Positions 1 through 64,000 of a stretch of 64,000 bases of DNA are shown here, piece by piece. How positions within the stretch are numbered: the stretch's first letter is position 1; the number at the start of each line of letters is the position of its first letter. A program made the position numbers and the translations under genes. Location: the IMG/VR virus record IMGVR_UViG_3300010403_000705, positions 310,001 to 374,000 of that record; one strand, written 5' to 3'. Under the pieces are notes generated by a model that had not been told where the DNA came from, did no database searches, and worked only from the letters and a program-made list of their open reading frames with translations.

Positions 1-1
1 T

Positions 2-739
2 ATTGATCCAGAGGCTTTGATGTCAGATGAGGATGAGCATGTTGCTTTTGGCTGCATGCCATCTTTCAATGTGTATGGGTTGAAAGTAAATATGCCTCCT
101 GCACGTGAGGTGCCTTTTAGGTCTGCCGGCGGTCATATTCACTTCGGTACTAACCGACTGACGCATGCTCAAGCTGAACCAATGGTAAAAGCATTAGATG
201 CTATTCTGGGAGTAGCGTGCGTGTCTTTGTTCGCAGAGTTTGATGATCCTAATCGTCGAAAGCTGTATGGTCTTCCTGGAGAGTATCGATTGCCTCCGCA
301 TGGATTAGAGTATCGACCTCTGAGTAACGCTTGGTTGTCGCATCCTATGATTACTAATTTGGTAATCGACCTAGCTCGTAAGTGTGTAGTCTTTGGTCGT
401 AAGAATCTATTGTCTTCGTTTTGGAAGACAACAGAAGAGGAAACGATTGATACTATCATTCGATGCGATGTGGAAACATCGCATAAAATCTTAGAGCGTA
501 ACCGAGAAGTTCTCAAACAGCTTCTCAAAGCTTCCTATCAACGTGCTGGTGATAGTGATCTTGAGACATTATTTAATGTCTTCAAGAATGGTATCGGCTC
601 AGCTATCAAAAATCCTCGTGATTTCGAGACTAATTGGAAGTTCAAAACTGGGTGGATTGCACATTATGGCGGCGCGGGTGAGCCCAATGTTGCGACGTTT
701 ATGAGTAATCGTCGTCACAATCCCAAGTATCTTATGTGA
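2..739 (+). CDS. phiEco32-like COOH-NH2 ligase type 2, paralog 1 (5'-truncated by window edge)
   Basis: Motifs FGCMPSFN, RSAGGHIHFG, PGEYRLPPHGLEYRPLSNAWL; the frame is open back to position 2; highly similar to the next two ORFs. Confidence 0.85.
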   Translation: MDPEALMSDEDEHVAFGCMPSFNVYGLKVNMPPAREVPFRSAGGHIHFGTNRLTHAQAEPMVKALDAILGVACVSLFAEFDDPNRRKLYGLPGEYRLPPHGLEYRPLSNAWLSHPMITNLVIDLARKCVVFGRKNLLSSFWKTTEEETIDTIIRCDVETSHKILERNREVLKQLLKASYQRAGDSDLETLFNVFKNGIGSAIKNPRDFETNWKFKTGWIAHYGGAGEPNVATFMSNRRHNPKYLM

Positions 740-758
740 TCATTTGTATATATTTTGT

Positions 759-794
759 TTATGGGGAAGATTGGTTAACCAATCTTCCCCATAA
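759..794. terminator. Perfect 36-bp palindrome (hairpin) after ligase 1
   Basis: TTATGGGGAAGATTGGTT|AACCAATCTTCCCCATAA, intergenic, T-rich flanks. Confidence 0.7.
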
Positions 795-888
795 TATTTT
801 GTAATATAGCAATGCTTAGCTTACCCATCCTCACTGTATAAGCATCATGTAAGTACATAATGTAAGCCTTTGGTTAAAAGGATTCAAA

Positions 889-2256
889 ATGAAGATTAAA
901 ATTTCTGATTTGATTAGCACGGGACATTCTGCTGTTGTTCAACATAAGAGTGGATATATTGGTCCGACTTATTATTTGAAGCGAAATAGTAATGAACTTT
1001 CTCGCGATTTGTATGCTGATGGATATTTTTTACCGGATGAAAAGTTTATTATCGTCAATGCTTATAGGCAAGGCGAAGTAACGCATATGTCAGTGGCTAA
1101 TTCATATGATTTTAAAGTACGTGGATATTATGTACCTTATGATCAGGAATTTGATCTGTTAGAGAATGATGATCTTAGTTTTGCTTGGGACGAGGTTAGA
1201 AAATCTAATGTGTCAAGATATCTTCATCATGGATTTACTATTGGTTCTGATCCAGAGATTTTTGTTGAGGATCGAAATGGAAATATGATTCCTGCTTTCC
1301 TATTCCTTGGTTCTAAGGAAGAACCCAATCATACTGCGATAGGTGATCATTATGGTTCCGATGGTGGTCATCCTATGTACTGGGATGGTTTTCAAGCAGA
1401 GTTTACCACTCGTGCCGGACATTGCTTGGAGTATCATACAGACTCAGTAGCTGCTGGTATTAAAGGCGTCTATGATGCAGCTAGGAAAAAATTTCCAGAT
1501 GCACGTCTTAGCTGTCGTAATGTTTTTGATATCTCTAATGATATGCTACAAACTGCTAAAGAAGAGCATGTAGCTTTCGGATGTATGCCGAGCTTTAATG
1601 CTTATGGATTGCAGGTGAATATGCCTCCTGCTCGTGAGGTGTCTTTCAGATCTGCTGGCGGTCATATTCATTTTGGTCTAGGTAAAATTACCAATGACTC
1701 TGCTGTCAGTATTGTTAAAGCATTAGATATGATTGTCGGTGTATCCTGTGTTAGTCTTTTCGATAAATTTGATAATCGAAAAAGAAGAATGATGTATGGT
1801 CTTCCTGGAGAGTATCGATTGCCTCCGCATGGATTAGAGTATCGTACACTTTCCAATGCCTGGCTTATTCATCCTTTCATTATGAATCTGGTGATCGATA
1901 TTGCTAGAAAAGCTGTGGTATTGAGCCAACGTGGTTGGCTAGATCTGTGGGTAAGTGACGAAGAAGAAACGATTGATACTATTATGAGATGCGATGTTGA
2001 GCAAGCTCGTAAGTCTTTGGAAACAAATAAAAAGACATTTATCAATCTGCTTAGTGCTTCTTATATATGGGCTTCTCAAATAGATTTAAATATATTATAT
2101 AATATCTTTTTTAATGGTCTAAAGAGTGTCATTCATGATCCAAATGATTTTGTAGGAAATTGGAAAATCAATGGTGGGTGGTTTCGTTTAGCGAGGGCTG
2201 ATAAGTGTAATGTTAGTCGAAGCATGGAAGACCTTCGTATTGGCAATAAGTTATAG
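889..2256 (+). CDS. phiEco32-like COOH-NH2 ligase type 2, paralog 2
   Basis: FTIGSDPEIFV, DGFQAEF, GGHIHFG, GEYRLPPHGLEYRTLSNAWL; about 115-aa variable N-terminal domain. Confidence 0.85.
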   Translation: MKIKISDLISTGHSAVVQHKSGYIGPTYYLKRNSNELSRDLYADGYFLPDEKFIIVNAYRQGEVTHMSVANSYDFKVRGYYVPYDQEFDLLENDDLSFAWDEVRKSNVSRYLHHGFTIGSDPEIFVEDRNGNMIPAFLFLGSKEEPNHTAIGDHYGSDGGHPMYWDGFQAEFTTRAGHCLEYHTDSVAAGIKGVYDAARKKFPDARLSCRNVFDISNDMLQTAKEEHVAFGCMPSFNAYGLQVNMPPAREVSFRSAGGHIHFGLGKITNDSAVSIVKALDMIVGVSCVSLFDKFDNRKRRMMYGLPGEYRLPPHGLEYRTLSNAWLIHPFIMNLVIDIARKAVVLSQRGWLDLWVSDEEETIDTIMRCDVEQARKSLETNKKTFINLLSASYIWASQIDLNILYNIFFNGLKSVIHDPNDFVGNWKINGGWFRLARADKCNVSRSMEDLRIGNKL

Positions 2257-2329
2257 AGTCACCCATCGTATACGATGATAGACTAATAAGGCAAGCAATA
2301 AGTTAACACACAAATTTCAAGGAACGAAA

Positions 2330-3742
2330 ATGAAGATTACTGATATTCGAAATAGTGGACGATCAATGGCGGTGAAAGTAGCGAAGCGTGATGTCTCTGC
2401 CAGATATTATTTGCGGCGAGATGGTACGCCCACTCAGGATGTACAGATTGAACCATATTCTTTTCCATCGGATGTGTTTGGTATTATTGCAACATACGAT
2501 CGTCATGATTATGTAATTGCAAGCATCATTGATTTCTGTAATTCCAGCCGAGCGCCGCGGAACTATTATATTCCACTGGATTTGGAGTTTACAGAGATTA
2601 CTGCTGACGATCCTTTGTACCAAAAATGGGTCACGTATCAAACGCAGCATCTAGAGATCATGTTGCCTCATGATTTCAGTATTGGTTCTGATCCAGAGAT
2701 TTTTGTTGAGGATAAGGATGGTACGCATATTCCAGCTTTCCTATTCCTTGGATCTAAGGAGGCGCCTGATCGTACTCCTTCTTGGGGAGGTTACGATAAT
2801 AATGGTGGATGCACTATGTATTGGGATGGCTTCCAGGCAGAATTCACAACCAAAGCTGGTGGTTGTTTAGAGTATCATACAGACTCAGTAGCGGCTGGAC
2901 TTCGTGGAGTATATGATGCTGCCCGTCAGAAGTTTCCTAATGCCAGACTTAGCTTGAAGAGTGTAGTAGATATTCCCCATAGCATGTTGGAAGAAGCTGA
3001 AGATCAGTATGTAGCTTTCGGATGTATGCCCAGCTTTAATGCTTATGGAATTAGAGTAAACATGCCTCCTGCACGTGAGGTGCCTTTTAGATCTGCAGGT
3101 GGTCATATTCATTTTGGGATTGGTAAGCTTACTCAAGAGCAAGCTACTCCCATCGTCAAGGCGCTGGATGCTATTCTGGGAGTAGCGTGCGTGTCTTTGT
3201 TTGCTAACTATGATAGTCGAAAACGTAGGCATCTGTATGGTCTTCCTGGAGAGTATCGATTGCCTCCGCATGGATTAGAGTATCGACCTCTGAGTAACGC
3301 TTGGTTGTGTCACCCTTTCATCATGAATCTGGTGATTGATGTGGCAAGAAAGGTACTTGTCCTTGGGCAAAAGGGTTTGCTGAATCTGTGGCAAGGAAAT
3401 GAAGAAGAAACCATTGACATCATGATTCGTTCAGATGTAGAAGGTGCTCGTGAATCCTTAAAAAGAAACAAGGAAATCTTCATCAAAATTCTGGAATCTT
3501 GCTATGTTATTTATAATCGTTGGGCAACTCCTCAGGACCTAGAAATGTTCTATGGTATTTTCCTCAATGGATTAGAAACTGCTATCGCAGATCCTAGCAA
3601 TTTTGTCAAGAATTGGTATCTGAATGGCACTTCACGTGATAACTATGATGATAATGGTAGGGCTTGGCGCAAGCAAGCCTCTGGTTTACACGCCAATGTA
3701 AAGCGTAGCATGGATACGCTTCGCGATGGTAAGAAGCTGTAA
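2330..3742 (+). CDS. phiEco32-like COOH-NH2 ligase type 2, paralog 3
   Basis: FSIGSDPEIFV, DGFQAEF, GGHIHFG, GEYRLPPHGLEYRPLSNAWL. Confidence 0.85.
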   Translation: MKITDIRNSGRSMAVKVAKRDVSARYYLRRDGTPTQDVQIEPYSFPSDVFGIIATYDRHDYVIASIIDFCNSSRAPRNYYIPLDLEFTEITADDPLYQKWVTYQTQHLEIMLPHDFSIGSDPEIFVEDKDGTHIPAFLFLGSKEAPDRTPSWGGYDNNGGCTMYWDGFQAEFTTKAGGCLEYHTDSVAAGLRGVYDAARQKFPNARLSLKSVVDIPHSMLEEAEDQYVAFGCMPSFNAYGIRVNMPPAREVPFRSAGGHIHFGIGKLTQEQATPIVKALDAILGVACVSLFANYDSRKRRHLYGLPGEYRLPPHGLEYRPLSNAWLCHPFIMNLVIDVARKVLVLGQKGLLNLWQGNEEETIDIMIRSDVEGARESLKRNKEIFIKILESCYVIYNRWATPQDLEMFYGIFLNGLETAIADPSNFVKNWYLNGTSRDNYDDNGRAWRKQASGLHANVKRSMDTLRDGKKL

Positions 3743-3749
3743 ATCGGTA

Positions 3750-3791
3750 CATGAGGTTATTGGAGGCGTGAATGCCTCCAATAACCTCATG
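3750..3791 (+). terminator. 18-bp stem hairpin after ligase 3
   Basis: CATGAGGTTATTGGAGGC-GTGAAT-GCCTCCAATAACCTCATG followed by GTTTT. Confidence 0.7.
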
Positions 3792-3804
3792 GTTTTAAGA
3801 TAAT

Positions 3805-4827
3805 ATGCTTTCACTCCTGTTTAAGGTAATAGTTATGACGATAAGACCCTGGATGCAGCAATCACAAGGTCAACAAAGATTAAGAATTGCTGAGCCTTCA
3901 CCAACTCCTAAACAAGAAGTTGATACTGAAAAAAGGTTTGCTGGTGATTGGAATAAGGATGATGAGAACGCAGACACACAACCTGGTATTGGAACAACTA
4001 TCATTAAACATTCACCTCAACAGGAGATGAGTAAAGTGTATACCCCCTATAGTTATAAACCTACGCCGTCAGAAACTTCAAACAAAATATTTGTTTATGG
4101 GACGTGCATGACAGGTTTTTCTTTGAATAAAGTAGTAGCTCGCGACGGTTATATTAGTCCGGCGACAACAACCGCTGTTTATCGTATGATTAATATGTAT
4201 GATGAATATCCCACTATTTTAACGGGTGGTCATACTCGTATCATAGGACAACTATATTATACCACTAGGCGAACTTTGGAATTTTTGGATTCGGTTATGG
4301 ATTGTCCGAGCTTACATCATCGTGATATTATCTCCTTAGAAGATGGAACGCGTGCACATGCCTACATTATCAATCGCTGGAAGACTCCTCTTCGAGAAGA
4401 AGAAATTTTATCAGGAGACTGGATTGAATGGAAGAAGAACTCTCGAACACGAGAGAAAGAAAGAAAAGAAAAATTCAAAGCATTGATGGCTCGTGGTAAA
4501 GCAGAAGCTAAAGCTCGCCAACAAGCTATGGCAGACGATGTTATGACTACTGCTAATGATACAAAACTTACCAGTGTAGTCAAACGCTGGGACCCTATTA
4601 GAGGCGAATTCACTTATTCATTGAATACCTCGGAATCTAAAGTGAGCCCGAATGTTAGTGATAAGAGCATCTCTTCTGTAAGAAATGTTCATATCTCTGA
4701 TATTCCATTATCGGATTTAAAAATCAAATTGATTAATGACGGTATTAATCCTGAAGATTTAGAAGAGCATGCCATACGAATTGCATGCATGTCACGCTAT
4801 GGCTTATGGTATCAGATTGAAGATTAG
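3805..4827 (+). CDS. Gamma-glutamylcyclotransferase (AIG2-like) domain protein with N- and C-terminal extensions
   Basis: IFVYGTCMTG...YPTI...IIGQLY...LEFLD...HHR...AHAY...SGDW; catalytic Glu position appears altered (LDSVM vs LDRVE); start may be 3835. Confidence 0.75.
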   Translation: MLSLLFKVIVMTIRPWMQQSQGQQRLRIAEPSPTPKQEVDTEKRFAGDWNKDDENADTQPGIGTTIIKHSPQQEMSKVYTPYSYKPTPSETSNKIFVYGTCMTGFSLNKVVARDGYISPATTTAVYRMINMYDEYPTILTGGHTRIIGQLYYTTRRTLEFLDSVMDCPSLHHRDIISLEDGTRAHAYIINRWKTPLREEEILSGDWIEWKKNSRTREKERKEKFKALMARGKAEAKARQQAMADDVMTTANDTKLTSVVKRWDPIRGEFTYSLNTSESKVSPNVSDKSISSVRNVHISDIPLSDLKIKLINDGINPEDLEEHAIRIACMSRYGLWYQIED

Positions 4828-4853
4828 AAGTTAGAAGGAAAGCATAATGAATC

Positions 4854-5096
4854 ATGAAAAAGTATCGACAAGGGCGTGGGCAACGCCCTCTTGAAGTACC
4901 AGATCTTCCTTCTAAAGAAGAGTATGATTTGGCATACCAGATCAATTGGGGAACTAAATCATACCCATCTAAAAGACTTGGAAATATTGATAGAGATAGA
5001 TTATGGGTTGAAGTGATTAAGATTCATAATTCAAAATCTCTAGAAGATAGAAAATGGGTTAGTAGATTCCTTATTGGTTTAGGGTTTGCCCAATGA
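4854..5096 (+). CDS. Small hypothetical protein, RG-x-LP(S/T)xE family member 1
   Basis: N-terminus KKYRQGRGQRPLEVPDLPSKEE shared with the next two ORFs. Confidence 0.6.
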   Translation: MKKYRQGRGQRPLEVPDLPSKEEYDLAYQINWGTKSYPSKRLGNIDRDRLWVEVIKIHNSKSLEDRKWVSRFLIGLGFAQ

Positions 5097-5347
5097 AAAA
5101 GGTTAGAGTGCGACGTGGGAGCGCAGCCTTAGAAGTCTATGAAATGCCTACCAGAGAAGTATGGATAGACGCATACACACGCTTATATGCTAGCACAGAC
5201 TATAGATTTTTTTCTATGAAAAAAGAAAAGATTTTTTCTTGCGAAGAGTTATATCAAGCAACCTTATTGTCACTGCGATCCGTATCACCTAATAATAGAA
5301 GTTGGGGTATCAATATCCTTAGACATTTTTGTTTACCCATCGTCTAA
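5093..5347 (+). CDS. Small hypothetical protein, RG-x-LP(S/T)xE family member 2
   Basis: KKVRVRRGSAALEVYEMPTRE; ATGA overlap with upstream ORF. Confidence 0.6.
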   Translation: MKKVRVRRGSAALEVYEMPTREVWIDAYTRLYASTDYRFFSMKKEKIFSCEELYQATLLSLRSVSPNNRSWGINILRHFCLPIV

Positions 5348-5362
5348 TGAAGTTTGGATAAT

Positions 5363-5752
5363 ATGAGAAAAGTAAAAGTTAAAAGAGGATTGCCTCCTTT
5401 AGAAGTTGCTGTTTTGCCCACCAAAGAACAGTTTAATTCTCAGTGGAAAGAACGTGTAGCTGCCTATTGGCAACCAATACATGTAGCAGATGTTCCTATA
5501 AATGACTTACGCGAAGCTTTACGTTCTGAAGGTGTTAATGTTGATTTATTAAGTGAATCATCTATCAAACTTGAATTTATCTCGCGATTTGGACCATATT
5601 GGACCTCACCGAATAGAACTATGTCTACAGAGTGGGGCTTACTTAATCGTGACCAACTGTGGAATAAAATGGTGGAAGTCCATAATGTTTCACATGACAT
5701 AAGAGAAATCCATCATTATAATGCATGGTTACAACATTTACATTTAAGGTAA
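5363..5752 (+). CDS. Small hypothetical protein, RG-x-LP(S/T)xE family member 3
   Basis: RKVKVKRGLPPLEVAVLPTKE; internal segment resembles the C-terminus of the 3805 ORF. Confidence 0.6.
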   Translation: MRKVKVKRGLPPLEVAVLPTKEQFNSQWKERVAAYWQPIHVADVPINDLREALRSEGVNVDLLSESSIKLEFISRFGPYWTSPNRTMSTEWGLLNRDQLWNKMVEVHNVSHDIREIHHYNAWLQHLHLR

Positions 5753-5768
5753 TAAGGTAATAAGGTAA
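5745..5768 (+). repeat. Tandem repeat (TAAGGTAA)x3
   Basis: Read directly; spans a stop codon and the RBS of the next gene. Confidence 0.9.
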
Positions 5769-5770
5769 TA

Positions 5771-6082
5771 ATGTATAATGTATTATTGATTACTATAGGA
5801 TTTGTGGGATATATTGTAGTCGCTGCATTTGTTTTTGGATGCGCTAGGAGCCTTATTAAAAACGATGAATTAGAAACATTAACATGTGCAGCATTTTGGC
5901 CAATCGTTGTACCACTTTATATTCTTTATAGTATATGTGAATCTCAGAGTAATTTTGGTTTTTATTTTACTGAACGACGTCTCATTAAGTTGAGTAACAA
6001 ATTAAATCATCAGAAACAAATTACTCAAGAACTAGAGAATTTAGAGAAGGAAATAGATCGAGTATATAAAAATGTGATGTAG
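5771..6082 (+). CDS. Small membrane protein
   Basis: Two hydrophobic segments with FWP motif, C-terminal coiled coil. Confidence 0.6.
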   Translation: MYNVLLITIGFVGYIVVAAFVFGCARSLIKNDELETLTCAAFWPIVVPLYILYSICESQSNFGFYFTERRLIKLSNKLNHQKQITQELENLEKEIDRVYKNVM

Positions 6083-6122
6083 TAGCTAAACAAATAAAAA
6101 GTTTCAACTGAAGTTAGATTAC

Positions 6123-6353
6123 TCAAATGCCGTGATAGTTGTTGAGGTTTTATCTTCCGTGCGACTTGCACAGCCGTGCCTGGGAAGCATGAAACTATCT
6201 TATGACATAACTGAAATGTTATGATGTTAATGATGGCAACATTCTAGAATGGAAGTTTATTCTTCTTTGTTTCTAGAAAACAGACCATTTTTATTATTGG
6301 CGATGTCTTCGTACCTCTGCCAACATAAGTCATCACACGGATAAAACATTTGA
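6123..6353 (+). ncRNA. Putative structured non-coding RNA upstream of the tRNA-Val-like gene
   Basis: ORF-free gap; closing helices TCAAATG/CATTTGA and CCGTG/CACGG; internal stems GATAGTT/AACTATC, CTTCC/GGAAG, TTCTAGAA pair, TTGGC/GCCAA. Confidence 0.45.
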
Positions 6354-6550
6354 ATTGATAGGTCTTCCCATCACTTTAGAATCGGTTCTTGCATCATATG
6401 ATGCGTTTCTTACGAAACAATAATTCATAGATAAAAATAGAATAATTACTAAATTGATGTATGTGAAGAATAGGGATAGAGTTCCAAGTTAATCTGGTAT
6501 ACTCTATACGCTTTGTATTTTGGTTAGTTACTTAATCATATTTTTATTAT

Positions 6551-6752
6551 GTACCTTTAGCTTAAAAGACAATACCGACGCATTATAATTCTTTGTATTT
6601 TCTCTGCAAAGAGACGTAGCATTTTAACCTCTCCCTCATAAGAGATAATGTTGAATGGTGACGTACATCGTTGATTATAGACTTCTGGTATTAGGACGAG
6701 CACCCTTCTAACACAAGGGAGGTTGAGGGTTCGAGCCCCTCAAGGTACACCA
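6551..6752 (+). tRNA. tRNA-Val(AAC) with ~125-nt structured insertion in the D-loop
   Basis: Acceptor GTACCTT/AAGGTAC, A73, encoded CCA; D stem GCTT/GAGC; anticodon arm CCCTT-CTAACAC-AAGGG; T arm GAGGG-TTCGAGC-CCCTC; the D-loop spans 6564-6697. Confidence 0.8.
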
Positions 6753-7121
6753 AATTGAAACGGAGAGACATTATGATTAGCGAACCAGGTAATGTTCATA
6801 CTGTGTTTTTGAAGTTACAATATTTTTTTCCAGATGATATTTGTATGGGCTGGCTGCATGCAGCCATAGAAGAATTTGATGCTAATGAAGATCTTATTAA
6901 GGACTTAATACATAAGATCAACCGTAAAGATTGGCCAGGAAAAATAGAGGCTAAGAAGTTTCTTCGCCACTTAAATGATGTCTTCTAAATCAGAGATGCT
7001 GCAAACTCTGAATTTTTAATTACTGAATACAATACATTTAATGGCAAGTGCATTCGCTGTAAAAATAAGTAGCTCTAGTCTGAGCTATGTTAACAAACAA
7101 CCAATAAGAAAGAGGAATTAG

Positions 7122-7448
7122 ATGGCAACGAAATTTATGTATCTGCGAGCAACACGTGATTCTCAACCTGTGGGATGTATGGCTTTTGATTCGGATGAGC
7201 GTGGTGTTCGATATCAAATTGCAGTTTTGAATCCAGTAGATACTTTTGATCGCACGAGAGGTCGAAGTATCGCAGAAGCGCGTCTACAAAAAAATCCCAT
7301 CAGAGTTGAGTTTCCAGAAGCTAGTGTTGTTGAGCTATCAAACTGGGATGTTCTCAGCACTTTGATGAGTCACCTAGCAGCCAGCAAGAGCGCCCCATCC
7401 CGAGCTGTACGAACTGCTCGCCATTGGCTAATTGCTCATACCAACTAA
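7122..7448 (+). CDS. Hypothetical protein
   Basis: ORF with GAGG RBS; DTFDRTRGRSIA motif of a kind seen in phage proteins. Confidence 0.55.
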   Translation: MATKFMYLRATRDSQPVGCMAFDSDERGVRYQIAVLNPVDTFDRTRGRSIAEARLQKNPIRVEFPEASVVELSNWDVLSTLMSHLAASKSAPSRAVRTARHWLIAHTN

Positions 7449-8015
7449 GATATGAAGAAGTATTTTTTAATTGGTGGCATACCATATAGGTCGTACACTG
7501 GTACTGGCACATTTGTTGGATTAAAAGTTGTTGGTCAGTATGATTCAATTGAAGAAGTAGAGACGGCGGTTAAGCTTCATTATGAAGAGTGTGGAGGTCT
7601 ATTAATGGTATTAGACTCTACTACTGGTCAAGAATTAGTTGAAAATTCTCAGGTATAGAAGAAAGGTTATATTTCATATGTCACATCATGGTGGTAAAGG
7701 ATATCCACATACCGCACAGATTCGGTCAGAGCGCCGCGATCGTGCTATTGCAGTTACCGCAGAAAGCGGGTATAGTAAATTAACGACTGAGGAAAAGTTG
7801 AAGCGAGTTCTTGCTTTTGTTTCCGTGCCTGGTAATGGTAAAGCAGAGAAGCAACTAGCGAAGCTTCAACTTCAATTGAAGAAAGACAAGGAACCAAAAC
7901 CTGTTAAAAACAAAGAAGTAGAAGCGCCGCTAGTAGTGTCTAAAAAGACGGATGATAATCATAACTATCAGGTCGAGCAAGCGTATAATAAGCGCAGTCA
8001 TAAGGTGCGTAAATA

Positions 8016-8282
8016 ATGCTATTCATGATTATTGAAACATTTAAAGGTGGTAACCCAAAACCTGTATATGAGAGATTTAAGCAGCGAGGGCGCCTTGCGC
8101 CTGAAGGCTTAACGTATGTCTCAAGTTGGGTGTCAGATAAGGGTACTGTGTGTTATCAAATCATGGAATGCGCAGACATTAATTTGATTCATCAATGGAT
8201 TGAAAAATGGAATGACCTGGTAGAATTCGAAGTCATCCCAGTAGTAACTTCTATTGAGGCGGCGAAACTTTTTTCTGCCTAG
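8016..8282 (+). CDS. DUF3303-family protein
   Basis: MLFMIIETFK...VYERF...GR..PEGL.YVSSWV...CYQIME...W.DLVEFEVIPV. Confidence 0.8.
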   Translation: MLFMIIETFKGGNPKPVYERFKQRGRLAPEGLTYVSSWVSDKGTVCYQIMECADINLIHQWIEKWNDLVEFEVIPVVTSIEAAKLFSA

Positions 8283-8314
8283 ATATAATAATTTGGCGTC
8301 ACAGCAAATATTCG

Positions 8315-8548
8315 GCAATGCCATTGGGCGAGATGCTGATTGATGGTAATTACTTGGATTATCATCATCTGTGGCTTTGGGCTTTCTGTAACCGTCGATA
8401 CGGGTGAAGAAAGTATGGTAAACCCGCAAGGGACCGATCTGCATAAAAAAGTATAGTGGCGAGGCACGTTGTCGAGAATGTGTCATAAGAGGGTGCACTG
8501 TGCGCATCAGTTATATGACTGGATAATGATGATACCCATTAACATTGC
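8315..8548 (+). ncRNA. Putative structured non-coding RNA upstream of a tRNA-like gene
   Basis: Closing helix GCAATG..TGGG / CCCA..CATTGC; hairpins GATGGTAAT/ATTATCATC, CCC-GCAA-GGG (GNRA), CAGTTA/TGACTG; GC higher than flanks. Confidence 0.45.
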
Positions 8549-8569
8549 TTTTTTAGAGATACCAAGATA

Positions 8570-8761
8570 GCTCCGTTCGCTGAGCGGTGAAAGCTTCGGA
8601 AATATTGATGTATGTGTTTAAGTTCGATTCTGTGTAAGCGTTGATTGAATTCTGTCCAAAGGAATTCATGTCGCTGAATGGGTGGTTGTGGAGGAGAATA
8701 GAGTCGGCGCATCTGATATGTCCGGGGAACTAAGTGCAGAGTTTGATTCTCTGCCGGAGCC
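8570..8761 (+). ncRNA. tRNA-like RNA with a 120-nt structured domain replacing the anticodon loop
   Basis: Acceptor GCTCCG/CGGAGC; D arm GCT-GAGCGGTGAA-AGC; anticodon stem TCGGA(8596-8600)/TCCGG(8721-8725); T arm CAGAG-TTTGATT-CTCTG; ends C-CTA. Confidence 0.7.
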
Positions 8762-9429
8762 CTATTTGCTAAAAGAAATATAACATTTATGCATTTTGAA
8801 TATTTTGATCGTTACGCTTTATGTAAACTTTTCATTGAAAAAGAATCACCACATACATCCTATGAAAATATAGGATTTGTAATTAAAAGAGGTGAGAGTT
8901 TATTTGTAAGTCTAGCTCATGGTAGAAATAAAAATTCATTGGTAAGTTTAAGCGATCCTTCTTTTATTTCTGAAGGAAGGAAATTGGACCATGAAATTAT
9001 CCATGGTTGGGCTGTCCTTGTAAGTTAATGTTAATATGGAACCTACTTTTTGGTGGAACTATGATTTATTTCGAGTATCACAATCTTCAAGAAAACTAAT
9101 AGAGCAAGCAATTCTTGAAGGAACAATGAATTTAACTCACAATGTTAAACCAAAAATTGTGATGAATACATTCGAAGTTCTATATGATGTTGTGGTGCAT
9201 AAGAACGGAAGTCATCCTGGTTGGGTGAGTATCTCTTTGTTTAGATGTATGGAATGTAAATTATTCCTTAATCAACTTAAATGTTGGAGATGTTCTCAAA
9301 CTTCCCATCAATCTCACTCTTAATCATGGTATACATGTAAGACATGCAATAGTGATTCTAGCAAAATTCTGGCACGTATCGAATCAAATAATGACTCCTA
9401 AATTCGTGTGGTGGTCGCCCACGACGATA

Positions 9430-9582
9430 TGTGCCAAGAGCTACATAAAGTTTCTAAGCCGTGTGGGTTCGAATCCCACTCTATACTAGTGTGGTATAGA
9501 TGGCAGGAAAAATAAAAGGGAGACGCTAAGATCATGGTGATCTTTGGTACGAAACTGATGTAGCATATTAGGGAGAGGCACA
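9430..9582 (+). ncRNA. Circularly permuted tRNA-like RNA (Y RNA/YrlA-like architecture)
   Basis: Order is T arm (GTGGG-TTCGAAT-CCCAC), acceptor stem closed by a loop (TCTATAC-TAGTGTG-GTATAGA), D arm, anticodon-like hairpin; 5' and 3' ends pair (TGTGCC/GGCACA, GCTACAT/ATGTAGC, GTTTC/GAAAC, GCC/GGT). Confidence 0.75.
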
Positions 9583-9770
9583 ATGAATCATTATCACTTT
9601 GCTTCTCCCAAAATTTTATATAATAATTTATGATTAAATTATTACTGTATTTGATTGGTAGAAGTCCTATACTATCTTCATTGTGGATAACAGTATATTT
9701 TTTTCTACTAAAATTGCGCAGGAAAAACCGGATTCGATCAAAACGTGAATCCTTTACCAAGAATAAACAA

Positions 9771-10397
9771 ATGAGTAAATATCCTATTAGATATCTTCCT
9801 GTTCCAGTCCGCGAAGCATTTACCCATAAGTTGTTAGGTGATGGTTACGTTAATATTTTACCTTATCAAGTAAAAATTCGTGGAGAAAAAGTATATACCT
9901 ATTATTCTCCGCCTAAAAATAATTGTACTACTTTTGTAGTAGAAGTAAATTTAGAAACAAAAGAATGTATAGTTCACACAGGTGAATATGGCGGGCAATA
10001 CGCTGAGCGTCTTCCAGATCGAGATAAAAAACAGCGTCCACTTGATAAAGGAAAAGCTATTATTAAGGGATATGTAGTTTCTAGTGGAAGAGCGTCCAAT
10101 TATCTTGCAGATGTGGAAGTATTATTTCATCCATCTCAAACTTTGAAACCTCTTCCAGAAGTAAAAATTGATGAAAGAGAGCGTCGGATTTTGTTTTGTT
10201 TTGGATCTCTGAAAGAAGGATTAGCCAGGCGTGAAGCTCTTCATCGTTTAAATGTATCTAAACCAGAACTTGAAGTTCTAGTCAATAGAGGTCTACTGAA
10301 GAAGATTGGTAATAGTCATGGTTTGACTATGATTGCTGAAGCAAATCGTCTTCCTCGCCCTGTCCACGGCGAAAAAGTAATTGTTGATCAATGGTAA
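9771..10397 (+). CDS. Hypothetical protein, paralog of downstream ORF, possible C-terminal winged helix
   Basis: KYPIRYLP...YTYY...HP...DERERRILFCFGSLKEG aligned by eye with the 10437 ORF; ATG at 9771 preferred. Confidence 0.6.
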   Translation: MSKYPIRYLPVPVREAFTHKLLGDGYVNILPYQVKIRGEKVYTYYSPPKNNCTTFVVEVNLETKECIVHTGEYGGQYAERLPDRDKKQRPLDKGKAIIKGYVVSSGRASNYLADVEVLFHPSQTLKPLPEVKIDERERRILFCFGSLKEGLARREALHRLNVSKPELEVLVNRGLLKKIGNSHGLTMIAEANRLPRPVHGEKVIVDQW

Positions 10398-10436
10398 ATT
10401 ATAATAAATAGTGTATTGAGAAAAGTGTCATAGACA

Positions 10437-11093
10437 ATGAAATATCCTATTCTTAGACTGCCCAAGCCAATTGCAGCCGCTCTTGAGTCAGAAATGCTGC
10501 GACGTCGTTATCATATACCTCATACTATCTCGGTCACTCCCAGCACCTCATACACTTATTATATGAAAGGTAGATCCAATAAAATTGGATGTGTGATTGA
10601 AGTATCTTTGCTTCTAAAGAAAAAAATAGATCCTACTGTACAACAAGGTCGTTTGCAATTTGAGAAAAGAGGATATGTTTTGGATTATATGCCTCTGTGG
10701 GGAGGATGGAATGGAGATATATCCTCTCATATTGGAGCAGTTAATTCAGACAAAACTATACGTATTTTGAATCCTGGAAATGCGGTTATTAAGTGTTACG
10801 TTGATAACCAAACACTATTTGCGGGAGGTGAAGTAATATTGCATCCTACAGATATGCCGCCGGCAATCTCAGAAGTTAGATTGTCAGATCGTGAACGTCT
10901 TATTGTGTTTATTTTTGGCAAACTAAAAGCAGGACCTGAGAGATTTTTAACTTTAGAAAAATTTAAAGTTTCTCAAGAAGAAATCAATAATTTAGTCAAA
11001 AGAAAAGTTATCAAACCTACTAAAAATGGATATGTAATCACTGTTACAGGTTTGGCTGCTCGATCTGATAATCCTAAAATAGATAGATGGTAA
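10437..11093 (+). CDS. Hypothetical protein, paralog of upstream ORF
   Basis: KYPILRLP...YTYY...HP...SDRERLIVFIFGKLKAG; both end D-x-W. Confidence 0.6.
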   Translation: MKYPILRLPKPIAAALESEMLRRRYHIPHTISVTPSTSYTYYMKGRSNKIGCVIEVSLLLKKKIDPTVQQGRLQFEKRGYVLDYMPLWGGWNGDISSHIGAVNSDKTIRILNPGNAVIKCYVDNQTLFAGGEVILHPTDMPPAISEVRLSDRERLIVFIFGKLKAGPERFLTLEKFKVSQEEINNLVKRKVIKPTKNGYVITVTGLAARSDNPKIDRW

Positions 11094-11952
11094 TATTATA
11101 TGAAGCGTATTTTAATGATAGATGATACTTATCGCAACCTAGTAGATGCGTTGGTAGAATTAGAGGTTCTATTAACCATCGAAAAATCTTCAGATGATAA
11201 AGTAAAAAGACTACTTTCCATAATTAAGTTAGCACAAGATGTTAATGTTATAGAACAAGGATAAGATCATGTCTGATAATGCTAAGCAAGATCCTCGTAC
11301 GACACATTTATTACCGCCCGCAAATCTTCATGTATCCGATCGTGATTGGTATTCATCACCTGCACCCACCCCATCATTGAGCGGTCCTCCTACAGTACAG
11401 TCTAGTAAATCTTCTACAAGCTATCTAGCTGCTTATGGAAATAATTATCGTAGCTATAATTCATTAGTTAACCAAAACTATTGGAGTAGATATATAGGTA
11501 TTTTTACAAAGGATGGTAAGAGTAAATTCGGGAAGATTATTACTCAACTTTCATTAGAAGATTGGGCAAAAGAAAATGGATATACCATCGTCAAATTTAC
11601 TAGACTTTTTGGTTCTATAAATCCTGAGAAAGAAAAGACAGAATTTAGTACCGGAACTTCTATGGACGATGTATGAAGTCAACAATTGATGATAGTGATA
11701 TAGGGACATATTCAACTCCACAAGAGTGGCTCGAATTATATAAGGGCACTGCTCCAGAATGTGCTCAAATGGCAACTTGGTTAGCTATCGAAATGGCGGG
11801 ACGACACATTCAATTAAAAATGGATCATGGTTTAGATTCCAGTGAATGGTCTTTATATTGCCAGGTCCTACCATCAATTCCAGGTCTTAAGACAGATCCG
11901 AACAGGAAAGAAATTCCTCGTCTTGTTAAAAGATATTTATCGGAGTATTAAG

Positions 11953-12519
11953 ATGAGAGAGACTATTTTAGTTGGGTCTACTAGTCCACATAAAGTTTTT
12001 GGTACGGATCTTGCTACTAAAACTATACCATTTCTTGATGCGTATGTAACAGGTTCTTCTACTAACAGTGGTGTTAGTGATCAACCGTATGGTATAAAAG
12101 AAATTTTATTAGGAGCCCATAATCGCGCCAATGCAGTTTGGAGATTAGGGATAGTAGCTATTGGAATTGAAAGTGGATTGATAGAAATACCTAATCTTTC
12201 ATTCTGGAAGAGATTATTAGCTAGAATTCCATGTTTAGGCGATAGATATCGCAAACAGATTATTTATTGCTGTATGACAGTAGTTGTAGCTATTGATCAT
12301 AGTGGTAATGTACATTATGCGATTTCCAATGGAATGCAATTCCCCACAGATGCTGTGTTAACTGCGCGGCAACAAAATACTACTGTAGGTAAAGTTCTAG
12401 CTGCTAAGTATGGTGGAGATCATACTGATCCTCGAAGAATAATATCTTCAGGATTCGTTTGTCGTCAGGATTCAATCACTGAAGCAGTCAAATTAGTTCT
12501 TTTTAGAATTTTTAAATAG
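11953..12519 (+). CDS. yjjX: YjjX/DUF84-like non-canonical purine NTPase (ITPase/XTPase)
   Basis: VGSTSPHKV, SGVSDQP.G..E...GA.NRA, GIESG, TVG. Confidence 0.75.
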   Translation: MRETILVGSTSPHKVFGTDLATKTIPFLDAYVTGSSTNSGVSDQPYGIKEILLGAHNRANAVWRLGIVAIGIESGLIEIPNLSFWKRLLARIPCLGDRYRKQIIYCCMTVVVAIDHSGNVHYAISNGMQFPTDAVLTARQQNTTVGKVLAAKYGGDHTDPRRIISSGFVCRQDSITEAVKLVLFRIFK

Positions 12520-12543
12520 CATAACTATAATAGGATAAATTTC

Positions 12544-13218
12544 ATGAAGGCGATTTTTGAGGGTAGCGCAACAGATATAAGAGCCGTTTTGGTGGACCAA
12601 AACGCTAGTTATAATGAGGGTCGCGCTCAACTTCGAATTGAAAATCTTGAGGCAGAGCTGGTTCTTTTAAAAGAACAAACAGCTTTTTACAAAAAAGAAA
12701 TAGAGGATGCAGATCGTTTAGTAGCTTCGCACGAAAAAAAGATGACAGAAACACTTAATGTCTGTCATGCTACTAAAGCTGAATTAGTAGTCAAAAATTC
12801 TCGTATTGCTGCTTTAGAAGCTGAGGTACAAAAATTACAATATGAAGTACGCTCACTACGTGGAAAAACTCTAGAGTCATCAAAAATCCCAACATTAAGC
12901 CCAATGCAAGAAGCAGAAGTTGAAGCAGTGTTTCAAGACACGCTTCGTGAGCATAGCATCAAGCCATTGGTATTTGCATCTGCTGCACAAGAGGGTCGAG
13001 AGATAACGGCAGAATCATTAGTGACAACTATTTTTACTGTGTTAGGAAATGGTAATAGAGTAGGCGCTATTAAAGAAATTAGAGCAGCTACTGGTATAAC
13101 CTTATTTAAAGCGCGTGATTTAATAGATAATGCTTTACGACGCTTTGGATGTAACACTGATGAAAGAGGAATGATATTATCCGCTCCATCAATTACTATC
13201 TCTGAAAAGAATACTTAA
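12544..13218 (+). CDS. Coiled-coil protein with C-terminal ribosomal protein bL12 CTD-like domain
   Basis: Heptad-rich N-terminal half; NRVGAIKEIRAATGITLFKARDLID matches the L7/L12 CTD pattern KI.AIK.VR..TGLGLKEAK.LVD. Confidence 0.65.
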   Translation: MKAIFEGSATDIRAVLVDQNASYNEGRAQLRIENLEAELVLLKEQTAFYKKEIEDADRLVASHEKKMTETLNVCHATKAELVVKNSRIAALEAEVQKLQYEVRSLRGKTLESSKIPTLSPMQEAEVEAVFQDTLREHSIKPLVFASAAQEGREITAESLVTTIFTVLGNGNRVGAIKEIRAATGITLFKARDLIDNALRRFGCNTDERGMILSAPSITISEKNT

Positions 13219-13251
13219 TTTAAGTACCCGCTCTTGCTGTTCTTAATAAAG

Positions 13252-13559
13252 TTGGTGGCAGGTATTAGTTATTGTAAAGATGTTGGCATATGTAAACTAT
13301 AGCGCCGGCATTAAGCAATATGTTCGTGCGGTAACATACAGAAATTCTCTAGCTTTGAGAAAAACAATATAGTTACATTTAGCAGCCAGTAAACTCATGA
13401 CTTAGTTTATCAGTAATGCTAAGTGTTTAATCTAGGAGATGAAAGGGTATTTCTGTCTAGTCATATGTAAGAAGAAATGAGTCCAAAATAAAATACGTTG
13501 CATCAATTGAGATGATGATATTTAATATCATGCAGGTGCGATATTTGCCAACGTACCAA
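13252..13559 (+). ncRNA. Putative structured non-coding RNA abutting a tRNA-like gene
   Basis: ORF-free; closing helix TTGGT-GGCAGGTAT / ATATTTGCC..ACCAA; internal stems ATGTAA..CTATA/TATAGTTACAT, TATGTT/AACATA, TTCTC/GAGAA, TAAACT/AGTTTA. Confidence 0.45.
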
Positions 13560-13561
13560 AT

Positions 13562-13651
13562 GCCGAATTAGTACAATGAAAATGTCTATGCGCAAAGACT
13601 AAGTACGCCACTCATAAAGCGGTAATTTGGGTTTGATTCCCGAGTTCGGCT
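13562..13651 (+). tRNA. Aberrant tRNA-like gene with expanded D-loop; anticodon ambiguous (CTCATAA present, possibly Met/Ile2-derived)
   Basis: Acceptor GCCGAAT/GTTCGGC; D stem GTAC/GTAC with 28-nt loop containing a GTCT/AGAC hairpin; imperfect anticodon stem; T arm TTGGG-TTTGATT-CCCGA; ends T-CTA. Confidence 0.6.
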
Positions 13652-13739
13652 CTATCTGCAATTGCTACCCATCAATCAACACTAAATGATTAGATTTGTA
13701 GAAATCAATTGAAACACTTAACATAAGGAAAATATAAAC

Positions 13740-14393
13740 GTGAGCACTGAGAATACAACCAAGACTCGACAAATGACACCCAAGTGGTTCTTATCCCTTG
13801 CCTCTAGGAATGGAAGTAAGAGTGCGGAAAACTTTCTTGCCACTCACAGAAATTGGCTGGAGAATAGTGTGTTAGCGAGTGAGGTAGCCCCTATCTTGGC
13901 TCAGATTGATTCAAGGAATTTATTTCCCACTCCTGGTCTTGACGCTATTTTACATGTTGTTCTTGGTTATATGATGACTGAGGATCTGATTAAAGCACAA
14001 GGACAATTAAAACGTTCATCAGAAGTAAAAACGGATAAGCCTTATGTAGCTAGGATTATGACTAGTGAAGGACAGCCAGTTACAGTTCTTGATGAAAAGA
14101 AGAACCCCAAACATCTTCATGCATCTTTTGAACATTTGCAAGAAGCTGATCGTTGGTGCCAACGGCGTCTTAATGAGGGTACTGAAGGTTGGTATGGAGA
14201 AATTACCTGGACAAAGGTTATCACTAAGAGTGGTACGCCGATGGTTACCAAGGTAAATCGAAATGATGCTATTCAAGCTTTATCTACTAAAACAAAAAGC
14301 CCCTTCATGCATTACAATAAGGTAGGCGGCGGCGGTCGTTTGAGTAATCGTATGTCGGTTGGTCAAACTCACGTACGATTTTCTCGTGGTTAA
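13740..14393 (+). CDS. Hypothetical protein
   Basis: 217-aa ORF, GTG start with AAGGA RBS. Confidence 0.55.
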   Translation: MSTENTTKTRQMTPKWFLSLASRNGSKSAENFLATHRNWLENSVLASEVAPILAQIDSRNLFPTPGLDAILHVVLGYMMTEDLIKAQGQLKRSSEVKTDKPYVARIMTSEGQPVTVLDEKKNPKHLHASFEHLQEADRWCQRRLNEGTEGWYGEITWTKVITKSGTPMVTKVNRNDAIQALSTKTKSPFMHYNKVGGGGRLSNRMSVGQTHVRFSRG

Positions 14394-14749
14394 ATGTTAT
14401 CAAATTCAAATAGAAGCTTTGCATGATCTACCTCATTGGTATGCTTTCATGCAAAGCTTCTATGGATCTATTGTATATAACAAAATTAAATCACGATCTG
14501 GAGTAAAACATTATTCTAGTCCATATGAAGCATTTGCTTCTCCTAGTGGCTGGAGCGGTAATGATCCATGCCGTTGGATGTTAATGATTTCATATGATAG
14601 AGATATTTGGACTCAAGCAGAGTTAGATAGGTGGCGAGAGCATCTACAAAACTATATAGATAAACATCGTGTAGGTTTGGTAGGGTATTATATATATCCC
14701 GTTTATTTGCCTGAGAGTACCGTTAATTTTTTGTAAGTAATATAAGATA

Positions 14750-15136
14750 ATGAATGAAATTAAAGATTTGATTGGTTTACACATCAATCGTGCAATGTAT
14801 AATGGCACAAACATTTTCCTGGATACCGATCAAGGAATTGTTATGTTGGAACCTTATGGTCAATGTTGTGCATATTGTTTTATACAACATGTAAGTATCG
14901 CATATGCTCTAATAAATTCAGATATTATTAGTGTGAAAGATATAACATTTTTCCAACCAATCGACGCATTATTTTCAAATCAAACAATTGAAGTGTGGGG
15001 ACATAGTATTGATACAACTAAAGGCTCCTGCACTATTGAGATGCGAGTTGAACATAATGGATATTATGGAGGCTCATTGAATGTTAGTTTTGTGGAAAAG
15101 ATTCCGCAAGACTCAAAACCTCTTGAAGATTTTTAA
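14750..15136 (+). CDS. Conserved-type phage hypothetical protein
   Basis: CC..C motif and C-terminal HNGYYGG motif. Confidence 0.55.
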   Translation: MNEIKDLIGLHINRAMYNGTNIFLDTDQGIVMLEPYGQCCAYCFIQHVSIAYALINSDIISVKDITFFQPIDALFSNQTIEVWGHSIDTTKGSCTIEMRVEHNGYYGGSLNVSFVEKIPQDSKPLEDF

Positions 15137-15350
15137 CCTTGTATATTCTAGGAGTATTATTTCCATGCCATTCCATTTTTGTATGGATGAATTATTTATG
15201 ATTATGGCTATGCTTCCTTTTATGGGAGCAGCCTTTCGCAAAGTCCACTCTTGGTATCATACTAAATTCGAACACCATAGCCACCCACAATAAGAAAATA
15301 ATCTGTTTTATCATTTAACTTAAAACATCTTCTTACCTTTAGTTTATAAT

Positions 15351-16286
15351 ATGAAATACATTACAACTGCAAGTATCAGTGGTTTTTCTTTTGATGTTGG
15401 ATCTGATTGGCATTTGCCACCTGATAGATTAGAAGTTTTGAATTCTTTCCCTGATCATATTAAGTCACAACAAGGATCAGATATTTTATTCTGTGTGGGA
15501 GATGTAATCGAAACCTCTGATGGTCTTAATTCAAGCGCCCATATTAGTAAACTACTTGATGGTTTATCTGACTTATATAAGGTTATTATTTTTACTCCAG
15601 GCAATCATGATCTGCGTGGTAGAAATAATCCTTGGTCCGACTTTGCTAATTTGCCAAAAAACGTGTATACCACATCAACTAACAGCTATGGATATCGTGT
15701 CTTAGATCTTTATGATCTGCACAAAGATCTTCCAAATTTGCGCATTTTGGTTGCTGATCTTTTCTATGATATGAAATTTTTAAATCCATCCATTTTAGAT
15801 ATTTCTGATGGTGAATTGATTGCACAATATCGTGAGTCGAATGATGGCAAGCACTTTCTTAATGGAGATATTGCAAATTTCAGTCATATGGCGCATCATG
15901 TTCGTGTCCGTTTGGATTCGTCTATTGATATGTTAGTAACGCACTCATTACCTCATCCTTCTTTGGTTACATTTAGAGTAGCTCAAATAACTGAAGAAAT
16001 TGAAGAAAAACAGAAGATTTTGGGCATTCCGTTTATTTGTGATCCTGATCATGATACACAAGAAGCTTCACGTTGGAACAGTACGCCAGAGCGTTATAGG
16101 CAATGGTGGAATATCAAATCTTTTTTCATGGGTAGTGATGTATTAAGCACTACTAATTTCAAGGATGGTTTGATTTGTGTTTATGGGCACAATCATCGAA
16201 GTAATCAATCACCAGCTATTATTAATAATAAGAAGGTGCATTTTGTTTCTCACCAGCCCTGTCCTTGGAAAACTAATTATCAATGA
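15351..16286 (+). CDS. Calcineurin-like metallophosphoesterase
   Basis: SDWH, GD, PGNHD, THS, GHNH motifs. Confidence 0.8.
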   Translation: MKYITTASISGFSFDVGSDWHLPPDRLEVLNSFPDHIKSQQGSDILFCVGDVIETSDGLNSSAHISKLLDGLSDLYKVIIFTPGNHDLRGRNNPWSDFANLPKNVYTTSTNSYGYRVLDLYDLHKDLPNLRILVADLFYDMKFLNPSILDISDGELIAQYRESNDGKHFLNGDIANFSHMAHHVRVRLDSSIDMLVTHSLPHPSLVTFRVAQITEEIEEKQKILGIPFICDPDHDTQEASRWNSTPERYRQWWNIKSFFMGSDVLSTTNFKDGLICVYGHNHRSNQSPAIINNKKVHFVSHQPCPWKTNYQ

Positions 16287-16490
16287 TATGTAGTGATGAC
16301 TGTCCCTGCAAAGCATCTGGAGATCCGAATGCGTGGCAACATAGTAATGAAGGACATTGTTTTGAATGTTGTAATGACTGTCCTAATAAAGCCGTAATGA
16401 ATCCAGAGATATGTTCCAGGGGTAATATTTCTAATTGGCAACGTGATTGTAATTTTTATTATAAAGATGGATTATGGAAAAGGTATGGTT

Positions 16491-16859
16491 ATGATGAGTA
16501 AAATTTTTGTTTACGGATCTCTTCGACAAGGCGGAGGTTTACATGAATGCTTGGCTACTTCCAAATATCTGAATACCGTTCGTACTAAACCAGAGTATAA
16601 ACTTTATTCACTTGGAGCATTCCCCGGCTTAGTAGCTGGTGGAACTACAGCCGTGGTTGGAGAAGTTTACGATGTAACGCCAGAAGTGCTGGCTCGATTG
16701 GATCGAGTTGAAGGTCATCCTAATTTTTATTGTCGTACGACAATTATCTTACAAGATGATACGGAAGTACAAGCGTATTTACTTCCTAATAATATTCATT
16801 GGTCTAATAATCTGATTGATTCAGGTGACTGGATTGAGTTTTGTGGAGCACGAAGGTAA
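16491..16859 (+). CDS. Gamma-glutamylcyclotransferase (AIG2/YtfP-like)
   Basis: IFVYGSLRQG...FPGL...VVGEVY...LARLDRVEG...Y.R...SGDW. Confidence 0.88.
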   Translation: MMSKIFVYGSLRQGGGLHECLATSKYLNTVRTKPEYKLYSLGAFPGLVAGGTTAVVGEVYDVTPEVLARLDRVEGHPNFYCRTTIILQDDTEVQAYLLPNNIHWSNNLIDSGDWIEFCGARR

Positions 16860-17365
16860 TATGTGGTTTGCAATAATTTATGTTATTGGTATGGGTGGTG
16901 GGTTTATTCTTGCTGCTATCAAGAAAGGTAAGTGGTGGGCAGAAAAATCCGGTGAGGATAATTTGTTACCCTACAAAGATATATTTGGCGACGATTCTTA
17001 TAGTAAGAGCGAATACATACCAGTAATGATGGTGTTGTTATGGTGGCTAGCGTTTATAGTATTGCTGGTAACTTGTTTAGTAAAAGCACTATTATTTTGC
17101 TCGGATAAACTAGTCATCGCTATAGAATACGCCAGTGAACGAATTGCAAATTTTAAAGTAAATAAAAAGAAAATTCATTCAGTTATTCGGGAAGGTTATC
17201 GAACTCCGGGAGCTAAGCCTTGTGTTGCTTGTGGCGCTCACACCAGCAACATGCAAGAATAATTAGATTAATAGATCATATTACTATTCATCAAGTTTCA
17301 TACAACCCATCAGCAAAAGTTGATTGAACATTTAACGATTCTAAATAATAGAAAGATAAAAATTT

Positions 17366-18091
17366 ATGTGTGGTATTTCAGGATTTACAGGTGTAAAAAA
17401 TCTTAATACTCGTGTCAAGTTAATCAAAGGTTTTGGACCTAGTATTGATCGCAGGGGATATGCGGCTGCCGGATTCGTTACTTCTAATGAAGCGGGAGAG
17501 ATAACTTTTCAAAGAAAAGTTCTTGGTTGGACAAGAGCTGATGAAGAATTTATTCTAGCGGCTGCTTCTGGTGATATGTGTATGATGCATTCACGAGGTC
17601 CTTGGACCTCAGTAGACACTGATGCTCATCCGTTTCCTGTTTCTAGAGATGGAAAAATTGTATTGTGGGGCGCTCATAATGGAGAGCTTGATCAAGCATG
17701 GGAAAGTGCTCGTCATCATAATAGAGATATTACCGTTGATAGTATGGAACTTTTTGAATTGATCGCTGATGCTCAATATAATCAGCTAAATACCATGTAT
17801 GGTTGGGGAGTAGCTGAATGGGTAGAAGCTAGCTCGCCACGTCAAGTTAAATTAGCTTGTATTTCTGACTATGCGGATTTAGTAGCTGTGTCTTTGGTAG
17901 GTGGAGGTGCAGCGTGGGCTAGCACTATGGATATTCTTAAAATTGGTCTAACCAATGCTGGTTTATCAATTAAAGAACATTATCCAATTCTAGGAAATAC
18001 TGGACGCGTCTTTGTTGCAAATGAAGAGGGTATCTTTCCAACCGAAGATACGCGAGTCTATACAAAAAATCAAATGGCATTTTGGAAATAA
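17366..18091 (+). CDS. Class II (Ntn) glutamine amidotransferase, paralog A
   Basis: N-terminal MCGI, RRG, HSR, AHPF, AHNG, VDS. Confidence 0.8.
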   Translation: MCGISGFTGVKNLNTRVKLIKGFGPSIDRRGYAAAGFVTSNEAGEITFQRKVLGWTRADEEFILAAASGDMCMMHSRGPWTSVDTDAHPFPVSRDGKIVLWGAHNGELDQAWESARHHNRDITVDSMELFELIADAQYNQLNTMYGWGVAEWVEASSPRQVKLACISDYADLVAVSLVGGGAAWASTMDILKIGLTNAGLSIKEHYPILGNTGRVFVANEEGIFPTEDTRVYTKNQMAFWK

Positions 18092-18309
18092 AGAAAATGA
18101 CAACTATGGCTTCATTTCAAGAGAAGTTTGCTATTAAACTTGACACTAATAGCAGAGTTATGTGTAATTATAAAAAGGAAGGTATGCCGGCTTGCAATTG
18201 TTGCAATCCAATCATGCCATGTTCTTCTAGCTCTGGTATATGTGAAGATTGTTTTCAATGGTTAAAAAACCCCAGTGAATAAATAATATCACATAAAGGA
18301 ATGTAATAG

Positions 18310-19293
18310 ATGGATAGGCGTGAATATAATGTTGTTTGTAGATTCTCTAATGGTCGTCTTCATAATGAACTATGGACGTTTGAAGGACTAGAAGATAAAA
18401 GTACACAAGCAATAAGAGAATGTCTATCCATCTATGAAAAATATGATCCTCAAGATGTTCCTATTGTCTTAGGTGTAGAATGCCTTCCAAGCAGGGATTT
18501 AAATATTGATTTTCAACTTCTAAAAGATATGTCATATATCCGATCAATTTGTGATTTGGGTAGAAAAATTAGAGCTACTAATAATCTAGCAGTTAGACAG
18601 CCATTAAGTGTAGGTTATGTATATTTTTCAGATTATGCTACACGCTCTAGTTGTCAGTCTAGAAGATATATAAGAGAAATGGGTGATCTTATTGAAAAAG
18701 AATTGAACATTAATGAAATCATTTTTATTAATGATGTAGGTGATAATTCTTTATTTGATGTCATCTTAAAACCAAATTTCCGATCTTTGGGTCCTAAAGG
18801 ATATGGTAAATTAGCACAACCCGTAAAAAAGTTAATGGAACAACTTCCAACGTTTATGAGTAATAGTTTATATGAAAGACTATTACTAGGACCTATTAAT
18901 GACTTTGGTTTTCCTATTTCTCTAGAAGATGTAGAAGTAGGTCTCAAACCTAAGGAAGGCTTAAAATCATTGTCCAATGATTGTGGTGCTATCATTCTGG
19001 ATACTAGAATCTCTCCTCTCATGAAAAGAAAAGGATTGGTTTATAATGTGAAATCTTGCATTCAACAATGTAGGCGTGCTTTAAATCTTGACCTACAAGA
19101 TTATGTGAATATGACTTTATATTCTAGAGACGCAGATCTTGTATTTGGTGTAGAAGAATTCTCACATTTCCTTAAAAATGAATGTTTAATTGATGTTTTA
19201 AATTGTTATGATCAACCAAATGTTTTAAATTTAATGGATGATTCAAGTTCTTTTGTTTTTGATACATTCTGCATTCATATGAAAAGGATTTAA
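18310..19293 (+). CDS. Stand-alone C-terminal region of type-2 isoleucyl-tRNA synthetase (no catalytic domain)
   Basis: LGRKIR...AVRQPL, ELNINEI, LKPNFRSLGPK.YGK, LDT.I...G....S.IQ..RR..L...D; no HIGH or KMSKS. Confidence 0.75.
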   Translation: MDRREYNVVCRFSNGRLHNELWTFEGLEDKSTQAIRECLSIYEKYDPQDVPIVLGVECLPSRDLNIDFQLLKDMSYIRSICDLGRKIRATNNLAVRQPLSVGYVYFSDYATRSSCQSRRYIREMGDLIEKELNINEIIFINDVGDNSLFDVILKPNFRSLGPKGYGKLAQPVKKLMEQLPTFMSNSLYERLLLGPINDFGFPISLEDVEVGLKPKEGLKSLSNDCGAIILDTRISPLMKRKGLVYNVKSCIQQCRRALNLDLQDYVNMTLYSRDADLVFGVEEFSHFLKNECLIDVLNCYDQPNVLNLMDDSSSFVFDTFCIHMKRI

Positions 19294-19297
19294 TTAA

Positions 19298-20005
19298 ATG
19301 ATTTCTAAATCTAAAAAATCTACAATTATTACTTCTTCTAGTGGGGTGGAAGCTAAATCATATGTGCCACTTGATATGATGATGAAGCAATACTCACATC
19401 CATCAACTATAGTCTCAGTCTCTTCAGGATATGAAGTGAGTGGAGGTTTGCGAACAGCCGGTAGCAAAGCTACTGCTAAATTCGAACCCTATGGTGAATT
19501 AAGATCTATGATTGATGAAGTGATTACTAATTCGGTTACTCTTCGTAATCCATTTTTTATGAGGATTCGAGCACGTTTCATGTCTGAGGTAGAATTCATT
19601 AATAACCATGCTTCAGGTACATTGCGCAAAAATGCTAGAGTTGGTTTCGATTATAAAAAACAATTATTACATGAACGGATCGCATTTGATTTTGGGTATG
19701 CCTTTGAAGCAATTCATGAAAGTCATGTCAACTGGGGCTCTCCTTTAACTGAAGGTGATTGTCATGCCATTACCGAAGCGGGTTGGCATATTGATAGATA
19801 CCAATATGTATCTTTTCCTGGAGACGAATTTGAAGCAAAATATCTTAAAATTCATACAGGTCATAGTCGTGATCGTGAGGGCGTGGGAATTATTATTAGA
19901 AAAACATCAGCCCCTTACGTTCCAAATAATTATGTAGTTTTCTCTCTAATTGCAGAAGTTGATACACAGACTCATGATTATATGAATGCTGTAAACCCTT
20001 GCTGA
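19298..20005 (+). CDS. Hypothetical protein
   Basis: 235-aa ORF in operon context. Confidence 0.5.
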   Translation: MISKSKKSTIITSSSGVEAKSYVPLDMMMKQYSHPSTIVSVSSGYEVSGGLRTAGSKATAKFEPYGELRSMIDEVITNSVTLRNPFFMRIRARFMSEVEFINNHASGTLRKNARVGFDYKKQLLHERIAFDFGYAFEAIHESHVNWGSPLTEGDCHAITEAGWHIDRYQYVSFPGDEFEAKYLKIHTGHSRDREGVGIIIRKTSAPYVPNNYVVFSLIAEVDTQTHDYMNAVNPC

Positions 20006-20321
20006 ATAGATATTATTTAATGTTGAAAGTATAACAAAAATGTCTTACGATAAGAAAGAATTAGAATTTCAACCACCCCCATACGATAACACATATCAAA
20101 AACCAAGGTATTTTAAAATTGAAATTTTGGTAGAAGTTCCCTGCGAAGATAAAGATTCTGCTTCCATGAATCATCTCAATTGGTCATCTGGATGTGATGA
20201 GACCTATGCAATGCTTTGTCATGTTACTGATAATGATCATTTACTTGATTATCAAGAAGTAAGCGGGGAATTTTATCATAGACATAAATACGATATTATT
20301 GATGAAGAAGGTGGATTATAA

Positions 20322-20552
20322 ATGACATGTGTAACTCTTGTCTGTAAAGAATGCGGGCACACCGCTCGCCGCCCCTTGATGTCCGAGTCGGGCTCTAGAG
20401 GCATCCACGAGACTTCTAGCGAGCCCGCCCTGTGCCCGTGGGGTCATGGCTTGCTAGCCAGACAAGATGGCTTACGGCAGGAGCGTTGGGCGTCGTGGGC
20501 GCGAGTTGGACATGAGTTTAAGAAGAAACTAATAAGAATTAATGGATTGTAA
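20322..20552 (+). CDS. Small Zn-ribbon-like protein on a GC-rich patch
   Basis: CKECGH...CPWGH; DNA markedly more GC-rich than flanks. Confidence 0.5.
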   Translation: MTCVTLVCKECGHTARRPLMSESGSRGIHETSSEPALCPWGHGLLARQDGLRQERWASWARVGHEFKKKLIRINGL

Positions 20553-21012
20553 TAAATTGTATGTTATGCAAATTTTGTCAAAAAGAAATACTACAAATAG
20601 CCCTTGATAAAAAGGCATGTGAACTCTGTTACCGCTGGATAATAGAACAAATAAAAAATCCCGAATCAGCTTTAGTAAGAGCTTATTTTCGTAATAATAC
20701 AGATTTAGCTTGTATTTCTTATATAAAAAAATTCATTGGTTATGAATTAGAATTAGTTTTTAATTATTATAAAGAAAAAACATTTGTAATGAAATATATG
20801 CTTGATAATGATGATCAAATTATTAAAACCACTAATTTTTTGTCTTTCAATAAAATGATGCCACTTACTCCTGAGTTTTTATCATCTTTTAATGATAAGT
20901 TGCGTTTATGGAATGTTTTATCATAATGTAAACATATATTAAAATATACAATATTTGATAATAAGGTCATACGTGTAAAATTTAAAAATACAATGAGGGG
21001 ATTTATTTTATT

Positions 21013-21567
21013 ATGAACATTTTTATTATTGGACCCTCACGTAGCGCCAAGACTCCTATTGCAAATATAGTAGCTGAAAGATTTAATTTCACACGTATTT
21101 CTGCTTCTGATTGGGTACGTAGCATTTTTGTTTCCTCTAAACCCGTGGTAACAATTGAAGATAAACAGAGAGCTCTAGAAGAAATTACTAGGTTCTCTCA
21201 AGATCTTTTAAAAGAAGACCCTAATCGCTGCATCAATTTTATTAAAGATAAATATCCATGGCATCAATTAGAGTCGCAAAGTTTTTCTGATACATACGTA
21301 TTAGAAGGGTTTAGAAATCCACGCGATTTTTTGACTCTTTTTAATCCGAGATATGATAAGGTAATATTTCTTACTTACCCATCAAGCCCACTCCAGCCTC
21401 TTACTTTTGAAACAGAAGGACTCATTATCATCGAACAAGCAATTGATTGGTTTATTAAATGTGAGATGATGTTATCTTCTTCCAAAATAAAGTTCATCAT
21501 TGGTGACTTTTCTGAAGTAGAAGCAATTGCTAAATTGATAATCGAATGGATTAGTAGTCATGCTTAG
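21013..21567 (+). CDS. P-loop nucleotide-kinase-like protein
   Basis: N-terminal IFIIGPSRSAKT, ISASD, EGFR. Confidence 0.6.
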   Translation: MNIFIIGPSRSAKTPIANIVAERFNFTRISASDWVRSIFVSSKPVVTIEDKQRALEEITRFSQDLLKEDPNRCINFIKDKYPWHQLESQSFSDTYVLEGFRNPRDFLTLFNPRYDKVIFLTYPSSPLQPLTFETEGLIIIEQAIDWFIKCEMMLSSSKIKFIIGDFSEVEAIAKLIIEWISSHA

Positions 21568-21818
21568 CAAACCTATAGTGATTATTATTAATATGGACTA
21601 TAAGAATTATTATAGCCATCGTATTTTTAACTCATCATCGGAAGCTTTCTCCTTTGCTGAGGGTATGGAAGAAGCTTGGAAAATTAGCCACGGACATTAT
21701 AACTGTTGGAAACCACTTGTTCTTTGCTGCCGCTTTGATTATGAGGAATGGCACGACTTAGGCTATCCAGGTAAAGAAATAATTTTAAAATTCTTAGATT
21801 GAAAATAGGATTATTATA

Positions 21819-22334
21819 ATGTTTGTGCATGCAAACCTACCTGTCATTACAGCATATCTTCGTGAAGACGTACTTTATAATATGGATGTAACAAAAGCAG
21901 ATAGCTATGTTGCCTGTACTATTATTGCGGTAAGTAGTTATCCGGGTTCAGTTCCTACTTTTCAAGTTGTGGTAGAAGGCGAAAGCCTATTTTCTTATAT
22001 ACCCCCTCACCTTATAATAAGTAAGAAAAACAAAAATGATAATCCATTGTATAGTCTTTCAGATTTAGTTTATCATAATTGTCCAGCAGCAGAATTTTCT
22101 GTCAATATATTAGATTTCTTAATCGATAAGAAACTACAAGTTTTTCTACGTTCTCAAAAAACTTGGCTTGAAGGAAACTATCAGTTTACTATGGACTGGT
22201 ACTTGGGAAATGATTTGCTTCATTGTGTTACATTAAACAATGGACAATTTGCTTTTATCCCACAACATAAACTTTCGTTAGGTAAACAAGAGTTTAAGGC
22301 ATATCAGAAATTGCGTCAAGACTGGAAAGTATGA
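21819..22334 (+). CDS. Conserved-type phage hypothetical protein
   Basis: ANLP...YLRE..LY, Y.FT.DW, L.NGQFA..P pattern. Confidence 0.55.
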   Translation: MFVHANLPVITAYLREDVLYNMDVTKADSYVACTIIAVSSYPGSVPTFQVVVEGESLFSYIPPHLIISKKNKNDNPLYSLSDLVYHNCPAAEFSVNILDFLIDKKLQVFLRSQKTWLEGNYQFTMDWYLGNDLLHCVTLNNGQFAFIPQHKLSLGKQEFKAYQKLRQDWKV

Positions 22335-22674
22335 GTAGTCTGTGTAAATTTTTTCATCTTAAGAAAAGAAGCATGCCTTATAGTCCATATAGAATTATGT
22401 TTTCTAAAGTAGAAAAAAGATCTTACTGGGCAGTTATTAAGGAACATGTATCAATGTATATGATTAAAACAATTATGTATTTTTGTGGCACCATTCTCTC
22501 TATCATTGGATCATTAGCAGCTATCGTTTGTATGGGTGTACTATATGATTATGGTGACCACAAAAACGTTGGAATTAGAAGTGCTGGTGCAGTTGTATGT
22601 GTGCTATTAGCAATAGGTTTTGGTATTTGCGCATGCCTAGTAATAACTAAATGGCTAGATAGAATGGATTAAAT

Positions 22675-23664
22675 ATGCCCGTAATTAATTGGACTGAAAT
22701 TACATCTTTTCATAACATTAACAAATATGCTAAAAGCGTTCCAGAGATACTTAACCATTATCCATCGGTAATGTATCGGGCTAAAATTAAGCTACATGGC
22801 AATAATGCGGCAATTCAAATTCATTCTGATGATCGCGTTTTGGCTCAAAGTAGAACTACAGAGCTTAGCCCAGGTAATGATTTAGCTGGATTTGCGAAAT
22901 GGGTAGAAGAAAATGCAAGTGCCTGGCGTAATAATGCTTCAGGTCTTATTGTATTTGGTGAGTGGTGTGGGCATGGTATCCAAAGTGGAACAGCTCTCAA
23001 TAACTTACATGAAAAGATTTTTGCTGTTTTTGCTGCACGATGGTTAGATGACGAGGATTCTCTAATCGTAGATCCAGAAGAATTACAAGAGCTTCTTAAA
23101 GGAAAAGACATTCCTGGAATGTATATACTTCCATGGCACAATGATCCAATTGAAATAGACTGGTGCGGCAATGAAAGCTCATTAGATGTTAAGGCTTCGT
23201 TAATTAATGAATGGGTGTTAGCTATTGAACAAAATGATCCCTGGGTAGAGAAGACCTTTAACATTAAAGGTACTGGAGAGGGATTGGTATTCTACCCTAT
23301 ATCTAAACAACACTTGGGTTATAAGAATTATTGTAATTTAGTTTTTAAAGCCAAAGGTGAGGCTCATCGCGTTGTTAAGACTAAGACATCTGTACAGGTA
23401 AATCCAGAAGCTGTGGAAAATAGCAATTTATTTGTAGATATGGTTCTTACCACAGCTCGATTAGAGCAAGGTGTACGTTCTGCTAGTGTAGATGGATCGC
23501 TAACATTTAGTAATAAATTTATTGGAAAATTTATAAATTGGATTCTAAATGATGTGCAAAAAGAAACAACAGCAGAACTAGAAGCCTCTGGATTGCAGTG
23601 GAAACAAGTACAAAAATTACTAGGAGATAAGTCACGTAATTGGTATCTAAGTAAAATGAAATGA
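22675..23664 (+). CDS. RNA ligase, Rnl2 family
   Basis: Motif I KLHGNN, QSR, FGEWCG.GIQ, FAVF, GEGLV, FKAK. Confidence 0.8.
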   Translation: MPVINWTEITSFHNINKYAKSVPEILNHYPSVMYRAKIKLHGNNAAIQIHSDDRVLAQSRTTELSPGNDLAGFAKWVEENASAWRNNASGLIVFGEWCGHGIQSGTALNNLHEKIFAVFAARWLDDEDSLIVDPEELQELLKGKDIPGMYILPWHNDPIEIDWCGNESSLDVKASLINEWVLAIEQNDPWVEKTFNIKGTGEGLVFYPISKQHLGYKNYCNLVFKAKGEAHRVVKTKTSVQVNPEAVENSNLFVDMVLTTARLEQGVRSASVDGSLTFSNKFIGKFINWILNDVQKETTAELEASGLQWKQVQKLLGDKSRNWYLSKMK

Positions 23665-23759
23665 TTAAGTGTATTATATACTTGCTTACAATAATATTAG
23701 ATCTGTAATACCCATCAATCTTATATGGTATGTTAGAAGTTGAAAATAGGAAAAACTAA

Positions 23760-24413
23760 ATGAGCGAATCTATAATAGATAGATGCCAACGACATACAAT
23801 TGCTGTACGCCATACTTTGCTTGGTAAGAACTGGTACAGTGCTTTGGAAGCCATGGAATTTGCGAAAGGATTTCATCAAGGCACCAGAAAAGACAGAATA
23901 ACTCCAGAGTTCTCTCATCAAATAGAGATAGCGGGATTTCTTTTAACGTTATCATCAGCTTTACTATTTCCAGAAGAAACCATTACGGTTTCGTTCTTAC
24001 ATGATTGTCCGGAGGATTACGATATAGGATTCGAAGAACTGGAATCTAAGTTTGGTGCTAAAGTATCTAACGCTACCAAACTACTTACTAAAACTCATCG
24101 AGGGCATAAGCGTAATCCGGATACATATTTCATTGATATGATAAGCGATCCGATTGCTTCTGTTGTTAAGGGAGCCGACAGAATCAATAATCAAAGCACT
24201 ATTGTTGGGGTGTTTTCTAGAGAGAAACAAAATTCTTATATAACAGAAACAGTCCAACAGATCATTCCTATGATCAAATCTGCTAGGAAGAGCTGTCCTA
24301 GGCAATTCAATGTATATCAAAATATTCTTTTTGTGCTGAGAAGCCAACTTGATATGATTCGTGCAATCCATGCCGCACAAGATTCAATGAAAGAAAATAA
24401 AAATGCCGACTAA
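23760..24413 (+). CDS. HD-domain hydrolase, RelA/SpoT-hydrolase (Mesh1/SAH)-like
   Basis: FA...H.G.RKD..TP...H, LHDCPED, LLTK, VKGADRINN. Confidence 0.8.
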   Translation: MSESIIDRCQRHTIAVRHTLLGKNWYSALEAMEFAKGFHQGTRKDRITPEFSHQIEIAGFLLTLSSALLFPEETITVSFLHDCPEDYDIGFEELESKFGAKVSNATKLLTKTHRGHKRNPDTYFIDMISDPIASVVKGADRINNQSTIVGVFSREKQNSYITETVQQIIPMIKSARKSCPRQFNVYQNILFVLRSQLDMIRAIHAAQDSMKENKNAD

Positions 24414-24882
24414 TGCAATTACAACATGTTTGAGGGAACTTCAAAAGTTACTTGGTGTTGAAAAGATCAAAATTACTTATGACTATGATGGTAGAAATTT
24501 TCCACAAAAACCAAATGAATGGTTGTACAATGAGGTTGTTTTGGAGCAAGGAAATCCAACTCCATTTACCCTTGTAAATGAAGAGGCTGGATTAATAATT
24601 GCTCGATGGAATTTACAAGAAATGCCTTCATGTTGTGGCATTGCTATCATGTCAGAGTTTTTTGTTAATCCAAGGAGCAGAAAAACTGGAGTTGGCAAAG
24701 AGATTAGTAAACTCATTCGTTTAATCGCGAAAAAAATGAATTATAGAATCTTATTAGGAACTGATGTAATTACTAATACGTATCATCAACAGTCTTTAAA
24801 AAGAGATAAGTTTAAGAGCTTACTAAAATTTCGCAATAGAAATACTGGTAATAGAATCAATATTTCTGCATCTGTACTTTGA
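24403..24882 (+). CDS. GNAT-fold acetyltransferase-like protein
   Basis: FFVNPRSRKTGVGK acetyl-CoA-binding motif A. Confidence 0.6.
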   Translation: MPTNAITTCLRELQKLLGVEKIKITYDYDGRNFPQKPNEWLYNEVVLEQGNPTPFTLVNEEAGLIIARWNLQEMPSCCGIAIMSEFFVNPRSRKTGVGKEISKLIRLIAKKMNYRILLGTDVITNTYHQQSLKRDKFKSLLKFRNRNTGNRINISASVL

Positions 24883-25556
24883 TAATAAGGAGACTTTATG
24901 TCTGATGATTTATTTGTTCTAGAAGTGAGAAAGTTTCAACCAACTTATAAAATGGTTTTGCTCACTATACATAGTGTTTTAGTGAGTGGTTTTTCATTCT
25001 TATGCTATCCAATTACTAAATTGGTAGAAGTAGTAGGCGAGACTTCTACGTTTGAATTTTACAATAAAAAGTAAAAATAAGATGTCAAGATATAGCCATG
25101 CATTAAGGGATCGAACAGCTACGGCTCTTACCGATTTTGCTACAGGATTGCTTAGAATGTCGGCGTTATTGCCAGGCATGTCGTGTAATATAGTATTATC
25201 TTATGATGATGCGCCCTCTTATACAGATCTAAGAGAAGTAGTTTTGTATGTAGAAAGAGATGACAATGGAATCTATTTCTTCAATGAAACTGAAATCGGT
25301 GACTTAGAACAAGCTACCATGATTTATTCTTTAGCTTGTGCTGAATTAATGAAGACCATTGCAACTGATGAATGGCGAGAAGATCATTTTGAAGAATTAA
25401 GTCTGGCGGCTTTGCCCAAATCAAGTGATGATAATACTGAGATAAGTTTGGAATCATTAGATGAGCTTACTAATCTTCTGAATGAAGAAGATAGCGATAA
25501 TAGTGATGGTGATGAATTAGAAATTATTGAGTATTATAAACCAGAAATTTAAGTAG

Positions 25557-25599
25557 AGTGTGCTTGCTACTCGTGCCAAGGGTAGCAAGCACACTTTTT
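25557..25599 (+). terminator. Intrinsic terminator
   Basis: AGTGTGCTTGCTAC/GTAGCAAGCACACT stem followed by T-run. Confidence 0.8.
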
Positions 25600-25926
25600 G
25601 TTTTTCAGTTTTAGATGGTATGTATAATGCATCATGCAATTAACATGCCAAACTATATCACCTCAAATATTACAGTGTCACTGTAAAACCTCCCATCATC
25701 TAATATGTTGTACTAAAGTAGTGCTGACAAGTTGAAAGCTAGAAGCTGAAACGAATCAGCAAAGTTAGCTAGTTAAAGTAACCCATCGGTTAACGTTAAC
25801 CTAGCTAAGTTAGATAATGAAACAAGGAATAACACCTTGCAAATCCCAAAAGAGATGGAGTAATTCTTCTTCCATTAAAAGAGGGATAATAACAGAACCC
25901 ATAGGGTTCAACATGGAGAGATAAAC

Positions 25927-26382
25927 ATGAGTGACGGTACTTTTTCTTACAATACGCTGAGTGCTTTTGTGGTTCGTGGTGAAGATGGTCGCCTTGATAG
26001 CGATGCGACCGTGGCGAAGTTCGTTGATCGTCTTGCTGAGTGGGAATCGGCAGTTGAGAAGGAGGATTCAGCTATCGCGGCGGCGGTACACGAGGTATTT
26101 GATACCAAGATTGTTAAAGGTGGATCGCTAAATATGGATGCCATCGTAACTTTTGCAATCCCTGCGCTGAATCCAAATTCGGACAACTTTGCGATTCTTC
26201 GTGATCGTATTAAGGATTGGGTTCGTACCAATGCCGATCAGCCTGCTAAGAAGTCCAAGGACGGAAAGACTGTTCTGGTTGAAGCTGAAGCGCCACGTAC
26301 TCGCGCATTCTCTATCGCTAAGGGTAAGGGTGGCGGCGTGCGTCGTTGGGCTGATGTTGCAGTTAAGCCTGACAGCGAGTGA
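25927..26382 (+). CDS. Hypothetical protein, possible DNA-binding (wing-like KGKGGG)
   Basis: GGAG RBS, long structured leader, C-terminal FSIAKGKGGGV similar to VEIKRGAHGGI in the 51583 ORF. Confidence 0.55.
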   Translation: MSDGTFSYNTLSAFVVRGEDGRLDSDATVAKFVDRLAEWESAVEKEDSAIAAAVHEVFDTKIVKGGSLNMDAIVTFAIPALNPNSDNFAILRDRIKDWVRTNADQPAKKSKDGKTVLVEAEAPRTRAFSIAKGKGGGVRRWADVAVKPDSE

Positions 26383-26400
26383 TCATTAGCGGTTCGTTAT

Positions 26401-26438
26401 GATGAGGGGAGGCTGTATTAATACAGCCTCCCCTCATC
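26401..26438. terminator. Perfect 38-bp palindrome
   Basis: GATGAGGGGAGGCTGTATT|AATACAGCCTCCCCTCATC then TGTTTT. Confidence 0.7.
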
Positions 26439-27385
26439 TGTTTTAAGATCATGCAAACATTGAAATGTAATTCATATATGTTTAATCTATCTAAAGACTC
26501 AATTGCTACTGGTACAGCCATGTTGGTTATGGCTCCTTGTATAGCTATTGTAGGGGCAGTAAAGAATCCAAACAGAGCTGAAGCTCTCTCAAATGCTCTA
26601 TTAGTTTTTAGGGCAGGAATTTGTTTGTTGTTTAAAAGAACGATCAAGTAGGATCTTGGATACATAAAATGAAGAATGAATTTTATAATGTTGGTGACTT
26701 GGTGTATAAATCACCTGTCTATTCTGCTGCCTATCCAGCATGGAAAGTGGATAAGGGAGTAGTGCTATCTGTTAAAAAAAGATTGATTAGTGACCAATCT
26801 CTAGGAGCAATTGATCGAGCCTCATATAGAAGTAGATATGGTCACCAAGACAGGTATCCTATTTTTGAACTATTTATATCAACTAATCAAGGCAATTATT
26901 TAGTTAGTCAATTTGGATTTAATAAGGATGGCATTAACAATGAGTAGCAAGAATAATTCTGAGTTGGAAAAAGAGTTTCAAGAGTCACTGCGTACATTTG
27001 GTGTGACTATCCAACGTAAATTACAACTCGCTAATAAAGCGCTTGTAGATGCGGATGCCCATCCAGCAGGTGCTCGAGCATTAAATGAGGCATGTGCATT
27101 AGCTGATGAACATGGCATTCCTTTTCATAGTAAGGTGATTGCCATAGGTAATCATGTTGCTTCCTTGGAAAATAATTATGTTCCAGATTCTTATTTTGAA
27201 AAATTTAATAGTCTAGATCCTAATGAAGTGCAAGAGCTAACAAGCGTAGCTGCATTTGCCTTAAGCAAAGGAACTGTAGAAGATGTAGATGAAGATTGGG
27301 ATGAATCTGAAGAATGGGATTCTTCTGATGAAGGTGATGGTTGGGCACCTTCAAATGTATGCTGGTAAGATGAAAGGAAATTTCA

Positions 27386-28306
27386 ATGATTCTAATTGGT
27401 TCGCGTGCTCTTATGATAAGAGCACCTTATATCCTTAATAGATCGCCTAAAGATTTTGATTGGATATGCACAGAGAAAGAATTTGATCATTGGATAACTG
27501 AACAATCATTTAAAGCACAACCTACAGATGTTTCTGTTATATCTGAGAATAAAAGAATTGTGCGAGGTGCAGTAAATTGTGAGTTTGAAATTATACGACC
27601 AGGGACTAGTTCTGAGCTTTTGCAAAGCTTAGTCTTTGAAGATTCAGAAACAATAGAGACTCCATTTGGATTGGTCCCTAGTCTTGATTTGTTATTTACA
27701 ATTAAATGCTCCCACAGGTATTTAAAGAACTCACCACATTTTTGGAAGAACTTGAGCGACTATCATTTAATGAAAAGAGTCGGTGCTCAAGTAAAAGATA
27801 ATCTTTCAAGTTTTCTTAAACTTAGAGAGAAAGAAACATATACTTATACTCATCCAAAATTAAATACTTCTAGAAAGAATTTTTTTAGTGATGATCAAGT
27901 ATCTTATGTATATGACCATGATTCTATTCACGAAGCAGTAAAACATTTAGATCGCCCAGCATATTCATTTTTCCAAAAAGATGGAGAAGAAGTAGCGTGC
28001 GATAAGAATAAATTTTTTGCTTGTTCTCGTGAAGTACAATTGTATTCTGTGGTAGAGGAGTCTGCTGTATTAGCAATTGAACGCAGTTTGGTTCCTTTTC
28101 CTGGTAAGTGGTCCCCAGAATATGCATGGAGGTTCGCTTTCTCCAAAGTATGCACAAGTATATCTTCTGGATGGTGGAGAGCTTTTGCTTATGATAATGC
28201 TTTGGATTGTCTGAGATTATATCCAGTTGATTATTGGAGTAAATTTCAGAAAGGATTATCTGATGGCTTAGTTAAGCCATTTAACCCATCCGCAAAAGCT
28301 TCATAG
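27386..28306 (+). CDS. Putative phage nucleotidyltransferase-fold protein
   Basis: N-terminal LIGSRA...PKDFD (GS + DxD), YDHDSIHE. Confidence 0.55.
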   Translation: MILIGSRALMIRAPYILNRSPKDFDWICTEKEFDHWITEQSFKAQPTDVSVISENKRIVRGAVNCEFEIIRPGTSSELLQSLVFEDSETIETPFGLVPSLDLLFTIKCSHRYLKNSPHFWKNLSDYHLMKRVGAQVKDNLSSFLKLREKETYTYTHPKLNTSRKNFFSDDQVSYVYDHDSIHEAVKHLDRPAYSFFQKDGEEVACDKNKFFACSREVQLYSVVEESAVLAIERSLVPFPGKWSPEYAWRFAFSKVCTSISSGWWRAFAYDNALDCLRLYPVDYWSKFQKGLSDGLVKPFNPSAKAS

Positions 28307-28354
28307 GCTGGAGTATAAAGATTTTTCAAGAGCCTTAGACTCTTGAAGCAGACT

Positions 28355-28645
28355 TGTTTTATTAAGGCGTTGACGGGCGGTAATGTATATTATTGCCACG
28401 AGCCAAGATGAAATAGGAAATGAATTTTTATAAAATTCATTCAATTATTAGTAGTTATTATTAAGTAGATATGGAATGTATTAATACAAAGTAGTTGGGA
28501 ATATTAAATTAACCTATTATAGAGTGTTAATACATGGTCTTACTCAGTATAGTAAATTCACGTGCGACCATGACTGCCAGGGAAATGGGTGAATGAATTA
28601 CATTGAGCAATACCAAACGTCAAGTTAGTTTAAGATAGTAAAACA
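28355..28645 (+). ncRNA. Putative structured non-coding RNA with possible pseudoknot
   Basis: Closing helices TGTTTTATT/AGTAAAACA and TTGACG/CGTCAA; hairpins GGCGGTAAT/ATTATTGCC, AATGAATTTT/AAAATTCATT, ATGTATTAA/TTAATACAT; CATGGTC/GACCATG crosses the ATTCAC/GTGAAT stem. Confidence 0.5.
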
Positions 28646-28675
28646 TGAATTAATGTGTATTAGTTAAGTTTATAG

Positions 28676-28748
28676 AGTAGAATATTGTATCGGTAGCATA
28701 ACTTGGTTTAAATCCAGGAAAGTACAGGTTCAATTCCTGTTTCTACTT
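28676..28748 (+). tRNA. Atypical tRNA-like gene, anticodon TAA, short variable loop
   Basis: Acceptor AGTAGAA/TTCTACT; anticodon arm CTTGG-TTTAAAT-CCAGG; T arm ACAGG-TTCAATT-CCTGT; weak D stem; no CCA. Confidence 0.6.
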
Positions 28749-28850
28749 TAAATTAATTGATCAATTATTTTAGATGGATGTTCGTTTCATTCACTTGACG
28801 CCAAGAAAATTCAAAATTGATTCAAAATTAAACAGAAGGAATATTGTCTT

Positions 28851-29588
28851 ATGTTCAGAATTGTTCCATACAAGCGTACCAGTGAGTCAGCTAAATTAGT
28901 AGCTCAGAAAATGACCGAGTTAAGTGGAAGGCGTGTTGTTTCTGGAGAAGCAAGTTTAGATCATAGAAATATTTTATGGGGCAATTCAAGTGTACCGCTC
29001 GAAAATCTACAACCAGCAGCAGCTATTGGAATCGCCAAAAATAAGTTAAGCACCTTAGATAAATTAAAAAGTTCGAATGTTTCTATACCAGAATACACAA
29101 CTTCTAAATCTGTTGCTGAGGATTGGGTTCGCAATGGCATTGTTGTGGTAGCTCGCAAACTCTTAAATGGTTCAGAAGGTCGAGGCATTGTACTGTGTCG
29201 GCATCTTCCTTTAGAAGATGCACCTTTATATGTTAAACTAGTTGAGAAAGATAAAGAATTTAGAGTACACGTCTGTAACGGTGTTGCTATTGATTTGCAA
29301 GAGAAGAGACGAAAAAATGGCGCCCGAAACCCTGATGGCACCAGACCAGATGGAATTATTAGAAATATTGATAGCAACTGGGTATTTTGTCGAAACAATA
29401 TTGTTGAGCCACCTGGACTTCGTGTATTAGGTATAACGGCTGTTCAAGCACTTGGATTATTGTTTGGTGCTGTTGATGTAGTGCATAATACTAGAAATGG
29501 TAGTTTGCATGTACTAGAAATTAACACTGCGCCTGGACTATGTGATTCTACTGCGACCAAATATGCTCAGGCGTTTTTAAACCTTTGA
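28851..29588 (+). CDS. ATP-grasp ligase (RimK-like, phiEco32 type)
   Basis: AKNKL, GSEGRGI, KEFRVHV, IRN, FGAVDV, LEINTAPGL. Confidence 0.85.
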   Translation: MFRIVPYKRTSESAKLVAQKMTELSGRRVVSGEASLDHRNILWGNSSVPLENLQPAAAIGIAKNKLSTLDKLKSSNVSIPEYTTSKSVAEDWVRNGIVVVARKLLNGSEGRGIVLCRHLPLEDAPLYVKLVEKDKEFRVHVCNGVAIDLQEKRRKNGARNPDGTRPDGIIRNIDSNWVFCRNNIVEPPGLRVLGITAVQALGLLFGAVDVVHNTRNGSLHVLEINTAPGLCDSTATKYAQAFLNL

Positions 29589-29604
29589 TTGATGGATATG
29601 TTTT

Positions 29605-31686
29605 ATGGATGAAGAAGAGAATGATTTAGTAAATGACGCAGAGCCAGTACAACCCATCGAACCACTAGATGTAGGAGCGGATGTTCCAGTAATAGCTCCA
29701 GTGCCAATACCACCACCACCACCTCTTCCTCAACCTCGTCCTGTTCCTTTTATTAATAATTATGAAAGGATTAGACCACAAGCGATTTGGATGGAAGATG
29801 AACCCCGTAATGACTACTGGGAATATGAAAACCAACAGGCTCGTGAGGAGGATTTTAGGGTAAGGTTGCAACGTTATAGACAGGTCGCCGCCGCCGGCGT
29901 CGCGCCGTGGCTTAATAGAGATTGGGAAATTTGGTCGCAACAGAACGTGGGCGCAGCTCACCCAGTACCTAATCCTCATATTCCGGTGCCCAGAAACCCA
30001 AATATAAATCAATTTATAAACCAAATTATTAATAATGAGGAAATAAGAGAGCGTCACATGAATTATGATCAGTTGGTAAGAAGATATCCATCATTGGTAG
30101 ACAGGTATCTTCCTGATTTATCCAATAAGGCTAATGCTTTGAGTGCATTACGAAGTATTGAATCTGATAGAAATGCAACTCTAGAAGAGAAAACGGCACT
30201 TCGTGATTATGTAGGCAATCACGAAGTAGCATCTGTTTATAACTATCAGTGGTGTGTTGACTGCGAATCAATGGTAGGGCATCCTAATCATACACATTGT
30301 CCACATTGTATTTATCCATGTACTGTTGTTGAGCCGGGTCATGTTAATCCTCCATCCAATACTCAGTTAGCAGTATGTGGATTTTGTGGAGAATGTTGTC
30401 GTAGTAAAGGTCATAGATACTGTCCTACTTGCAATACTCACAGTGATAGATTATGTCGACATTGCAGTAAATGTACTGCTTGCTGTGCTTGTCAACTTTG
30501 TCCCGCACGAGGTTGTCAAGAGATGCAAGAATGTAATGATTGTTGTAATTGTCTCGATCATTGTACCTGTCCAGCACTACAATCTAATGGTACATATGGT
30601 AAATCTTTTCCAGCTTTCAAAAAGAAAGAGCGTCGACTGTTTGATTGCCAACGTCTAGCTGGTGTAGAGTGGGAGTACAATCGATTATCTACACAAAGAT
30701 ATTTCGACCATTGGGTAAAGAAGTGGTTAGCGGATCGGCACCAAGATGATTCATGCGGTTATGAAGCCGTTACAGCTCCCATCGCTGGCGACTACATGGT
30801 CAAATGTATAGAGGCTTTGGGAAAAGTTTTTGAAAAGAGTAAGGCGTCAATTGATAATCGATGTTCAATTCATGTACATGCAGATGCAAAAGACCTTCAG
30901 TGGTCAGATATGTTCAGACTGTTGAAAGTCTATTCGATTGTAGAACCTGTTCTTTATATGTTAGCAGGGCAAGAACGCCTCGATAATAGATATTGTGTGC
31001 CCTGTGGTAAAGATTATGCTGCTGCTCTTGAAAGGATTGATCGTAAAGATGCAGTCATGGCTGTAGCATTTACTCCCATTACACGTGATGGAAGAAAAAG
31101 TGAAGTCAATCTTATTCCTGATAATGGTCGCAATTCACAGCGTGCCAAACCAGGAAAACGTGCCGATAATCATGCGTATTGTCGACGCAAAGGATTGAAC
31201 ATTCTTCCTTGGTTGGCTGGTCGAGGACCTCGACCAAACACTCCAGTTAGCATCGTAACTCAAGCCAATGATACAATTGAAAAAATTGCGCAACGCAATA
31301 ATGTTTCAATTGCGGCATTGATGCGTTGGAATAAGATTAAACCTGGTACGCGTTTTGCGGCTGGACAAAGACTTATCGTCAATAAGCGTATTGTGGCACC
31401 TGATACTACAGTGGAGTTTAGAATTCACCCTAACACACATGATGCTAATCGTGTTATTAATTGGGTGAAAGTTATACTGCGTTTGGTTGATTGGGCAGCT
31501 AAATCAACTGATAACGATTTAGAGAAACTTCCTAAGTCAGCCCTTAGGATTCTCTGTCAAGTCATTGCACCCGAATGTGCTCCTTGGATCATGTCGAGAG
31601 TGCAAGAGTGGCGTAAGGAAACATCAAAAATCAATGGACGTCACGAGCGTCGCATTAGCCTAAAGGGCGGAAAGTACAGTTACTAA
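29605..31686 (+). CDS. Putative amidoligase (Amidoligase_2/GCS-like) with Pro-rich N-terminus, Cys-rich region and inserted LysM domain
   Basis: GVEWE, DDSCGYEAVTAP, CSIHVH, TVEFR; LysM-like TQANDTIEKIAQRNNVSIAALMRWNKI...GQRLIV; many CxxC. Confidence 0.8.
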   Translation: MDEEENDLVNDAEPVQPIEPLDVGADVPVIAPVPIPPPPPLPQPRPVPFINNYERIRPQAIWMEDEPRNDYWEYENQQAREEDFRVRLQRYRQVAAAGVAPWLNRDWEIWSQQNVGAAHPVPNPHIPVPRNPNINQFINQIINNEEIRERHMNYDQLVRRYPSLVDRYLPDLSNKANALSALRSIESDRNATLEEKTALRDYVGNHEVASVYNYQWCVDCESMVGHPNHTHCPHCIYPCTVVEPGHVNPPSNTQLAVCGFCGECCRSKGHRYCPTCNTHSDRLCRHCSKCTACCACQLCPARGCQEMQECNDCCNCLDHCTCPALQSNGTYGKSFPAFKKKERRLFDCQRLAGVEWEYNRLSTQRYFDHWVKKWLADRHQDDSCGYEAVTAPIAGDYMVKCIEALGKVFEKSKASIDNRCSIHVHADAKDLQWSDMFRLLKVYSIVEPVLYMLAGQERLDNRYCVPCGKDYAAALERIDRKDAVMAVAFTPITRDGRKSEVNLIPDNGRNSQRAKPGKRADNHAYCRRKGLNILPWLAGRGPRPNTPVSIVTQANDTIEKIAQRNNVSIAALMRWNKIKPGTRFAAGQRLIVNKRIVAPDTTVEFRIHPNTHDANRVINWVKVILRLVDWAAKSTDNDLEKLPKSALRILCQVIAPECAPWIMSRVQEWRKETSKINGRHERRISLKGGKYSY

Positions 31687-31687
31687 T

Positions 31688-32674
31688 ATGTGTGGACTGA
31701 GTGGTTTTATTGGATTGCCGTTATCTAAAGATGAAAAGCTGATGCTTGTTTTAGGTCTCGGCGATGGCATCGACAATCGTGGTGGACATAGTTGTGGATA
31801 TGTCAGCGTTGCTGAGGATGGTAATCTTCAGTATGCCAGAAAAAAAGGCACATGGATTCGTGCTCGTATTAGATTTACTGAGGGCGCTGCTTCTGAAGTA
31901 TGTATGATGCATGCTCGTTGGGCAACTTGTGGTAATAAAGAGGATCCAATGAATGCGCATCCGTTTTCTATTCGACGTAATGGACGTGTAGTTATGTGGG
32001 GCGCACATAACGGTATGGTTCCTGATGCTTTTAAGAGTGCTAAGGCACATGGTCGCGATATCAATGTAGATTCTCAAGAAATTTTTGAGCTTCTTGCTGA
32101 TAAGAATTACGAAGGCATTCGAGAGATGTCTGGCTATGGTGTGATTACTTGGATTGATACTGATCATCGTGATTATGTTAATCTCGCCAGGCTTTCATCT
32201 CATTCCGATATTTGCGTAGTCAGTGTCAAGGGTGGTGGTGTAGTCTGGGCATCTACTTGGAAAATTCTTAAGGAAGCTCTTAAGTTAGCTGATCTAGAAG
32301 TGGATCGTGAGTTTAAGATTGACGAAATCGGTCGAGTATATCGTATTCGAGCTGATGGTGTCTTCAAAACCAAACTAGATGGTATCAAAGTTGGAACCTA
32401 TAATAAGTTGACCAAAACACAAACCACCGTTGGTTCTACGACAACTGTAGATACACCTTCAGTGCCATCTGACGAGATAGATGAAACACTTATTGTAGAA
32501 ACAAAAGTGCCAGGAGAATCAGAATATAAATATGCTTCCTCTTATGGTACTGGAGCCTCTTCAACTGTTACGAATGGCTCTGGAGTTTATTCCCCTGCCT
32601 TTTCTGCATGGCAAGGCAAGCAAGGCAATGTAGATGATGAAGAAGCGTATCGTCAATGGTGTGGGTCTGAATAA
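31688..32674 (+). CDS. Class II (Ntn) glutamine amidotransferase, paralog B
   Basis: MCGL, NRGGHS.G, HARWAT.G, NAHPF, AHNG, VDS. Confidence 0.85.
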   Translation: MCGLSGFIGLPLSKDEKLMLVLGLGDGIDNRGGHSCGYVSVAEDGNLQYARKKGTWIRARIRFTEGAASEVCMMHARWATCGNKEDPMNAHPFSIRRNGRVVMWGAHNGMVPDAFKSAKAHGRDINVDSQEIFELLADKNYEGIREMSGYGVITWIDTDHRDYVNLARLSSHSDICVVSVKGGGVVWASTWKILKEALKLADLEVDREFKIDEIGRVYRIRADGVFKTKLDGIKVGTYNKLTKTQTTVGSTTTVDTPSVPSDEIDETLIVETKVPGESEYKYASSYGTGASSTVTNGSGVYSPAFSAWQGKQGNVDDEEAYRQWCGSE

Positions 32675-32680
32675 ATAATG

Positions 32681-32726
32681 CATCTTTATCAGAAGCCTGG
32701 GATATCCCAGGCTTCTGATAAAGATG
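32681..32726. terminator. Perfect 46-bp palindrome
   Basis: CATCTTTATCAGAAGCCTGGGAT|ATCCCAGGCTTCTGATAAAGATG; no U-tract. Confidence 0.6.
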
Positions 32727-34337
32727 AGAAACTATTATGATTATAGTAACTAAGAATTCTACCTACGAGTTTGATAGTGAAAATTCACGTTATCGTAAGA
32801 TAAAACCGGAGTGTGGCGAGTGGAAGGTTTATTATGGTTTTGCTTCGGAATTAAAAAATGGTGTAAAAGCCAAAATAGTAAGAGATGATAACAGAACTAC
32901 TATAACTTCTATTATTTGTGAAATTCAAGAAGACGATGAAGATGAAGTCTAGAAATTATAGAAAAGAATCGCCGGGCTTGAAGAAAGGGGAGTTTCTAGA
33001 AAAGAAACGTAGCTACCAAAGACGTACCAAGATATATACAAATATTAATTCAGCTTGTAAAGATGCTATGGAAAATGGCAAAGCTGAATTGATAATTGAC
33101 AATAAAAAATTTTGTTTGACTGATCATCCTTACAAGAACTATTCTAATTTTTACGCTTTTGTTCGCATGACAGGTTTTGGAATAGTTTTAGCAGAAGTGT
33201 GTGAAAAAGATTCTGGGTGGATGAGAATCGTATATCCTCATTGTAAAAGAACAACTAATACTATTAGCGGTATTAATTCTTTTATCTGGGATAACATAGC
33301 TGCCTATGTTAGTGATTTTGATGTCCTGTCAGAAAGTTCGGATTCTATAATGAGAACCTTCGAAAAACAGATAAAAGAAGAGTTTGTATAATCTGGCAGA
33401 TATGTTGTAGTAGGCTTCAATTAAATATAAGCATGTTTTAATTTATATGGTAGCTAATATTGAAAGAAAAACAACTTGCTTACATGCAGATGTTTTTAAA
33501 AATTTTCGTTGGGAAAGTCAAAAATTTTCTGATCGATTCAATACTGAGTATGAGTATTGTGATTGTAGGATTTGTAAAAATTCTATCTATACTGGACTAT
33601 GCCGTATAGTAGATGTAGTTTCTGAAGATAATCTGAATTGGGATATCCCAAGTGCAAAGGAACAGAATATGAGTAAAGACAAATTATCGGTCTCTAGAAG
33701 TTTAAAAAGTCGTCATGCCAAAGAAGGTAATGGTATGAGTCTAAAAGAGTTTGCGCGTCGACTTGTTCGTGAGGATAATGAATCCGCCAAGGATTGGTTT
33801 GCTAACAAGGCGGGTTTGCTAAACGCAGAACGTTCTGATAAAAATAAAACACGTGTTTCTTCAGAGAAATCAGCCACCAAACTTGCCAAACGTAGTAAAA
33901 AGAAAGGCAGTAGCAATGTCTCTGTTGCCGCCGCAACACCTGCTATTACCAAATCTGCTAAGACAAAATAATCTTAAACAAAGGAATGAAACATAATGAT
34001 GTATTTTCAAAGTGACAAAGTAGTATATAGAGGAACGAAGTTTCCCGAACTGCGAACAAAACTCGGCGAAGTGTGCACGCGTGTAAGCGGAAGTGAACAT
34101 GGGGTGGTGGTAGATTTTGGCGATGATTCTTATGTTATGGACAGTCGTAACCTAGCTCCTTATCTACCGTCTAAAGAACCTAATGCCAAGGAACCTGAAA
34201 TTCAAATTCGACGCAAACGAATTGATTTAGAGCAGGAATAATAGCTTTATAATTGGTGGGAGGGACTACTTCCCTCCCATCGCATAATCATATAATTATA
34301 TATTAAGTATTTTCAAGAAATTAAAGGAATTTTTAAA

Positions 34338-35717
34338 ATGATGACTGCACGTGAGCTAGTGGGTAATTGGCTTAAAAATCAACGTAATATTGGCGTTCGT
34401 TTAGAAGACAAAAGAAACCTCATTGAAGATGTTATTATCATTACTTCTATGAGTGATTACGGTAAGAATGAAATTTATTTTGTAGGAACATACGCCAACA
34501 CCTCTGGCTGTTCTGGTTATCTTAAAGATATTGATTCGGTTTCTATCTTAGAAGGTGAAGAACTTACTAAACTGTTCTCTCTTTATGAGAAGAAACAAGT
34601 TGAGAATTTGCATTCTCAACTTTCGCATTCTGGATATGTTGGTGTATTGTCAGAATTCTTTGTAGAAGATGAAGATGGTGCATGTATTCCTTCATCTGCT
34701 TTTCTAGCTACACGTCCTTCGTCTAGCAGTAAATCATGGTATGATTCAAAAGTTGATTCACACCAAAACGGAGTTGCTGGAGAAATTCAAACAACCTATA
34801 ATTCTTGTTTAGCCATTACTATTGATTCCTTGGCTTATGGATTGAAACATTTGTCAGATTCTGCTAAGAAACTATCTAGCAAAGCTAAAGTATCTGCTAA
34901 GTCTGTTATGCCAATTTCCGATGCGATTATGCAAGCGTCTACTGATAAAATGCCTACTTTGGGTAATGCAACTGTCAGTAACGCTTACGGATTGAAACTT
35001 AATGCGCCGGATCCACGTACTGTTCCATTTCGTTGTGCGCAGTCTGCTTTACAGTTTCAGTTGTATGGTTTTAATAATCTTACTGAAGAACGAGGTAAAT
35101 CGATCGTGATGACACTGGATGCAACACTAGGAGTTGCGTGTGTGTCTTTGCTTGCGGGAATTAATCATCCAGATCGAGTTAAGCTGGGTGGTCTTCCAGG
35201 TGATTATAGGATAGTCACTTCTGCTTTAGAATATTTTTCTCTCGGAAATTCATGGATGATTCATCCTATGATTGCTAATTTGGTTTTTGATTTTGCTCGT
35301 AAATGCGCAATTCTTGGTCATAAGAATCTAGGCAAATATTGGTCGGCTTCGAAAGAAGATGTTATTTCTTGCATGATGGATTTGGATGTAGATAAAGCTC
35401 ATGCCATCATGGATCGAAATAAGGATATTATGATGAAAATTTTCCAAGCCGCTTGGCCAATTTGTAATGGTTCTAATGCGGCTGGTGTGCCCAATTTATC
35501 TAATGAAATTAAACCAGATAAAGCTAGGGATGTAATGTATGATATTTTCTATAATGGTATCACTACAGTAATTGATAATCCCACAGACATGTCTGCTAAC
35601 TGGACTTTAGATGGTACATGGATTGCTCACTCAGAAGGTGATAATAAAAATGTATGGCGTACTCTCAATGCACTATACGGTACACGCAAGTTTCCTAATC
35701 AAGTAGTACATGGTTGA
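34338..35717 (+). CDS. Degenerate COOH-NH2 ligase type 2 paralog (likely catalytically altered)
   Basis: Collinear with paralogs (EFFVEDEDG, VPFR, LDATLGVACVSL, GLPGDYR, W.IHPMI.NLV.D.ARK), but GSDPE is GVLSE, GGHIH is QSALQ and LEYR is LEYF. Confidence 0.75.
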   Translation: MMTARELVGNWLKNQRNIGVRLEDKRNLIEDVIIITSMSDYGKNEIYFVGTYANTSGCSGYLKDIDSVSILEGEELTKLFSLYEKKQVENLHSQLSHSGYVGVLSEFFVEDEDGACIPSSAFLATRPSSSSKSWYDSKVDSHQNGVAGEIQTTYNSCLAITIDSLAYGLKHLSDSAKKLSSKAKVSAKSVMPISDAIMQASTDKMPTLGNATVSNAYGLKLNAPDPRTVPFRCAQSALQFQLYGFNNLTEERGKSIVMTLDATLGVACVSLLAGINHPDRVKLGGLPGDYRIVTSALEYFSLGNSWMIHPMIANLVFDFARKCAILGHKNLGKYWSASKEDVISCMMDLDVDKAHAIMDRNKDIMMKIFQAAWPICNGSNAAGVPNLSNEIKPDKARDVMYDIFYNGITTVIDNPTDMSANWTLDGTWIAHSEGDNKNVWRTLNALYGTRKFPNQVVHG

Positions 35718-35770
35718 AATTCAGTTTATAAACAACCAGATAAATATTAATAGAGATTGCGATAGATTTT

Positions 35771-36295
35771 ATGAAGAATGAATTAAATATTACTGATTAT
35801 GTAGTTCAAGATTTGATGGAAGGAGAGTATGATAAAAGCATCTTACATATTCCTTTATTCCCAGTAAACATGCGTTTATTCCATACCAGCCCTCAATTTC
35901 ATAGTTTGATCATGCAGGTCATTGCATACATGAAATTTAAACTACAAAATAAGTTTGCAGGCTATTCTCAGCCTCGTGGGATTTCTGGGGCTAACTTAGG
36001 AATTCCATGGAATATTATTGGTTACCGTATTAATAGCAAAATTCATTTTATGATTAATCCGGTGGTAAAAAATAGATCCGTTGAAACGGAAATGAGAAGT
36101 TCAAATTGTGGATCTGTTAGATTAAAAGATAATATTTTCGTTGAACGACATATCTGGGTTGATGTAGAATATTACGATGTAGAAGGCGTGCTACACATGG
36201 ACCGTTTCTACGGTGCAGATGGCGGATATACAATTCAACATGAGATTGAAAACAATCTTGGTATTTTAATTACAGATAAGAATAAGGAGAACTGA
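35771..36295 (+). CDS. def: Divergent peptide deformylase-like protein
   Basis: GISGANLG, MINP, SNCGS, V.R...V.V.YYD..G, QHEIENNLGILI. Confidence 0.65.
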   Translation: MKNELNITDYVVQDLMEGEYDKSILHIPLFPVNMRLFHTSPQFHSLIMQVIAYMKFKLQNKFAGYSQPRGISGANLGIPWNIIGYRINSKIHFMINPVVKNRSVETEMRSSNCGSVRLKDNIFVERHIWVDVEYYDVEGVLHMDRFYGADGGYTIQHEIENNLGILITDKNKEN

Positions 36296-36660
36296 TTTAT
36301 GTTTAAATGTCAAATTACAGGTCGTATGTCTAGACCAGGTGAAAAAGTTAATAAGATTGTGACGGCAACTCGTAACAAAATTTATTATGGCTGGTTCCGT
36401 AACGAAGAGACTGGTAGGTTCGAACAACATGAGGTAGGTCGTGGTTCTGAAATTGTTTCAGAAGTCAATGCTACAGAGGAAGGCGTGCGTGTGTGGACAC
36501 AAATGCAAAGTAATGTATGTCTATTTGACAAGCCTGTTAACTCTTAAGTTTCCAGTTTTATATAAAGCTGGTAGCGCACCATTATAATATGAATAGATAG
36601 TTTTAACAGCTTCTATCTCGGCACTGTTAATTAAGAATTAACAGATGATTAAAAAGCTGT

Positions 36661-36702
36661 TTAATGTTTGTACCAGTTAAATTAATGTTTGTACCAGTTA
36701 AA
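36661..36702 (+). repeat. 21-bp perfect tandem duplication
   Basis: TTAATGTTTGTACCAGTTAAA x2. Confidence 0.9.
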
Positions 36703-37358
36703 GTCACTAGAGTTAAATGTTATGGACACCATAGATAAAAAAGAATCTGATTTAAATAATCAAATTGATGATATCAATGAATCATTAACTGAATCTAAGT
36801 TAAGACTTTCTGAATTGAAAAGAAAACTTGAAGCTGAAGAAACCATAGCTATTGGTTTGAAATTATCTAGGGATCGTGTGAAAGAGTTATTACGGCAACA
36901 TATAGCCTCACTACCAGATACGAGCGAACAAAAGTTACGTGATAATCAAGTGGATAAAGAATTTAGAGATAAATTTCCTTTGCTTTTGGAAAAATTATGA
37001 TTGGATATTATTGTGCTACCTGTTCAAAAGAGCATAGATGCGAAGATGATTGTCCATATTCTTTTGAGATAGAAAACAGAAATACTATTTCTCCTTCAAA
37101 TAGAGAGGCATCAAGTATTTCTATTTGGAAAGATTTAAGGGTGGGAGAATCAATATCTGTTTATCTGAATAACAGATTAATTACTTTGAAAAGAACAAGC
37201 TAGAAACATATATAATTACGTTAATCGTATATCAAAAAAGTTAGCAATGCAGGCGATAAAATAATCTTATTATGGATGTGAAACGGTTAGTTTTTTATAG
37301 ATTATTTTGAGGCAACCCATCTGCTTACACACAATCTGATAATAAAGAAAATAATTTT

Positions 37359-38852
37359 ATGAAGACATGGGAAGCTTTTGATTATGTATCAAGTCAAATT
37401 AAGACTGGCAAAATTAAATTTGATTTAAGAAATCATACATCTCGTAATATTAAAAAAGAATGTAGAATTTCTGGAATTGAATTCGATTCTTTTACGGAAG
37501 AAGAACTATCTATTATTAGTTTAGGTGGTAAAATAGAGCCCAAAAAACTTTCATTTAAGTATTTCAATTGTCAACACTGCGGAGAGGATATTGAATTTAT
37601 TTTTGATGGAGAGATCATTACCACTGAAGCTACCTGTCAATTTCCAAAGGGAGTGAAAGAAGTTACGATTGAATTAAATATACCTTCAGGTGTAATGGTA
37701 TTTGCAAATGATCTTAGGAAATGGTTTCCCGTTCAATTTGATTACAATGTTAATAGTGATGCAGGTATACTGAAAACAATTCTTGCTTATGAAAAAGTAG
37801 GAATGGCTCACGGTTTTGTTGGTAATACTTGTCCTGGTGTCTATCAAATTAATAATCAACGTTTATCTATTAGTGCTGGATGTTGTGATATTGGTGAGGA
37901 AACATGGGATGATGAACAGCAAGATTACGTACCTATGACAGAAAATAAGGCAGTAGAAATTACTCCTGCCGGAAATCGTGTAGGTAGTATCTGTACTGAT
38001 TTGTGGTGGTATTCTGTAGTTGATTACGAAGATTTTAAAAGAAGATTTTTGGATATGGGAGGAAGTCTTAAAAATTTTAAAAGGTATATAAAAAACAAGT
38101 GTGATGTAGTAGGTGTACAACCTGGTTTGTATCATTTTCTTCATTTTTTTAATGTAGATGATGACTGGGAAACACACAAGACTCGGCGCGTCCCTAATCA
38201 TTATGCATTAATTTCTTGGGCTGGGGTCTCAAGAGAAGAAGATTTATATGCCAAATACAAAAGTATTAATTATACGATTGGTCAATGCTGGCTTGCTACG
38301 GTAACTACTTGGCCATCTTTATTTGGATTTAAAGATGAAGATTTTCCGAGATCTCTTTCCATGAAAGAGAAAGCTAGTAAAATTCAAACCTTTCCAATTG
38401 AACAAATTGAAAAATCAGTAGCACACTTTTACTCTAGAACTTTTTGTAATTTCGGAAGAAATGATTGGCACCCTAGTGGCTGGGGCTGTCACGTTCCAAT
38501 TCCTTTGGATACTCCGGATTTTTCTTTGCCGCCTATGACTTCCAAACACTATTGGCATGACATGGATAGAAAATACTGTGGATTATATCTAGCTGGAACA
38601 GGAGAAGAGTCTTATTTAGGTGGTCAAATATATACACTTAATGAGTCTTTCCTAAGGTCTGCTTATGATGTTGCTTATGCAATTCTTAAGTTTGGATGTA
38701 AAGAAGATAGTTATTATAGAACTTCTGAGCAACATCTTCGACATGAAGAAAAGCAAAAAGAAATCGCTTTGGAATCACTTAGCAATCTAAATAAGAAATT
38801 TCCTGGTACTATTCCAAATAACTGTAAGGATTTTCTAAACGAGAATAAATAA
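37359..38852 (+). CDS. Large hypothetical protein
   Basis: 497 aa; CQHC, FVGNTCP, ICTDLWWYS motifs; no family recognised. Confidence 0.6.
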   Translation: MKTWEAFDYVSSQIKTGKIKFDLRNHTSRNIKKECRISGIEFDSFTEEELSIISLGGKIEPKKLSFKYFNCQHCGEDIEFIFDGEIITTEATCQFPKGVKEVTIELNIPSGVMVFANDLRKWFPVQFDYNVNSDAGILKTILAYEKVGMAHGFVGNTCPGVYQINNQRLSISAGCCDIGEETWDDEQQDYVPMTENKAVEITPAGNRVGSICTDLWWYSVVDYEDFKRRFLDMGGSLKNFKRYIKNKCDVVGVQPGLYHFLHFFNVDDDWETHKTRRVPNHYALISWAGVSREEDLYAKYKSINYTIGQCWLATVTTWPSLFGFKDEDFPRSLSMKEKASKIQTFPIEQIEKSVAHFYSRTFCNFGRNDWHPSGWGCHVPIPLDTPDFSLPPMTSKHYWHDMDRKYCGLYLAGTGEESYLGGQIYTLNESFLRSAYDVAYAILKFGCKEDSYYRTSEQHLRHEEKQKEIALESLSNLNKKFPGTIPNNCKDFLNENK

Positions 38853-39760
38853 TGTCCAAAGAAAAATTGCGTGAAAATCTTCGTCTTAAACTAAAATCTA
38901 GACCTTTTAATTCTGCTCTAATGCGACAACTATCTTTTGACTTTCATGACGGAAGTATTTTTGAGTCTCCTGAAGAAACTGAAATTGCAAGACAAGCTTT
39001 TGCAAAAAAATATTTTGATATGAAATGCGGTTATTTACATTTAGGCTGGGATATAGATGAATATTGGTCTTTAGTTGCTAATCGAATAATGATACCATAT
39101 GTGTTGGCTATTTATAATGAATTAGTTAGTAAAGGTTTTAACGAACAAAATACTCTAATGTATGGTGATGCAGATGGTGATGTTTTTTGGTTACCCGCGA
39201 AAAATTCAAACACCAAAGTATTTGTGCATACCAACCAATGCAGAGACTATATTTATATATTAACAGAATTTCCATCACATAAAAAATCTGTAAAACCAAG
39301 ATATGAGTTTCATATTAGAAGACTTTGGAGAAATTGGAATTCTTTGAGTGAATACGAAAAAAGTATGTTAGAAGATCTTTATTTAGGAGTGCCCAAAGAT
39401 ACTAATAGTTTGTCTGAGACTTTACAAATAAGTAAAGAAGAGTTTATTAAAACGATTCTTCAGAATGTAAATTCTATTGAAGAAATTGCCGATGATCATT
39501 ATCAGTATTCTAAGCGTCATAGTTTAGAATATTATCGTGAGCGCGGCTTCGTTATGAGAGATTTATCTGAACCGTTCAACGGAATTTATGGAGATGCGAG
39601 AGATGGCGGATATGTATTTTCTATGGATTACTGGGGACGTACGGAACATACATGTAGTAAATTCTCGCTACTTGAATTAATATCATCATGTTACTTACCT
39701 AACATTGCTGAGCAGCTAAAGCTAAAATTAGATAACGAATGGTTAATAAATAACTCTTAG
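38852..39760 (+). CDS. Hypothetical protein
   Basis: 302-aa ORF translationally coupled to the upstream gene. Confidence 0.55.
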   Translation: MSKEKLRENLRLKLKSRPFNSALMRQLSFDFHDGSIFESPEETEIARQAFAKKYFDMKCGYLHLGWDIDEYWSLVANRIMIPYVLAIYNELVSKGFNEQNTLMYGDADGDVFWLPAKNSNTKVFVHTNQCRDYIYILTEFPSHKKSVKPRYEFHIRRLWRNWNSLSEYEKSMLEDLYLGVPKDTNSLSETLQISKEEFIKTILQNVNSIEEIADDHYQYSKRHSLEYYRERGFVMRDLSEPFNGIYGDARDGGYVFSMDYWGRTEHTCSKFSLLELISSCYLPNIAEQLKLKLDNEWLINNS

Positions 39761-39768
39761 GATCAATC

Positions 39769-40761
39769 ATGCCGAACGATATCAGAATCTTCACAGGACG
39801 TTCGAATATAGATTTGTTTGATAAGTTTTTCGAATTTAATAAGTTTGATGAATTACTAGGAATCCCTAGCTCTTTAACTAAAGGTAAAGGGATTGTTACT
39901 CAATTTTCTGATGGCGAAATATTTTTCACTTGTCAAGAGTCTGTTAGAGGAATGGATTGTTATATATTACAATCTACTTGTGCCCCGCATAATGATAATA
40001 TCATGGAGCTCTGTATTATGTCAGACGCTTTAAAGAGAGCTTCAGCGGCAAGTGTAACTGCTGTAATTCCATATTTCGGATATGCTCGTCAGGATAGACA
40101 AGTAGCTCCTCGTACACCTATTACGGCTAAACTTGTTGCTGATATGATCACTACATCAGGGATAGATAGAGTTGCTATTTTAGATGTGCATTCGTCTCAA
40201 ACACAAGGTTTTTTCAACACTCCACTGTTTGATAATTTACAAGCTACTTCTTTCTTGTGCCAAGATTTAATAAAACATTATTGTAATTGGTTCCCTCATG
40301 ATGCGGTTATTGTTTCTCCTGATGTGGGTGGTGTAAAAAGAGCTCGTAATTTTTCTAAAAAACTTAATGGATGCGGATTAGCTATTATTGATAAAAGGAG
40401 AGATAAACCTAATGAGTCTGAAGTAATGAATATTATCGGAGATGTCAAGGGTAAATATTGTGTTCTTGTAGATGATATGATTGACACTGCGGGGACTCTA
40501 TGTCAAGCGGCGCAAGCTTTACAAGAAGCTGGAGCTATTAGCGTAATTGGTTGCGCTACCCATCCTATTTTGTCTGGTTCTGCTATTACAAGGATTAATG
40601 ATAGTCCACTTACAGAAGTGATAGTTTCAGACACAATACCTTTGTCTGAATCTGCCAAAAAATGCAAAAAAATCAGAACGGTATCCTGTGCAACGATGCT
40701 ACGTATTGCGATTGATAGGATTCATCGTTGCGGTTCAGTATCTGAAATTTTTGCGGAATAA
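39769..40761 (+). CDS. prs: Ribose-phosphate pyrophosphokinase
   Basis: FSDGE, PYFGYARQDR, DVH, VSPDVGGVKRA, DKRR, LVDDMIDTAGT, THPILSG. Confidence 0.95.
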   Translation: MPNDIRIFTGRSNIDLFDKFFEFNKFDELLGIPSSLTKGKGIVTQFSDGEIFFTCQESVRGMDCYILQSTCAPHNDNIMELCIMSDALKRASAASVTAVIPYFGYARQDRQVAPRTPITAKLVADMITTSGIDRVAILDVHSSQTQGFFNTPLFDNLQATSFLCQDLIKHYCNWFPHDAVIVSPDVGGVKRARNFSKKLNGCGLAIIDKRRDKPNESEVMNIIGDVKGKYCVLVDDMIDTAGTLCQAAQALQEAGAISVIGCATHPILSGSAITRINDSPLTEVIVSDTIPLSESAKKCKKIRTVSCATMLRIAIDRIHRCGSVSEIFAE

Positions 40762-41292
40762 TAATGTCTAAAATGGAAAAATCGATTTTTGAAATCGCAC
40801 TACACGAAACCATTGTATTTTCTTCTGAAGAGATTGATACTGTTATCTCATTCACGGGTAGTGGATTAAAATGGTGGTTCTCCATTGGAAAAGATAATAA
40901 ATTCTCATTATCCGATACACTAGATATCTTCAATGATGAAAATCGTGCACCCATCGCCTATGCTCGTAAATTAGCTAAAGATTGGTTTGAGTGGGAACTT
41001 AAAGAATTTGCAGCGGAATCACAGGAAGATTCGAACTTTGAATTTTCTACAAATAATGTCATACAAGAAAAGTCTACTTACCCAGCTCCTGACTCTTCAG
41101 AAAAAAATTTTCCAATTGTTGAACCCCCAGAGCTAGATGCTGACAAAAAAGATGCACATACAGAACATTGTTGCGAGCAACATCTTAATTGTAAATTTAA
41201 AAATGTTAACTGTACAGTTGTATTAGGTAAGAAGAAATCTAGTTATCCTTGTACATGCAATAAGACGCCTTATAAGATAAAGGAAATTTATT

Positions 41293-41727
41293 ATGGGTAG
41301 CAGTAATGATGTTACTGTCTTGTTTCCGGATCGCGAAAGAAAGCAAAGAACTCAACGCGGTATGCCATCTCGCTCTTATATATTACCTCCATCTTATGAG
41401 GAAATGGTAAGGAGCGCATTCAATATTTTGTTAATGGATAGGCAAGAACAGGGAAGAACAATTGTAACATTTTTTCTTGTTTCAAAAGAAAATAAACCTT
41501 TTGGATATCTAAAAATTACAGAAGATAAAGAATATCCTATTGGTCGTTCATGTGAGTCGTATAGAGCGCTTCAATATCTATATGATGATGTATGTTCTAG
41601 TGTATGGTGGTACTCGTCTCTTGAAGAATTGATAATAAAATCTGCGACGAAACCTACGGCTCGTATTAAAAACGAAACATTTATAAAACAAATAAAAGAT
41701 AATTTTCAAAAATACATTACTATATAA
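41293..41727 (+). CDS. Hypothetical protein, FP-x-RG triad member 1
   Basis: LFPDRERKQRTQRG...PPSYEE, FGYL.I, SCESY..LQ...W. Confidence 0.6.
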   Translation: MGSSNDVTVLFPDRERKQRTQRGMPSRSYILPPSYEEMVRSAFNILLMDRQEQGRTIVTFFLVSKENKPFGYLKITEDKEYPIGRSCESYRALQYLYDDVCSSVWWYSSLEELIIKSATKPTARIKNETFIKQIKDNFQKYITI

Positions 41728-41753
41728 ATCAACATTTCATTCGGAGAGTCAAA

Positions 41754-42161
41754 ATGCCTAATGTTCGTGAAGTTTTTCCAGGCTTAGAAAAGTTACGTCG
41801 TGTTAAAAGAGGTCGTCAACCACAGACAATGTGGACGCACGCCCCTAGTCTAGAAACAGTGATTCCTAAATTAGCAACCAACATTGTTGATTCTCATGTA
41901 AAAACGAGTGAAACAAATGGTGTTGTAACGGAGATGCGTCGTTACGTATTACGTAGCGGCAACAGATTTGGATATCTTTGTATTAAGACTGCTAACATAG
42001 CCTTAGCAACATGTAAATCTTATAGTGATTTTCAAAGGGTGGTTGATTCATTAGAGCAATCTATCAAGTGGTCTAATAGCTTACCTCGATTAATCGAATA
42101 CGTAACAGCACATTGCACATCACCTTCTTATATTAATCGTGTCAGTCAACTTCAAGTTTAA
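41754..42161 (+). CDS. Hypothetical protein, FP-x-RG triad member 2
   Basis: VFPGLEKLRRVKRG...APSLE, FGYL.I, CKSY..FQ...W. Confidence 0.6.
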   Translation: MPNVREVFPGLEKLRRVKRGRQPQTMWTHAPSLETVIPKLATNIVDSHVKTSETNGVVTEMRRYVLRSGNRFGYLCIKTANIALATCKSYSDFQRVVDSLEQSIKWSNSLPRLIEYVTAHCTSPSYINRVSQLQV

Positions 42162-42163
42162 TC

Positions 42164-42640
42164 ATGACGAAAAAAATATGGGATATTTTCCCTTCCTATA
42201 TTCAGAGAAAACGTGTTCAAAGAGGTGTTGAAGCAAAAGGAAAAATTCTTTCTTTACCCAGTGAAGAAGAATTATTTGCTTCTCTATCTGATGAAATGTT
42301 ATTATTACATCAAACCGTTTCTTCTGCAAATATGGATATTCTAGTCGTGTACAAAAGAGCTAACGACAATCACTATGGTTTATTAATTACTAAATGGTGT
42401 AGGTGTAGACTGTGCCTACACCCGATAATGAAGTGCAATAGTGGCGAATTACTCCAGCAATTAGTGGATCGGTACTTAGCACGCATAATTTGGTTCGACT
42501 CTTTTATAAGTCTGTATAACTCATTACCTAAATATTCTTATATAAAAGAATTTAGTCAAGTACTTGAAAAGTACGCTAATAATAATAATCTATATATTGG
42601 TTCTGTCGTGGATCCTGCTCCTCCAACCATAAGAGAATAA
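42164..42640 (+). CDS. Hypothetical protein, FP-x-RG triad member 3
   Basis: IFPSYIQRKRVQRG...LPSEEE, YGLLI, CNS...LQ...W. Confidence 0.6.
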   Translation: MTKKIWDIFPSYIQRKRVQRGVEAKGKILSLPSEEELFASLSDEMLLLHQTVSSANMDILVVYKRANDNHYGLLITKWCRCRLCLHPIMKCNSGELLQQLVDRYLARIIWFDSFISLYNSLPKYSYIKEFSQVLEKYANNNNLYIGSVVDPAPPTIRE

Positions 42641-43268
42641 TTGGGATTAAATTTTTATGTGTGTTATATACTTACAAGTTTATACATTAATTTTGAAAGA
42701 TGATTTGGTAAAACTATGAAAAATAAATTATTCAATTTTTCTCATGATATGAATATGTCAGAGAGTGATTTTAATGAAGCAATGGAAGGGCTCATTCATA
42801 AAGGTTTTGCAGAAAAAATACTGATTGATGACAAGCAATATTTTCAACTTACTCCTATGGGTGAGCTAATGAATAAACATTTGTCTCGTACATCTGTACC
42901 AGAGATTTTAAGTTAAGAGTAAAATATTTATGGTTTATATTCGTGATTTGTTAGCTTGGTTAATTACTATTGTATTTGTAGTAGCATGTATTAGAAATGT
43001 TTTTTACGATACACACATGTTGCAAGCCAAGGCACAACATGTAGCCTGTAATGAAAAAAATAATTGTAATTTACAATTAGTACAAATAATGAGAACTCCT
43101 ATTAGTAGCGAATATTCTTTTTCAAATCTAAAGGAGACGCACACAGTTACCTGTAGACGTGATTTTATTTTTTATGGTGAGTATGAATGCGTAAAATGAG
43201 AATTAAGACAATTATACATAATAAAATATTATATAATTGCGATTAAGAAAAGTTTTGGCTGGTGAAAA

Positions 43269-44048
43269 ATGAGAAATATTAGAAGCGGAGTATTTGAGAC
43301 CAACTCATCTAGTACACATAGTATTGTAATTTCTGAGAATACAAATGGAATCTTAGATACTATTGTGCCTGATGACGAGGGTGTGATTATCTTATCTGGA
43401 GGAGAATATGGATGGTCATGGGAGAAGTTTAACGATCCATTAAGTAAAGCTAACTATTGTGCTTTAGACTTACAAAAGAATCCGGCAAATATTAGGATGC
43501 TAGCGGATGTTATTACGCAACATACTGGTGCAAAAAAAGTAGTCTTCTCCCTTGAAGGATATATAGATCATCAATCTGCTGGCGCTTCAGAAACTGCATT
43601 TGTTAATTCAGAAGTATTAAAGAATTTTATTTTTAACCCTAAATCATGGTTGTTTACGGGTAATGATAATGATTATGCCCCACCTAATTTTTATGACGTA
43701 GATGATATGATTTACACACATCAATTAAGTATTAGTGGTGTTGCAGAAACTGCTAAGTTTACATCATTACCCAACATAGACACTGAAGAGTTTCAAGAAA
43801 CTATCTCTGTTTTGATAGAAAATCATCCTATTTGTAAGCATGAAAGTAATGATAGAGAACCTTATAGAATAGTGTCATGGGCACGTACAGATATTAATGG
43901 CAAACAATTTTGCTCTTGGGATTCATTAAAAGATGGTATGATTACTTTGTATAAGATTAAGACGGTTTACTCTAAGGATAAAGGAAAGTATATTGGTGAT
44001 ATGATTAAGTCATCAAAACAAATTCCATTTAAAATCGTAGAACTGTAA
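43269..44048 (+). CDS. Conserved phage hypothetical protein (FETNSSS family)
   Basis: N-terminal IRSGVFETNSSSTHS, GYIDHQS, GNDN. Confidence 0.65.
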   Translation: MRNIRSGVFETNSSSTHSIVISENTNGILDTIVPDDEGVIILSGGEYGWSWEKFNDPLSKANYCALDLQKNPANIRMLADVITQHTGAKKVVFSLEGYIDHQSAGASETAFVNSEVLKNFIFNPKSWLFTGNDNDYAPPNFYDVDDMIYTHQLSISGVAETAKFTSLPNIDTEEFQETISVLIENHPICKHESNDREPYRIVSWARTDINGKQFCSWDSLKDGMITLYKIKTVYSKDKGKYIGDMIKSSKQIPFKIVEL

Positions 44049-44418
44049 ACATATAGATAGAAATGAATGATATAATGTACAAAGTATCACCTGCTCAAAT
44101 TGGGTTGTATTATGGTAGGGGTGCACAGATTGTTCATCCAATCAAAAATGAAAAATATTTATGTCAAGCTGTAAAAACAGATAATGGAACGGTAATGATT
44201 GTAGATCGACCAGATCTACCGTACTCAATGTCCATCGAAGATCTTAGAGATATTTACGGAGGAGAAATTATTCAAATAGAAATTATGAAAGAAGTTGATC
44301 ATAACGATGCGCACTATATGCATCATGGAAATTTTCCCAAAGTAAAAAATGCACGGGCTCTTAAAAAAGTATGTAAGAAATACGATGATTATTTTAATAA
44401 TCTAGCTAAGAAGAAAAA

Positions 44419-45324
44419 ATGAAAGTTTTGTATTCTTACCAAAACGGACATACACACGTGTGTATGTTTGAAGATGGTTCCAAAGAAAGAGTTTTTAATG
44501 GACTACCTAAATTGATTCATCCTGAATCAATTGATGTTAAGATTACAGATTTTTGTGATGCTGGTTGTACTTTTTGTCACGAACAATCTACTACACAAGG
44601 TCTTCATGGTGATTTAAATAAATTATTAGAAATTTTACAACCTCTTCCTCCTGGTGTTGAAATTGCAATAGGTGGTGGCAATCCATTGTCTCATCCTGAG
44701 CTTCTTGTCTTTTTAAGAGAACTACAAGAAAAAGAATTAATAGTTAATATTACGGTTAATCAAAAACACCTTCAGCAATATAAAGATTTAATACTTTATC
44801 TTATTTCTGAAAAGTTGGTTTATGGAATTGGAATTTCCTATTCTTCTAAATCTTATATACCAGATATTATTCCAATTATTAAAGCTAGTAGTAATGTTGT
44901 TTTCCATACTATTATGGGGATAAATTCTATTTCGGATATTGATGATTTGTTAACTTTATCTCAGCAGTATAATCAAACATGTAAGATCTTAATTTTAGGA
45001 TATAAGGTTTTTGGGTTTGGAATAAATTATTATTTGAAAAATAATAAGATTGAAACTAACAAATATCAGTGGTATATCAAGCTAGCTCCTTATTTCAGGA
45101 AGCAGGGTTTAATATTATCATTTGATAACCTAGCAATTCAACAAATGAATCTACAAAGATTTTTTACTAAAACTGCTTGGTCTAAATTTTATATGGGTGA
45201 TGACTTTGTTTTTACTATGTATATTGATGCTGTGAAACAACAGTTCGCTCCTTCCAGCACTTCTACTGATAGAATATCATTTGATGATTCTTCCTTATGC
45301 ACGTTTTTTCAAAACAAGCCGTAA
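44419..45324 (+). CDS. Radical SAM protein
   Basis: CDAGCTFCHE (CX3CX2C), AIGGGNP, SFDNLA. Confidence 0.85.
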   Translation: MKVLYSYQNGHTHVCMFEDGSKERVFNGLPKLIHPESIDVKITDFCDAGCTFCHEQSTTQGLHGDLNKLLEILQPLPPGVEIAIGGGNPLSHPELLVFLRELQEKELIVNITVNQKHLQQYKDLILYLISEKLVYGIGISYSSKSYIPDIIPIIKASSNVVFHTIMGINSISDIDDLLTLSQQYNQTCKILILGYKVFGFGINYYLKNNKIETNKYQWYIKLAPYFRKQGLILSFDNLAIQQMNLQRFFTKTAWSKFYMGDDFVFTMYIDAVKQQFAPSSTSTDRISFDDSSLCTFFQNKP

Positions 45325-47008
45325 TATGATTATTAGCTTGAAGAAAAAAGTTTATTTAGCTTGCCTATTAAAAATAATAATACTTACAGCATTTGTTGGT
45401 TGTATAGGTTATATGTATCATGCTAGTTGGCAGGCGTGTGTATTGACTAGCATAATTGTACAGTTAATACAATTACCCTATAATATTAATCAATTTTATG
45501 ATTTCTTCTCAGAAAAATAACAACTTGTTAAATTATTTCTTATAGTGATCAGAATAAAAGTTAAAGAGTAATAATACTTTCCAATAGAAGATGACTCCAA
45601 TTTTAAATATACTAATTTTAAGAAATAAATACCATGAACTACAACGTTACTTTCCCAGAAAATTTAGATACTGATTTGGTAAATTTGGCTCGTAAATTAA
45701 AGACAAGTCCGGCGGATGTAATTTGTATGGCTCTTGCTTTATTAAAGCATGCATCAGATGCCGATGAAATAAAACTAATATCTAAAGGAATAGAACAGAA
45801 AGTTTTGGTTAAGTAGTCATGGAAGACCTTGATCTCAGAGAAACTAATAAAGAAGTTAAATGGGAATATTCACAAGGCGTGCATGATCGTTCGAAGTTAT
45901 GGGCAAATATTGCTAACCCATTCGCATGGTTTGTATTCAGTTTAATTAGTATGGTAATTGTTATGCCATTTATTATAATCATGGTATCATCAATTGTAAA
46001 TAAAACTGATCATATGGATGCCTTAATGAGATGGTCAACAACCGTATTAGCACCAATAGTTGGTTTTGGCTCAGCTGTTATTGGTTATTATTTCGGGGCT
46101 AGCGGTCACTCTGAAAATAGAAATAAATAATCAGATTTTATGAAGATGTTAAAATCTTCTTTCTTCAATTGACACGAATTTCAAGTCCACTAGTTTTATG
46201 TTAGCTGTAGATTCTTAGAAGAAATAAGATTAGAATTAGGTTTATCAACCATTAGTGAGTTTAGCAAACCACCCGATAATAGCGATTATTTTCAGCTAAC
46301 ACTAAACACATTAAGGTAATGTTTAATATGCTTACATTTTTTTATTTTATAATGTTTTTAATTGTATTTTTCATTCTTACTCCTTTTCTAAGAGTACGGT
46401 TTAATTTTCTCGCAGCAGAAGATGACAGAGCTGTTTGTATTATGATTTGTCTTTTTCTATCTATTTTCTGGTTACCTGTCTTAGGACTTGTCATTGCATA
46501 CATACTGATAGTTATTCCAGGTTCTTTCTTTTATAAATTATCAGAAAAAGCATGGCAACCCAAGCCTCCAGTTCCAACAAAAATCAATGAGGTTAAATCT
46601 AGTTATCGGCATATAGAACTTGAGGACGATGATGATACTTACGACCCATCACGTGAGGTATGAATGAATAAAAAGATTTTTAAAAAGGATAGACATTCTT
46701 CTCGTGAGACGGCTTTAGAAAAAATTAAGGAACGCTTCTCTAAACATGGTGCTGATAAATGTCTTATCACTTTTGCGGATAAAACATGCACTGTGCATAT
46801 TTCTAAAATGTATCACGGTTTGGGTGAAATTGTTTCATTTGCTAATATGAAATGGTTATCTGAGTTATTAGGAACTGATAATATTAATCTTTGCAATGAA
46901 TCATATACTCAAGGGTGTGAGTCTTGCGATTGGGGATCTCAACATACTGTAGATTTTGTATGTAAAGACATTTCTATTTAATTGATAGTTAAAACTATTT
47001 GGTGATTT

Positions 47009-47263
47009 ATGTTTCTTGGTGAAAATGTTATAGCACAAGTATGGAGTTTCTCTAATGAAATGAGAGAAGTTCCATATCTTATTAAAATAATTAAGCATCA
47101 TATCGCAGGGCATAAATGGGCATGTAATTGCCCTTCTTTTATGTATAGAAAAATTACTTGTAAACACATACGAGCTCTTCGTGAGTCCGCGAAAATTAGG
47201 TTTCTGTCTATAGATAAGAGATTTAACCTTTCTGATCTTGGAACAGATGTTTTATTAAGATAA
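47009..47263 (+). CDS. SWIM zinc-finger protein
   Basis: CNCPSF...CKHI. Confidence 0.7.
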   Translation: MFLGENVIAQVWSFSNEMREVPYLIKIIKHHIAGHKWACNCPSFMYRKITCKHIRALRESAKIRFLSIDKRFNLSDLGTDVLLR

Positions 47264-47547
47264 AATCAGAATATGTTCGCGGGATCGAATATTAGATACT
47301 AAAATATACTACAACAATTAATGTTTTAATTATTATTTGATTTGCTACCCATCAAATATACATATTCAAATCTGTATAGATTGTTCGTTAAATACAAGTT
47401 ATTTTTATTTATCTAGAAGTGAAATATTATAAATTTCACGATATAGATAAGGTCTCTAAAAAACTTGTTTTATTCAATGGTTGAATAAACAATAAATTAA
47501 TTAGGTAAGATCACACAGGTTAAATTGTGCGATTTTTGGAGGATATT

Positions 47548-48207
47548 ATGAAAAGTTTTATTTCTATATTGTCATTTTTTGTTTTATGTTCATGTGCTTC
47601 TGCCCAGAATGTTGATTCTGAGAATCAAGGCGGTGGAAATAATGTAAAAAACAACAATGGTTCGGGAGGTGCGGGAGGCACCTCATCATCTAGTTCCAGT
47701 AGTAATGGTGTTGGAGGAATGTCTGTTAGTTCTAACAGTTCAGGAACAGTGAGCAGTTCTAGTGGCGTAGATTTACAAAATGATCCATTTAACTGCGGAG
47801 AATTAGGGCATTGGTGTCAGCCTGTAGGTAGTAATACTAAATCTATGTGTCAAGATGGAAAATGTATATTTCAGTGCTTGAATGATTTTGTAGATTGTAA
47901 TAATAAAGAATCTGACGGTTGTGAGATTAATGTCACTAATGATCCACAAAATTGTGGATCTTGTTATAGTGTATGCTCATTACCTAATGTAAATTTTGCT
48001 TGCCAAGATGGAAAATGTGAATTTGTTTCTTGTTACCCCAACTACGCAGATTGCTATAAAGATAACTCAGTTTCAATGCTTTTAGGTTGTGAGACTAATT
48101 TATTGGTAGGTTGGAAAGTCAGCGGAAAATATCTTGATTGTGGACAATGTGGTGTCAATTGTGACTACACTTCAATTTGTACTGATGGAGTATGTGTGAA
48201 AAAATGA
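47548..48207 (+). CDS. Cys-rich lipoprotein, myxobacterial style
   Basis: GGAGG RBS; signal peptide with lipobox-like LCSC; Gly/Ser linker GSGGAGG; repeats D..NCG.CG..C and DC......GCE.N. Confidence 0.7.
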   Translation: MKSFISILSFFVLCSCASAQNVDSENQGGGNNVKNNNGSGGAGGTSSSSSSSNGVGGMSVSSNSSGTVSSSSGVDLQNDPFNCGELGHWCQPVGSNTKSMCQDGKCIFQCLNDFVDCNNKESDGCEINVTNDPQNCGSCYSVCSLPNVNFACQDGKCEFVSCYPNYADCYKDNSVSMLLGCETNLLVGWKVSGKYLDCGQCGVNCDYTSICTDGVCVKK

Positions 48208-49048
48208 GTTTTAGGGAAGAATTAACAATTAATCAACGTAAGATCAAAGATTTAGATACAAAAATATCAGATGCTAGCGAAGTAATTTACAATTTAGAAA
48301 CTATTAATTTATCTCTAAAAGCTTCTATTCTTGAAGAAGAACAGTTGTTAGCTAATTCTAAATGGTATCTAAAGGCAGGTAAAACACTGCCGTACTTAGA
48401 ATATCAGGGATCAGTCAAAGATGAATTAATGGTTAAAGTTTTTGATCTTATATGTAATGGATTTCATTGTTCTTTTTATTTTTCTGAAAAAGTGCATATG
48501 CAATTTGATGACAATAAAGTAACGCTTCAATTTGAAGATCCTAATGATATAATAAAGTTTGTTAATAAATTCAAAATTGTAATTAATGGTGATCTTATTA
48601 AGGATGCTTTGCGGCGCATAAAAAAAGATGCATTAGCTATTGAAATGATTTGTCATCAATTACAACTTAATGTGTAAAAAATAAAAATAATATGGACATT
48701 CGCATATCTTATTCACAATCACAGTTAGATAATGCTGTTGATTTCATTTCACGAAATCATCCTTCTTTCACAGACAAAGATGAAGAGATTCTTGATACCA
48801 TTAAAGAGTACATGATCAAACTGGCTCAGGATCCAGAATGTACTCATTTGTCTACTATGGGATTTACATTAATTCCAGACAGAGAATTTGAGGGTATGGA
48901 TTCGGATGAAAATGTATGCAGAGTAGAAATTTCTGTTGATCCGGCTCTTCATCTAATAAATCAATTAGATGAAGAGGATTTTCAGGATGAAGTTATCAAC
49001 GTTCCAATAAAAAGTGTGTGGTCAGAATGAGACATCAATAGAATCCTT

Positions 49049-49774
49049 ATGAATAAAGATGAAATTTTATCTAAAATAGATAAATTACTAAAATTAAGTC
49101 AGTCTTCTAATAGCAACGAAGCGGATAATGCGAAGTTATTTGCAGATAAATTAATTTCAAAATACGGTATAACAGAGGAAGAGCTAAAATTAATTGAAGA
49201 AAAAAAACCGTTATATGGGGAGAATGAAAAATTATTTCATTCCTCTGTGATAGTTGCCTGGAAAAATCAATTAGCTTTTGGTTTAGCTGTTCATTTTGGA
49301 TGTTATATTGTGCAAGAACAAACGATTCCTGCAGATGGAGAATCTGAATATGATTATTTTGTCTATGGTGACTCTGAAGATGTACAATCTGTAAAGTTAG
49401 CTTTTCTTGCTTTTGAAAATAAAATAAACAATTTGATTTCATCAAATTGTTACAATAAAGGACCAGTTTATATCTCTTCTTATTGCGAAGGCGTGGTACA
49501 AAGCATTAGATCTAATTTAGAAATAGAAGGTCTAGAGATGCCTAAAATTAATAAAAATATTATAGGTTGCGCCGACAAAATGACCGAAACACCCACAGAT
49601 AAAGTAGCACTGGCTGCTATAGATAAGGAAACAAAGGATAAACCAGTCCAAGCATCTGTAGATGTTAATAATGGTAGTATGATTAGAGATATTATGGCTT
49701 TCTTAAAAGGTTTGAAGGATGGAAAAGATGTATCTTTACAAGATACAGTAGAATCAAAAGGACATTCAATTTAA
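49049..49774 (+). CDS. DUF2786-domain protein
   Basis: IL.KI.KLL.LS.S.N.NEA..A...A.KL..KYGI. Confidence 0.75.
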   Translation: MNKDEILSKIDKLLKLSQSSNSNEADNAKLFADKLISKYGITEEELKLIEEKKPLYGENEKLFHSSVIVAWKNQLAFGLAVHFGCYIVQEQTIPADGESEYDYFVYGDSEDVQSVKLAFLAFENKINNLISSNCYNKGPVYISSYCEGVVQSIRSNLEIEGLEMPKINKNIIGCADKMTETPTDKVALAAIDKETKDKPVQASVDVNNGSMIRDIMAFLKGLKDGKDVSLQDTVESKGHSI

Positions 49775-50229
49775 AATCAAACGCCATCTATGGTGTTGTT
49801 CATCATGGATGGTGGAGGCGCTGTTAATCAATGCAGTGCCCTAGGTTTTCCAGTTCCTTAAAAACTGGAGATTTAATTATTCTATGTAGGGAGTATAAAA
49901 TGAATGATATTGTAAGTAAAATAATGAATTGTACACATAAAAATATATGTTTAAATATTACCAATTTTGTTGATTTGTTACAAGGATGTGTTAAAGAATC
50001 ATTGGGTCCTAATGGTGAAAGATTAGTTATAAAAGATGCTAGATTCATGCCTATTACTGAAAAAGAAAGTATGGAAAACGGACATTATGCGAACCTAACT
50101 AATGGAACTAAAATTTGGGTTAGTAGACATATAACCCCTAATCATTTTAGGGTAACAGATGATAATGTCAACTTCCTTGTAGGTCATCAAACAGCTGATT
50201 ATAATTTTGATACATGGAGTGATGAAAAA

Positions 50230-51003
50230 TCATTTACATAAAGAAAGTTCCCATATTTTCTTTGAAACAGATTTTCTAGATTTATTAAGATGCCTAGCTA
50301 ATTGATTTAATAATCCACGTGTTTTAGGTTTAAAATTTAGTTTTAAGTATTTTATTTGCTCCTGCGTCCATCTATTTTGGGCGGGAACATAAAAATTAGA
50401 AAAGAAAATTTCTTTCTTACGCTCAAGAGAAAATGCACCAGAAGAATAAAGTATATTGCGAATAGCTATTGCTGATTGGCATTCTGCTTCCCAATTGTAT
50501 AAGGCACTTTTTCCCTTTTGGTTGCGCTTACGCAATCTTCCTAATTTTACTTTGTTATATATTTCACTTAAGAAAATTTTGGAAGCTGAACATATTCCAA
50601 ATGTAATTGTATTACGTCTGCAATATACCCATCCATCTCCATCGAATAGACCTCTTATGTAATCTCCTAAATATGGAGGAGGAATTTCAAAATCTAATCT
50701 AATTATTTGTGTTTTATTCGGAATTACATTAAATAATTCTAATGATTTAACTAGTTGTTTAGAATTAATTCTTAATCTTTTGTATTCTTTATTTTTCTTT
50801 TTAGTATTTTCTATTATAGAATCTGGAGATATTTGTTGTTTTATAAATTCTAATATTTCAATATCTTTTGATTGTAATTCAATAGATAACGAATATTTAT
50901 AAATATTTCCATCTGCTGATATGAAGCCAAGAATGTATGCCATTTCGTGACTCCAAGTTTTAAAATAATCTTCTTTAACATAATAAATTCTTTTTCCGAC
51001 CAT
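50230..51003 (-). mobile_element. Free-standing LAGLIDADG homing endonuclease
   Basis: AYILGFISADG and YIRGLFDGDG motifs; the only convincing minus-strand gene; very AT-rich. Confidence 0.85.
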
Positions 51004-51586
51004 GACAAATCTCATTAAATTAAAATTATTAGAAAAAAATATTTCTAGTTGTAAAAAATGCGACTTACATAAAACTCGCAAACAAACTGTTTTCTCCCGT
51101 GGAAATCCAGAATCTTATATAACGATTATTGGAGAATCCGGAGGTGAAAAAGAAGATGAAATTGGTCTACCATTTGTTGGCTTATCTGGGCAACTATTAG
51201 ATAAAGCGATAAAAGAAGTAGGATCTGATCTTTTATCAAATGCTTATATATGTAATATAATAAAATGTAGACCGCCTAATAATAGAACACCTACTGATGA
51301 TGAAATAAATTGTTGTTATAACTGGTTAGAAGAACAAATACAAAATACAAATACTAAAATAATTATTACATTAGGAAATACTGCTACACAGACTATTACC
51401 AATACACCTTTTGGTATTTCTAAAGTAAGAGGTAAGATTTTAAGATATGGTAAGATATTAGTGATACCATCTTATCACCCATCGTATATCCTCCGTTGTG
51501 GAGGCATAGGATCTAGCAGTTATAAAGATTTGTTAAACGATATCAGTTTAGCAGTTGAAAAATTAAAAGAAATAGAGAAAAAATGA
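51002..51586 (+). CDS. udg: Uracil-DNA glycosylase family 4 (Fe-S)
   Basis: CKKCDL, GE..G..ED..G.PFVG.SG, N.IKCRPP.NR.P, YHPSY. Confidence 0.9.
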   Translation: MTNLIKLKLLEKNISSCKKCDLHKTRKQTVFSRGNPESYITIIGESGGEKEDEIGLPFVGLSGQLLDKAIKEVGSDLLSNAYICNIIKCRPPNNRTPTDDEINCCYNWLEEQIQNTNTKIIITLGNTATQTITNTPFGISKVRGKILRYGKILVIPSYHPSYILRCGGIGSSSYKDLLNDISLAVEKLKEIEKK

Positions 51587-51960
51587 ATAAGGAACATGTA
51601 CAAAATAGCCTTGCCAGAATTGAAGAAATTTTTGAAAAAGCTTCTACTAAAATAGAATCACTAAAAGTAGGACAAAAAATTCCAGCTACAGCTTTAGCAG
51701 AAGAAATAGCTAAGGACTATGGGATGACTGGTCCTCAACTATATCCTACTTTATTATTTTTAATTAAAGGATATCCTGGTGTTGAGATCAAACGGGGCGC
51801 CCATGGAGGTATTGTCAAATTAGCTAATGTGATTGCACAGCCGTTATCTCGTCCTATTCAAGTTGAAGTGAAAGAAGATAAAGTAGAAGATGAGTTAGAT
51901 GAAGCTGAATCATTTATAGTAAATGATGAAGATAAAACACTACCAATTATCAATACTTGA
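51583..51960 (+). CDS. Hypothetical protein, possible winged-helix DNA-binding
   Basis: IPATALAEEIA...VEIKRGAHGGI. Confidence 0.5.
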   Translation: MNKEHVQNSLARIEEIFEKASTKIESLKVGQKIPATALAEEIAKDYGMTGPQLYPTLLFLIKGYPGVEIKRGAHGGIVKLANVIAQPLSRPIQVEVKEDKVEDELDEAESFIVNDEDKTLPIINT

Positions 51961-52562
51961 ATATAAAAAACATATCTGACATTAATTTGGGTAAAGTCAT
52001 TAGATAATTAAAAGACAATAACATCACTTTGCCCAACGAAGAAATAGATTAAGATTCTGTCATTTAAATTAACTAAATAATACTATTAAAAATAGAGAAT
52101 AAATATGGATTTAGAAACTTTAGAAGAAATGCTTTCAGATTTCCTTCCTGGTGGGTTTCATATTGAAACCTCCAAAAAAGGTGAATTAATTATTTATACT
52201 GGACTTCATCAAGATGATGATGGTGAACTGGTTGATATTAAAGGAGAATTAGAAGAAGATCCTGATTTTCCTGAAGGTGAAGAAGAATTTGAGCGTCTTG
52301 ATGACGAGGAAGAACTTGATGACGAGTAAAGAAAAGATTCTGAAAGAAAAGATAATTTCAGAAATAAAATATTTGATGTTTAAAGAGCAAGATGCTGACA
52401 AAAATTCTTGTTCACTTGAACATAGTATGATTCAGGCACGGCACGACGCATATAGAAAAATCTTGAAAATCCTCAATTCTAATGACGGAATATTTGTCGT
52501 TTAATGGTAGAGTAAGTTTTTGCTAAAAGTAGTAATATCCTAACATTTAGGGTGTACTACGC

Positions 52563-52644
52563 GGGCGTGTGGGTTGATTACAAATTGGCATAGTATACGG
52601 ACTTAAAATCCGCACCTTTGAGGGTTCGAATCCCTCCATGCCTA
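52563..52644 (+). tRNA. Atypical tRNA-Leu(TAA)
   Basis: Acceptor GGGCGTG/CATGCCT, A73; D arm TAC-AAATTGGCATA-GTA; loop CTTAAAA; T arm GAGGG-TTCGAAT-CCCTC; about 7 extra nt before the D stem; short variable region. Confidence 0.7.
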
Positions 52645-53021
52645 CCTGATAATGGTAAAGACAAGAAAGTAATGTTTCAATGTAAGCATAGTAAGACTGG
52701 TCCTTGTTATGAGTGTGTGAGCGAAAAAAATCATTATGCGGATCTCAATGCTGAGAAAAAGCAGAGAGAAGATGAACAAGAATATTATCGAAGTTGTTGC
52801 GATAGTTCACAAATTATGCATTATGAAATTAATAGAGCTGGTCGCCTTGCTTGCGGTTATTCTTGGGACGAGGTACGTAAACATAATGAGAAATTTACCA
52901 GCGATTCTTTTATATTTGAAGATCGAGTTCGCAGTAAAATAGCTTGTGAACAATGTGCAAAATATTTTCTTAAATTGAAAAAAAGGATATGATAGCTCAA
53001 TAAACTATCAATTTAATAAAA

Positions 53022-54557
53022 ATGTCTAAAATAGAATGGACAATAGATCGAAAAAATGATTCCTGTTGCCGGATTAATAATTCTCTAGGTATAGATATTG
53101 ATCTTTTTGCAAATGATGATGTGGTTATTGATAGAGATGCCTTTCAAGAACTTTTTGATTTCTTAGATGTGCAACGCGCAATTTCTGATATTTCTTCTGC
53201 AGAAAAATCAGGAAATTTTTCTTTTTTTGGAAACCCTAATGCTGGAATTACTAAAGTTGTTTTAACTCCTGATTTTCACAAAGGCTCTGGTATTCCTATT
53301 GGAACAGTGGTGGAGAATAATGGTTTTGTTATTCCAGCAGCCATTGGAAATGATATTTGTTGTGGAATGAGATTATTAGTAACAGATATGCCAGTAACTA
53401 AATTAGAAAATCATTGGGGAACTATTCAAAAACGTTTGAGAGAAATCTTCTTTCAAGGACAACGAAACATTCCTATGTCTCCACGACAAAGAGAATCTGT
53501 TCTTCGTTATGGGTTACCAGGATTATTAGAAACCATTAAAGACAATGAAAATACAGGTATTTATCAACATTTTAATGTTAAAAATCAAATAGCTGATCTA
53601 GCCAGAGCTCATAATAATGGTGGATTTAATACCGACAGATTGTTTGGTTTTGATAAGTTGATACGCAGTTCTGGAGCCATTGACGGTAGAGATCCACAAA
53701 TTGGTTCAGTAGGCGGTGGTAATCATTTTGTAGAGTTTCAAAAAATCGAAGAAATTTTGTGTAAACAAACTGCCAGAGAAATGAATATTAACAGTGGTAA
53801 CCTAGCTATTATGATTCATTCTGGATCTGTTAGTTTAGGACACGCAGTTGGCTGGCATTTTATTGATCGTGCAAGAGAACTCTTTCCGTCTCAAATAAAA
53901 AGTCCAAAAAATAATTTCTTTGTTCTACCTACAGTTGGACCATATGCTAAAGAAGGCAAATTTTATCTAAATAGTATGAGAAATGCAGCGAATTTTGCTT
54001 TTGCTAATAGGTTATTTTTAGGTCTTATGGCGATCAAAGCCGTACAAGAAGCAATTGGTTGTTATGTAGATTCCAGACTTATTTATGACGCTCCTCATAA
54101 TTTAGTTTTTGAAAAGAATGATGGTCAATTTATACACCGTAAAGGCGCTACACCCGCAGAAGGTCCAGACAAAGTAGACCAATGGATTGGAAAACCAGTT
54201 ATTATTCCTGGGTCAATGGGCAGTGCTAGTTATTTGCTAACTGGATTAGGCAATCCAGAAGCCTTAGAAAGCGCATGTCACGGTGCAGGACGATTAATGC
54301 CTCGCGGAGTAGCCTCTCATGTAGATGATAAGATTTTTGATGATCAGACATGTGATTTGCGTATTGTGACTGCTGTAGATCCAAAATCGCCTCAAATGCA
54401 AATGAGAAAAGATATTATGATTAAATATAAAGAGAGAGTTAAAGAAGAAGCACCTTATGCTTATAAACCAATTACACCAATTATTCGATCTATTGAAGAT
54501 GCACACATTGCTAGAGTAGTAGCTAAGCTAATGCCATTGTGCACGGTAAAAGGATAG
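53022..54557 (+). CDS. rtcB: RtcB family RNA ligase
   Basis: PDFHKG.GIPIG, GNDICCG, GSVGGGNHFVE, HSGS, HN, HRKGA, PGSMG, HGAGR, EEAP.AYK. Confidence 0.95.
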   Translation: MSKIEWTIDRKNDSCCRINNSLGIDIDLFANDDVVIDRDAFQELFDFLDVQRAISDISSAEKSGNFSFFGNPNAGITKVVLTPDFHKGSGIPIGTVVENNGFVIPAAIGNDICCGMRLLVTDMPVTKLENHWGTIQKRLREIFFQGQRNIPMSPRQRESVLRYGLPGLLETIKDNENTGIYQHFNVKNQIADLARAHNNGGFNTDRLFGFDKLIRSSGAIDGRDPQIGSVGGGNHFVEFQKIEEILCKQTAREMNINSGNLAIMIHSGSVSLGHAVGWHFIDRARELFPSQIKSPKNNFFVLPTVGPYAKEGKFYLNSMRNAANFAFANRLFLGLMAIKAVQEAIGCYVDSRLIYDAPHNLVFEKNDGQFIHRKGATPAEGPDKVDQWIGKPVIIPGSMGSASYLLTGLGNPEALESACHGAGRLMPRGVASHVDDKIFDDQTCDLRIVTAVDPKSPQMQMRKDIMIKYKERVKEEAPYAYKPITPIIRSIEDAHIARVVAKLMPLCTVKG

Positions 54558-55397
54558 AATGGAGCTAACATTTAGTTGGTTGCGATGGATTTTGACTCAG
54601 CTACCACATAACATTAAAAACTACCTTATAACTACAGTAGTAGTTAAAATGCTTGCTTGTGTAGATAATTCTAAATGGACTTCTTCATACATAAGAGTCA
54701 CAACACCTTTTGGAATTTTTAAGTTCCCTACTATTACCGATGTTCCAATGCAAGTAATAAATAGTTATAATGGCGCGGTACATACAATTTCTTTCGAAGA
54801 TGTGCAGGTAGTGTGGAAAGTTTTACTTTATAAAAAATCGTAATGAAAATTAATATGTTAAAGAAGTTGTATTTTTTTGTATTTATATGTTTAATAATAT
54901 TAGGTTGTCATTCCTGTCTAATTGGAGAAGGTTGTTCTAGCAAACCTGCCACTGTAGACGAGTGGGTTAGATCTTTAGAACCAACCAAAATTGCTTTTAG
55001 ATATATGTGTACAGCCAACATAACACCTAGTTTAGATCCAAAAAAAGCTATAGACAATCTCTTACAAACAATAGATTTATTGGTACAAGATATTTTTACT
55101 ACATTAGATGGTGTAGTAATAAGATACGATGATGATACTTTTCGTAATCGAGTTGCCCAAGACATGGCAGAGAATGATTTTAAAGCAGGAATAAGAAGAA
55201 AATACGCGTTTGATAACGAGGTAACAATCATTATCACTGATGTAAAATGTGAAAAAATATATGAATTAAAACCTCCGGTACATGCTGGTCAATGTAAAGC
55301 AGATAACGATTTCTCTGGTGACTCTTCTGAAGTCCCATCAGTCCTTTTGCCACCACCGCCACCTGATAAACCCTCTTTTGATAAAGAAGATAATTAA

Positions 55398-56132
55398 ATG
55401 ATTAAAACAGTCCTTTTTAAAAAAGATTTTAGATGCTTCTCCAAAGGAGATAAATTTGAATTTCGTTCTGGTATTAATCTATTAGTAGGAGATCAAGGGT
55501 GTGGTAAAAGTACATTAATAGAATTAATTAGATCTAAATTAGAACCTAATCTAGGAGCTAATGATACTGATAGTTCATATAGAGCTAAATCCATCATTAG
55601 TAATCATAAAATTGATGAATTAGTTGAAATTATCACGGATCATAATACAAAGTGTTTTGCATATGATTTTGAAAGAGAGTCAGCTCGTGATATGTCAGCT
55701 ATTCATTTTGATATGGTTGCTGAACAATTAGCGGCAATGAAATCTTCTCATGGGCAAGGTAATCATATATCTTTAAATAGATCTCTAGGAAAAATATCTA
55801 AATCCAAAGATATTGGAGTAGTATTGTTAGATGAGCCAGATGCAGCTATGAGTCCAAGAAGTTGTTATAATTTATTACTCGTCATTAAAGCTATTGCCGA
55901 GGAATGGAAAAAACAAATTATTTTGTCGGCACATAATCCAATTATTATCAATGGTCACCATCCGCTTTTGAAAAAAGATCTTCAATCTATTTTTACGGAA
56001 GTTTTATCTTTGGAAGATAAAAAATGGATGCGCTCTGCAGAATTTATGTTGTATCAATTGTTAGACAAAAGTCATACAGAAAAATCTCGACACTCGGACG
56101 CTTCTAATGAAAAAGAAAAAAAGAAAAAATAA
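55398..56132 (+). CDS. ABC/AAA-type ATPase (stand-alone)
   Basis: GDQGCGKST, SHGQ, LLDEPD, SAH. Confidence 0.8.
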   Translation: MIKTVLFKKDFRCFSKGDKFEFRSGINLLVGDQGCGKSTLIELIRSKLEPNLGANDTDSSYRAKSIISNHKIDELVEIITDHNTKCFAYDFERESARDMSAIHFDMVAEQLAAMKSSHGQGNHISLNRSLGKISKSKDIGVVLLDEPDAAMSPRSCYNLLLVIKAIAEEWKKQIILSAHNPIIINGHHPLLKKDLQSIFTEVLSLEDKKWMRSAEFMLYQLLDKSHTEKSRHSDASNEKEKKKK

Positions 56133-56744
56133 AATTCGCAATACTATTGTTTTAATTATGATCAAACATTGTAAAAACGGATTAATGAAAAATAAAAAAG
56201 ATAAAAGAAAAAATGGCAAAAATAGTCAAGAAGAGTGGCTATTAGAGGATGATTATGTTTGATGATTACTCTGCGGTGCGAACTGCTGAATTAATGAATT
56301 TATACAAAATAACTCCAGATCAACTCTGGTTATTATGTTTAACAGCCTGGCTAGCTGGACCATGGATAGTTAGGTTTGGCGTAGCTCAGCGATTCGATTT
56401 ACATGGCAAGCCTTTATGTGTAGCTTATTCTCAAGCTGAATTAGAAAAAGAAGATATTAGATTAAAAAAATTAGGATATCTTTTAACAGATGAGAATAGA
56501 ATAATACCAAATGATTGGTGGGTTAAATGAGCAATTCAAATTTTTGTTCTTGTTTTGTATTGAATAATTCAGTCGATTGGAAAAAGTCTTCTGCAGATGA
56601 TTGGGAATTAGATATTGTAGAAATCTCAGGAGAAGAAAAAATACTTGGTCATAAACAATTGGATGATTGTATTTGTAAAATCATCCAAACGTGTGACGGT
56701 AAAATTATTGCTATTAGTAAAAAATAAGCAAGGTTTACTATAAT

Positions 56745-57947
56745 ATGCCTATCGATAGATTAAAAGATTTGCTGGTTGTGCCTCGTATTTACGTATATGC
56801 CACTGGTGCTGGTGCAGGTATTCAAAAAAAAATTTGGGAAGTGCCTGGTTGCTCTTCATTTTTAGTTGGTTGTTCTTTCCCATATGCAACCACTCAAACA
56901 AGCAAATGTCTTGGTTTTACTCCTGAAAAATCTGTATCTACAGATACGGCGATAGAACTAGCAATAGCGGCTTATTTACAAGCATATGAACCTGGGTCTA
57001 AATCAATTGGTATTGGTTTGACGGCATCTGTTGCATCTGTAAAGACACACCGAGGCGCGCACAGAATTATAGTGTCTAGTTTTTCTGAGACAGAATGTCT
57101 GACAGCTACTATAGAAATTCCAAAAGGTTGTGGTCTGGCTCAGAGATTTACAGATGGTGAATTGTCTGACAGTATCGGAATCACTGCTATTTTAAGAGCA
57201 GCACATATATTAGATAATGATCAGATTTGGTCTCCTATATATGAAGGAACTAATTCAGAAAACGTTGCGTCAGAGCGTATAATAAATTATATATTTAAAT
57301 ATTTACCTGTTGATACAACAGAGCGAGCAAAAGAATTAATTTTAAAAAATTCATTCTTTCAAGCAAACGGTTCTCGCGTACCAGTAAACGCAATTGATAC
57401 TAATAAAATTGTTTTTTATCCAGGTAGTTTCAATCCATTTCATTTTGGGCATGATTTAGGTGCCGAAGCAATTAAGAAAACAATTGCTAAAAAATTTGGC
57501 GAATGCCGTGATATTGTATATACAACAGTTGTTAATCCACTACATAAACCGCCTCTTACGGTTGCTGAAATGTTAAATAGAGTATCTATTATGAAAGGCA
57601 AGAATTTTTGCCTTACTATTGATGATCCATTATTTATTGATAAAGCAAGGTGTCACCCAGGGGCTTGGTTTGGAATGGGAGCTGATACATTATTAAATAT
57701 GCTTGATCCTAAGTGGGGCTATCTGCCTCGCGATTTAATTTTAGAATTTCAAAAATTAAATATTAAAATTTTCGTCTTAGGTCGTTTAATAAAAGGACAC
57801 TTCATAACCCTGTCATATCTTAAAGATATTTATCCAGACTTAAATATGATTTCTACTTCATGGGATGATATTTTTATTGAGATTCCTGGTAGGTGGGATA
57901 TTTCCAGCACTGAAATACGCAATAGATTTGAAAATGAAGGAAAATAA
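56745..57947 (+). CDS. CinA-C-like / nucleotidyltransferase (NadD-like) fusion
   Basis: N-terminal ATGAG...VPGCSS...PY; C-terminal PGSFNP.H.GH, MGADT, ISSTEIR. Confidence 0.7.
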   Translation: MPIDRLKDLLVVPRIYVYATGAGAGIQKKIWEVPGCSSFLVGCSFPYATTQTSKCLGFTPEKSVSTDTAIELAIAAYLQAYEPGSKSIGIGLTASVASVKTHRGAHRIIVSSFSETECLTATIEIPKGCGLAQRFTDGELSDSIGITAILRAAHILDNDQIWSPIYEGTNSENVASERIINYIFKYLPVDTTERAKELILKNSFFQANGSRVPVNAIDTNKIVFYPGSFNPFHFGHDLGAEAIKKTIAKKFGECRDIVYTTVVNPLHKPPLTVAEMLNRVSIMKGKNFCLTIDDPLFIDKARCHPGAWFGMGADTLLNMLDPKWGYLPRDLILEFQKLNIKIFVLGRLIKGHFITLSYLKDIYPDLNMISTSWDDIFIEIPGRWDISSTEIRNRFENEGK

Positions 57948-57956
57948 TTAATATTT

Positions 57957-58400
57957 ATGAGAATTAGCATAGTAAATTATTTAAAAGAGTTTTTGAAAGA
58001 TAAGCCAGAAACTAAATTAATGAATATTGTAAAAGGTCTTCACGCGTTAGGTGTACCACAGATTCCATCATCTTACATGACTATTTTTCTTGCGCTAAGG
58101 GAGAATGAAGCTTTTTTTGAAAAAACAAAACCTGGTTACTATAGGTTAAGAGATATTAAAGAAACAGAGGATATTTTACAATCCAAAATAACCACAGAAG
58201 AAATTAAAGAATTAATTCAAAATATTTTGCATGAAAATGCAAATCAAACGGCTGCCCAAATCTGGAGAGCGATTCAAAAACATGGAGTATATGTTTCATA
58301 TAAATCTATTGCTTCGATTTTGCAGAATATAGATTTCAATAAAAAAATAGGAGTGGTATCAGAAAAAACATTTAAAAATAAATATACGAATAATATTTAA
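57957..58400 (+). CDS. Putative tandem winged-helix protein
   Basis: Two HTH-like repeats (F.K..PG.Y.L; TA.QIW..I). Confidence 0.45.
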   Translation: MRISIVNYLKEFLKDKPETKLMNIVKGLHALGVPQIPSSYMTIFLALRENEAFFEKTKPGYYRLRDIKETEDILQSKITTEEIKELIQNILHENANQTAAQIWRAIQKHGVYVSYKSIASILQNIDFNKKIGVVSEKTFKNKYTNNI

Positions 58401-58402
58401 GA

Positions 58403-59170
58403 ATGATAATAATGGATAAAATAGTCATTGCTATTGGAGATATACATGGTTGTATTGAAGAGTTTCAAGAGTTATTGAAAACTATTCAATATAATAAAGA
58501 AAAAATGCGTGTTGTTTTATTAGGCGATCTATTAGATAGAGGTCCTGATTCTGTTGGCTGTATCAGACTAGCGCGTCAGTTAAAACTTGAATCTATTAGG
58601 GGTAACCATGAAGATACACATTTAAGGTGGCGTCGACATGAACAAAAGCGCAAAGATTTAGGTAAGCCTAATCCAATGAGTAAATTATCTTATAATAAGC
58701 AAATTGTTCAGGAAACTTTATCTGAAGAAGATATTGAATGGATAAATAATCTTCCACTAAGACTAGAACTTTATAAGAATTTATGGGCAGTACATGGTGG
58801 CTGCAGTCCTAGATTTAAATTATCAGAACAACCATCTAACCAAATTATTAGATTAAGATATGTAGACGATAAAGGGATACCACAATCGCTAGGAGAAAAT
58901 TTTTCTCAACCACCTAATACTAAATATTGGGCAGAAGTCTGGCAAGGTCCCGAATCTATTGTTTATGGTCACTGTGTTCATGATCTAAAAAATCCTAGAA
59001 TAGATGATCATGGCAGATATAAATGTATAGGCATTGACACAGGATGCGTTTTCGGTGGAATGTTAACTGCCGCTATATTCAATGTATCAAATAACAATAA
59101 CTTTGACATTGAATTTGTACAGATTGCCGCTAAGACTAAATATTATAATTTGTCTAATAAAAAAGAATAA
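58403..59170 (+). CDS. PPP/ApaH-like metallophosphoesterase
   Basis: GDIHGC, GDLLDRGPDS, GNHE, VHGG, YGH, IDTGC.FGG.LTA. Confidence 0.9.
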   Translation: MIIMDKIVIAIGDIHGCIEEFQELLKTIQYNKEKMRVVLLGDLLDRGPDSVGCIRLARQLKLESIRGNHEDTHLRWRRHEQKRKDLGKPNPMSKLSYNKQIVQETLSEEDIEWINNLPLRLELYKNLWAVHGGCSPRFKLSEQPSNQIIRLRYVDDKGIPQSLGENFSQPPNTKYWAEVWQGPESIVYGHCVHDLKNPRIDDHGRYKCIGIDTGCVFGGMLTAAIFNVSNNNNFDIEFVQIAAKTKYYNLSNKKE

Positions 59171-59214
59171 ATTTATACCGATTGCATTTACCAAACTAAG
59201 GATCGTTAGAATAA

Positions 59215-60060
59215 ATGTGTATTTCAATTTCACCATCTACAATGTCTGATACACTAATTTATGTAGGAGAATCGCATAGATTAGGACGAGACATTCATGT
59301 TTTGGCATATCAAAATATTGCTATAAATGAATCCTCGACACCTAATGCTATGATCATTCCTTTTCCAACTAGTCAAACTATGACTGAAGAAAATATTATA
59401 AATACTACTACCTTTAAAAATTTTTTAAAAGATATTAGTAATGCGACAAAATCTACTAGGAGATTGACGCTAGGTGGACCTGTCTGCGCCACATTACCAA
59501 CCTGTCAAGCAAAAGTATTTGATATAGGTTCTTATACAGTGGTATTAGCGTCACATGTCAAATATGTGCCAGAAGCTTTATTAAAAGTACCAAAACATAA
59601 AAGACCAGATATTCCAATTAGATTTCTGTTCCAATATGGTAAATTATATGGGCATAAACCAATAGCTGTTTGCTGTTGGGATGGTCAAATTGAAGCAGAA
59701 CCTCTTCTATGGTGGTATGAGCCAATCAACAATAAATCTTTGTTTATTCCCACTATGGACGCTCACGATGGTAACCCTCCTAATATAGATGCAATTGTGA
59801 AAATGGATCATATTATTTCAGCAGGCTCATCTAATGTACCAAATGGTATTTCAGTTAAATATACAGATAGTATTCCAGAAAAGATAGCGGAAATTTTGCC
59901 AACTAAAGTTCATGGGACTAAGATGGATTATCAAATCAAAAATGGAGATAGTTTTATTGATTTAGATTTGGTAAGAAATAAGAGGTATGGTGCTCATATA
60001 ACACGTGGCATTAATTTAGAAAACTCTTATAAAGTTGATAGCATGTATGGTTGGTCATAA
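59215..60060 (+). CDS. Hypothetical protein
   Basis: MC start, YQN, NAMIIPFP, DAHDG; function not recognised. Confidence 0.55.
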   Translation: MCISISPSTMSDTLIYVGESHRLGRDIHVLAYQNIAINESSTPNAMIIPFPTSQTMTEENIINTTTFKNFLKDISNATKSTRRLTLGGPVCATLPTCQAKVFDIGSYTVVLASHVKYVPEALLKVPKHKRPDIPIRFLFQYGKLYGHKPIAVCCWDGQIEAEPLLWWYEPINNKSLFIPTMDAHDGNPPNIDAIVKMDHIISAGSSNVPNGISVKYTDSIPEKIAEILPTKVHGTKMDYQIKNGDSFIDLDLVRNKRYGAHITRGINLENSYKVDSMYGWS

Positions 60061-60566
60061 TGAATAAGATAATTTTTTTAGATATTGATGGAGTGTTAAA
60101 TAGTGATATCTATTTTAATAGCCCTGCTTTTAAAGAAGAATCCAAAGGTATGTCCTGGGAAGAAATCATGTTAATTGCTCATCATACCCATCTTGATCCA
60201 GTAGCAATACACATATTTAATCAATTAGTAAATAGATCTAAAGCTGAGGTAGTATTATCATCTACATGGAGATTGAAATACTCTATAGAAGCATTAAATA
60301 ATATGCTTAAAGATCGTGGAGCTACTTTTCAAATTAATGCCGTCACACCTAAACATCCTGAATATATAGGTTGGAGTTCTTTTCCAATTCCTCGCGGAAT
60401 AGAAATTCAAGCATATTTAAATTCACTTGATCAAAAACCGGAATCATTTGTTATTTTGGATGATGTAGATAACATGGTTCATTTAATTAATTATCTAATT
60501 TTAGTAGATGACTATTATGGACTGACAACTGAAAACGTAGAAATGGCTTTAAATATTTTAGGATAA
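60060..60566 (+). CDS. HAD-superfamily phosphatase (Swiss-Army-Knife RNA-repair-like HAD)
   Basis: FLDIDGVLN, VVLSSTWR, RG.EI..YL, FVILDD, GLT. Confidence 0.8.
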   Translation: MNKIIFLDIDGVLNSDIYFNSPAFKEESKGMSWEEIMLIAHHTHLDPVAIHIFNQLVNRSKAEVVLSSTWRLKYSIEALNNMLKDRGATFQINAVTPKHPEYIGWSSFPIPRGIEIQAYLNSLDQKPESFVILDDVDNMVHLINYLILVDDYYGLTTENVEMALNILG

Positions 60567-60727
60567 AATTATGACTGTCCCACCGGAAATTATTGTAGAC
60601 TGGATAAGAAAGAAAAAATACATTCAAGATCGATTAAATAGAATTCGCAAACGCATTAAAAAACTTGAAAAACAAATAAATCATTTTGAATTTAGATTAC
60701 AAATTATTAAAAAACATTGTATTAAAA

Positions 60728-61162
60728 ATGAAAAAAATATTAAGAAAGCTTCTTCTTGTAAAAGAGATAATATCTAAGCAAGGTATTATTCATTTCAGAA
60801 GATATCGATTATTACAAACTCCTTTATTTTCAATATATATTCATCAAATTTGCCAGTCAGATACAGATGACATGCATGATCATCCCTGGCATTTCTTATC
60901 AATTATCTTAAAAGGCGGATATAGAGAAATATCAAGAAGTTTCCCATATTTTAAAGATCTTAAGGTAGTAGATTACTATCCAGGTGACGTAATCGTACAT
61001 CATTTGAATGATGTACATAAGATATCTCTTTTAAATAAATCTGTCTGGACATTAGTATTTGTTTTTGGTAGAAAAAAATATTGGGGGTACCGATTAAAAG
61101 ATGGTATATCGATCGGTCACGAAGAATATCGTAGTCTTAAAAATAAAGGTAAATTAAAATGA
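60728..61162 (+). CDS. Cupin-fold hypothetical protein
   Basis: H....D...HDHPW.F.S.IL.GGY.E, H.I, WTL, WG. Confidence 0.65.
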   Translation: MKKILRKLLLVKEIISKQGIIHFRRYRLLQTPLFSIYIHQICQSDTDDMHDHPWHFLSIILKGGYREISRSFPYFKDLKVVDYYPGDVIVHHLNDVHKISLLNKSVWTLVFVFGRKKYWGYRLKDGISIGHEEYRSLKNKGKLK

Positions 61163-62298
61163 TTGAATTATTTATTGCTGATGACAATGTAACTAGTGGA
61201 ACTATTGCTATTAGTTGGTGTGTTAGTCATGAAACACTAGATTTTTTAGCCAATGAAAAGGTAGCGAACCCACAACTTGTTATATGCGTATCGCCAGAGG
61301 GCGAAGAATATAGTCCTGAAAAAGAATATCGTAAGGTAGTGCCTCTCAAGGATATGATGACTTATATTGAATTTCATGTTCCAGGCAAAAATAAAATTTC
61401 AGCATTTTTATCTCATAAAAATCATAAAGAAGCTAAGGACAAATATTTATCCAAGAATAATGGATCTTATGATTCTGACATTTTAAATAGTAATGGCAGT
61501 GATTATTCTATTTGGTTGCGTAGATACTGTGTAGAAAATGAAAGCCAATATATGCTAGCTGCACCAATTATAGTTAACGTACCGTTAGAATGTTTTGCGC
61601 CAGAACCTCCAAAATGGGAAAAGTTATGGGTTAATTATTTCTTTCGTGATAAACCTATTGATCAATGCCATTATCGCAAGCGTCGACTATTTGCGTATTT
61701 GATACAACCATTCATTTTTGTAGCATTTTCTTTAATTAAATTACTTCCATTATTAGTAGCAACATTGGTGGGTTCTCGTAATTGGTCTTTAAAATATTTA
61801 TTGCATCCTTTAACATATGATGTTGAATCTAGCACTGAAGTAGTATTTGGTGGTTCTATTTTCATTCGTAAATTACCAGAAGATGATCTTCCGTTACATG
61901 AGCAGGGTAATTATGTATGGTACTTGTGTAAAAAACTATGTCTGCTGCCGTTAATGCCTATGATTTTTATACCATTAGCATTGCTTATCTATTTTCATAT
62001 TTTTGGTTTATTTGTCTTAGCTGTATGCATGATTTCAACAGTAATGCTATGTGTAGTGATTATATCTAATGGTATGGCTAAAAATGTTATTTCATGGTGC
62101 TATGACAAGTTAACAGATGTGCTAGATAACAATAAAAGTGATCAATTTTGGTATTTGGATAGAGATGAAATAGATATGATAGTTTGTAATAATCGTAGGA
62201 AAATTTCCAAATTAGCAGATCTACCATCTAAAAAACGTACTATAAGTTTAAGATTTCATGATCTAAAATCTAGGGTTTGCAGACCTTTTTCTGCTTAG
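61159..62298 (+). CDS. Membrane protein
   Basis: 379 aa with about three hydrophobic segments in the C-terminal half. Confidence 0.55.
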   Translation: MIELFIADDNVTSGTIAISWCVSHETLDFLANEKVANPQLVICVSPEGEEYSPEKEYRKVVPLKDMMTYIEFHVPGKNKISAFLSHKNHKEAKDKYLSKNNGSYDSDILNSNGSDYSIWLRRYCVENESQYMLAAPIIVNVPLECFAPEPPKWEKLWVNYFFRDKPIDQCHYRKRRLFAYLIQPFIFVAFSLIKLLPLLVATLVGSRNWSLKYLLHPLTYDVESSTEVVFGGSIFIRKLPEDDLPLHEQGNYVWYLCKKLCLLPLMPMIFIPLALLIYFHIFGLFVLAVCMISTVMLCVVIISNGMAKNVISWCYDKLTDVLDNNKSDQFWYLDRDEIDMIVCNNRRKISKLADLPSKKRTISLRFHDLKSRVCRPFSA

Positions 62299-62315
62299 GG
62301 AAAGTTAATCTTAAA

Positions 62316-62672
62316 ATGAAACCATATCAACATGCAAAAAATTCTGCTCGTAAACATGGCGGTGTTCCTGAGGATTATCAAAAAATTCATGATTTTATTG
62401 ATAGTTCTAAAGCCGCCATGCCTGATATGAGGCACCGCGCACAGTTACATTCAGCATTTGGAATTTTTCTAGTAGAACAAGTATTTGGAACTACACTTAC
62501 TAACTCTGATGGAAAAAAAGTCTGTATTAGGGATCTTGCTGAAGATCATGTAATTGAAGATCTTGGATTCATTCCAACTATGGAACAGTGGTTTGGTAAT
62601 ATGAAGATGCAAAATTGGATGTTTGGTGGACGCCGCAATGTCAATAAAATAAAAGTTATTAAAATAGATTAG
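62316..62672 (+). CDS. DUF6915-like protein
   Basis: P..HA..SARK.GG.PEDY..IH.F.DSSK, RHR...H..FGI, AE.HV.EDLG.IPT. Confidence 0.65.
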   Translation: MKPYQHAKNSARKHGGVPEDYQKIHDFIDSSKAAMPDMRHRAQLHSAFGIFLVEQVFGTTLTNSDGKKVCIRDLAEDHVIEDLGFIPTMEQWFGNMKMQNWMFGGRRNVNKIKVIKID

Positions 62673-62690
62673 GAGCATCAGGATTAAAAT

Positions 62691-63179
62691 ATGAGTAATA
62701 ATGGATTCGATAAAATTACTGAAATGAAAAAACGTTTGCAAGAGACTATAAAGAATGATGGAATAAAAATTCTAAAAGAAGAAGTAGACCGTATTTTAGA
62801 AATTTTACCAGAGGTGGAATGTATCTTATGGGGACAAAATAATAATGTATATAATGATGAATCTTATGAGTTTAGAATGTTTGGGATAGATTTTTTACCT
62901 TCTACGACATGTTCATGGTATACTAATTTTATTAAAAGTCTAGAAAACGATCATGGATCCATAAAAAATGCTGTACATTTTCATGGGGAAACTTTAGAAC
63001 ATCTACATTCTCTTTCAAAAAATATTTCGCAACATCGTGATAGAATGTTATTTATTTACGACACACTTTCCTCTTTTGGTAAAAGTATTCCAGAAGAAGT
63101 TCTTCAAGTTCTCGGAAATGTAACGGTCCGAATAGATAGAAAAAACTTCTCAACCCAAGAATATGATTGTGGATATTAG
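62691..63179 (+). CDS. Hypothetical protein
   Basis: W.Q....YND motif; related to the downstream ORF fragment. Confidence 0.5.
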   Translation: MSNNGFDKITEMKKRLQETIKNDGIKILKEEVDRILEILPEVECILWGQNNNVYNDESYEFRMFGIDFLPSTTCSWYTNFIKSLENDHGSIKNAVHFHGETLEHLHSLSKNISQHRDRMLFIYDTLSSFGKSIPEEVLQVLGNVTVRIDRKNFSTQEYDCGY

Positions 63180-63522
63180 CCCATGTGTATTTGAAGTAAA
63201 TGATTTTTATGTAACATTTAAAAACTCTGATAGTGAAGATGAGGATGACTTATATTCTTTAGCTAGGTCTAAAGATCCGGTGAAGAAAAAAATTGGCCAG
63301 GCTGTTGAAGCTTTAAGTAAAGAATTGCCGGATGATGTATTAGAAGCTGTTTTTGGTGATCATTGTGATGTAGTTGCTACACCAGATAAATTTTCTGTAA
63401 CAGAATGTGAGCACGATTAAGAAATCTTGATATATAAAAGCTTGGGATAGGTTATTAGTAAATGTAAATATTTCCCCTCCTTTTCTATTTACATTTATAG
63501 ATGCCAGTAATTTATCCCATCT

Positions 63523-63606
63523 GGGCAGGTGGCGAAACTGGTAGACGCAGCGTGCTTAAAACTCGCCGGATTAATCTCCGTAAGGGTTCGAATCCCTTCT
63601 TGCCCA
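63523..63606 (+). tRNA. tRNA-Leu(TAA)
   Basis: GGGCAGG/CTTGCCC, A73; D arm GCG-AAACTGGTAGA-CGC; loop CTTAAAA; long V arm CGGA/TCCG; T arm AAGGG-TTCGAAT-CCCTT; CCA not encoded. Confidence 0.9.
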
Positions 63607-64000
63607 CTTATTCTTAATTTATTATTTTAAAGTAATCGAGTTTATAATGAAAAAAGTTATTGATTTTACTGATTGTAATATCAAGGATTGTAGACATCCC
63701 GAACACAACCCTCCTAATATGATTGTTTTATCCCCAGGCGTTTATGAGCATAAATGCCCTCATTGTGGGCAACTACAACGAGTTATTATTCCATTAAAGC
63801 CAAGATTGTAAATATACTATGTATGAAACTAATTTAGCTGCCGTGCGACAATCCAAGCACCAAGAATTAAATAGTGGTGCTTATCCACTTGCTTCAGAAA
63901 GTGGAATGAAGATTAATCTGATCCTTGATCAGATCAATACCACTGCCCCAGCAATTTCTTTAGATCCTAGTGAATTAGGTGATATTATTACTGCACATGG

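Follow-up and report, generated by a model that had tools for sequence, protein, structure and literature searches.

The window analysed here is a 64,000-nt stretch of the IMG/VR virus record IMGVR_UViG_3300010403_000705 (positions 310,001 to 374,000), part of a huge-phage genome. An exact 31-nt probe from the element hits a single IMG/VR contig of 432,844 bp, from which the fetched stretch is identical to the window, and a 447,633-bp metagenome contig from a soil sample is also identical over 8 kb. Open reading frames in the window are small, closely packed and nearly all on the + strand, and profile searches return phage-like hits: two COOH-NH2 ligases, a gamma-glutamyl cyclotransferase, an amidoligase, a glutamine amidotransferase, PRPP synthetase, RtcB and an RNA ligase. 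ARAGORN at default settings and Rfam find only two tRNA-Leu(UAA) genes, although the genome holds several aberrant tRNA-like genes, some with inserts. At 8570-8763 (+), where neither program reports anything, the sequence folds into a tRNA-like acceptor/T-arm body whose anticodon-position stem runs into about 120 nt of further helices. Directly upstream, starting just after the stop codon of the preceding gene, lies a second conserved non-coding block.

On the single sequence the support for this element is weak. The minimum-free-energy fold keeps the acceptor, the T arm and the long helix, but its z-score is only -1.9, and ARAGORN reports the element only with introns allowed and the threshold lowered to 80-90%, a level at which about ten other weak calls appear in the window. 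The argument therefore has to rest on comparison. A protein search with the neighbouring ligase gave a syntenic 452-kb viral contig (L003), in which nhmmer found a full-length match at 17148-17330 with the gene order preserved around it. The conserved 108-aa protein just upstream of the element led to a Logan contig (L035) with the same gene order and a third copy at 11252-11457 (E = 2.8e-17). A further contig from another sample (L038) carries a copy that scores identically to that of L003. L003/L038 and L035 thus give two independent homologues at the syntenic site. The three distinct RNAs are 53-65% identical, and tRNA and tRNA-like genes flank the locus in all three phages, including a neighbouring tRNA-Val-like gene with an insert in its D loop.

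Wider searches added no members. The covariance model built from the three sequences (R1) found no further copies in the window or in nine related loci, and none was found in more distant relatives carrying the same protein family (L004, L036, L039-L041, L043, L044) or in IMG/VR. A BLAST search of a phage collection gave no match, three pattern scans of viral contigs gave only the two known contigs and one chance hit, and a scan of the genome collection gave one chance hit in a Saprospira MAG. A metagenome scan returned the source contig plus 26 chance hits, but its pattern required GGTGAAA, which L035 lacks, and could have missed L035-like members.

Table 1. Features of the locus in window coordinates (+ strand for the RNA elements), with their state in the three homologues (window, L003, L035)
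Feature	Position	Paired with	Observations
Preceding conserved protein	7122-7448		108 aa
Upstream structured domain	8293-8569		Conserved in all three phages; may be part of the same transcript or the same RNA
P0 (upstream domain)	8300-8304	8369-8373	
Linker with CUUUGG (upstream domain)	8374-8382		
Pa (upstream domain)	8382-8387	8408-8413	Encloses hairpin 8392-8403; CUUUCU/AGAAAG, UUUCCC/GGGAAG, CUUGGA/UCCAAG
GNRA hairpin (upstream domain)	8423-8432		CCC-GCAA-GGG, UUC-GUAA-GAA, UCC-GUGA-GGA
Pd (upstream domain)	8467-8473	8522-8528	7 bp, encloses a variable insert; compensatory changes
Acceptor stem, 5' strand	8570-8575	8755-8760	6 bp; three of six pairs change on both sides, all cells paired
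U8576	8576		Unpaired, invariant
Hairpin H1	8577-8587		4 bp plus YGA triloop, in place of the D arm; UCGC/GCGG, CCAC/GUGG, UCUC/GAGA; two pairs change on both sides
J1	8588-8595		Single-stranded, with invariant UGAAA
P2, anticodon-position stem	8596-8600	8721-8725	5 bp, UCGGA/UCCGG in the window; 5' strand of P2 and extension (8596-8611) contains invariant UUGA
Extension of P2	8602-8611	8709-8713 and 8715-8719	Five pairs change on both sides (helix 3); conserved U-G pair and bulged U8714 kept in all three
J2	8612-8623		Variable; 5 nt in L003, 19 nt with its own hairpin in L035
P3	8624-8633	8698-8707	UCGAUUCUGU/AUAGAGUCGG in the window; 8-10 bp in all three, different sequence at nearly every position
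Distal hairpin	8637-8675		P4, an internal loop, H3 and the terminal loop
P4	8637-8640	8672-8675	AGCG/CGCU in the window
H3	8646-8652	8662-8668	UGAAUUC/GAAUUCA in the window, AGAACCA/UGGUUCU in L003, 9 bp with one bulge in L035
Terminal loop	8653-8661		9 nt
Heptaloop GUCCAAA	8654-8660		Central seven bases of the terminal loop; invariant
J6, G-rich strand	8676-8697		Conserved, single-stranded, 19-22 nt, four G-runs; long side of an asymmetric internal loop between P4 and P3
Variable-region analogue	8726-8735		Contains invariant ACUAAGU; invariant run ACTAAGTGC at 8729-8737
T arm	8736-8754		6-bp stem, loop UUURAYU; four of six pairs change on both sides (helix 7)
Acceptor 3' strand and tail	8755-8763	8570-8575 (8755-8760)	Tail N-C-U; no CCA encoded; discriminator C, G, G
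RNA ligase	22675-23664		
RtcB	53022-54557		

Cutting the three sequences into corresponding segments revealed one common structure (Table 1), in which every proposed pair is standard in the window and in L035, and all but three are standard in L003. A covariance model built on the MAFFT alignment was then used to re-align the sequences. On this alignment 89.2% of pair cells form standard pairs, against 37-46% when partners are slid by 1-3 columns, and 20 pairs change on both sides against 3-8 in the slid controls, while none of 500 shuffles reaches the observed values. With only three distinct sequences, however, the covariation cannot be given a formal significance. P3, H3 and the T stem differ at most positions between the phages yet stay paired, and conserved G-U pairs place the RNA on the + strand. 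In contrast to the variable helices, the unpaired motifs UGAAA, UUGA, GUCCAAA and ACUAAGUGC are invariant, which is the pattern of a functional RNA and not of a spacer or a protein-spliced intron.

The observation that prompted this analysis, an earlier note describing a tRNA body whose anticodon loop is replaced by a structured domain, is confirmed. All the helices listed there are present, and comparison with the homologues supports most of them, together with the lack of a usable anticodon at the junction and the absence of G3-U70 (the pair is U-A, U-A and A-U in the three homologues). Some details needed correction. The D stem proposed in the note, GCU/AGC, exists only in the window (L003 has ACC opposite AUC), and the element conserved in its place is H1 followed by UGAAA. 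The inner helices, taken as branches in the note, are nested one inside the other to form a single long arm of about 37 bp, and the acceptor and T stems are 6 + 6 bp, not 7 + 5. The note also missed the tip of the arm, where the invariant loop has U at its second position, then CCA, then two purines, as in an anticodon loop; tRNA-Trp of Escherichia coli has CUCCAAA. The description 'anticodon-less' is therefore true only at the normal position.

The interpretation offered in the note is partly supported. A tRNA mimic without an anticodon at the normal place is supported, and the resemblance to tmRNA holds for topology only; a protein-spliced intron and a true tmRNA-like messenger are not supported, while the decoy idea remains a hypothesis. 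ARAGORN, with introns allowed and at its lowered threshold, calls a tRNA-Ile with a 111-nt intron, removing 8602-8712 and leaving the loop CUGAUAU (8713-8719) with anticodon GAU. The same positions read CUGACAU in L003 and CUGGUAU in L035, so that three orthologues would carry GAU, GAC and GGU and decode Ile, Val and Thr. The changed bases are matched by changes on the opposite strand (A-U, G-C and A-U at one pair, and U-A, U-A and U-G at the next), and are therefore helix, not anticodon. On inspection the junction helix is continuous, with one mismatch and one bulged U, and shows no paired 3-nt bulges 4 bp apart as in a bulge-helix-bulge motif. The Rfam group I model (RF00028) gives no hit here, whereas it detects at 52.6 bits a genuine group I intron splitting a tRNA in a related 462-kb phage (L043), which serves as a positive control. 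Without the insert the body would still lack a normal D arm, and its 6 + 6 acceptor/T stack, long variable region and T loop UUURAYU, with U at the C56 position, do not fit Ile, Val or Thr tRNAs. A canonical tRNA has a 7-bp acceptor plus a 5-bp T stem, a D arm with a 3-4 bp stem and a 7-11 nt loop, and a T loop UUCRANY. The insert itself holds the most conserved unpaired motifs of the whole RNA.

No known family accounts for the element. Rfam searches at gathering thresholds and at E<=10, on the window and on small sub-ranges, found nothing on the element or on the upstream domain, including the tRNA, tmRNA, group I, GOLLD and ROOL models, and the ARAGORN tmRNA search gave no hit. No reading frame is shared by the three homologues, as the small ORFs in the insert and across the 3' half are not conserved. 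A box C/D (K-turn) reading of UUGA/CUGA and of the upstream AUGAUG, which would call for conserved C (RUGAUGA) and D (CUGA) boxes with a terminal stem, was also rejected: CUGA is kept at 8713-8716 in the window and in L003 but reads CUGG in L035, the C-like box at 8605-8611 is not kept in L003 or L035, and the upstream AUGAUG lies in helix Pd. A T-box-like covariation between the discriminator base and the base after UGG, judged by eye, fits only two of the three homologues.

The upstream domain, 200-280 nt in the three phages, has stops in all frames and no 3-nt periodicity of differences, and shows compensatory changes in Pa, in the GNRA hairpin and in Pd. In the window, its linker CUUUGGGC is complementary to the invariant loop and ACCCAUU is complementary to the start of the G-rich strand. 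Both sites rank first in the whole upstream block there, but not in L003 or L035, and are retained only as weak candidates. The first UGG of the G-rich strand could also pair with the CCA of the loop in all three phages, although only 0-3 nt connect it to P4, making this pairing sterically unlikely within one molecule. Downstream there is no terminator-like site, the next ORFs are not homologous between the phages, and in L003 the next ORF begins 8 nt after the RNA. The RNA is therefore probably cut out of a longer transcript and is not a leader for one particular gene.

We consider it somewhat more likely than not that 8570-8763 is a gene for a stand-alone structured non-coding RNA of a small clade of huge phages, a tRNA mimic that keeps its insert; in the part of this reading that concerns a functional tRNA mimic retaining its insert our confidence is considerably higher. 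What the comparison demonstrates is the conserved fold, namely a tRNA-like top half made of the acceptor stacked on the T arm, with a mini-hairpin and UGAAA in place of the D arm, fused through the anticodon-position stem to one long irregular arm that carries the invariant loop at its tip and the G-rich strand in an internal loop. Everything beyond the fold is inferred from sequence and by analogy with tRNA-like modules, including transcription, the RNA ends, retention of the insert, processing and function. In this view the RNA is transcribed within a polycistronic phage message, and its body would be recognised by the tRNA-processing enzymes (RNase P at G8570, a 3' endonuclease such as RNase Z, and CCA addition), which would cut it out and stabilise it. 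UGAAA may play the part of the D loop at the elbow, as the U at the C56 position of the T loop would fit an A partner. The arm would be the working part, presenting the loop and the G-rich strand, which recalls G-quadruplex aptamers, to a partner such as a tRNA-binding or tRNA-cleaving protein (decoy or sponge), another RNA, or the upstream domain. Aminoacylation seems unlikely, because the acceptor pairs and the discriminator vary. The only sequencing run holding the sequence is the source DNA, which shows one identical contig with no joined form.

Other explanations are possible but less likely. The best of them, still doubtful, is that the element is the 3' domain of one larger ornate phage RNA of about 405-475 nt (window about 8293-8763), in which the tRNA-like part is a structural or processing module. 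This would resemble the large GOLLD and ROOL RNAs, which sit in or near phage tRNA islands, may multimerise through loop contacts and, in the case of GOLLD, sometimes have tRNAs in the linker (bioRxiv 10.1101/2024.12.08.627333). The conserved upstream domain, which directly abuts the tRNA-like part, and the pairings that rank first in the window favour this reading. On the other hand, these pairings do not rank first in the other two phages, an AU-rich, poorly conserved spacer of 25-35 nt separates the two domains, a tRNA-like 5' end would be expected to be cut by RNase P, separating the two parts, and there is no GOLLD or ROOL match. A real tRNA gene whose intron is removed by phage or host proteins, with an endonuclease cutting and the encoded RtcB or RNA ligase rejoining the halves, is unlikely in view of the evidence above, and is kept alive only by the presence of these two enzymes, by the other tRNA-like genes with inserts and by the absence of RNA data; the low-threshold ARAGORN call and the group I tRNA intron of L043 also speak for it.

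Less probable still is a tmRNA-like RNA that is aminoacylated and enters the ribosomal A site with a helper protein while the long arm stays outside. Huge phages carry translation-related genes and tmRNAs, and the topology is alike, but there is no G3-U70, no conserved discriminator or reading frame, no pseudoknot series and no model hit, and no SmpB-like gene was seen among the proteins scanned, which cover only part of the genome. A new small self-cleaving or self-splicing ribozyme, formed by the insert alone or with the upstream domain, could be suggested by the invariant unpaired nucleotides in a loop and an internal loop, the possible CCA:UGG pairing and the ribozyme-type tRNA introns of the clade. 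It is very unlikely given the lack of any Rfam ribozyme match, the steric difficulty of the pairing and the lack of an exon context that would give a functional tRNA after removal. A decaying tRNA pseudogene with a chance insertion could be argued from the weak single-sequence signals and the several aberrant tRNA-like genes, but is all but excluded, since three lineages that keep every helix through compensatory changes, and the same unpaired motifs, are incompatible with neutral decay.

We place the element among the tRNA-like structured RNAs; no family in Rfam 15 matches it and literature searches found no description of such an RNA. Compared with tmRNA, which occurs in phages as well as in bacteria and likewise has an acceptor stem stacked on a T arm, no normal D arm and, in place of the anticodon arm, a long helix leading into a large internal domain, it is about 190 nt instead of 260-400 nt and keeps the anticodon-position stem and a variable-region analogue. 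Like intron-bearing tRNA genes (group I in bacteria and phages, bulge-helix-bulge type in archaea and eukaryotes), it has about 110-120 extra nucleotides at the anticodon arm, but its insert is conserved in structure and motifs, no conserved anticodon follows removal and the body is not a canonical tRNA. GOLLD and ROOL are likewise phage-encoded, highly structured and of unknown function, but are larger and do not match in sequence or structure. TRNA-like processing and stability modules, such as mascRNA at the MALAT1 3' end, the tRNA-miRNA chimeras of the herpesvirus MHV68 and engineered tRNA scaffolds, also join a tRNA-shaped module to a non-tRNA RNA and could recruit RNase P, 3' processing and CCA addition. 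In tRNA scaffolds the payload replaces the anticodon loop, exactly as here, but these examples are eukaryotic, eukaryotic-viral or man-made, and no natural phage example with this architecture is in Rfam 15. The bacterial Y RNA-like YrlA is a tRNA mimic encoded near rsr and rtcB, and this genome also encodes RtcB; in YrlA, however, the RNA ends lie at the stem opposite the tRNA-like module, a permuted topology, and we found no Rfam YrlA hit on the element and no Ro/Rsr gene in the scanned part.

A more speculative and rather unlikely possibility is a new class of phage tRNA mimic that uses a genuine tRNA elbow and acceptor end to enter the host's tRNA pathways (processing, perhaps charging, perhaps tRNA-directed defence nucleases or the ribosome), while holding an invariant tRNA-Trp-like anticodon loop about 100 Angstrom further out than in a tRNA. 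In that form it could act, for example, as a decoy that traps anticodon-directed nucleases or other tRNA-recognising factors, or alternatively be a module of an ornate RNA of about 450 nt that assembles through its invariant loop and G-rich strand.

Default tRNA finders and Rfam miss a set of aberrant tRNA-like genes in these genomes, and phage tRNA islands are usually read as codon-usage helpers. This locus shows that a clade of huge phages keeps, under clear structural selection, a predicted RNA that borrows the tRNA top half but, as read here, cannot decode. If it belongs to a larger ornate RNA, it would add a third kind to the GOLLD/ROOL group. If it is a decoy or a scaffold, it would be a natural counterpart of the engineered tRNA scaffold, and a new player in the conflict between phages and host factors that target tRNAs.

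In all three phages, the window phage and the related phage contigs L003 and L035, a tRNA-Val(AAC)-like gene lies at the same syntenic place and carries an insert of about 88-170 nt inside the D loop. In the window and in L003 the gene is otherwise canonical, with a 7-bp acceptor, A73, an encoded CCA, a perfect anticodon arm and a perfect T arm, whereas in L035 the anticodon arm looks degenerate. The gene covaries in the acceptor, anticodon and T stems. The insert sequences, in contrast, cannot be aligned with one another and give no group I hit. The insert could be an intron at an unusual position or a tolerated expansion. A bona fide group I intron was found in a related huge phage (L043), where it splits a class-II tRNA with a perfect 7-bp acceptor (Rfam RF00028, 52.6 bits against a gathering score of 50).

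Further aberrant tRNA-like genes lie in intergenic gaps and are missed at default settings. Each has a good T arm and a matching acceptor strand, while the D or anticodon regions are enlarged or odd. The region is a ‘non-canonical tRNA island’. The T loop of the element at 13562-13650, TTTGATT, is the same as that of the long-armed tRNA-like RNA. The conserved G-rich strand of the latter has four runs of at least two Gs in all three homologues and resembles the core of the Mango aptamer; judged from sequence alone, a two-layer G-quadruplex is possible.

Coordinates of additional features in the window and in related phage contigs
Feature	Window	L003	L035	L043 (NCBI GCA_902731525.1, 462-kb contig)
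tRNA-Val(AAC)-like gene with D-loop insert	6551-6752	13360-13514	8260-8487	
Aberrant tRNA-like genes	9329-9486, 13562-13650, 52569-52645	18581-18680, 20280-20376	11630-11718	
tRNA split by group I intron				7523-7847
Conserved G-rich strand	8676-8697			
RtcB	53022-54557			
RNA ligase domain protein	22675-23664			
ORF with probable internal start, and associated stretch	9630-10397 and 9324-9767			
Paralogue of that protein	10437-11093			
Amidoligase-type gene cluster	889-4827, 29605-32674			
108-aa protein of unknown function	7122-7448			

Among the protein-coding genes, the window encodes RtcB (Pfam E = 3e-90) and an RNA ligase domain protein. The tRNA-like element at 52569-52645 sits just upstream of RtcB, which resembles the bacterial arrangement of tRNA-like Y RNAs next to rtcB. 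The listed ORF at 9630-10397 probably starts at an internal Met near 9768, as homology to the L035 protein begins at residue 42 and the upstream part overlaps non-coding tRNA-like sequence; the protein has a paralogue and no Pfam match. A cluster of amidoligase-type genes comprises two COOH-NH2 ligases, a gamma-glutamyl cyclotransferase, Amidoligase_2 with LysM, and a glutamine amidotransferase, and sets like this are linked to DNA base hypermodification in other phages. Finally, the 108-aa protein has at least 167 relatives in public metagenomes, many of them on contigs of 200-480 kb, and is therefore a marker of a wide huge-phage group, although only the closest relatives carry the long-armed tRNA-like RNA downstream.

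What the first reader, a model, noticed from the sequence alone, without database searches (positions are those of the whole stretch)
31252..31380. LysM domain inserted inside the amidoligase catalytic core
Seen: between the GLN(ILPW) segment and the TVEFR motif sits a ~43-aa LysM-like sequence (TQANDTIEKIAQRNNVSIAALMRWNKIKPGTRFAAGQRLIV). Established: LysM binds GlcNAc-containing glycans such as peptidoglycan. Inference: direct architectural evidence that this amidoligase acts on peptidoglycan or lipid II precursors. The protein also has a long Cys-rich multi-zinc segment and a Pro-rich N-terminus.
Basis: partly seen in the sequence, partly recalled or inferred. Interest (0 to 1): 0.7.

Follow-up and report, generated by a model that had tools for sequence, protein, structure and literature searches.

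The report
LysM domain inside phage amidoligase
A giant soil bacteriophage carries an ATP-dependent ligase with a complete sugar-binding LysM module spliced into a loop beside its active site; this hints, but does not prove, that this long-unexplained phage enzyme set works on cell-wall building blocks.

Summary
Window 31252-31380 encodes residues 550-592 of a 693-aa ORF (29605-31686, +). They score above the Pfam LysM cut-off, model as a beta-alpha-alpha-beta fold, and superpose on the peptidoglycan-binding LysM of E. faecalis AtlA (1.6 A, 41% identity). The module lies between invariant motifs of a glutamine-synthetase-fold Amidoligase_2 domain.

It is a clade-specific insertion of about 50 aa in a loop that is 2-9 aa shorter in relatives. 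It occurs only in about 14 close homologues from ~430-450 kb soil megaphages, not in 160+ other family members. It was probably gained once and is under purifying selection.

The gene is the middle of a tight trio: a RimK/LysX-like ATP-grasp, the amidoligase, and a class-II glutaminase with all glutamine-binding residues. This is the uncharacterised phiEco32-type phage amidoligase system.

- The protein has no signal peptide or membrane segment and needs ATP, so it is cytoplasmic.
- A single LysM normally needs three to four sugars and does not bind disaccharide-peptides.
- LysM-less sister enzymes keep the same catalytic residues and operon.

Best reading (about 0.4): LysM is a substrate-capture arm for a GlcNAc-containing envelope precursor. 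This is a new variant of a known kind, of moderate interest.

The parts
28675..28749 (+). tRNA-Leu (anticodon UAA) in the 545-bp spacer just upstream of the ATP-grasp gene
   Evidence: Rfam tRNA, 49.6 bits; ARAGORN. No + strand ORF of at least 25 aa fills the spacer, apart from a 41-aa ORF (28774-28899) that runs into the ATP-grasp gene.
27386..28306 (+). DUF7277/DUF7275 protein, a conserved upstream neighbour of the cassette
   Evidence: Pfam DUF7275 at 4.5e-64 and DUF7277 at 2.7e-8. The same neighbour is present in relatives L005, L006 and L007. It shows weak structural likeness to AbiEii/NTP_transf_5 nucleotidyltransferases (TM about 0.4-0.6), which is a lead only.
28851..29588 (+). ATP-grasp ligase (245 aa), first gene of the trio
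   Evidence: PHROG 2599 at 3.6e-56, with weak Pfam RimK/ATP-grasp_3 matches. The AlphaFold2 model has pLDDT 94.2. Its closest solved folds are ArgX/LysX and RimK (E about 6e-13), followed closely by D-Ala-D-Ala ligases. It has more than 2,000 homologues, and sources call them RimK/glutathione-synthase type.
29605..31686 (+). Amidoligase ORF (693 aa). Domains: acidic, Pro-rich N-terminal tail (aa 1-150); conserved helical segment (aa 151-212); Cys/His-rich zinc-type module (aa 213-330); glutamine-synthetase-fold Amidoligase_2 core (aa 343-681) interrupted by LysM.
   Evidence: It starts 16 nt after the ATP-grasp stop and ends 1 nt before the GATase start codon.
30241..30594 (+). Cys/His-rich module (aa 213-330; 25 Cys and 9 His)
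   Evidence: Counts. Eight or more Cys columns are at least 90% conserved across the family. Only weak RING/zinc-finger-like PDB sequence matches were found, best E 0.004. Model pLDDT is 77-86.
30631..31224 (+). Amidoligase core, part 1 (aa 343-540). Invariant residues: R350, G353, E355, E357, D381, S383-C384-G385, E387, H423, H425, D430, E447, R458, R527, N532, P535, W536.
   Evidence: Alignments A1 and A2. Pfam Amidoligase_2 best stretch is aa 378-482. Structural match to YbdK and glutamine synthetase, Z 12.5.
31225..31392 (+). Clade-specific insertion (aa 541-596): basic linker GPRPNTPVS, LysM domain (aa 550-592, nt 31252-31380), and linker NKRI
   Evidence: Net charge is +8. pN is 0.16-0.30 against saturated pS.
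31393..31686 (+). Amidoligase core, part 2 (aa 597-693). It holds the invariant D600-x-T602-x-E604-F605-R606 strand and the C-terminal helices.
31688..32674 (+). Stand-alone class-II (Ntn) glutamine amidotransferase (328 aa) with a variable Ser/Thr/Gly-rich tail
   Evidence: Pfam GATase_6 at 4e-9. Invariant in 7 orthologues: C2, R77, H107-N108-G109 and D128-S129-x-E131. It follows the amidoligase gene in every relative inspected.
32681..32726 (.). Perfect 20-bp-stem palindromic hairpin 6 nt after the GATase stop; likely end of the transcription unit
17..4827 (+). Second amidoligase-type cluster: three tandem phiEco32-like COOH-NH2 ligase type-2 paralogues (17-739, 889-2256, 2330-3742) and an AIG2/GGACT gamma-glutamyl cyclotransferase-like gene (3805-4827)
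   Evidence: Pfam PF14395 at 9e-14, 2e-15 and 4e-12; PF06094 at 1.4e-13. PHROG 3815 and 2520.

Best explanation
The ORF is the Amidoligase_2 subunit (a glutamine-synthetase-fold carboxylate-amine ligase) of a three-gene phage operon. The operon reads: RimK/LysX-like ATP-grasp ligase, amidoligase, class-II glutaminase. It belongs to the phiEco32-type phage amidoligase system, and this megaphage also carries that system's type-2 COOH-NH2 ligases and GGACT gene about 25 kb upstream.

In one clade of ~430-450 kb soil megaphages the amidoligase gained a complete LysM module, probably once. The module sits in a basic, insertion-prone surface loop immediately before the catalytic DTTVEFR strand.

Most likely mechanism (inferred): LysM acts in cis as a substrate-capture arm. 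It holds a GlcNAc/MurNAc-containing envelope precursor next to the active site, on the cytoplasmic side. The precursor is most plausibly a peptidoglycan building block or another undecaprenyl-linked GlcNAc glycan. The ligase then phosphorylates a carboxylate of the attached peptide with ATP and converts it to an amide. The amine would be either ammonia released from glutamine by the adjacent glutaminase or an amino-acid amine. The ATP-grasp enzyme adds a further residue. The outcome would be an altered cell envelope, for example for superinfection exclusion or control of lysis.

Shown: the domain identities, the insertion site, the phylogenetic restriction, purifying selection, operon conservation, intact glutaminase residues, and a cytoplasmic-type sequence.

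Inferred: the ligand of LysM, the chemistry, and the biological outcome.
For: - LysM identity and fold.
- The main glycan-binding residues of AtlA LysM are retained (T557, I558, F584, plus the G-Q motif): with PMC4083421 read.
- The insert is under purifying selection. pN is 0.16-0.30 against 0.42-0.52 in the N-terminal tail, with pS saturated at 0.54-0.85. Its GC content equals that of the rest of the gene.
- The insertion loop is basic across 177 family members (K+R fraction 0.30 against 0.14 for whole proteins) and is a hot spot for insertions (9 to 66 aa between motifs). This fits a substrate-contacting arm.
- It lies eight residues before the invariant D-x-T-x-E-F-R strand.
- The glutaminase keeps the Ntn Cys and the R, N-G and D-S-x-E glutamine-binding residues. 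This fits ammonia supply to a GS-type ligase.
- The trio is tightly spaced and conserved.
- Later papers cite Iyer et al. 2009 as proposing cell-wall modification for the phage amidoligase/GATase pair.
- A peptide deformylase gene in the window argues for a bacterial host.
Against: - No signal peptide or transmembrane segment, so the enzyme cannot reach polymerised peptidoglycan.
- A single AtlA LysM needs at least 3-4 sugars and does not bind disaccharide-peptides. Lipid II and UDP-MurNAc-peptide are therefore weak canonical ligands.
- AtlA positions D37 and L38 are replaced by T and R here.
- LysM is absent from sister enzymes with identical invariant residues and the same operon.
- Other family members carry protein- or DNA-type accessory modules.
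- The ATP-grasp is structurally nearest to enzymes that extend protein C-termini (ArgX, LysX, RimK), although Ddl is almost as close.
- The genome has no Mur-ligase domain.
- The amidoligase-glutaminase complex prediction gave no answer.
Confidence: 0.4

Rival explanations
1. The system is a protein- or peptide-modifying (tagging) system. The ATP-grasp and amidoligase would add amino acids or amides to carboxylates of a host or phage protein, as RimK, LysX/ArgX or PafA do. LysM would be a lineage-specific add-on unrelated to the substrate, serving for example localisation, oligomerisation or regulation.
For: - The ATP-grasp model is closest to ArgX/LysX and RimK, which act on protein C-termini.
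- The amidoligase core also resembles PafA and Dop.
- Every family member has a protein-interaction-type accessory module: Cys-rich zinc module, pentapeptide repeats, SWIM, LIM or YEATS.
- Neighbouring genes concern translation and RNA repair: RNA ligase, peptide deformylase, RtcB, tRNAs.
- LysM-less sisters share all catalytic residues.
Against: - No conserved small carrier or tag gene lies in the cassette. The spacer ORFs are not conserved between relatives.
- The glutaminase keeps residues for free glutamine rather than looking like a peptidase.
- A selectively maintained canonical LysM with retained binding residues needs a reason.
- Ddl is nearly as close to the ATP-grasp as RimK.
Confidence: 0.25
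2. LysM binds a GlcNAc-containing ligand that is not the substrate, or a non-glycan ligand, as in cytoplasmic LysM proteins such as E. coli Kbp (from memory). It would act as an allosteric sensor or lid, or would tether the enzyme to wall debris or to the virion. The chemistry would take place on a small-molecule metabolite, for example synthesis of a gamma-glutamyl-type peptide together with the GGACT and type-2 ligases.
For: - The genome carries three type-2 COOH-NH2 ligases and a GGACT cyclotransferase, which are typical of small-peptide metabolism.
- The protein is cytoplasmic by sequence.
- Secondary LysM binding positions have diverged.
- The insert may have been lost in P0013 without loss of the enzyme.
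Against: - The AU test does not reject a single LysM clade, so no loss is required (p 0.195).
- The insertion sits next to the catalytic strand, in a loop that is basic family-wide. This suggests direct substrate contact.
- The Cys-rich and other large accessory modules are unusual for enzymes of small-molecule metabolism.
Confidence: 0.25
3. The LysM-like stretch is a chance resemblance, or a decaying neutral insertion without function.
For: It is restricted to a small clade, and LysM-less relatives evidently function.
Against: - The Pfam score is well above the cut-off.
- It is 41% identical to a solved LysM, with 1.6 A rmsd.
- It is conserved in 14 homologues down to 52% overall identity.
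- pN is far below the saturated pS and below that of the N-terminal tail.
Confidence: 0.03

Closest known systems
phiEco32-type phage amidoligase system (Iyer, Abhiman, Burroughs and Aravind 2009; Pfam PF12224 Amidoligase_2, PF14395 COOH-NH2 ligase type 2, GAT-II, ATP-grasp, AIG2/GGACT)
   Same: It has the same protein families and the same adjacency of amidoligase and class-II GATase, with an ATP-grasp upstream. Type-2 ligases and GGACT are also in the genome. The function is likewise not experimentally known, and a cell-wall or superinfection role has been suggested.
   Different: - The amidoligase is much larger: it has a Pro-rich tail and a roughly 120-aa Cys/His module.
- It carries a LysM inserted in the catalytic domain. 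No paper holding both terms describes this.
- The system is split into two clusters about 25 kb apart in a 433-kb genome.
LysM carbohydrate-binding modules of secreted peptidoglycan hydrolases (E. faecalis AtlA 2mkx; T. thermophilus NlpC/P60 4uz2; MltD 1e0g)
   Same: It has the beta-alpha-alpha-beta fold and 41% identity to AtlA LysM. The T-L/I and hydrophobic-x-x-G-Q binding positions are retained.
   Different: - It is a single copy, not a tandem array.
- It is inserted within an enzyme domain rather than appended at a terminus.
- The host protein has no export signal and needs ATP.
- The equivalents of D37 and L38 are not conserved.
YbdK/GCS2, glutamine synthetase, gamma-glutamylcysteine ligase and PafA/Dop (glutamine-synthetase-fold carboxylate-amine ligases)
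   Same: It shares the core fold (Z 12.5 to 1r8g and 1tt4; Z about 12 to many GS structures). It also has conserved Glu, His and Arg residues on the sheet strands.
   Different: - Identity is only 10-14%.
- A profile search of PDB sequences does not find these proteins.
- It has different accessory domains and no oligomerisation N-domain of GS.
- Its substrate is unknown.
MurT/GatD and AsnB/LtsA peptidoglycan stem-peptide amidation systems (from memory)
   Same: The proposed logic is the same: an ATP-dependent ligase activates a stem-peptide carboxylate, and a glutaminase supplies ammonia.
   Different: - The folds are not homologous. MurT is a Mur ligase and GatD is a class-I GATase.
- Here the pair is a GS-fold ligase plus a class-II GATase, and the genome has no Mur-ligase domain.
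- Activity on peptidoglycan is untested.

Membership tests
LysM domain (Pfam PF01476) | Profile score above the curated gathering cut-off | tested here: met
   34.2 bits against 20.9, E 2.4e-8; 39 bits in the genome scan.
LysM domain (Pfam PF01476) | Beta-alpha-alpha-beta fold of about 45 residues | tested here: met
   The AlphaFold2 model has strands 397-402 and 440-445 and helices 409-415 and 420-427. Foldseek to 2mkx gives target TM 0.81 and rmsd 1.6 A. This is a predicted model, not an experimental structure.
LysM domain (Pfam PF01476) | Conservation of the glycan-groove residues shown by mutagenesis in AtlA LysM (T13, L14 and I39 as major; D37 and L38 as secondary) | tested here: inconclusive
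   T557, I558 and F584 match the three major positions. D37 and L38 are replaced by T582 and R583 (alignment; residue roles from PMC4083421).
LysM domain (Pfam PF01476) | Binding to GlcNAc-containing glycans (peptidoglycan or chitin) | not testable with these tools
   Needs pull-down, ITC or NMR experiments.
Secreted or cell-wall-associated LysM proteins | Signal peptide or membrane anchor giving access to the wall | tested here: not met
   The N-terminus is acidic (MDEEEND...). The maximum 19-residue Kyte-Doolittle mean is 1.25, so no transmembrane segment is predicted.
Amidoligase_2 (PF12224) / glutamine-synthetase-fold carboxylate-amine ligases | Profile match above the cut-off and a GS/YbdK-like fold | tested here: met
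   46.4 bits against 22. Z 12.5 to YbdK 1r8g and 1tt4, and about 12 to GS, over model residues 194-532.
Amidoligase_2 (PF12224) / glutamine-synthetase-fold carboxylate-amine ligases | Conserved metal- and phosphate-binding Glu, His and Arg residues on the active-site strands | tested here: met
   E355, E357, H423, H425, E447, R527, E604 and R606 are invariant in 49 homologues. Their catalytic roles are inferred by analogy, not mapped residue by residue.
Amidoligase_2 (PF12224) / glutamine-synthetase-fold carboxylate-amine ligases | ATP-dependent amide-bond formation | not testable with these tools
   Needs an enzyme assay.
phiEco32-type phage amidoligase system | Amidoligase_2 adjacent to a class-II GATase, with an ATP-grasp and type-2 COOH-NH2 ligase/GGACT in the same phage | tested here: met
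   The adjacency is conserved in relatives.
Class-II (Ntn) glutamine amidotransferase | N-terminal catalytic Cys plus the R, N-G and D-S-E glutamine-binding motifs | tested here: met
   C2, R77, H107-N108-G109 and D128-S129-x-E131 are invariant in 7 orthologues. The motif roles are recalled from PurF and GlmS.
MurT/GatD-type peptidoglycan amidotransferase | Mur-ligase domain partnered with a class-I GATase | tested here: not met
   The genome has no Mur_ligase_M match, and the glutaminase is class II. This is a functional analogy only.

The most novel reading that the evidence does not exclude
The LysM-bearing amidoligase, its glutaminase and the ATP-grasp form a phage-encoded pathway that has no homology to MurT/GatD or the Mur ligases. 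The pathway would amidate or branch peptidoglycan stem peptides on lipid-linked precursors from the cytoplasmic side. This would rewrite the host wall during infection, for superinfection exclusion, resistance to rival lysins or control of lysis. LysM would serve as an in-domain glycan clamp. If so, it would also reveal the substrate class of the whole phiEco32-type amidoligase system, which has been unexplained since 2009.
Probability: 0.2. Interest if true: 0.8.

Novelty: new variant of a known kind. Interest (0 to 1): 0.5.

Why it matters
Phage amidoligase, GATase and ATP-grasp sets occur in thousands of phage genomes: the profile search found 9,397 representative clusters for the amidoligase alone. 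Phage papers routinely list them as auxiliary metabolic genes. None of the papers read here reports an experimental test of their substrate. A selectively maintained glycan-binding module spliced next to the active site is the first built-in pointer to a substrate class. It turns a vague hypothesis of cell-wall modification into a direct test: LysM binding assays, and ligase assays on muropeptides or lipid-linked precursors, using the natural LysM-less sisters as controls. It is also an unusual example of a carbohydrate-binding module inserted inside a cytoplasmic ATP-dependent enzyme domain rather than appended to a secreted hydrolase.

Tried and rejected
- Close phage relatives: megablast and tblastn against GenBank phages gave no near match. 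There were only five distant amidoligases at 26-32% identity.
- Virus type: the T4 Gp23 and NCLDV capsid profile searches found nothing, and their controls were silent too, so they are uninformative. A bacterial host is inferred from PHROG matches, the peptide deformylase gene, tRNAs and the Atlas taxonomy.
- Iyer et al. 2009 (PMC3268129) is not held. Its proposals are quoted only through later papers.
- The profile search of PDB sequences did not reach YbdK or GS. It returned only weak zinc-finger-like matches to the Cys-rich part. The fold relation rests on structure comparison.
- Complex prediction for amidoligase plus glutaminase scored 0.00, reported as 'no answer'. It is evidence neither for nor against binding.
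- dN/dS: synonymous sites are saturated even between the closest homologues, so only pN contrasts between segments are used.
- Secondary loss of LysM in P0013: the quick tree nests P0013 among LysM bearers, but the AU test does not reject one LysM clade (p 0.195). Loss is therefore not claimed.
- Host identification: the scan of cellular genomes returned only distant relatives (24-35% identity, mostly MAGs). The only run that holds the sequence is a soil metagenome. The host remains unknown.
- A carrier or tag protein gene in the cassette: the small ORFs in the spacer are not conserved between relatives.
- Geometry of the LysM groove relative to the active site: the model coordinates are not exposed by the tools, so this was not measured.
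- The hypothesis of a chance or decaying insert was rejected.
Full report
**1. The observation**

Window 31252-31380 (+) translates to IVTQANDTIEKIAQRNNVSIAALMRWNKIKPGTRFAAGQRLIV. This is residues 550-592 of a 693-aa ORF at 29605-31686.

- Pfam places LysM (PF01476) at aa 553-592 with 34.2 bits, against a curated cut-off of 20.9 (E 2.4e-8). It places Amidoligase_2 (PF12224) on the same protein in two stretches (E 6e-12). PHROGs calls the protein an amidoligase.
- A six-frame scan of the whole genome finds this as its only LysM (39 bits).
- An AlphaFold2 model of aa 150-693, built on 49 homologues, has mean pLDDT 90.3. It shows the segment as strand-helix-helix-strand.
- Foldseek superposes that part on the peptidoglycan-binding LysM of E. 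faecalis AtlA (2mkx: target TM 0.81, rmsd 1.6 A, 41% identity) and on the T. thermophilus NlpC/P60 LysM (4uz2).
- A sequence search of the PDB with aa 541-600 returns AtlA (E 1e-4), then other wall-hydrolase LysMs and AtCERK1.

**2. Is it really inside the catalytic domain?**

Yes.

- In an alignment of 31, then 49, homologues the insert lies between two blocks of invariant residues. R527, N532, P535 and W536 (motif GLNILPW) come before it. D600, T602, E604, F605 and R606 (motif DTTVEFR) come after it.
- The rest of the model matches the glutamine-synthetase-fold carboxylate-amine ligases: YbdK (1r8g, 1tt4) at Z 12.5, many glutamine synthetases at about 12, glutamate-cysteine ligase, and PafA/Dop. 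The match covers model residues 194-532, spanning both sides of the insert.
- In LysM-less relatives the same loop is only 2-9 residues longer than the minimum.

**3. How widespread is the insert?**

- Of 55 clusters (90% identity) found with the catalytic region, 13 carry the insert.
- A profile search of 1.84 billion representative proteins finds 9,397 family members at E up to 0.001 (693 at 1e-30). Among the best 150, pooled with the earlier set, 182 proteins were examined. Only 14 have LysM, and all are close relatives of the query.
- The loop is an insertion hot spot. The distance between the two motifs ranges from 9 residues (82 of 177 proteins) to 66, and the other insertions are not LysM.
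- The loop is basic throughout the family: K+R fraction 0.30 against 0.14 for whole proteins, mean net charge +4.3.
- In IMG/VR the only close relatives are two genomes of 446.5 and 452 kb. Both carry the LysM.
- Cellular genomes hold only distant relatives.
- A tree built without the insert puts all LysM bearers inside one well-supported group (SH-aLRT 98). One LysM-less sequence (P0013) nests among them, but an AU test does not reject a single LysM clade (p 0.195). One gain is therefore the simplest history, and a loss is possible but not shown.

**4. Is the insert maintained?**

- Among the 13 LysM-bearing sequences in A2, mean pairwise identity is 48% in LysM, 51% in the Cys-rich module and 67-68% in the core.
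- Between the closest available genes, synonymous sites are saturated (pS 0.54-0.85). Non-synonymous differences are 0.16-0.30 in LysM, 0.11-0.12 in the core and 0.42-0.52 in the N-terminal tail.
- The insert's GC content (41.7%) equals that of the gene (42.1%).

It is an old, constrained part of the protein, not a decaying insertion.

**5. Context**

The window is bases 310001-374000 of a 432,844-bp virus record that CheckV estimates as 97% complete. The sequence is found in a soil metagenome run. Nearly all ORFs are on the + strand, and the GC content is about 35%.

The amidoligase is the middle gene of a tight trio:

- **ATP-grasp ligase, 28851-29588.** PHROG 2599 at 3.6e-56. The model (pLDDT 94) is closest to ArgX/LysX and RimK, with D-Ala-D-Ala ligases just behind.
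- **Stand-alone class-II glutamine amidotransferase, 31688-32674.** Its Ntn cysteine and its R77, H-N-G and D-S-x-E motifs are invariant in seven orthologues.
- **Spacing and boundaries.** Gene spacings are 16 and 1 nt. A tRNA-Leu lies in the upstream spacer, and a perfect 20-bp hairpin follows the last gene.

Conservation of the context:

- The order DUF7277/7275, ATP-grasp, amidoligase, GATase is conserved in related megaphage contigs without LysM. LysM-bearing relatives keep the ATP-grasp, amidoligase, GATase order; no DUF7277/7275 hit is on record for their upstream gene.
- More distant relatives keep the amidoligase-GATase pair.
- The same window also encodes three tandem phiEco32-like type-2 COOH-NH2 ligases and a GGACT cyclotransferase at 17-4827.

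Together these are the components of the phiEco32-type phage amidoligase system.

**6. What is known**

- Later papers cite Iyer et al. 2009 as suggesting that the phage amidoligase/GATase pair modifies the cell wall to prevent superinfection, or makes secondary metabolites. The original paper could not be read here.
- None of the papers read here reports an experimental test of the system's function.
- Only three papers hold both 'amidoligase' and 'LysM'. In the two listed, the two terms refer to unrelated things.
- JGI's automatic annotation of one homologue reads 'LysM domain/Putative amidoligase enzyme'. The architecture has therefore been machine-labelled but not discussed.

**7.

In favour:
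- The LysM is canonical.
- It keeps the equivalents of AtlA T13, L14 and I39. Alanine substitution of these reduces glycan affinity 60-80-fold (PMC4083421).
- It sits directly before the catalytic strand, in a loop that looks like a substrate-contacting arm.
- The partner glutaminase looks competent to deliver ammonia, as in known stem-peptide amidation systems.

Against calling it 'direct evidence':
- The protein has no export signal or membrane segment, and it belongs to an ATP-dependent fold. It therefore acts in the cytoplasm.
- A single AtlA LysM needs at least three to four sugars. It does not bind muramidase-released disaccharide-peptides or free stem peptides. Binding in cis alongside a peptide-binding active site could compensate.
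- The equivalents of AtlA D37 and L38 are not conserved.
- The LysM-less sisters have the same invariant residues and the same operon.
- Other family members carry pentapeptide repeats, SWIM, LIM or YEATS modules, which suggest varied macromolecular targets.
- No Mur-ligase domain is present in the genome.
- The complex prediction was uninformative.

**8. Verdict**

My best explanation (about 0.4) is that LysM is a lineage-specific, cis-acting capture arm. It would present a GlcNAc-containing envelope precursor to a GS-type ligase that amidates or extends a peptide carboxylate. The precursor is most plausibly a peptidoglycan building block or another lipid-linked glycan. Ammonia would come from the adjacent glutaminase.

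The main rivals are:
- a protein-tagging system in which LysM is not substrate-related (0.25);
- a sensor, tether or moonlighting role on an enzyme of small-peptide metabolism (0.25).

A chance or decaying insert is effectively excluded.

This is a new variant of a known, still unexplained, phage system. Its interest is moderate, mainly because it makes the old cell-wall hypothesis directly testable, with natural LysM-less controls.

Noticed in passing
window 17-4827 (+): Three tandem paralogous phiEco32-like COOH-NH2 ligase type-2 genes (17-739, 889-2256, 2330-3742) are followed by an AIG2/GGACT gamma-glutamyl cyclotransferase-like gene (3805-4827). This is a second amidoligase-type cluster about 25 kb upstream of the trio.
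   Followed up: partly
window 28675-28749 and 63523-63607 (+): There are two tRNA-Leu(UAA) genes. The first sits in the otherwise ORF-free 545-bp spacer directly upstream of the ATP-grasp gene.
   Followed up: partly
window 32681-32726: A perfect palindromic hairpin with a 20-bp stem lies 6 nt after the GATase stop codon. It is a likely transcription-unit boundary.
   Followed up: no
window 27386-28306 (+): The DUF7277/DUF7275 protein is a conserved upstream neighbour of the cassette in related megaphages. Atlas structure hits are weakly similar to AbiEii/NTP_transf_5 nucleotidyltransferases, which is a lead only.
   Followed up: partly
L003 10208-10723 (-) and L004 6264-6779 (-): In a 452-kb relative, an HNH endonuclease gene on the opposite strand is inserted between the amidoligase and GATase genes. 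A second HNH gene lies a few kb downstream.
   Followed up: no
window 30241-30594 (+); family-wide: The roughly 120-aa Cys/His-rich module (25 Cys, 9 His) precedes the amidoligase core and is conserved across the family. Other members instead or additionally carry pentapeptide repeats, repeats that look like MORN repeats by eye, SWIM, LIM or (in diatoms) YEATS domains.
   Followed up: partly
window 31225-31392 and homologous loops in P0001-P0182: The loop between N-I-x-P-W and D-T-T-V-E-F-R is an insertion hot spot (9 to 66 residues between the motifs). It is strongly basic across 177 family members, including several unrelated 28-56-residue insertions.
   Followed up: partly
window 22675-24413, 35771-36295, 39769-40761, 53022-54557 (+): The window holds translation, RNA-repair and nucleotide-metabolism genes typical of huge phages: RNA ligase, HD_4 hydrolase, peptide deformylase, PRPP synthetase and RtcB.
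   Followed up: no
window 32330-32674 (+): The GATase has a Ser/Thr/Gly-rich C-terminal tail of about 110 aa. Its length and sequence vary between orthologues.
   Followed up: no
window 29605-31686: The amidoligase gene is 42% GC, against 35% for the window as a whole. The 28-32 kb block is the second most GC-rich 4-kb block of the window, after the first.
   Followed up: no
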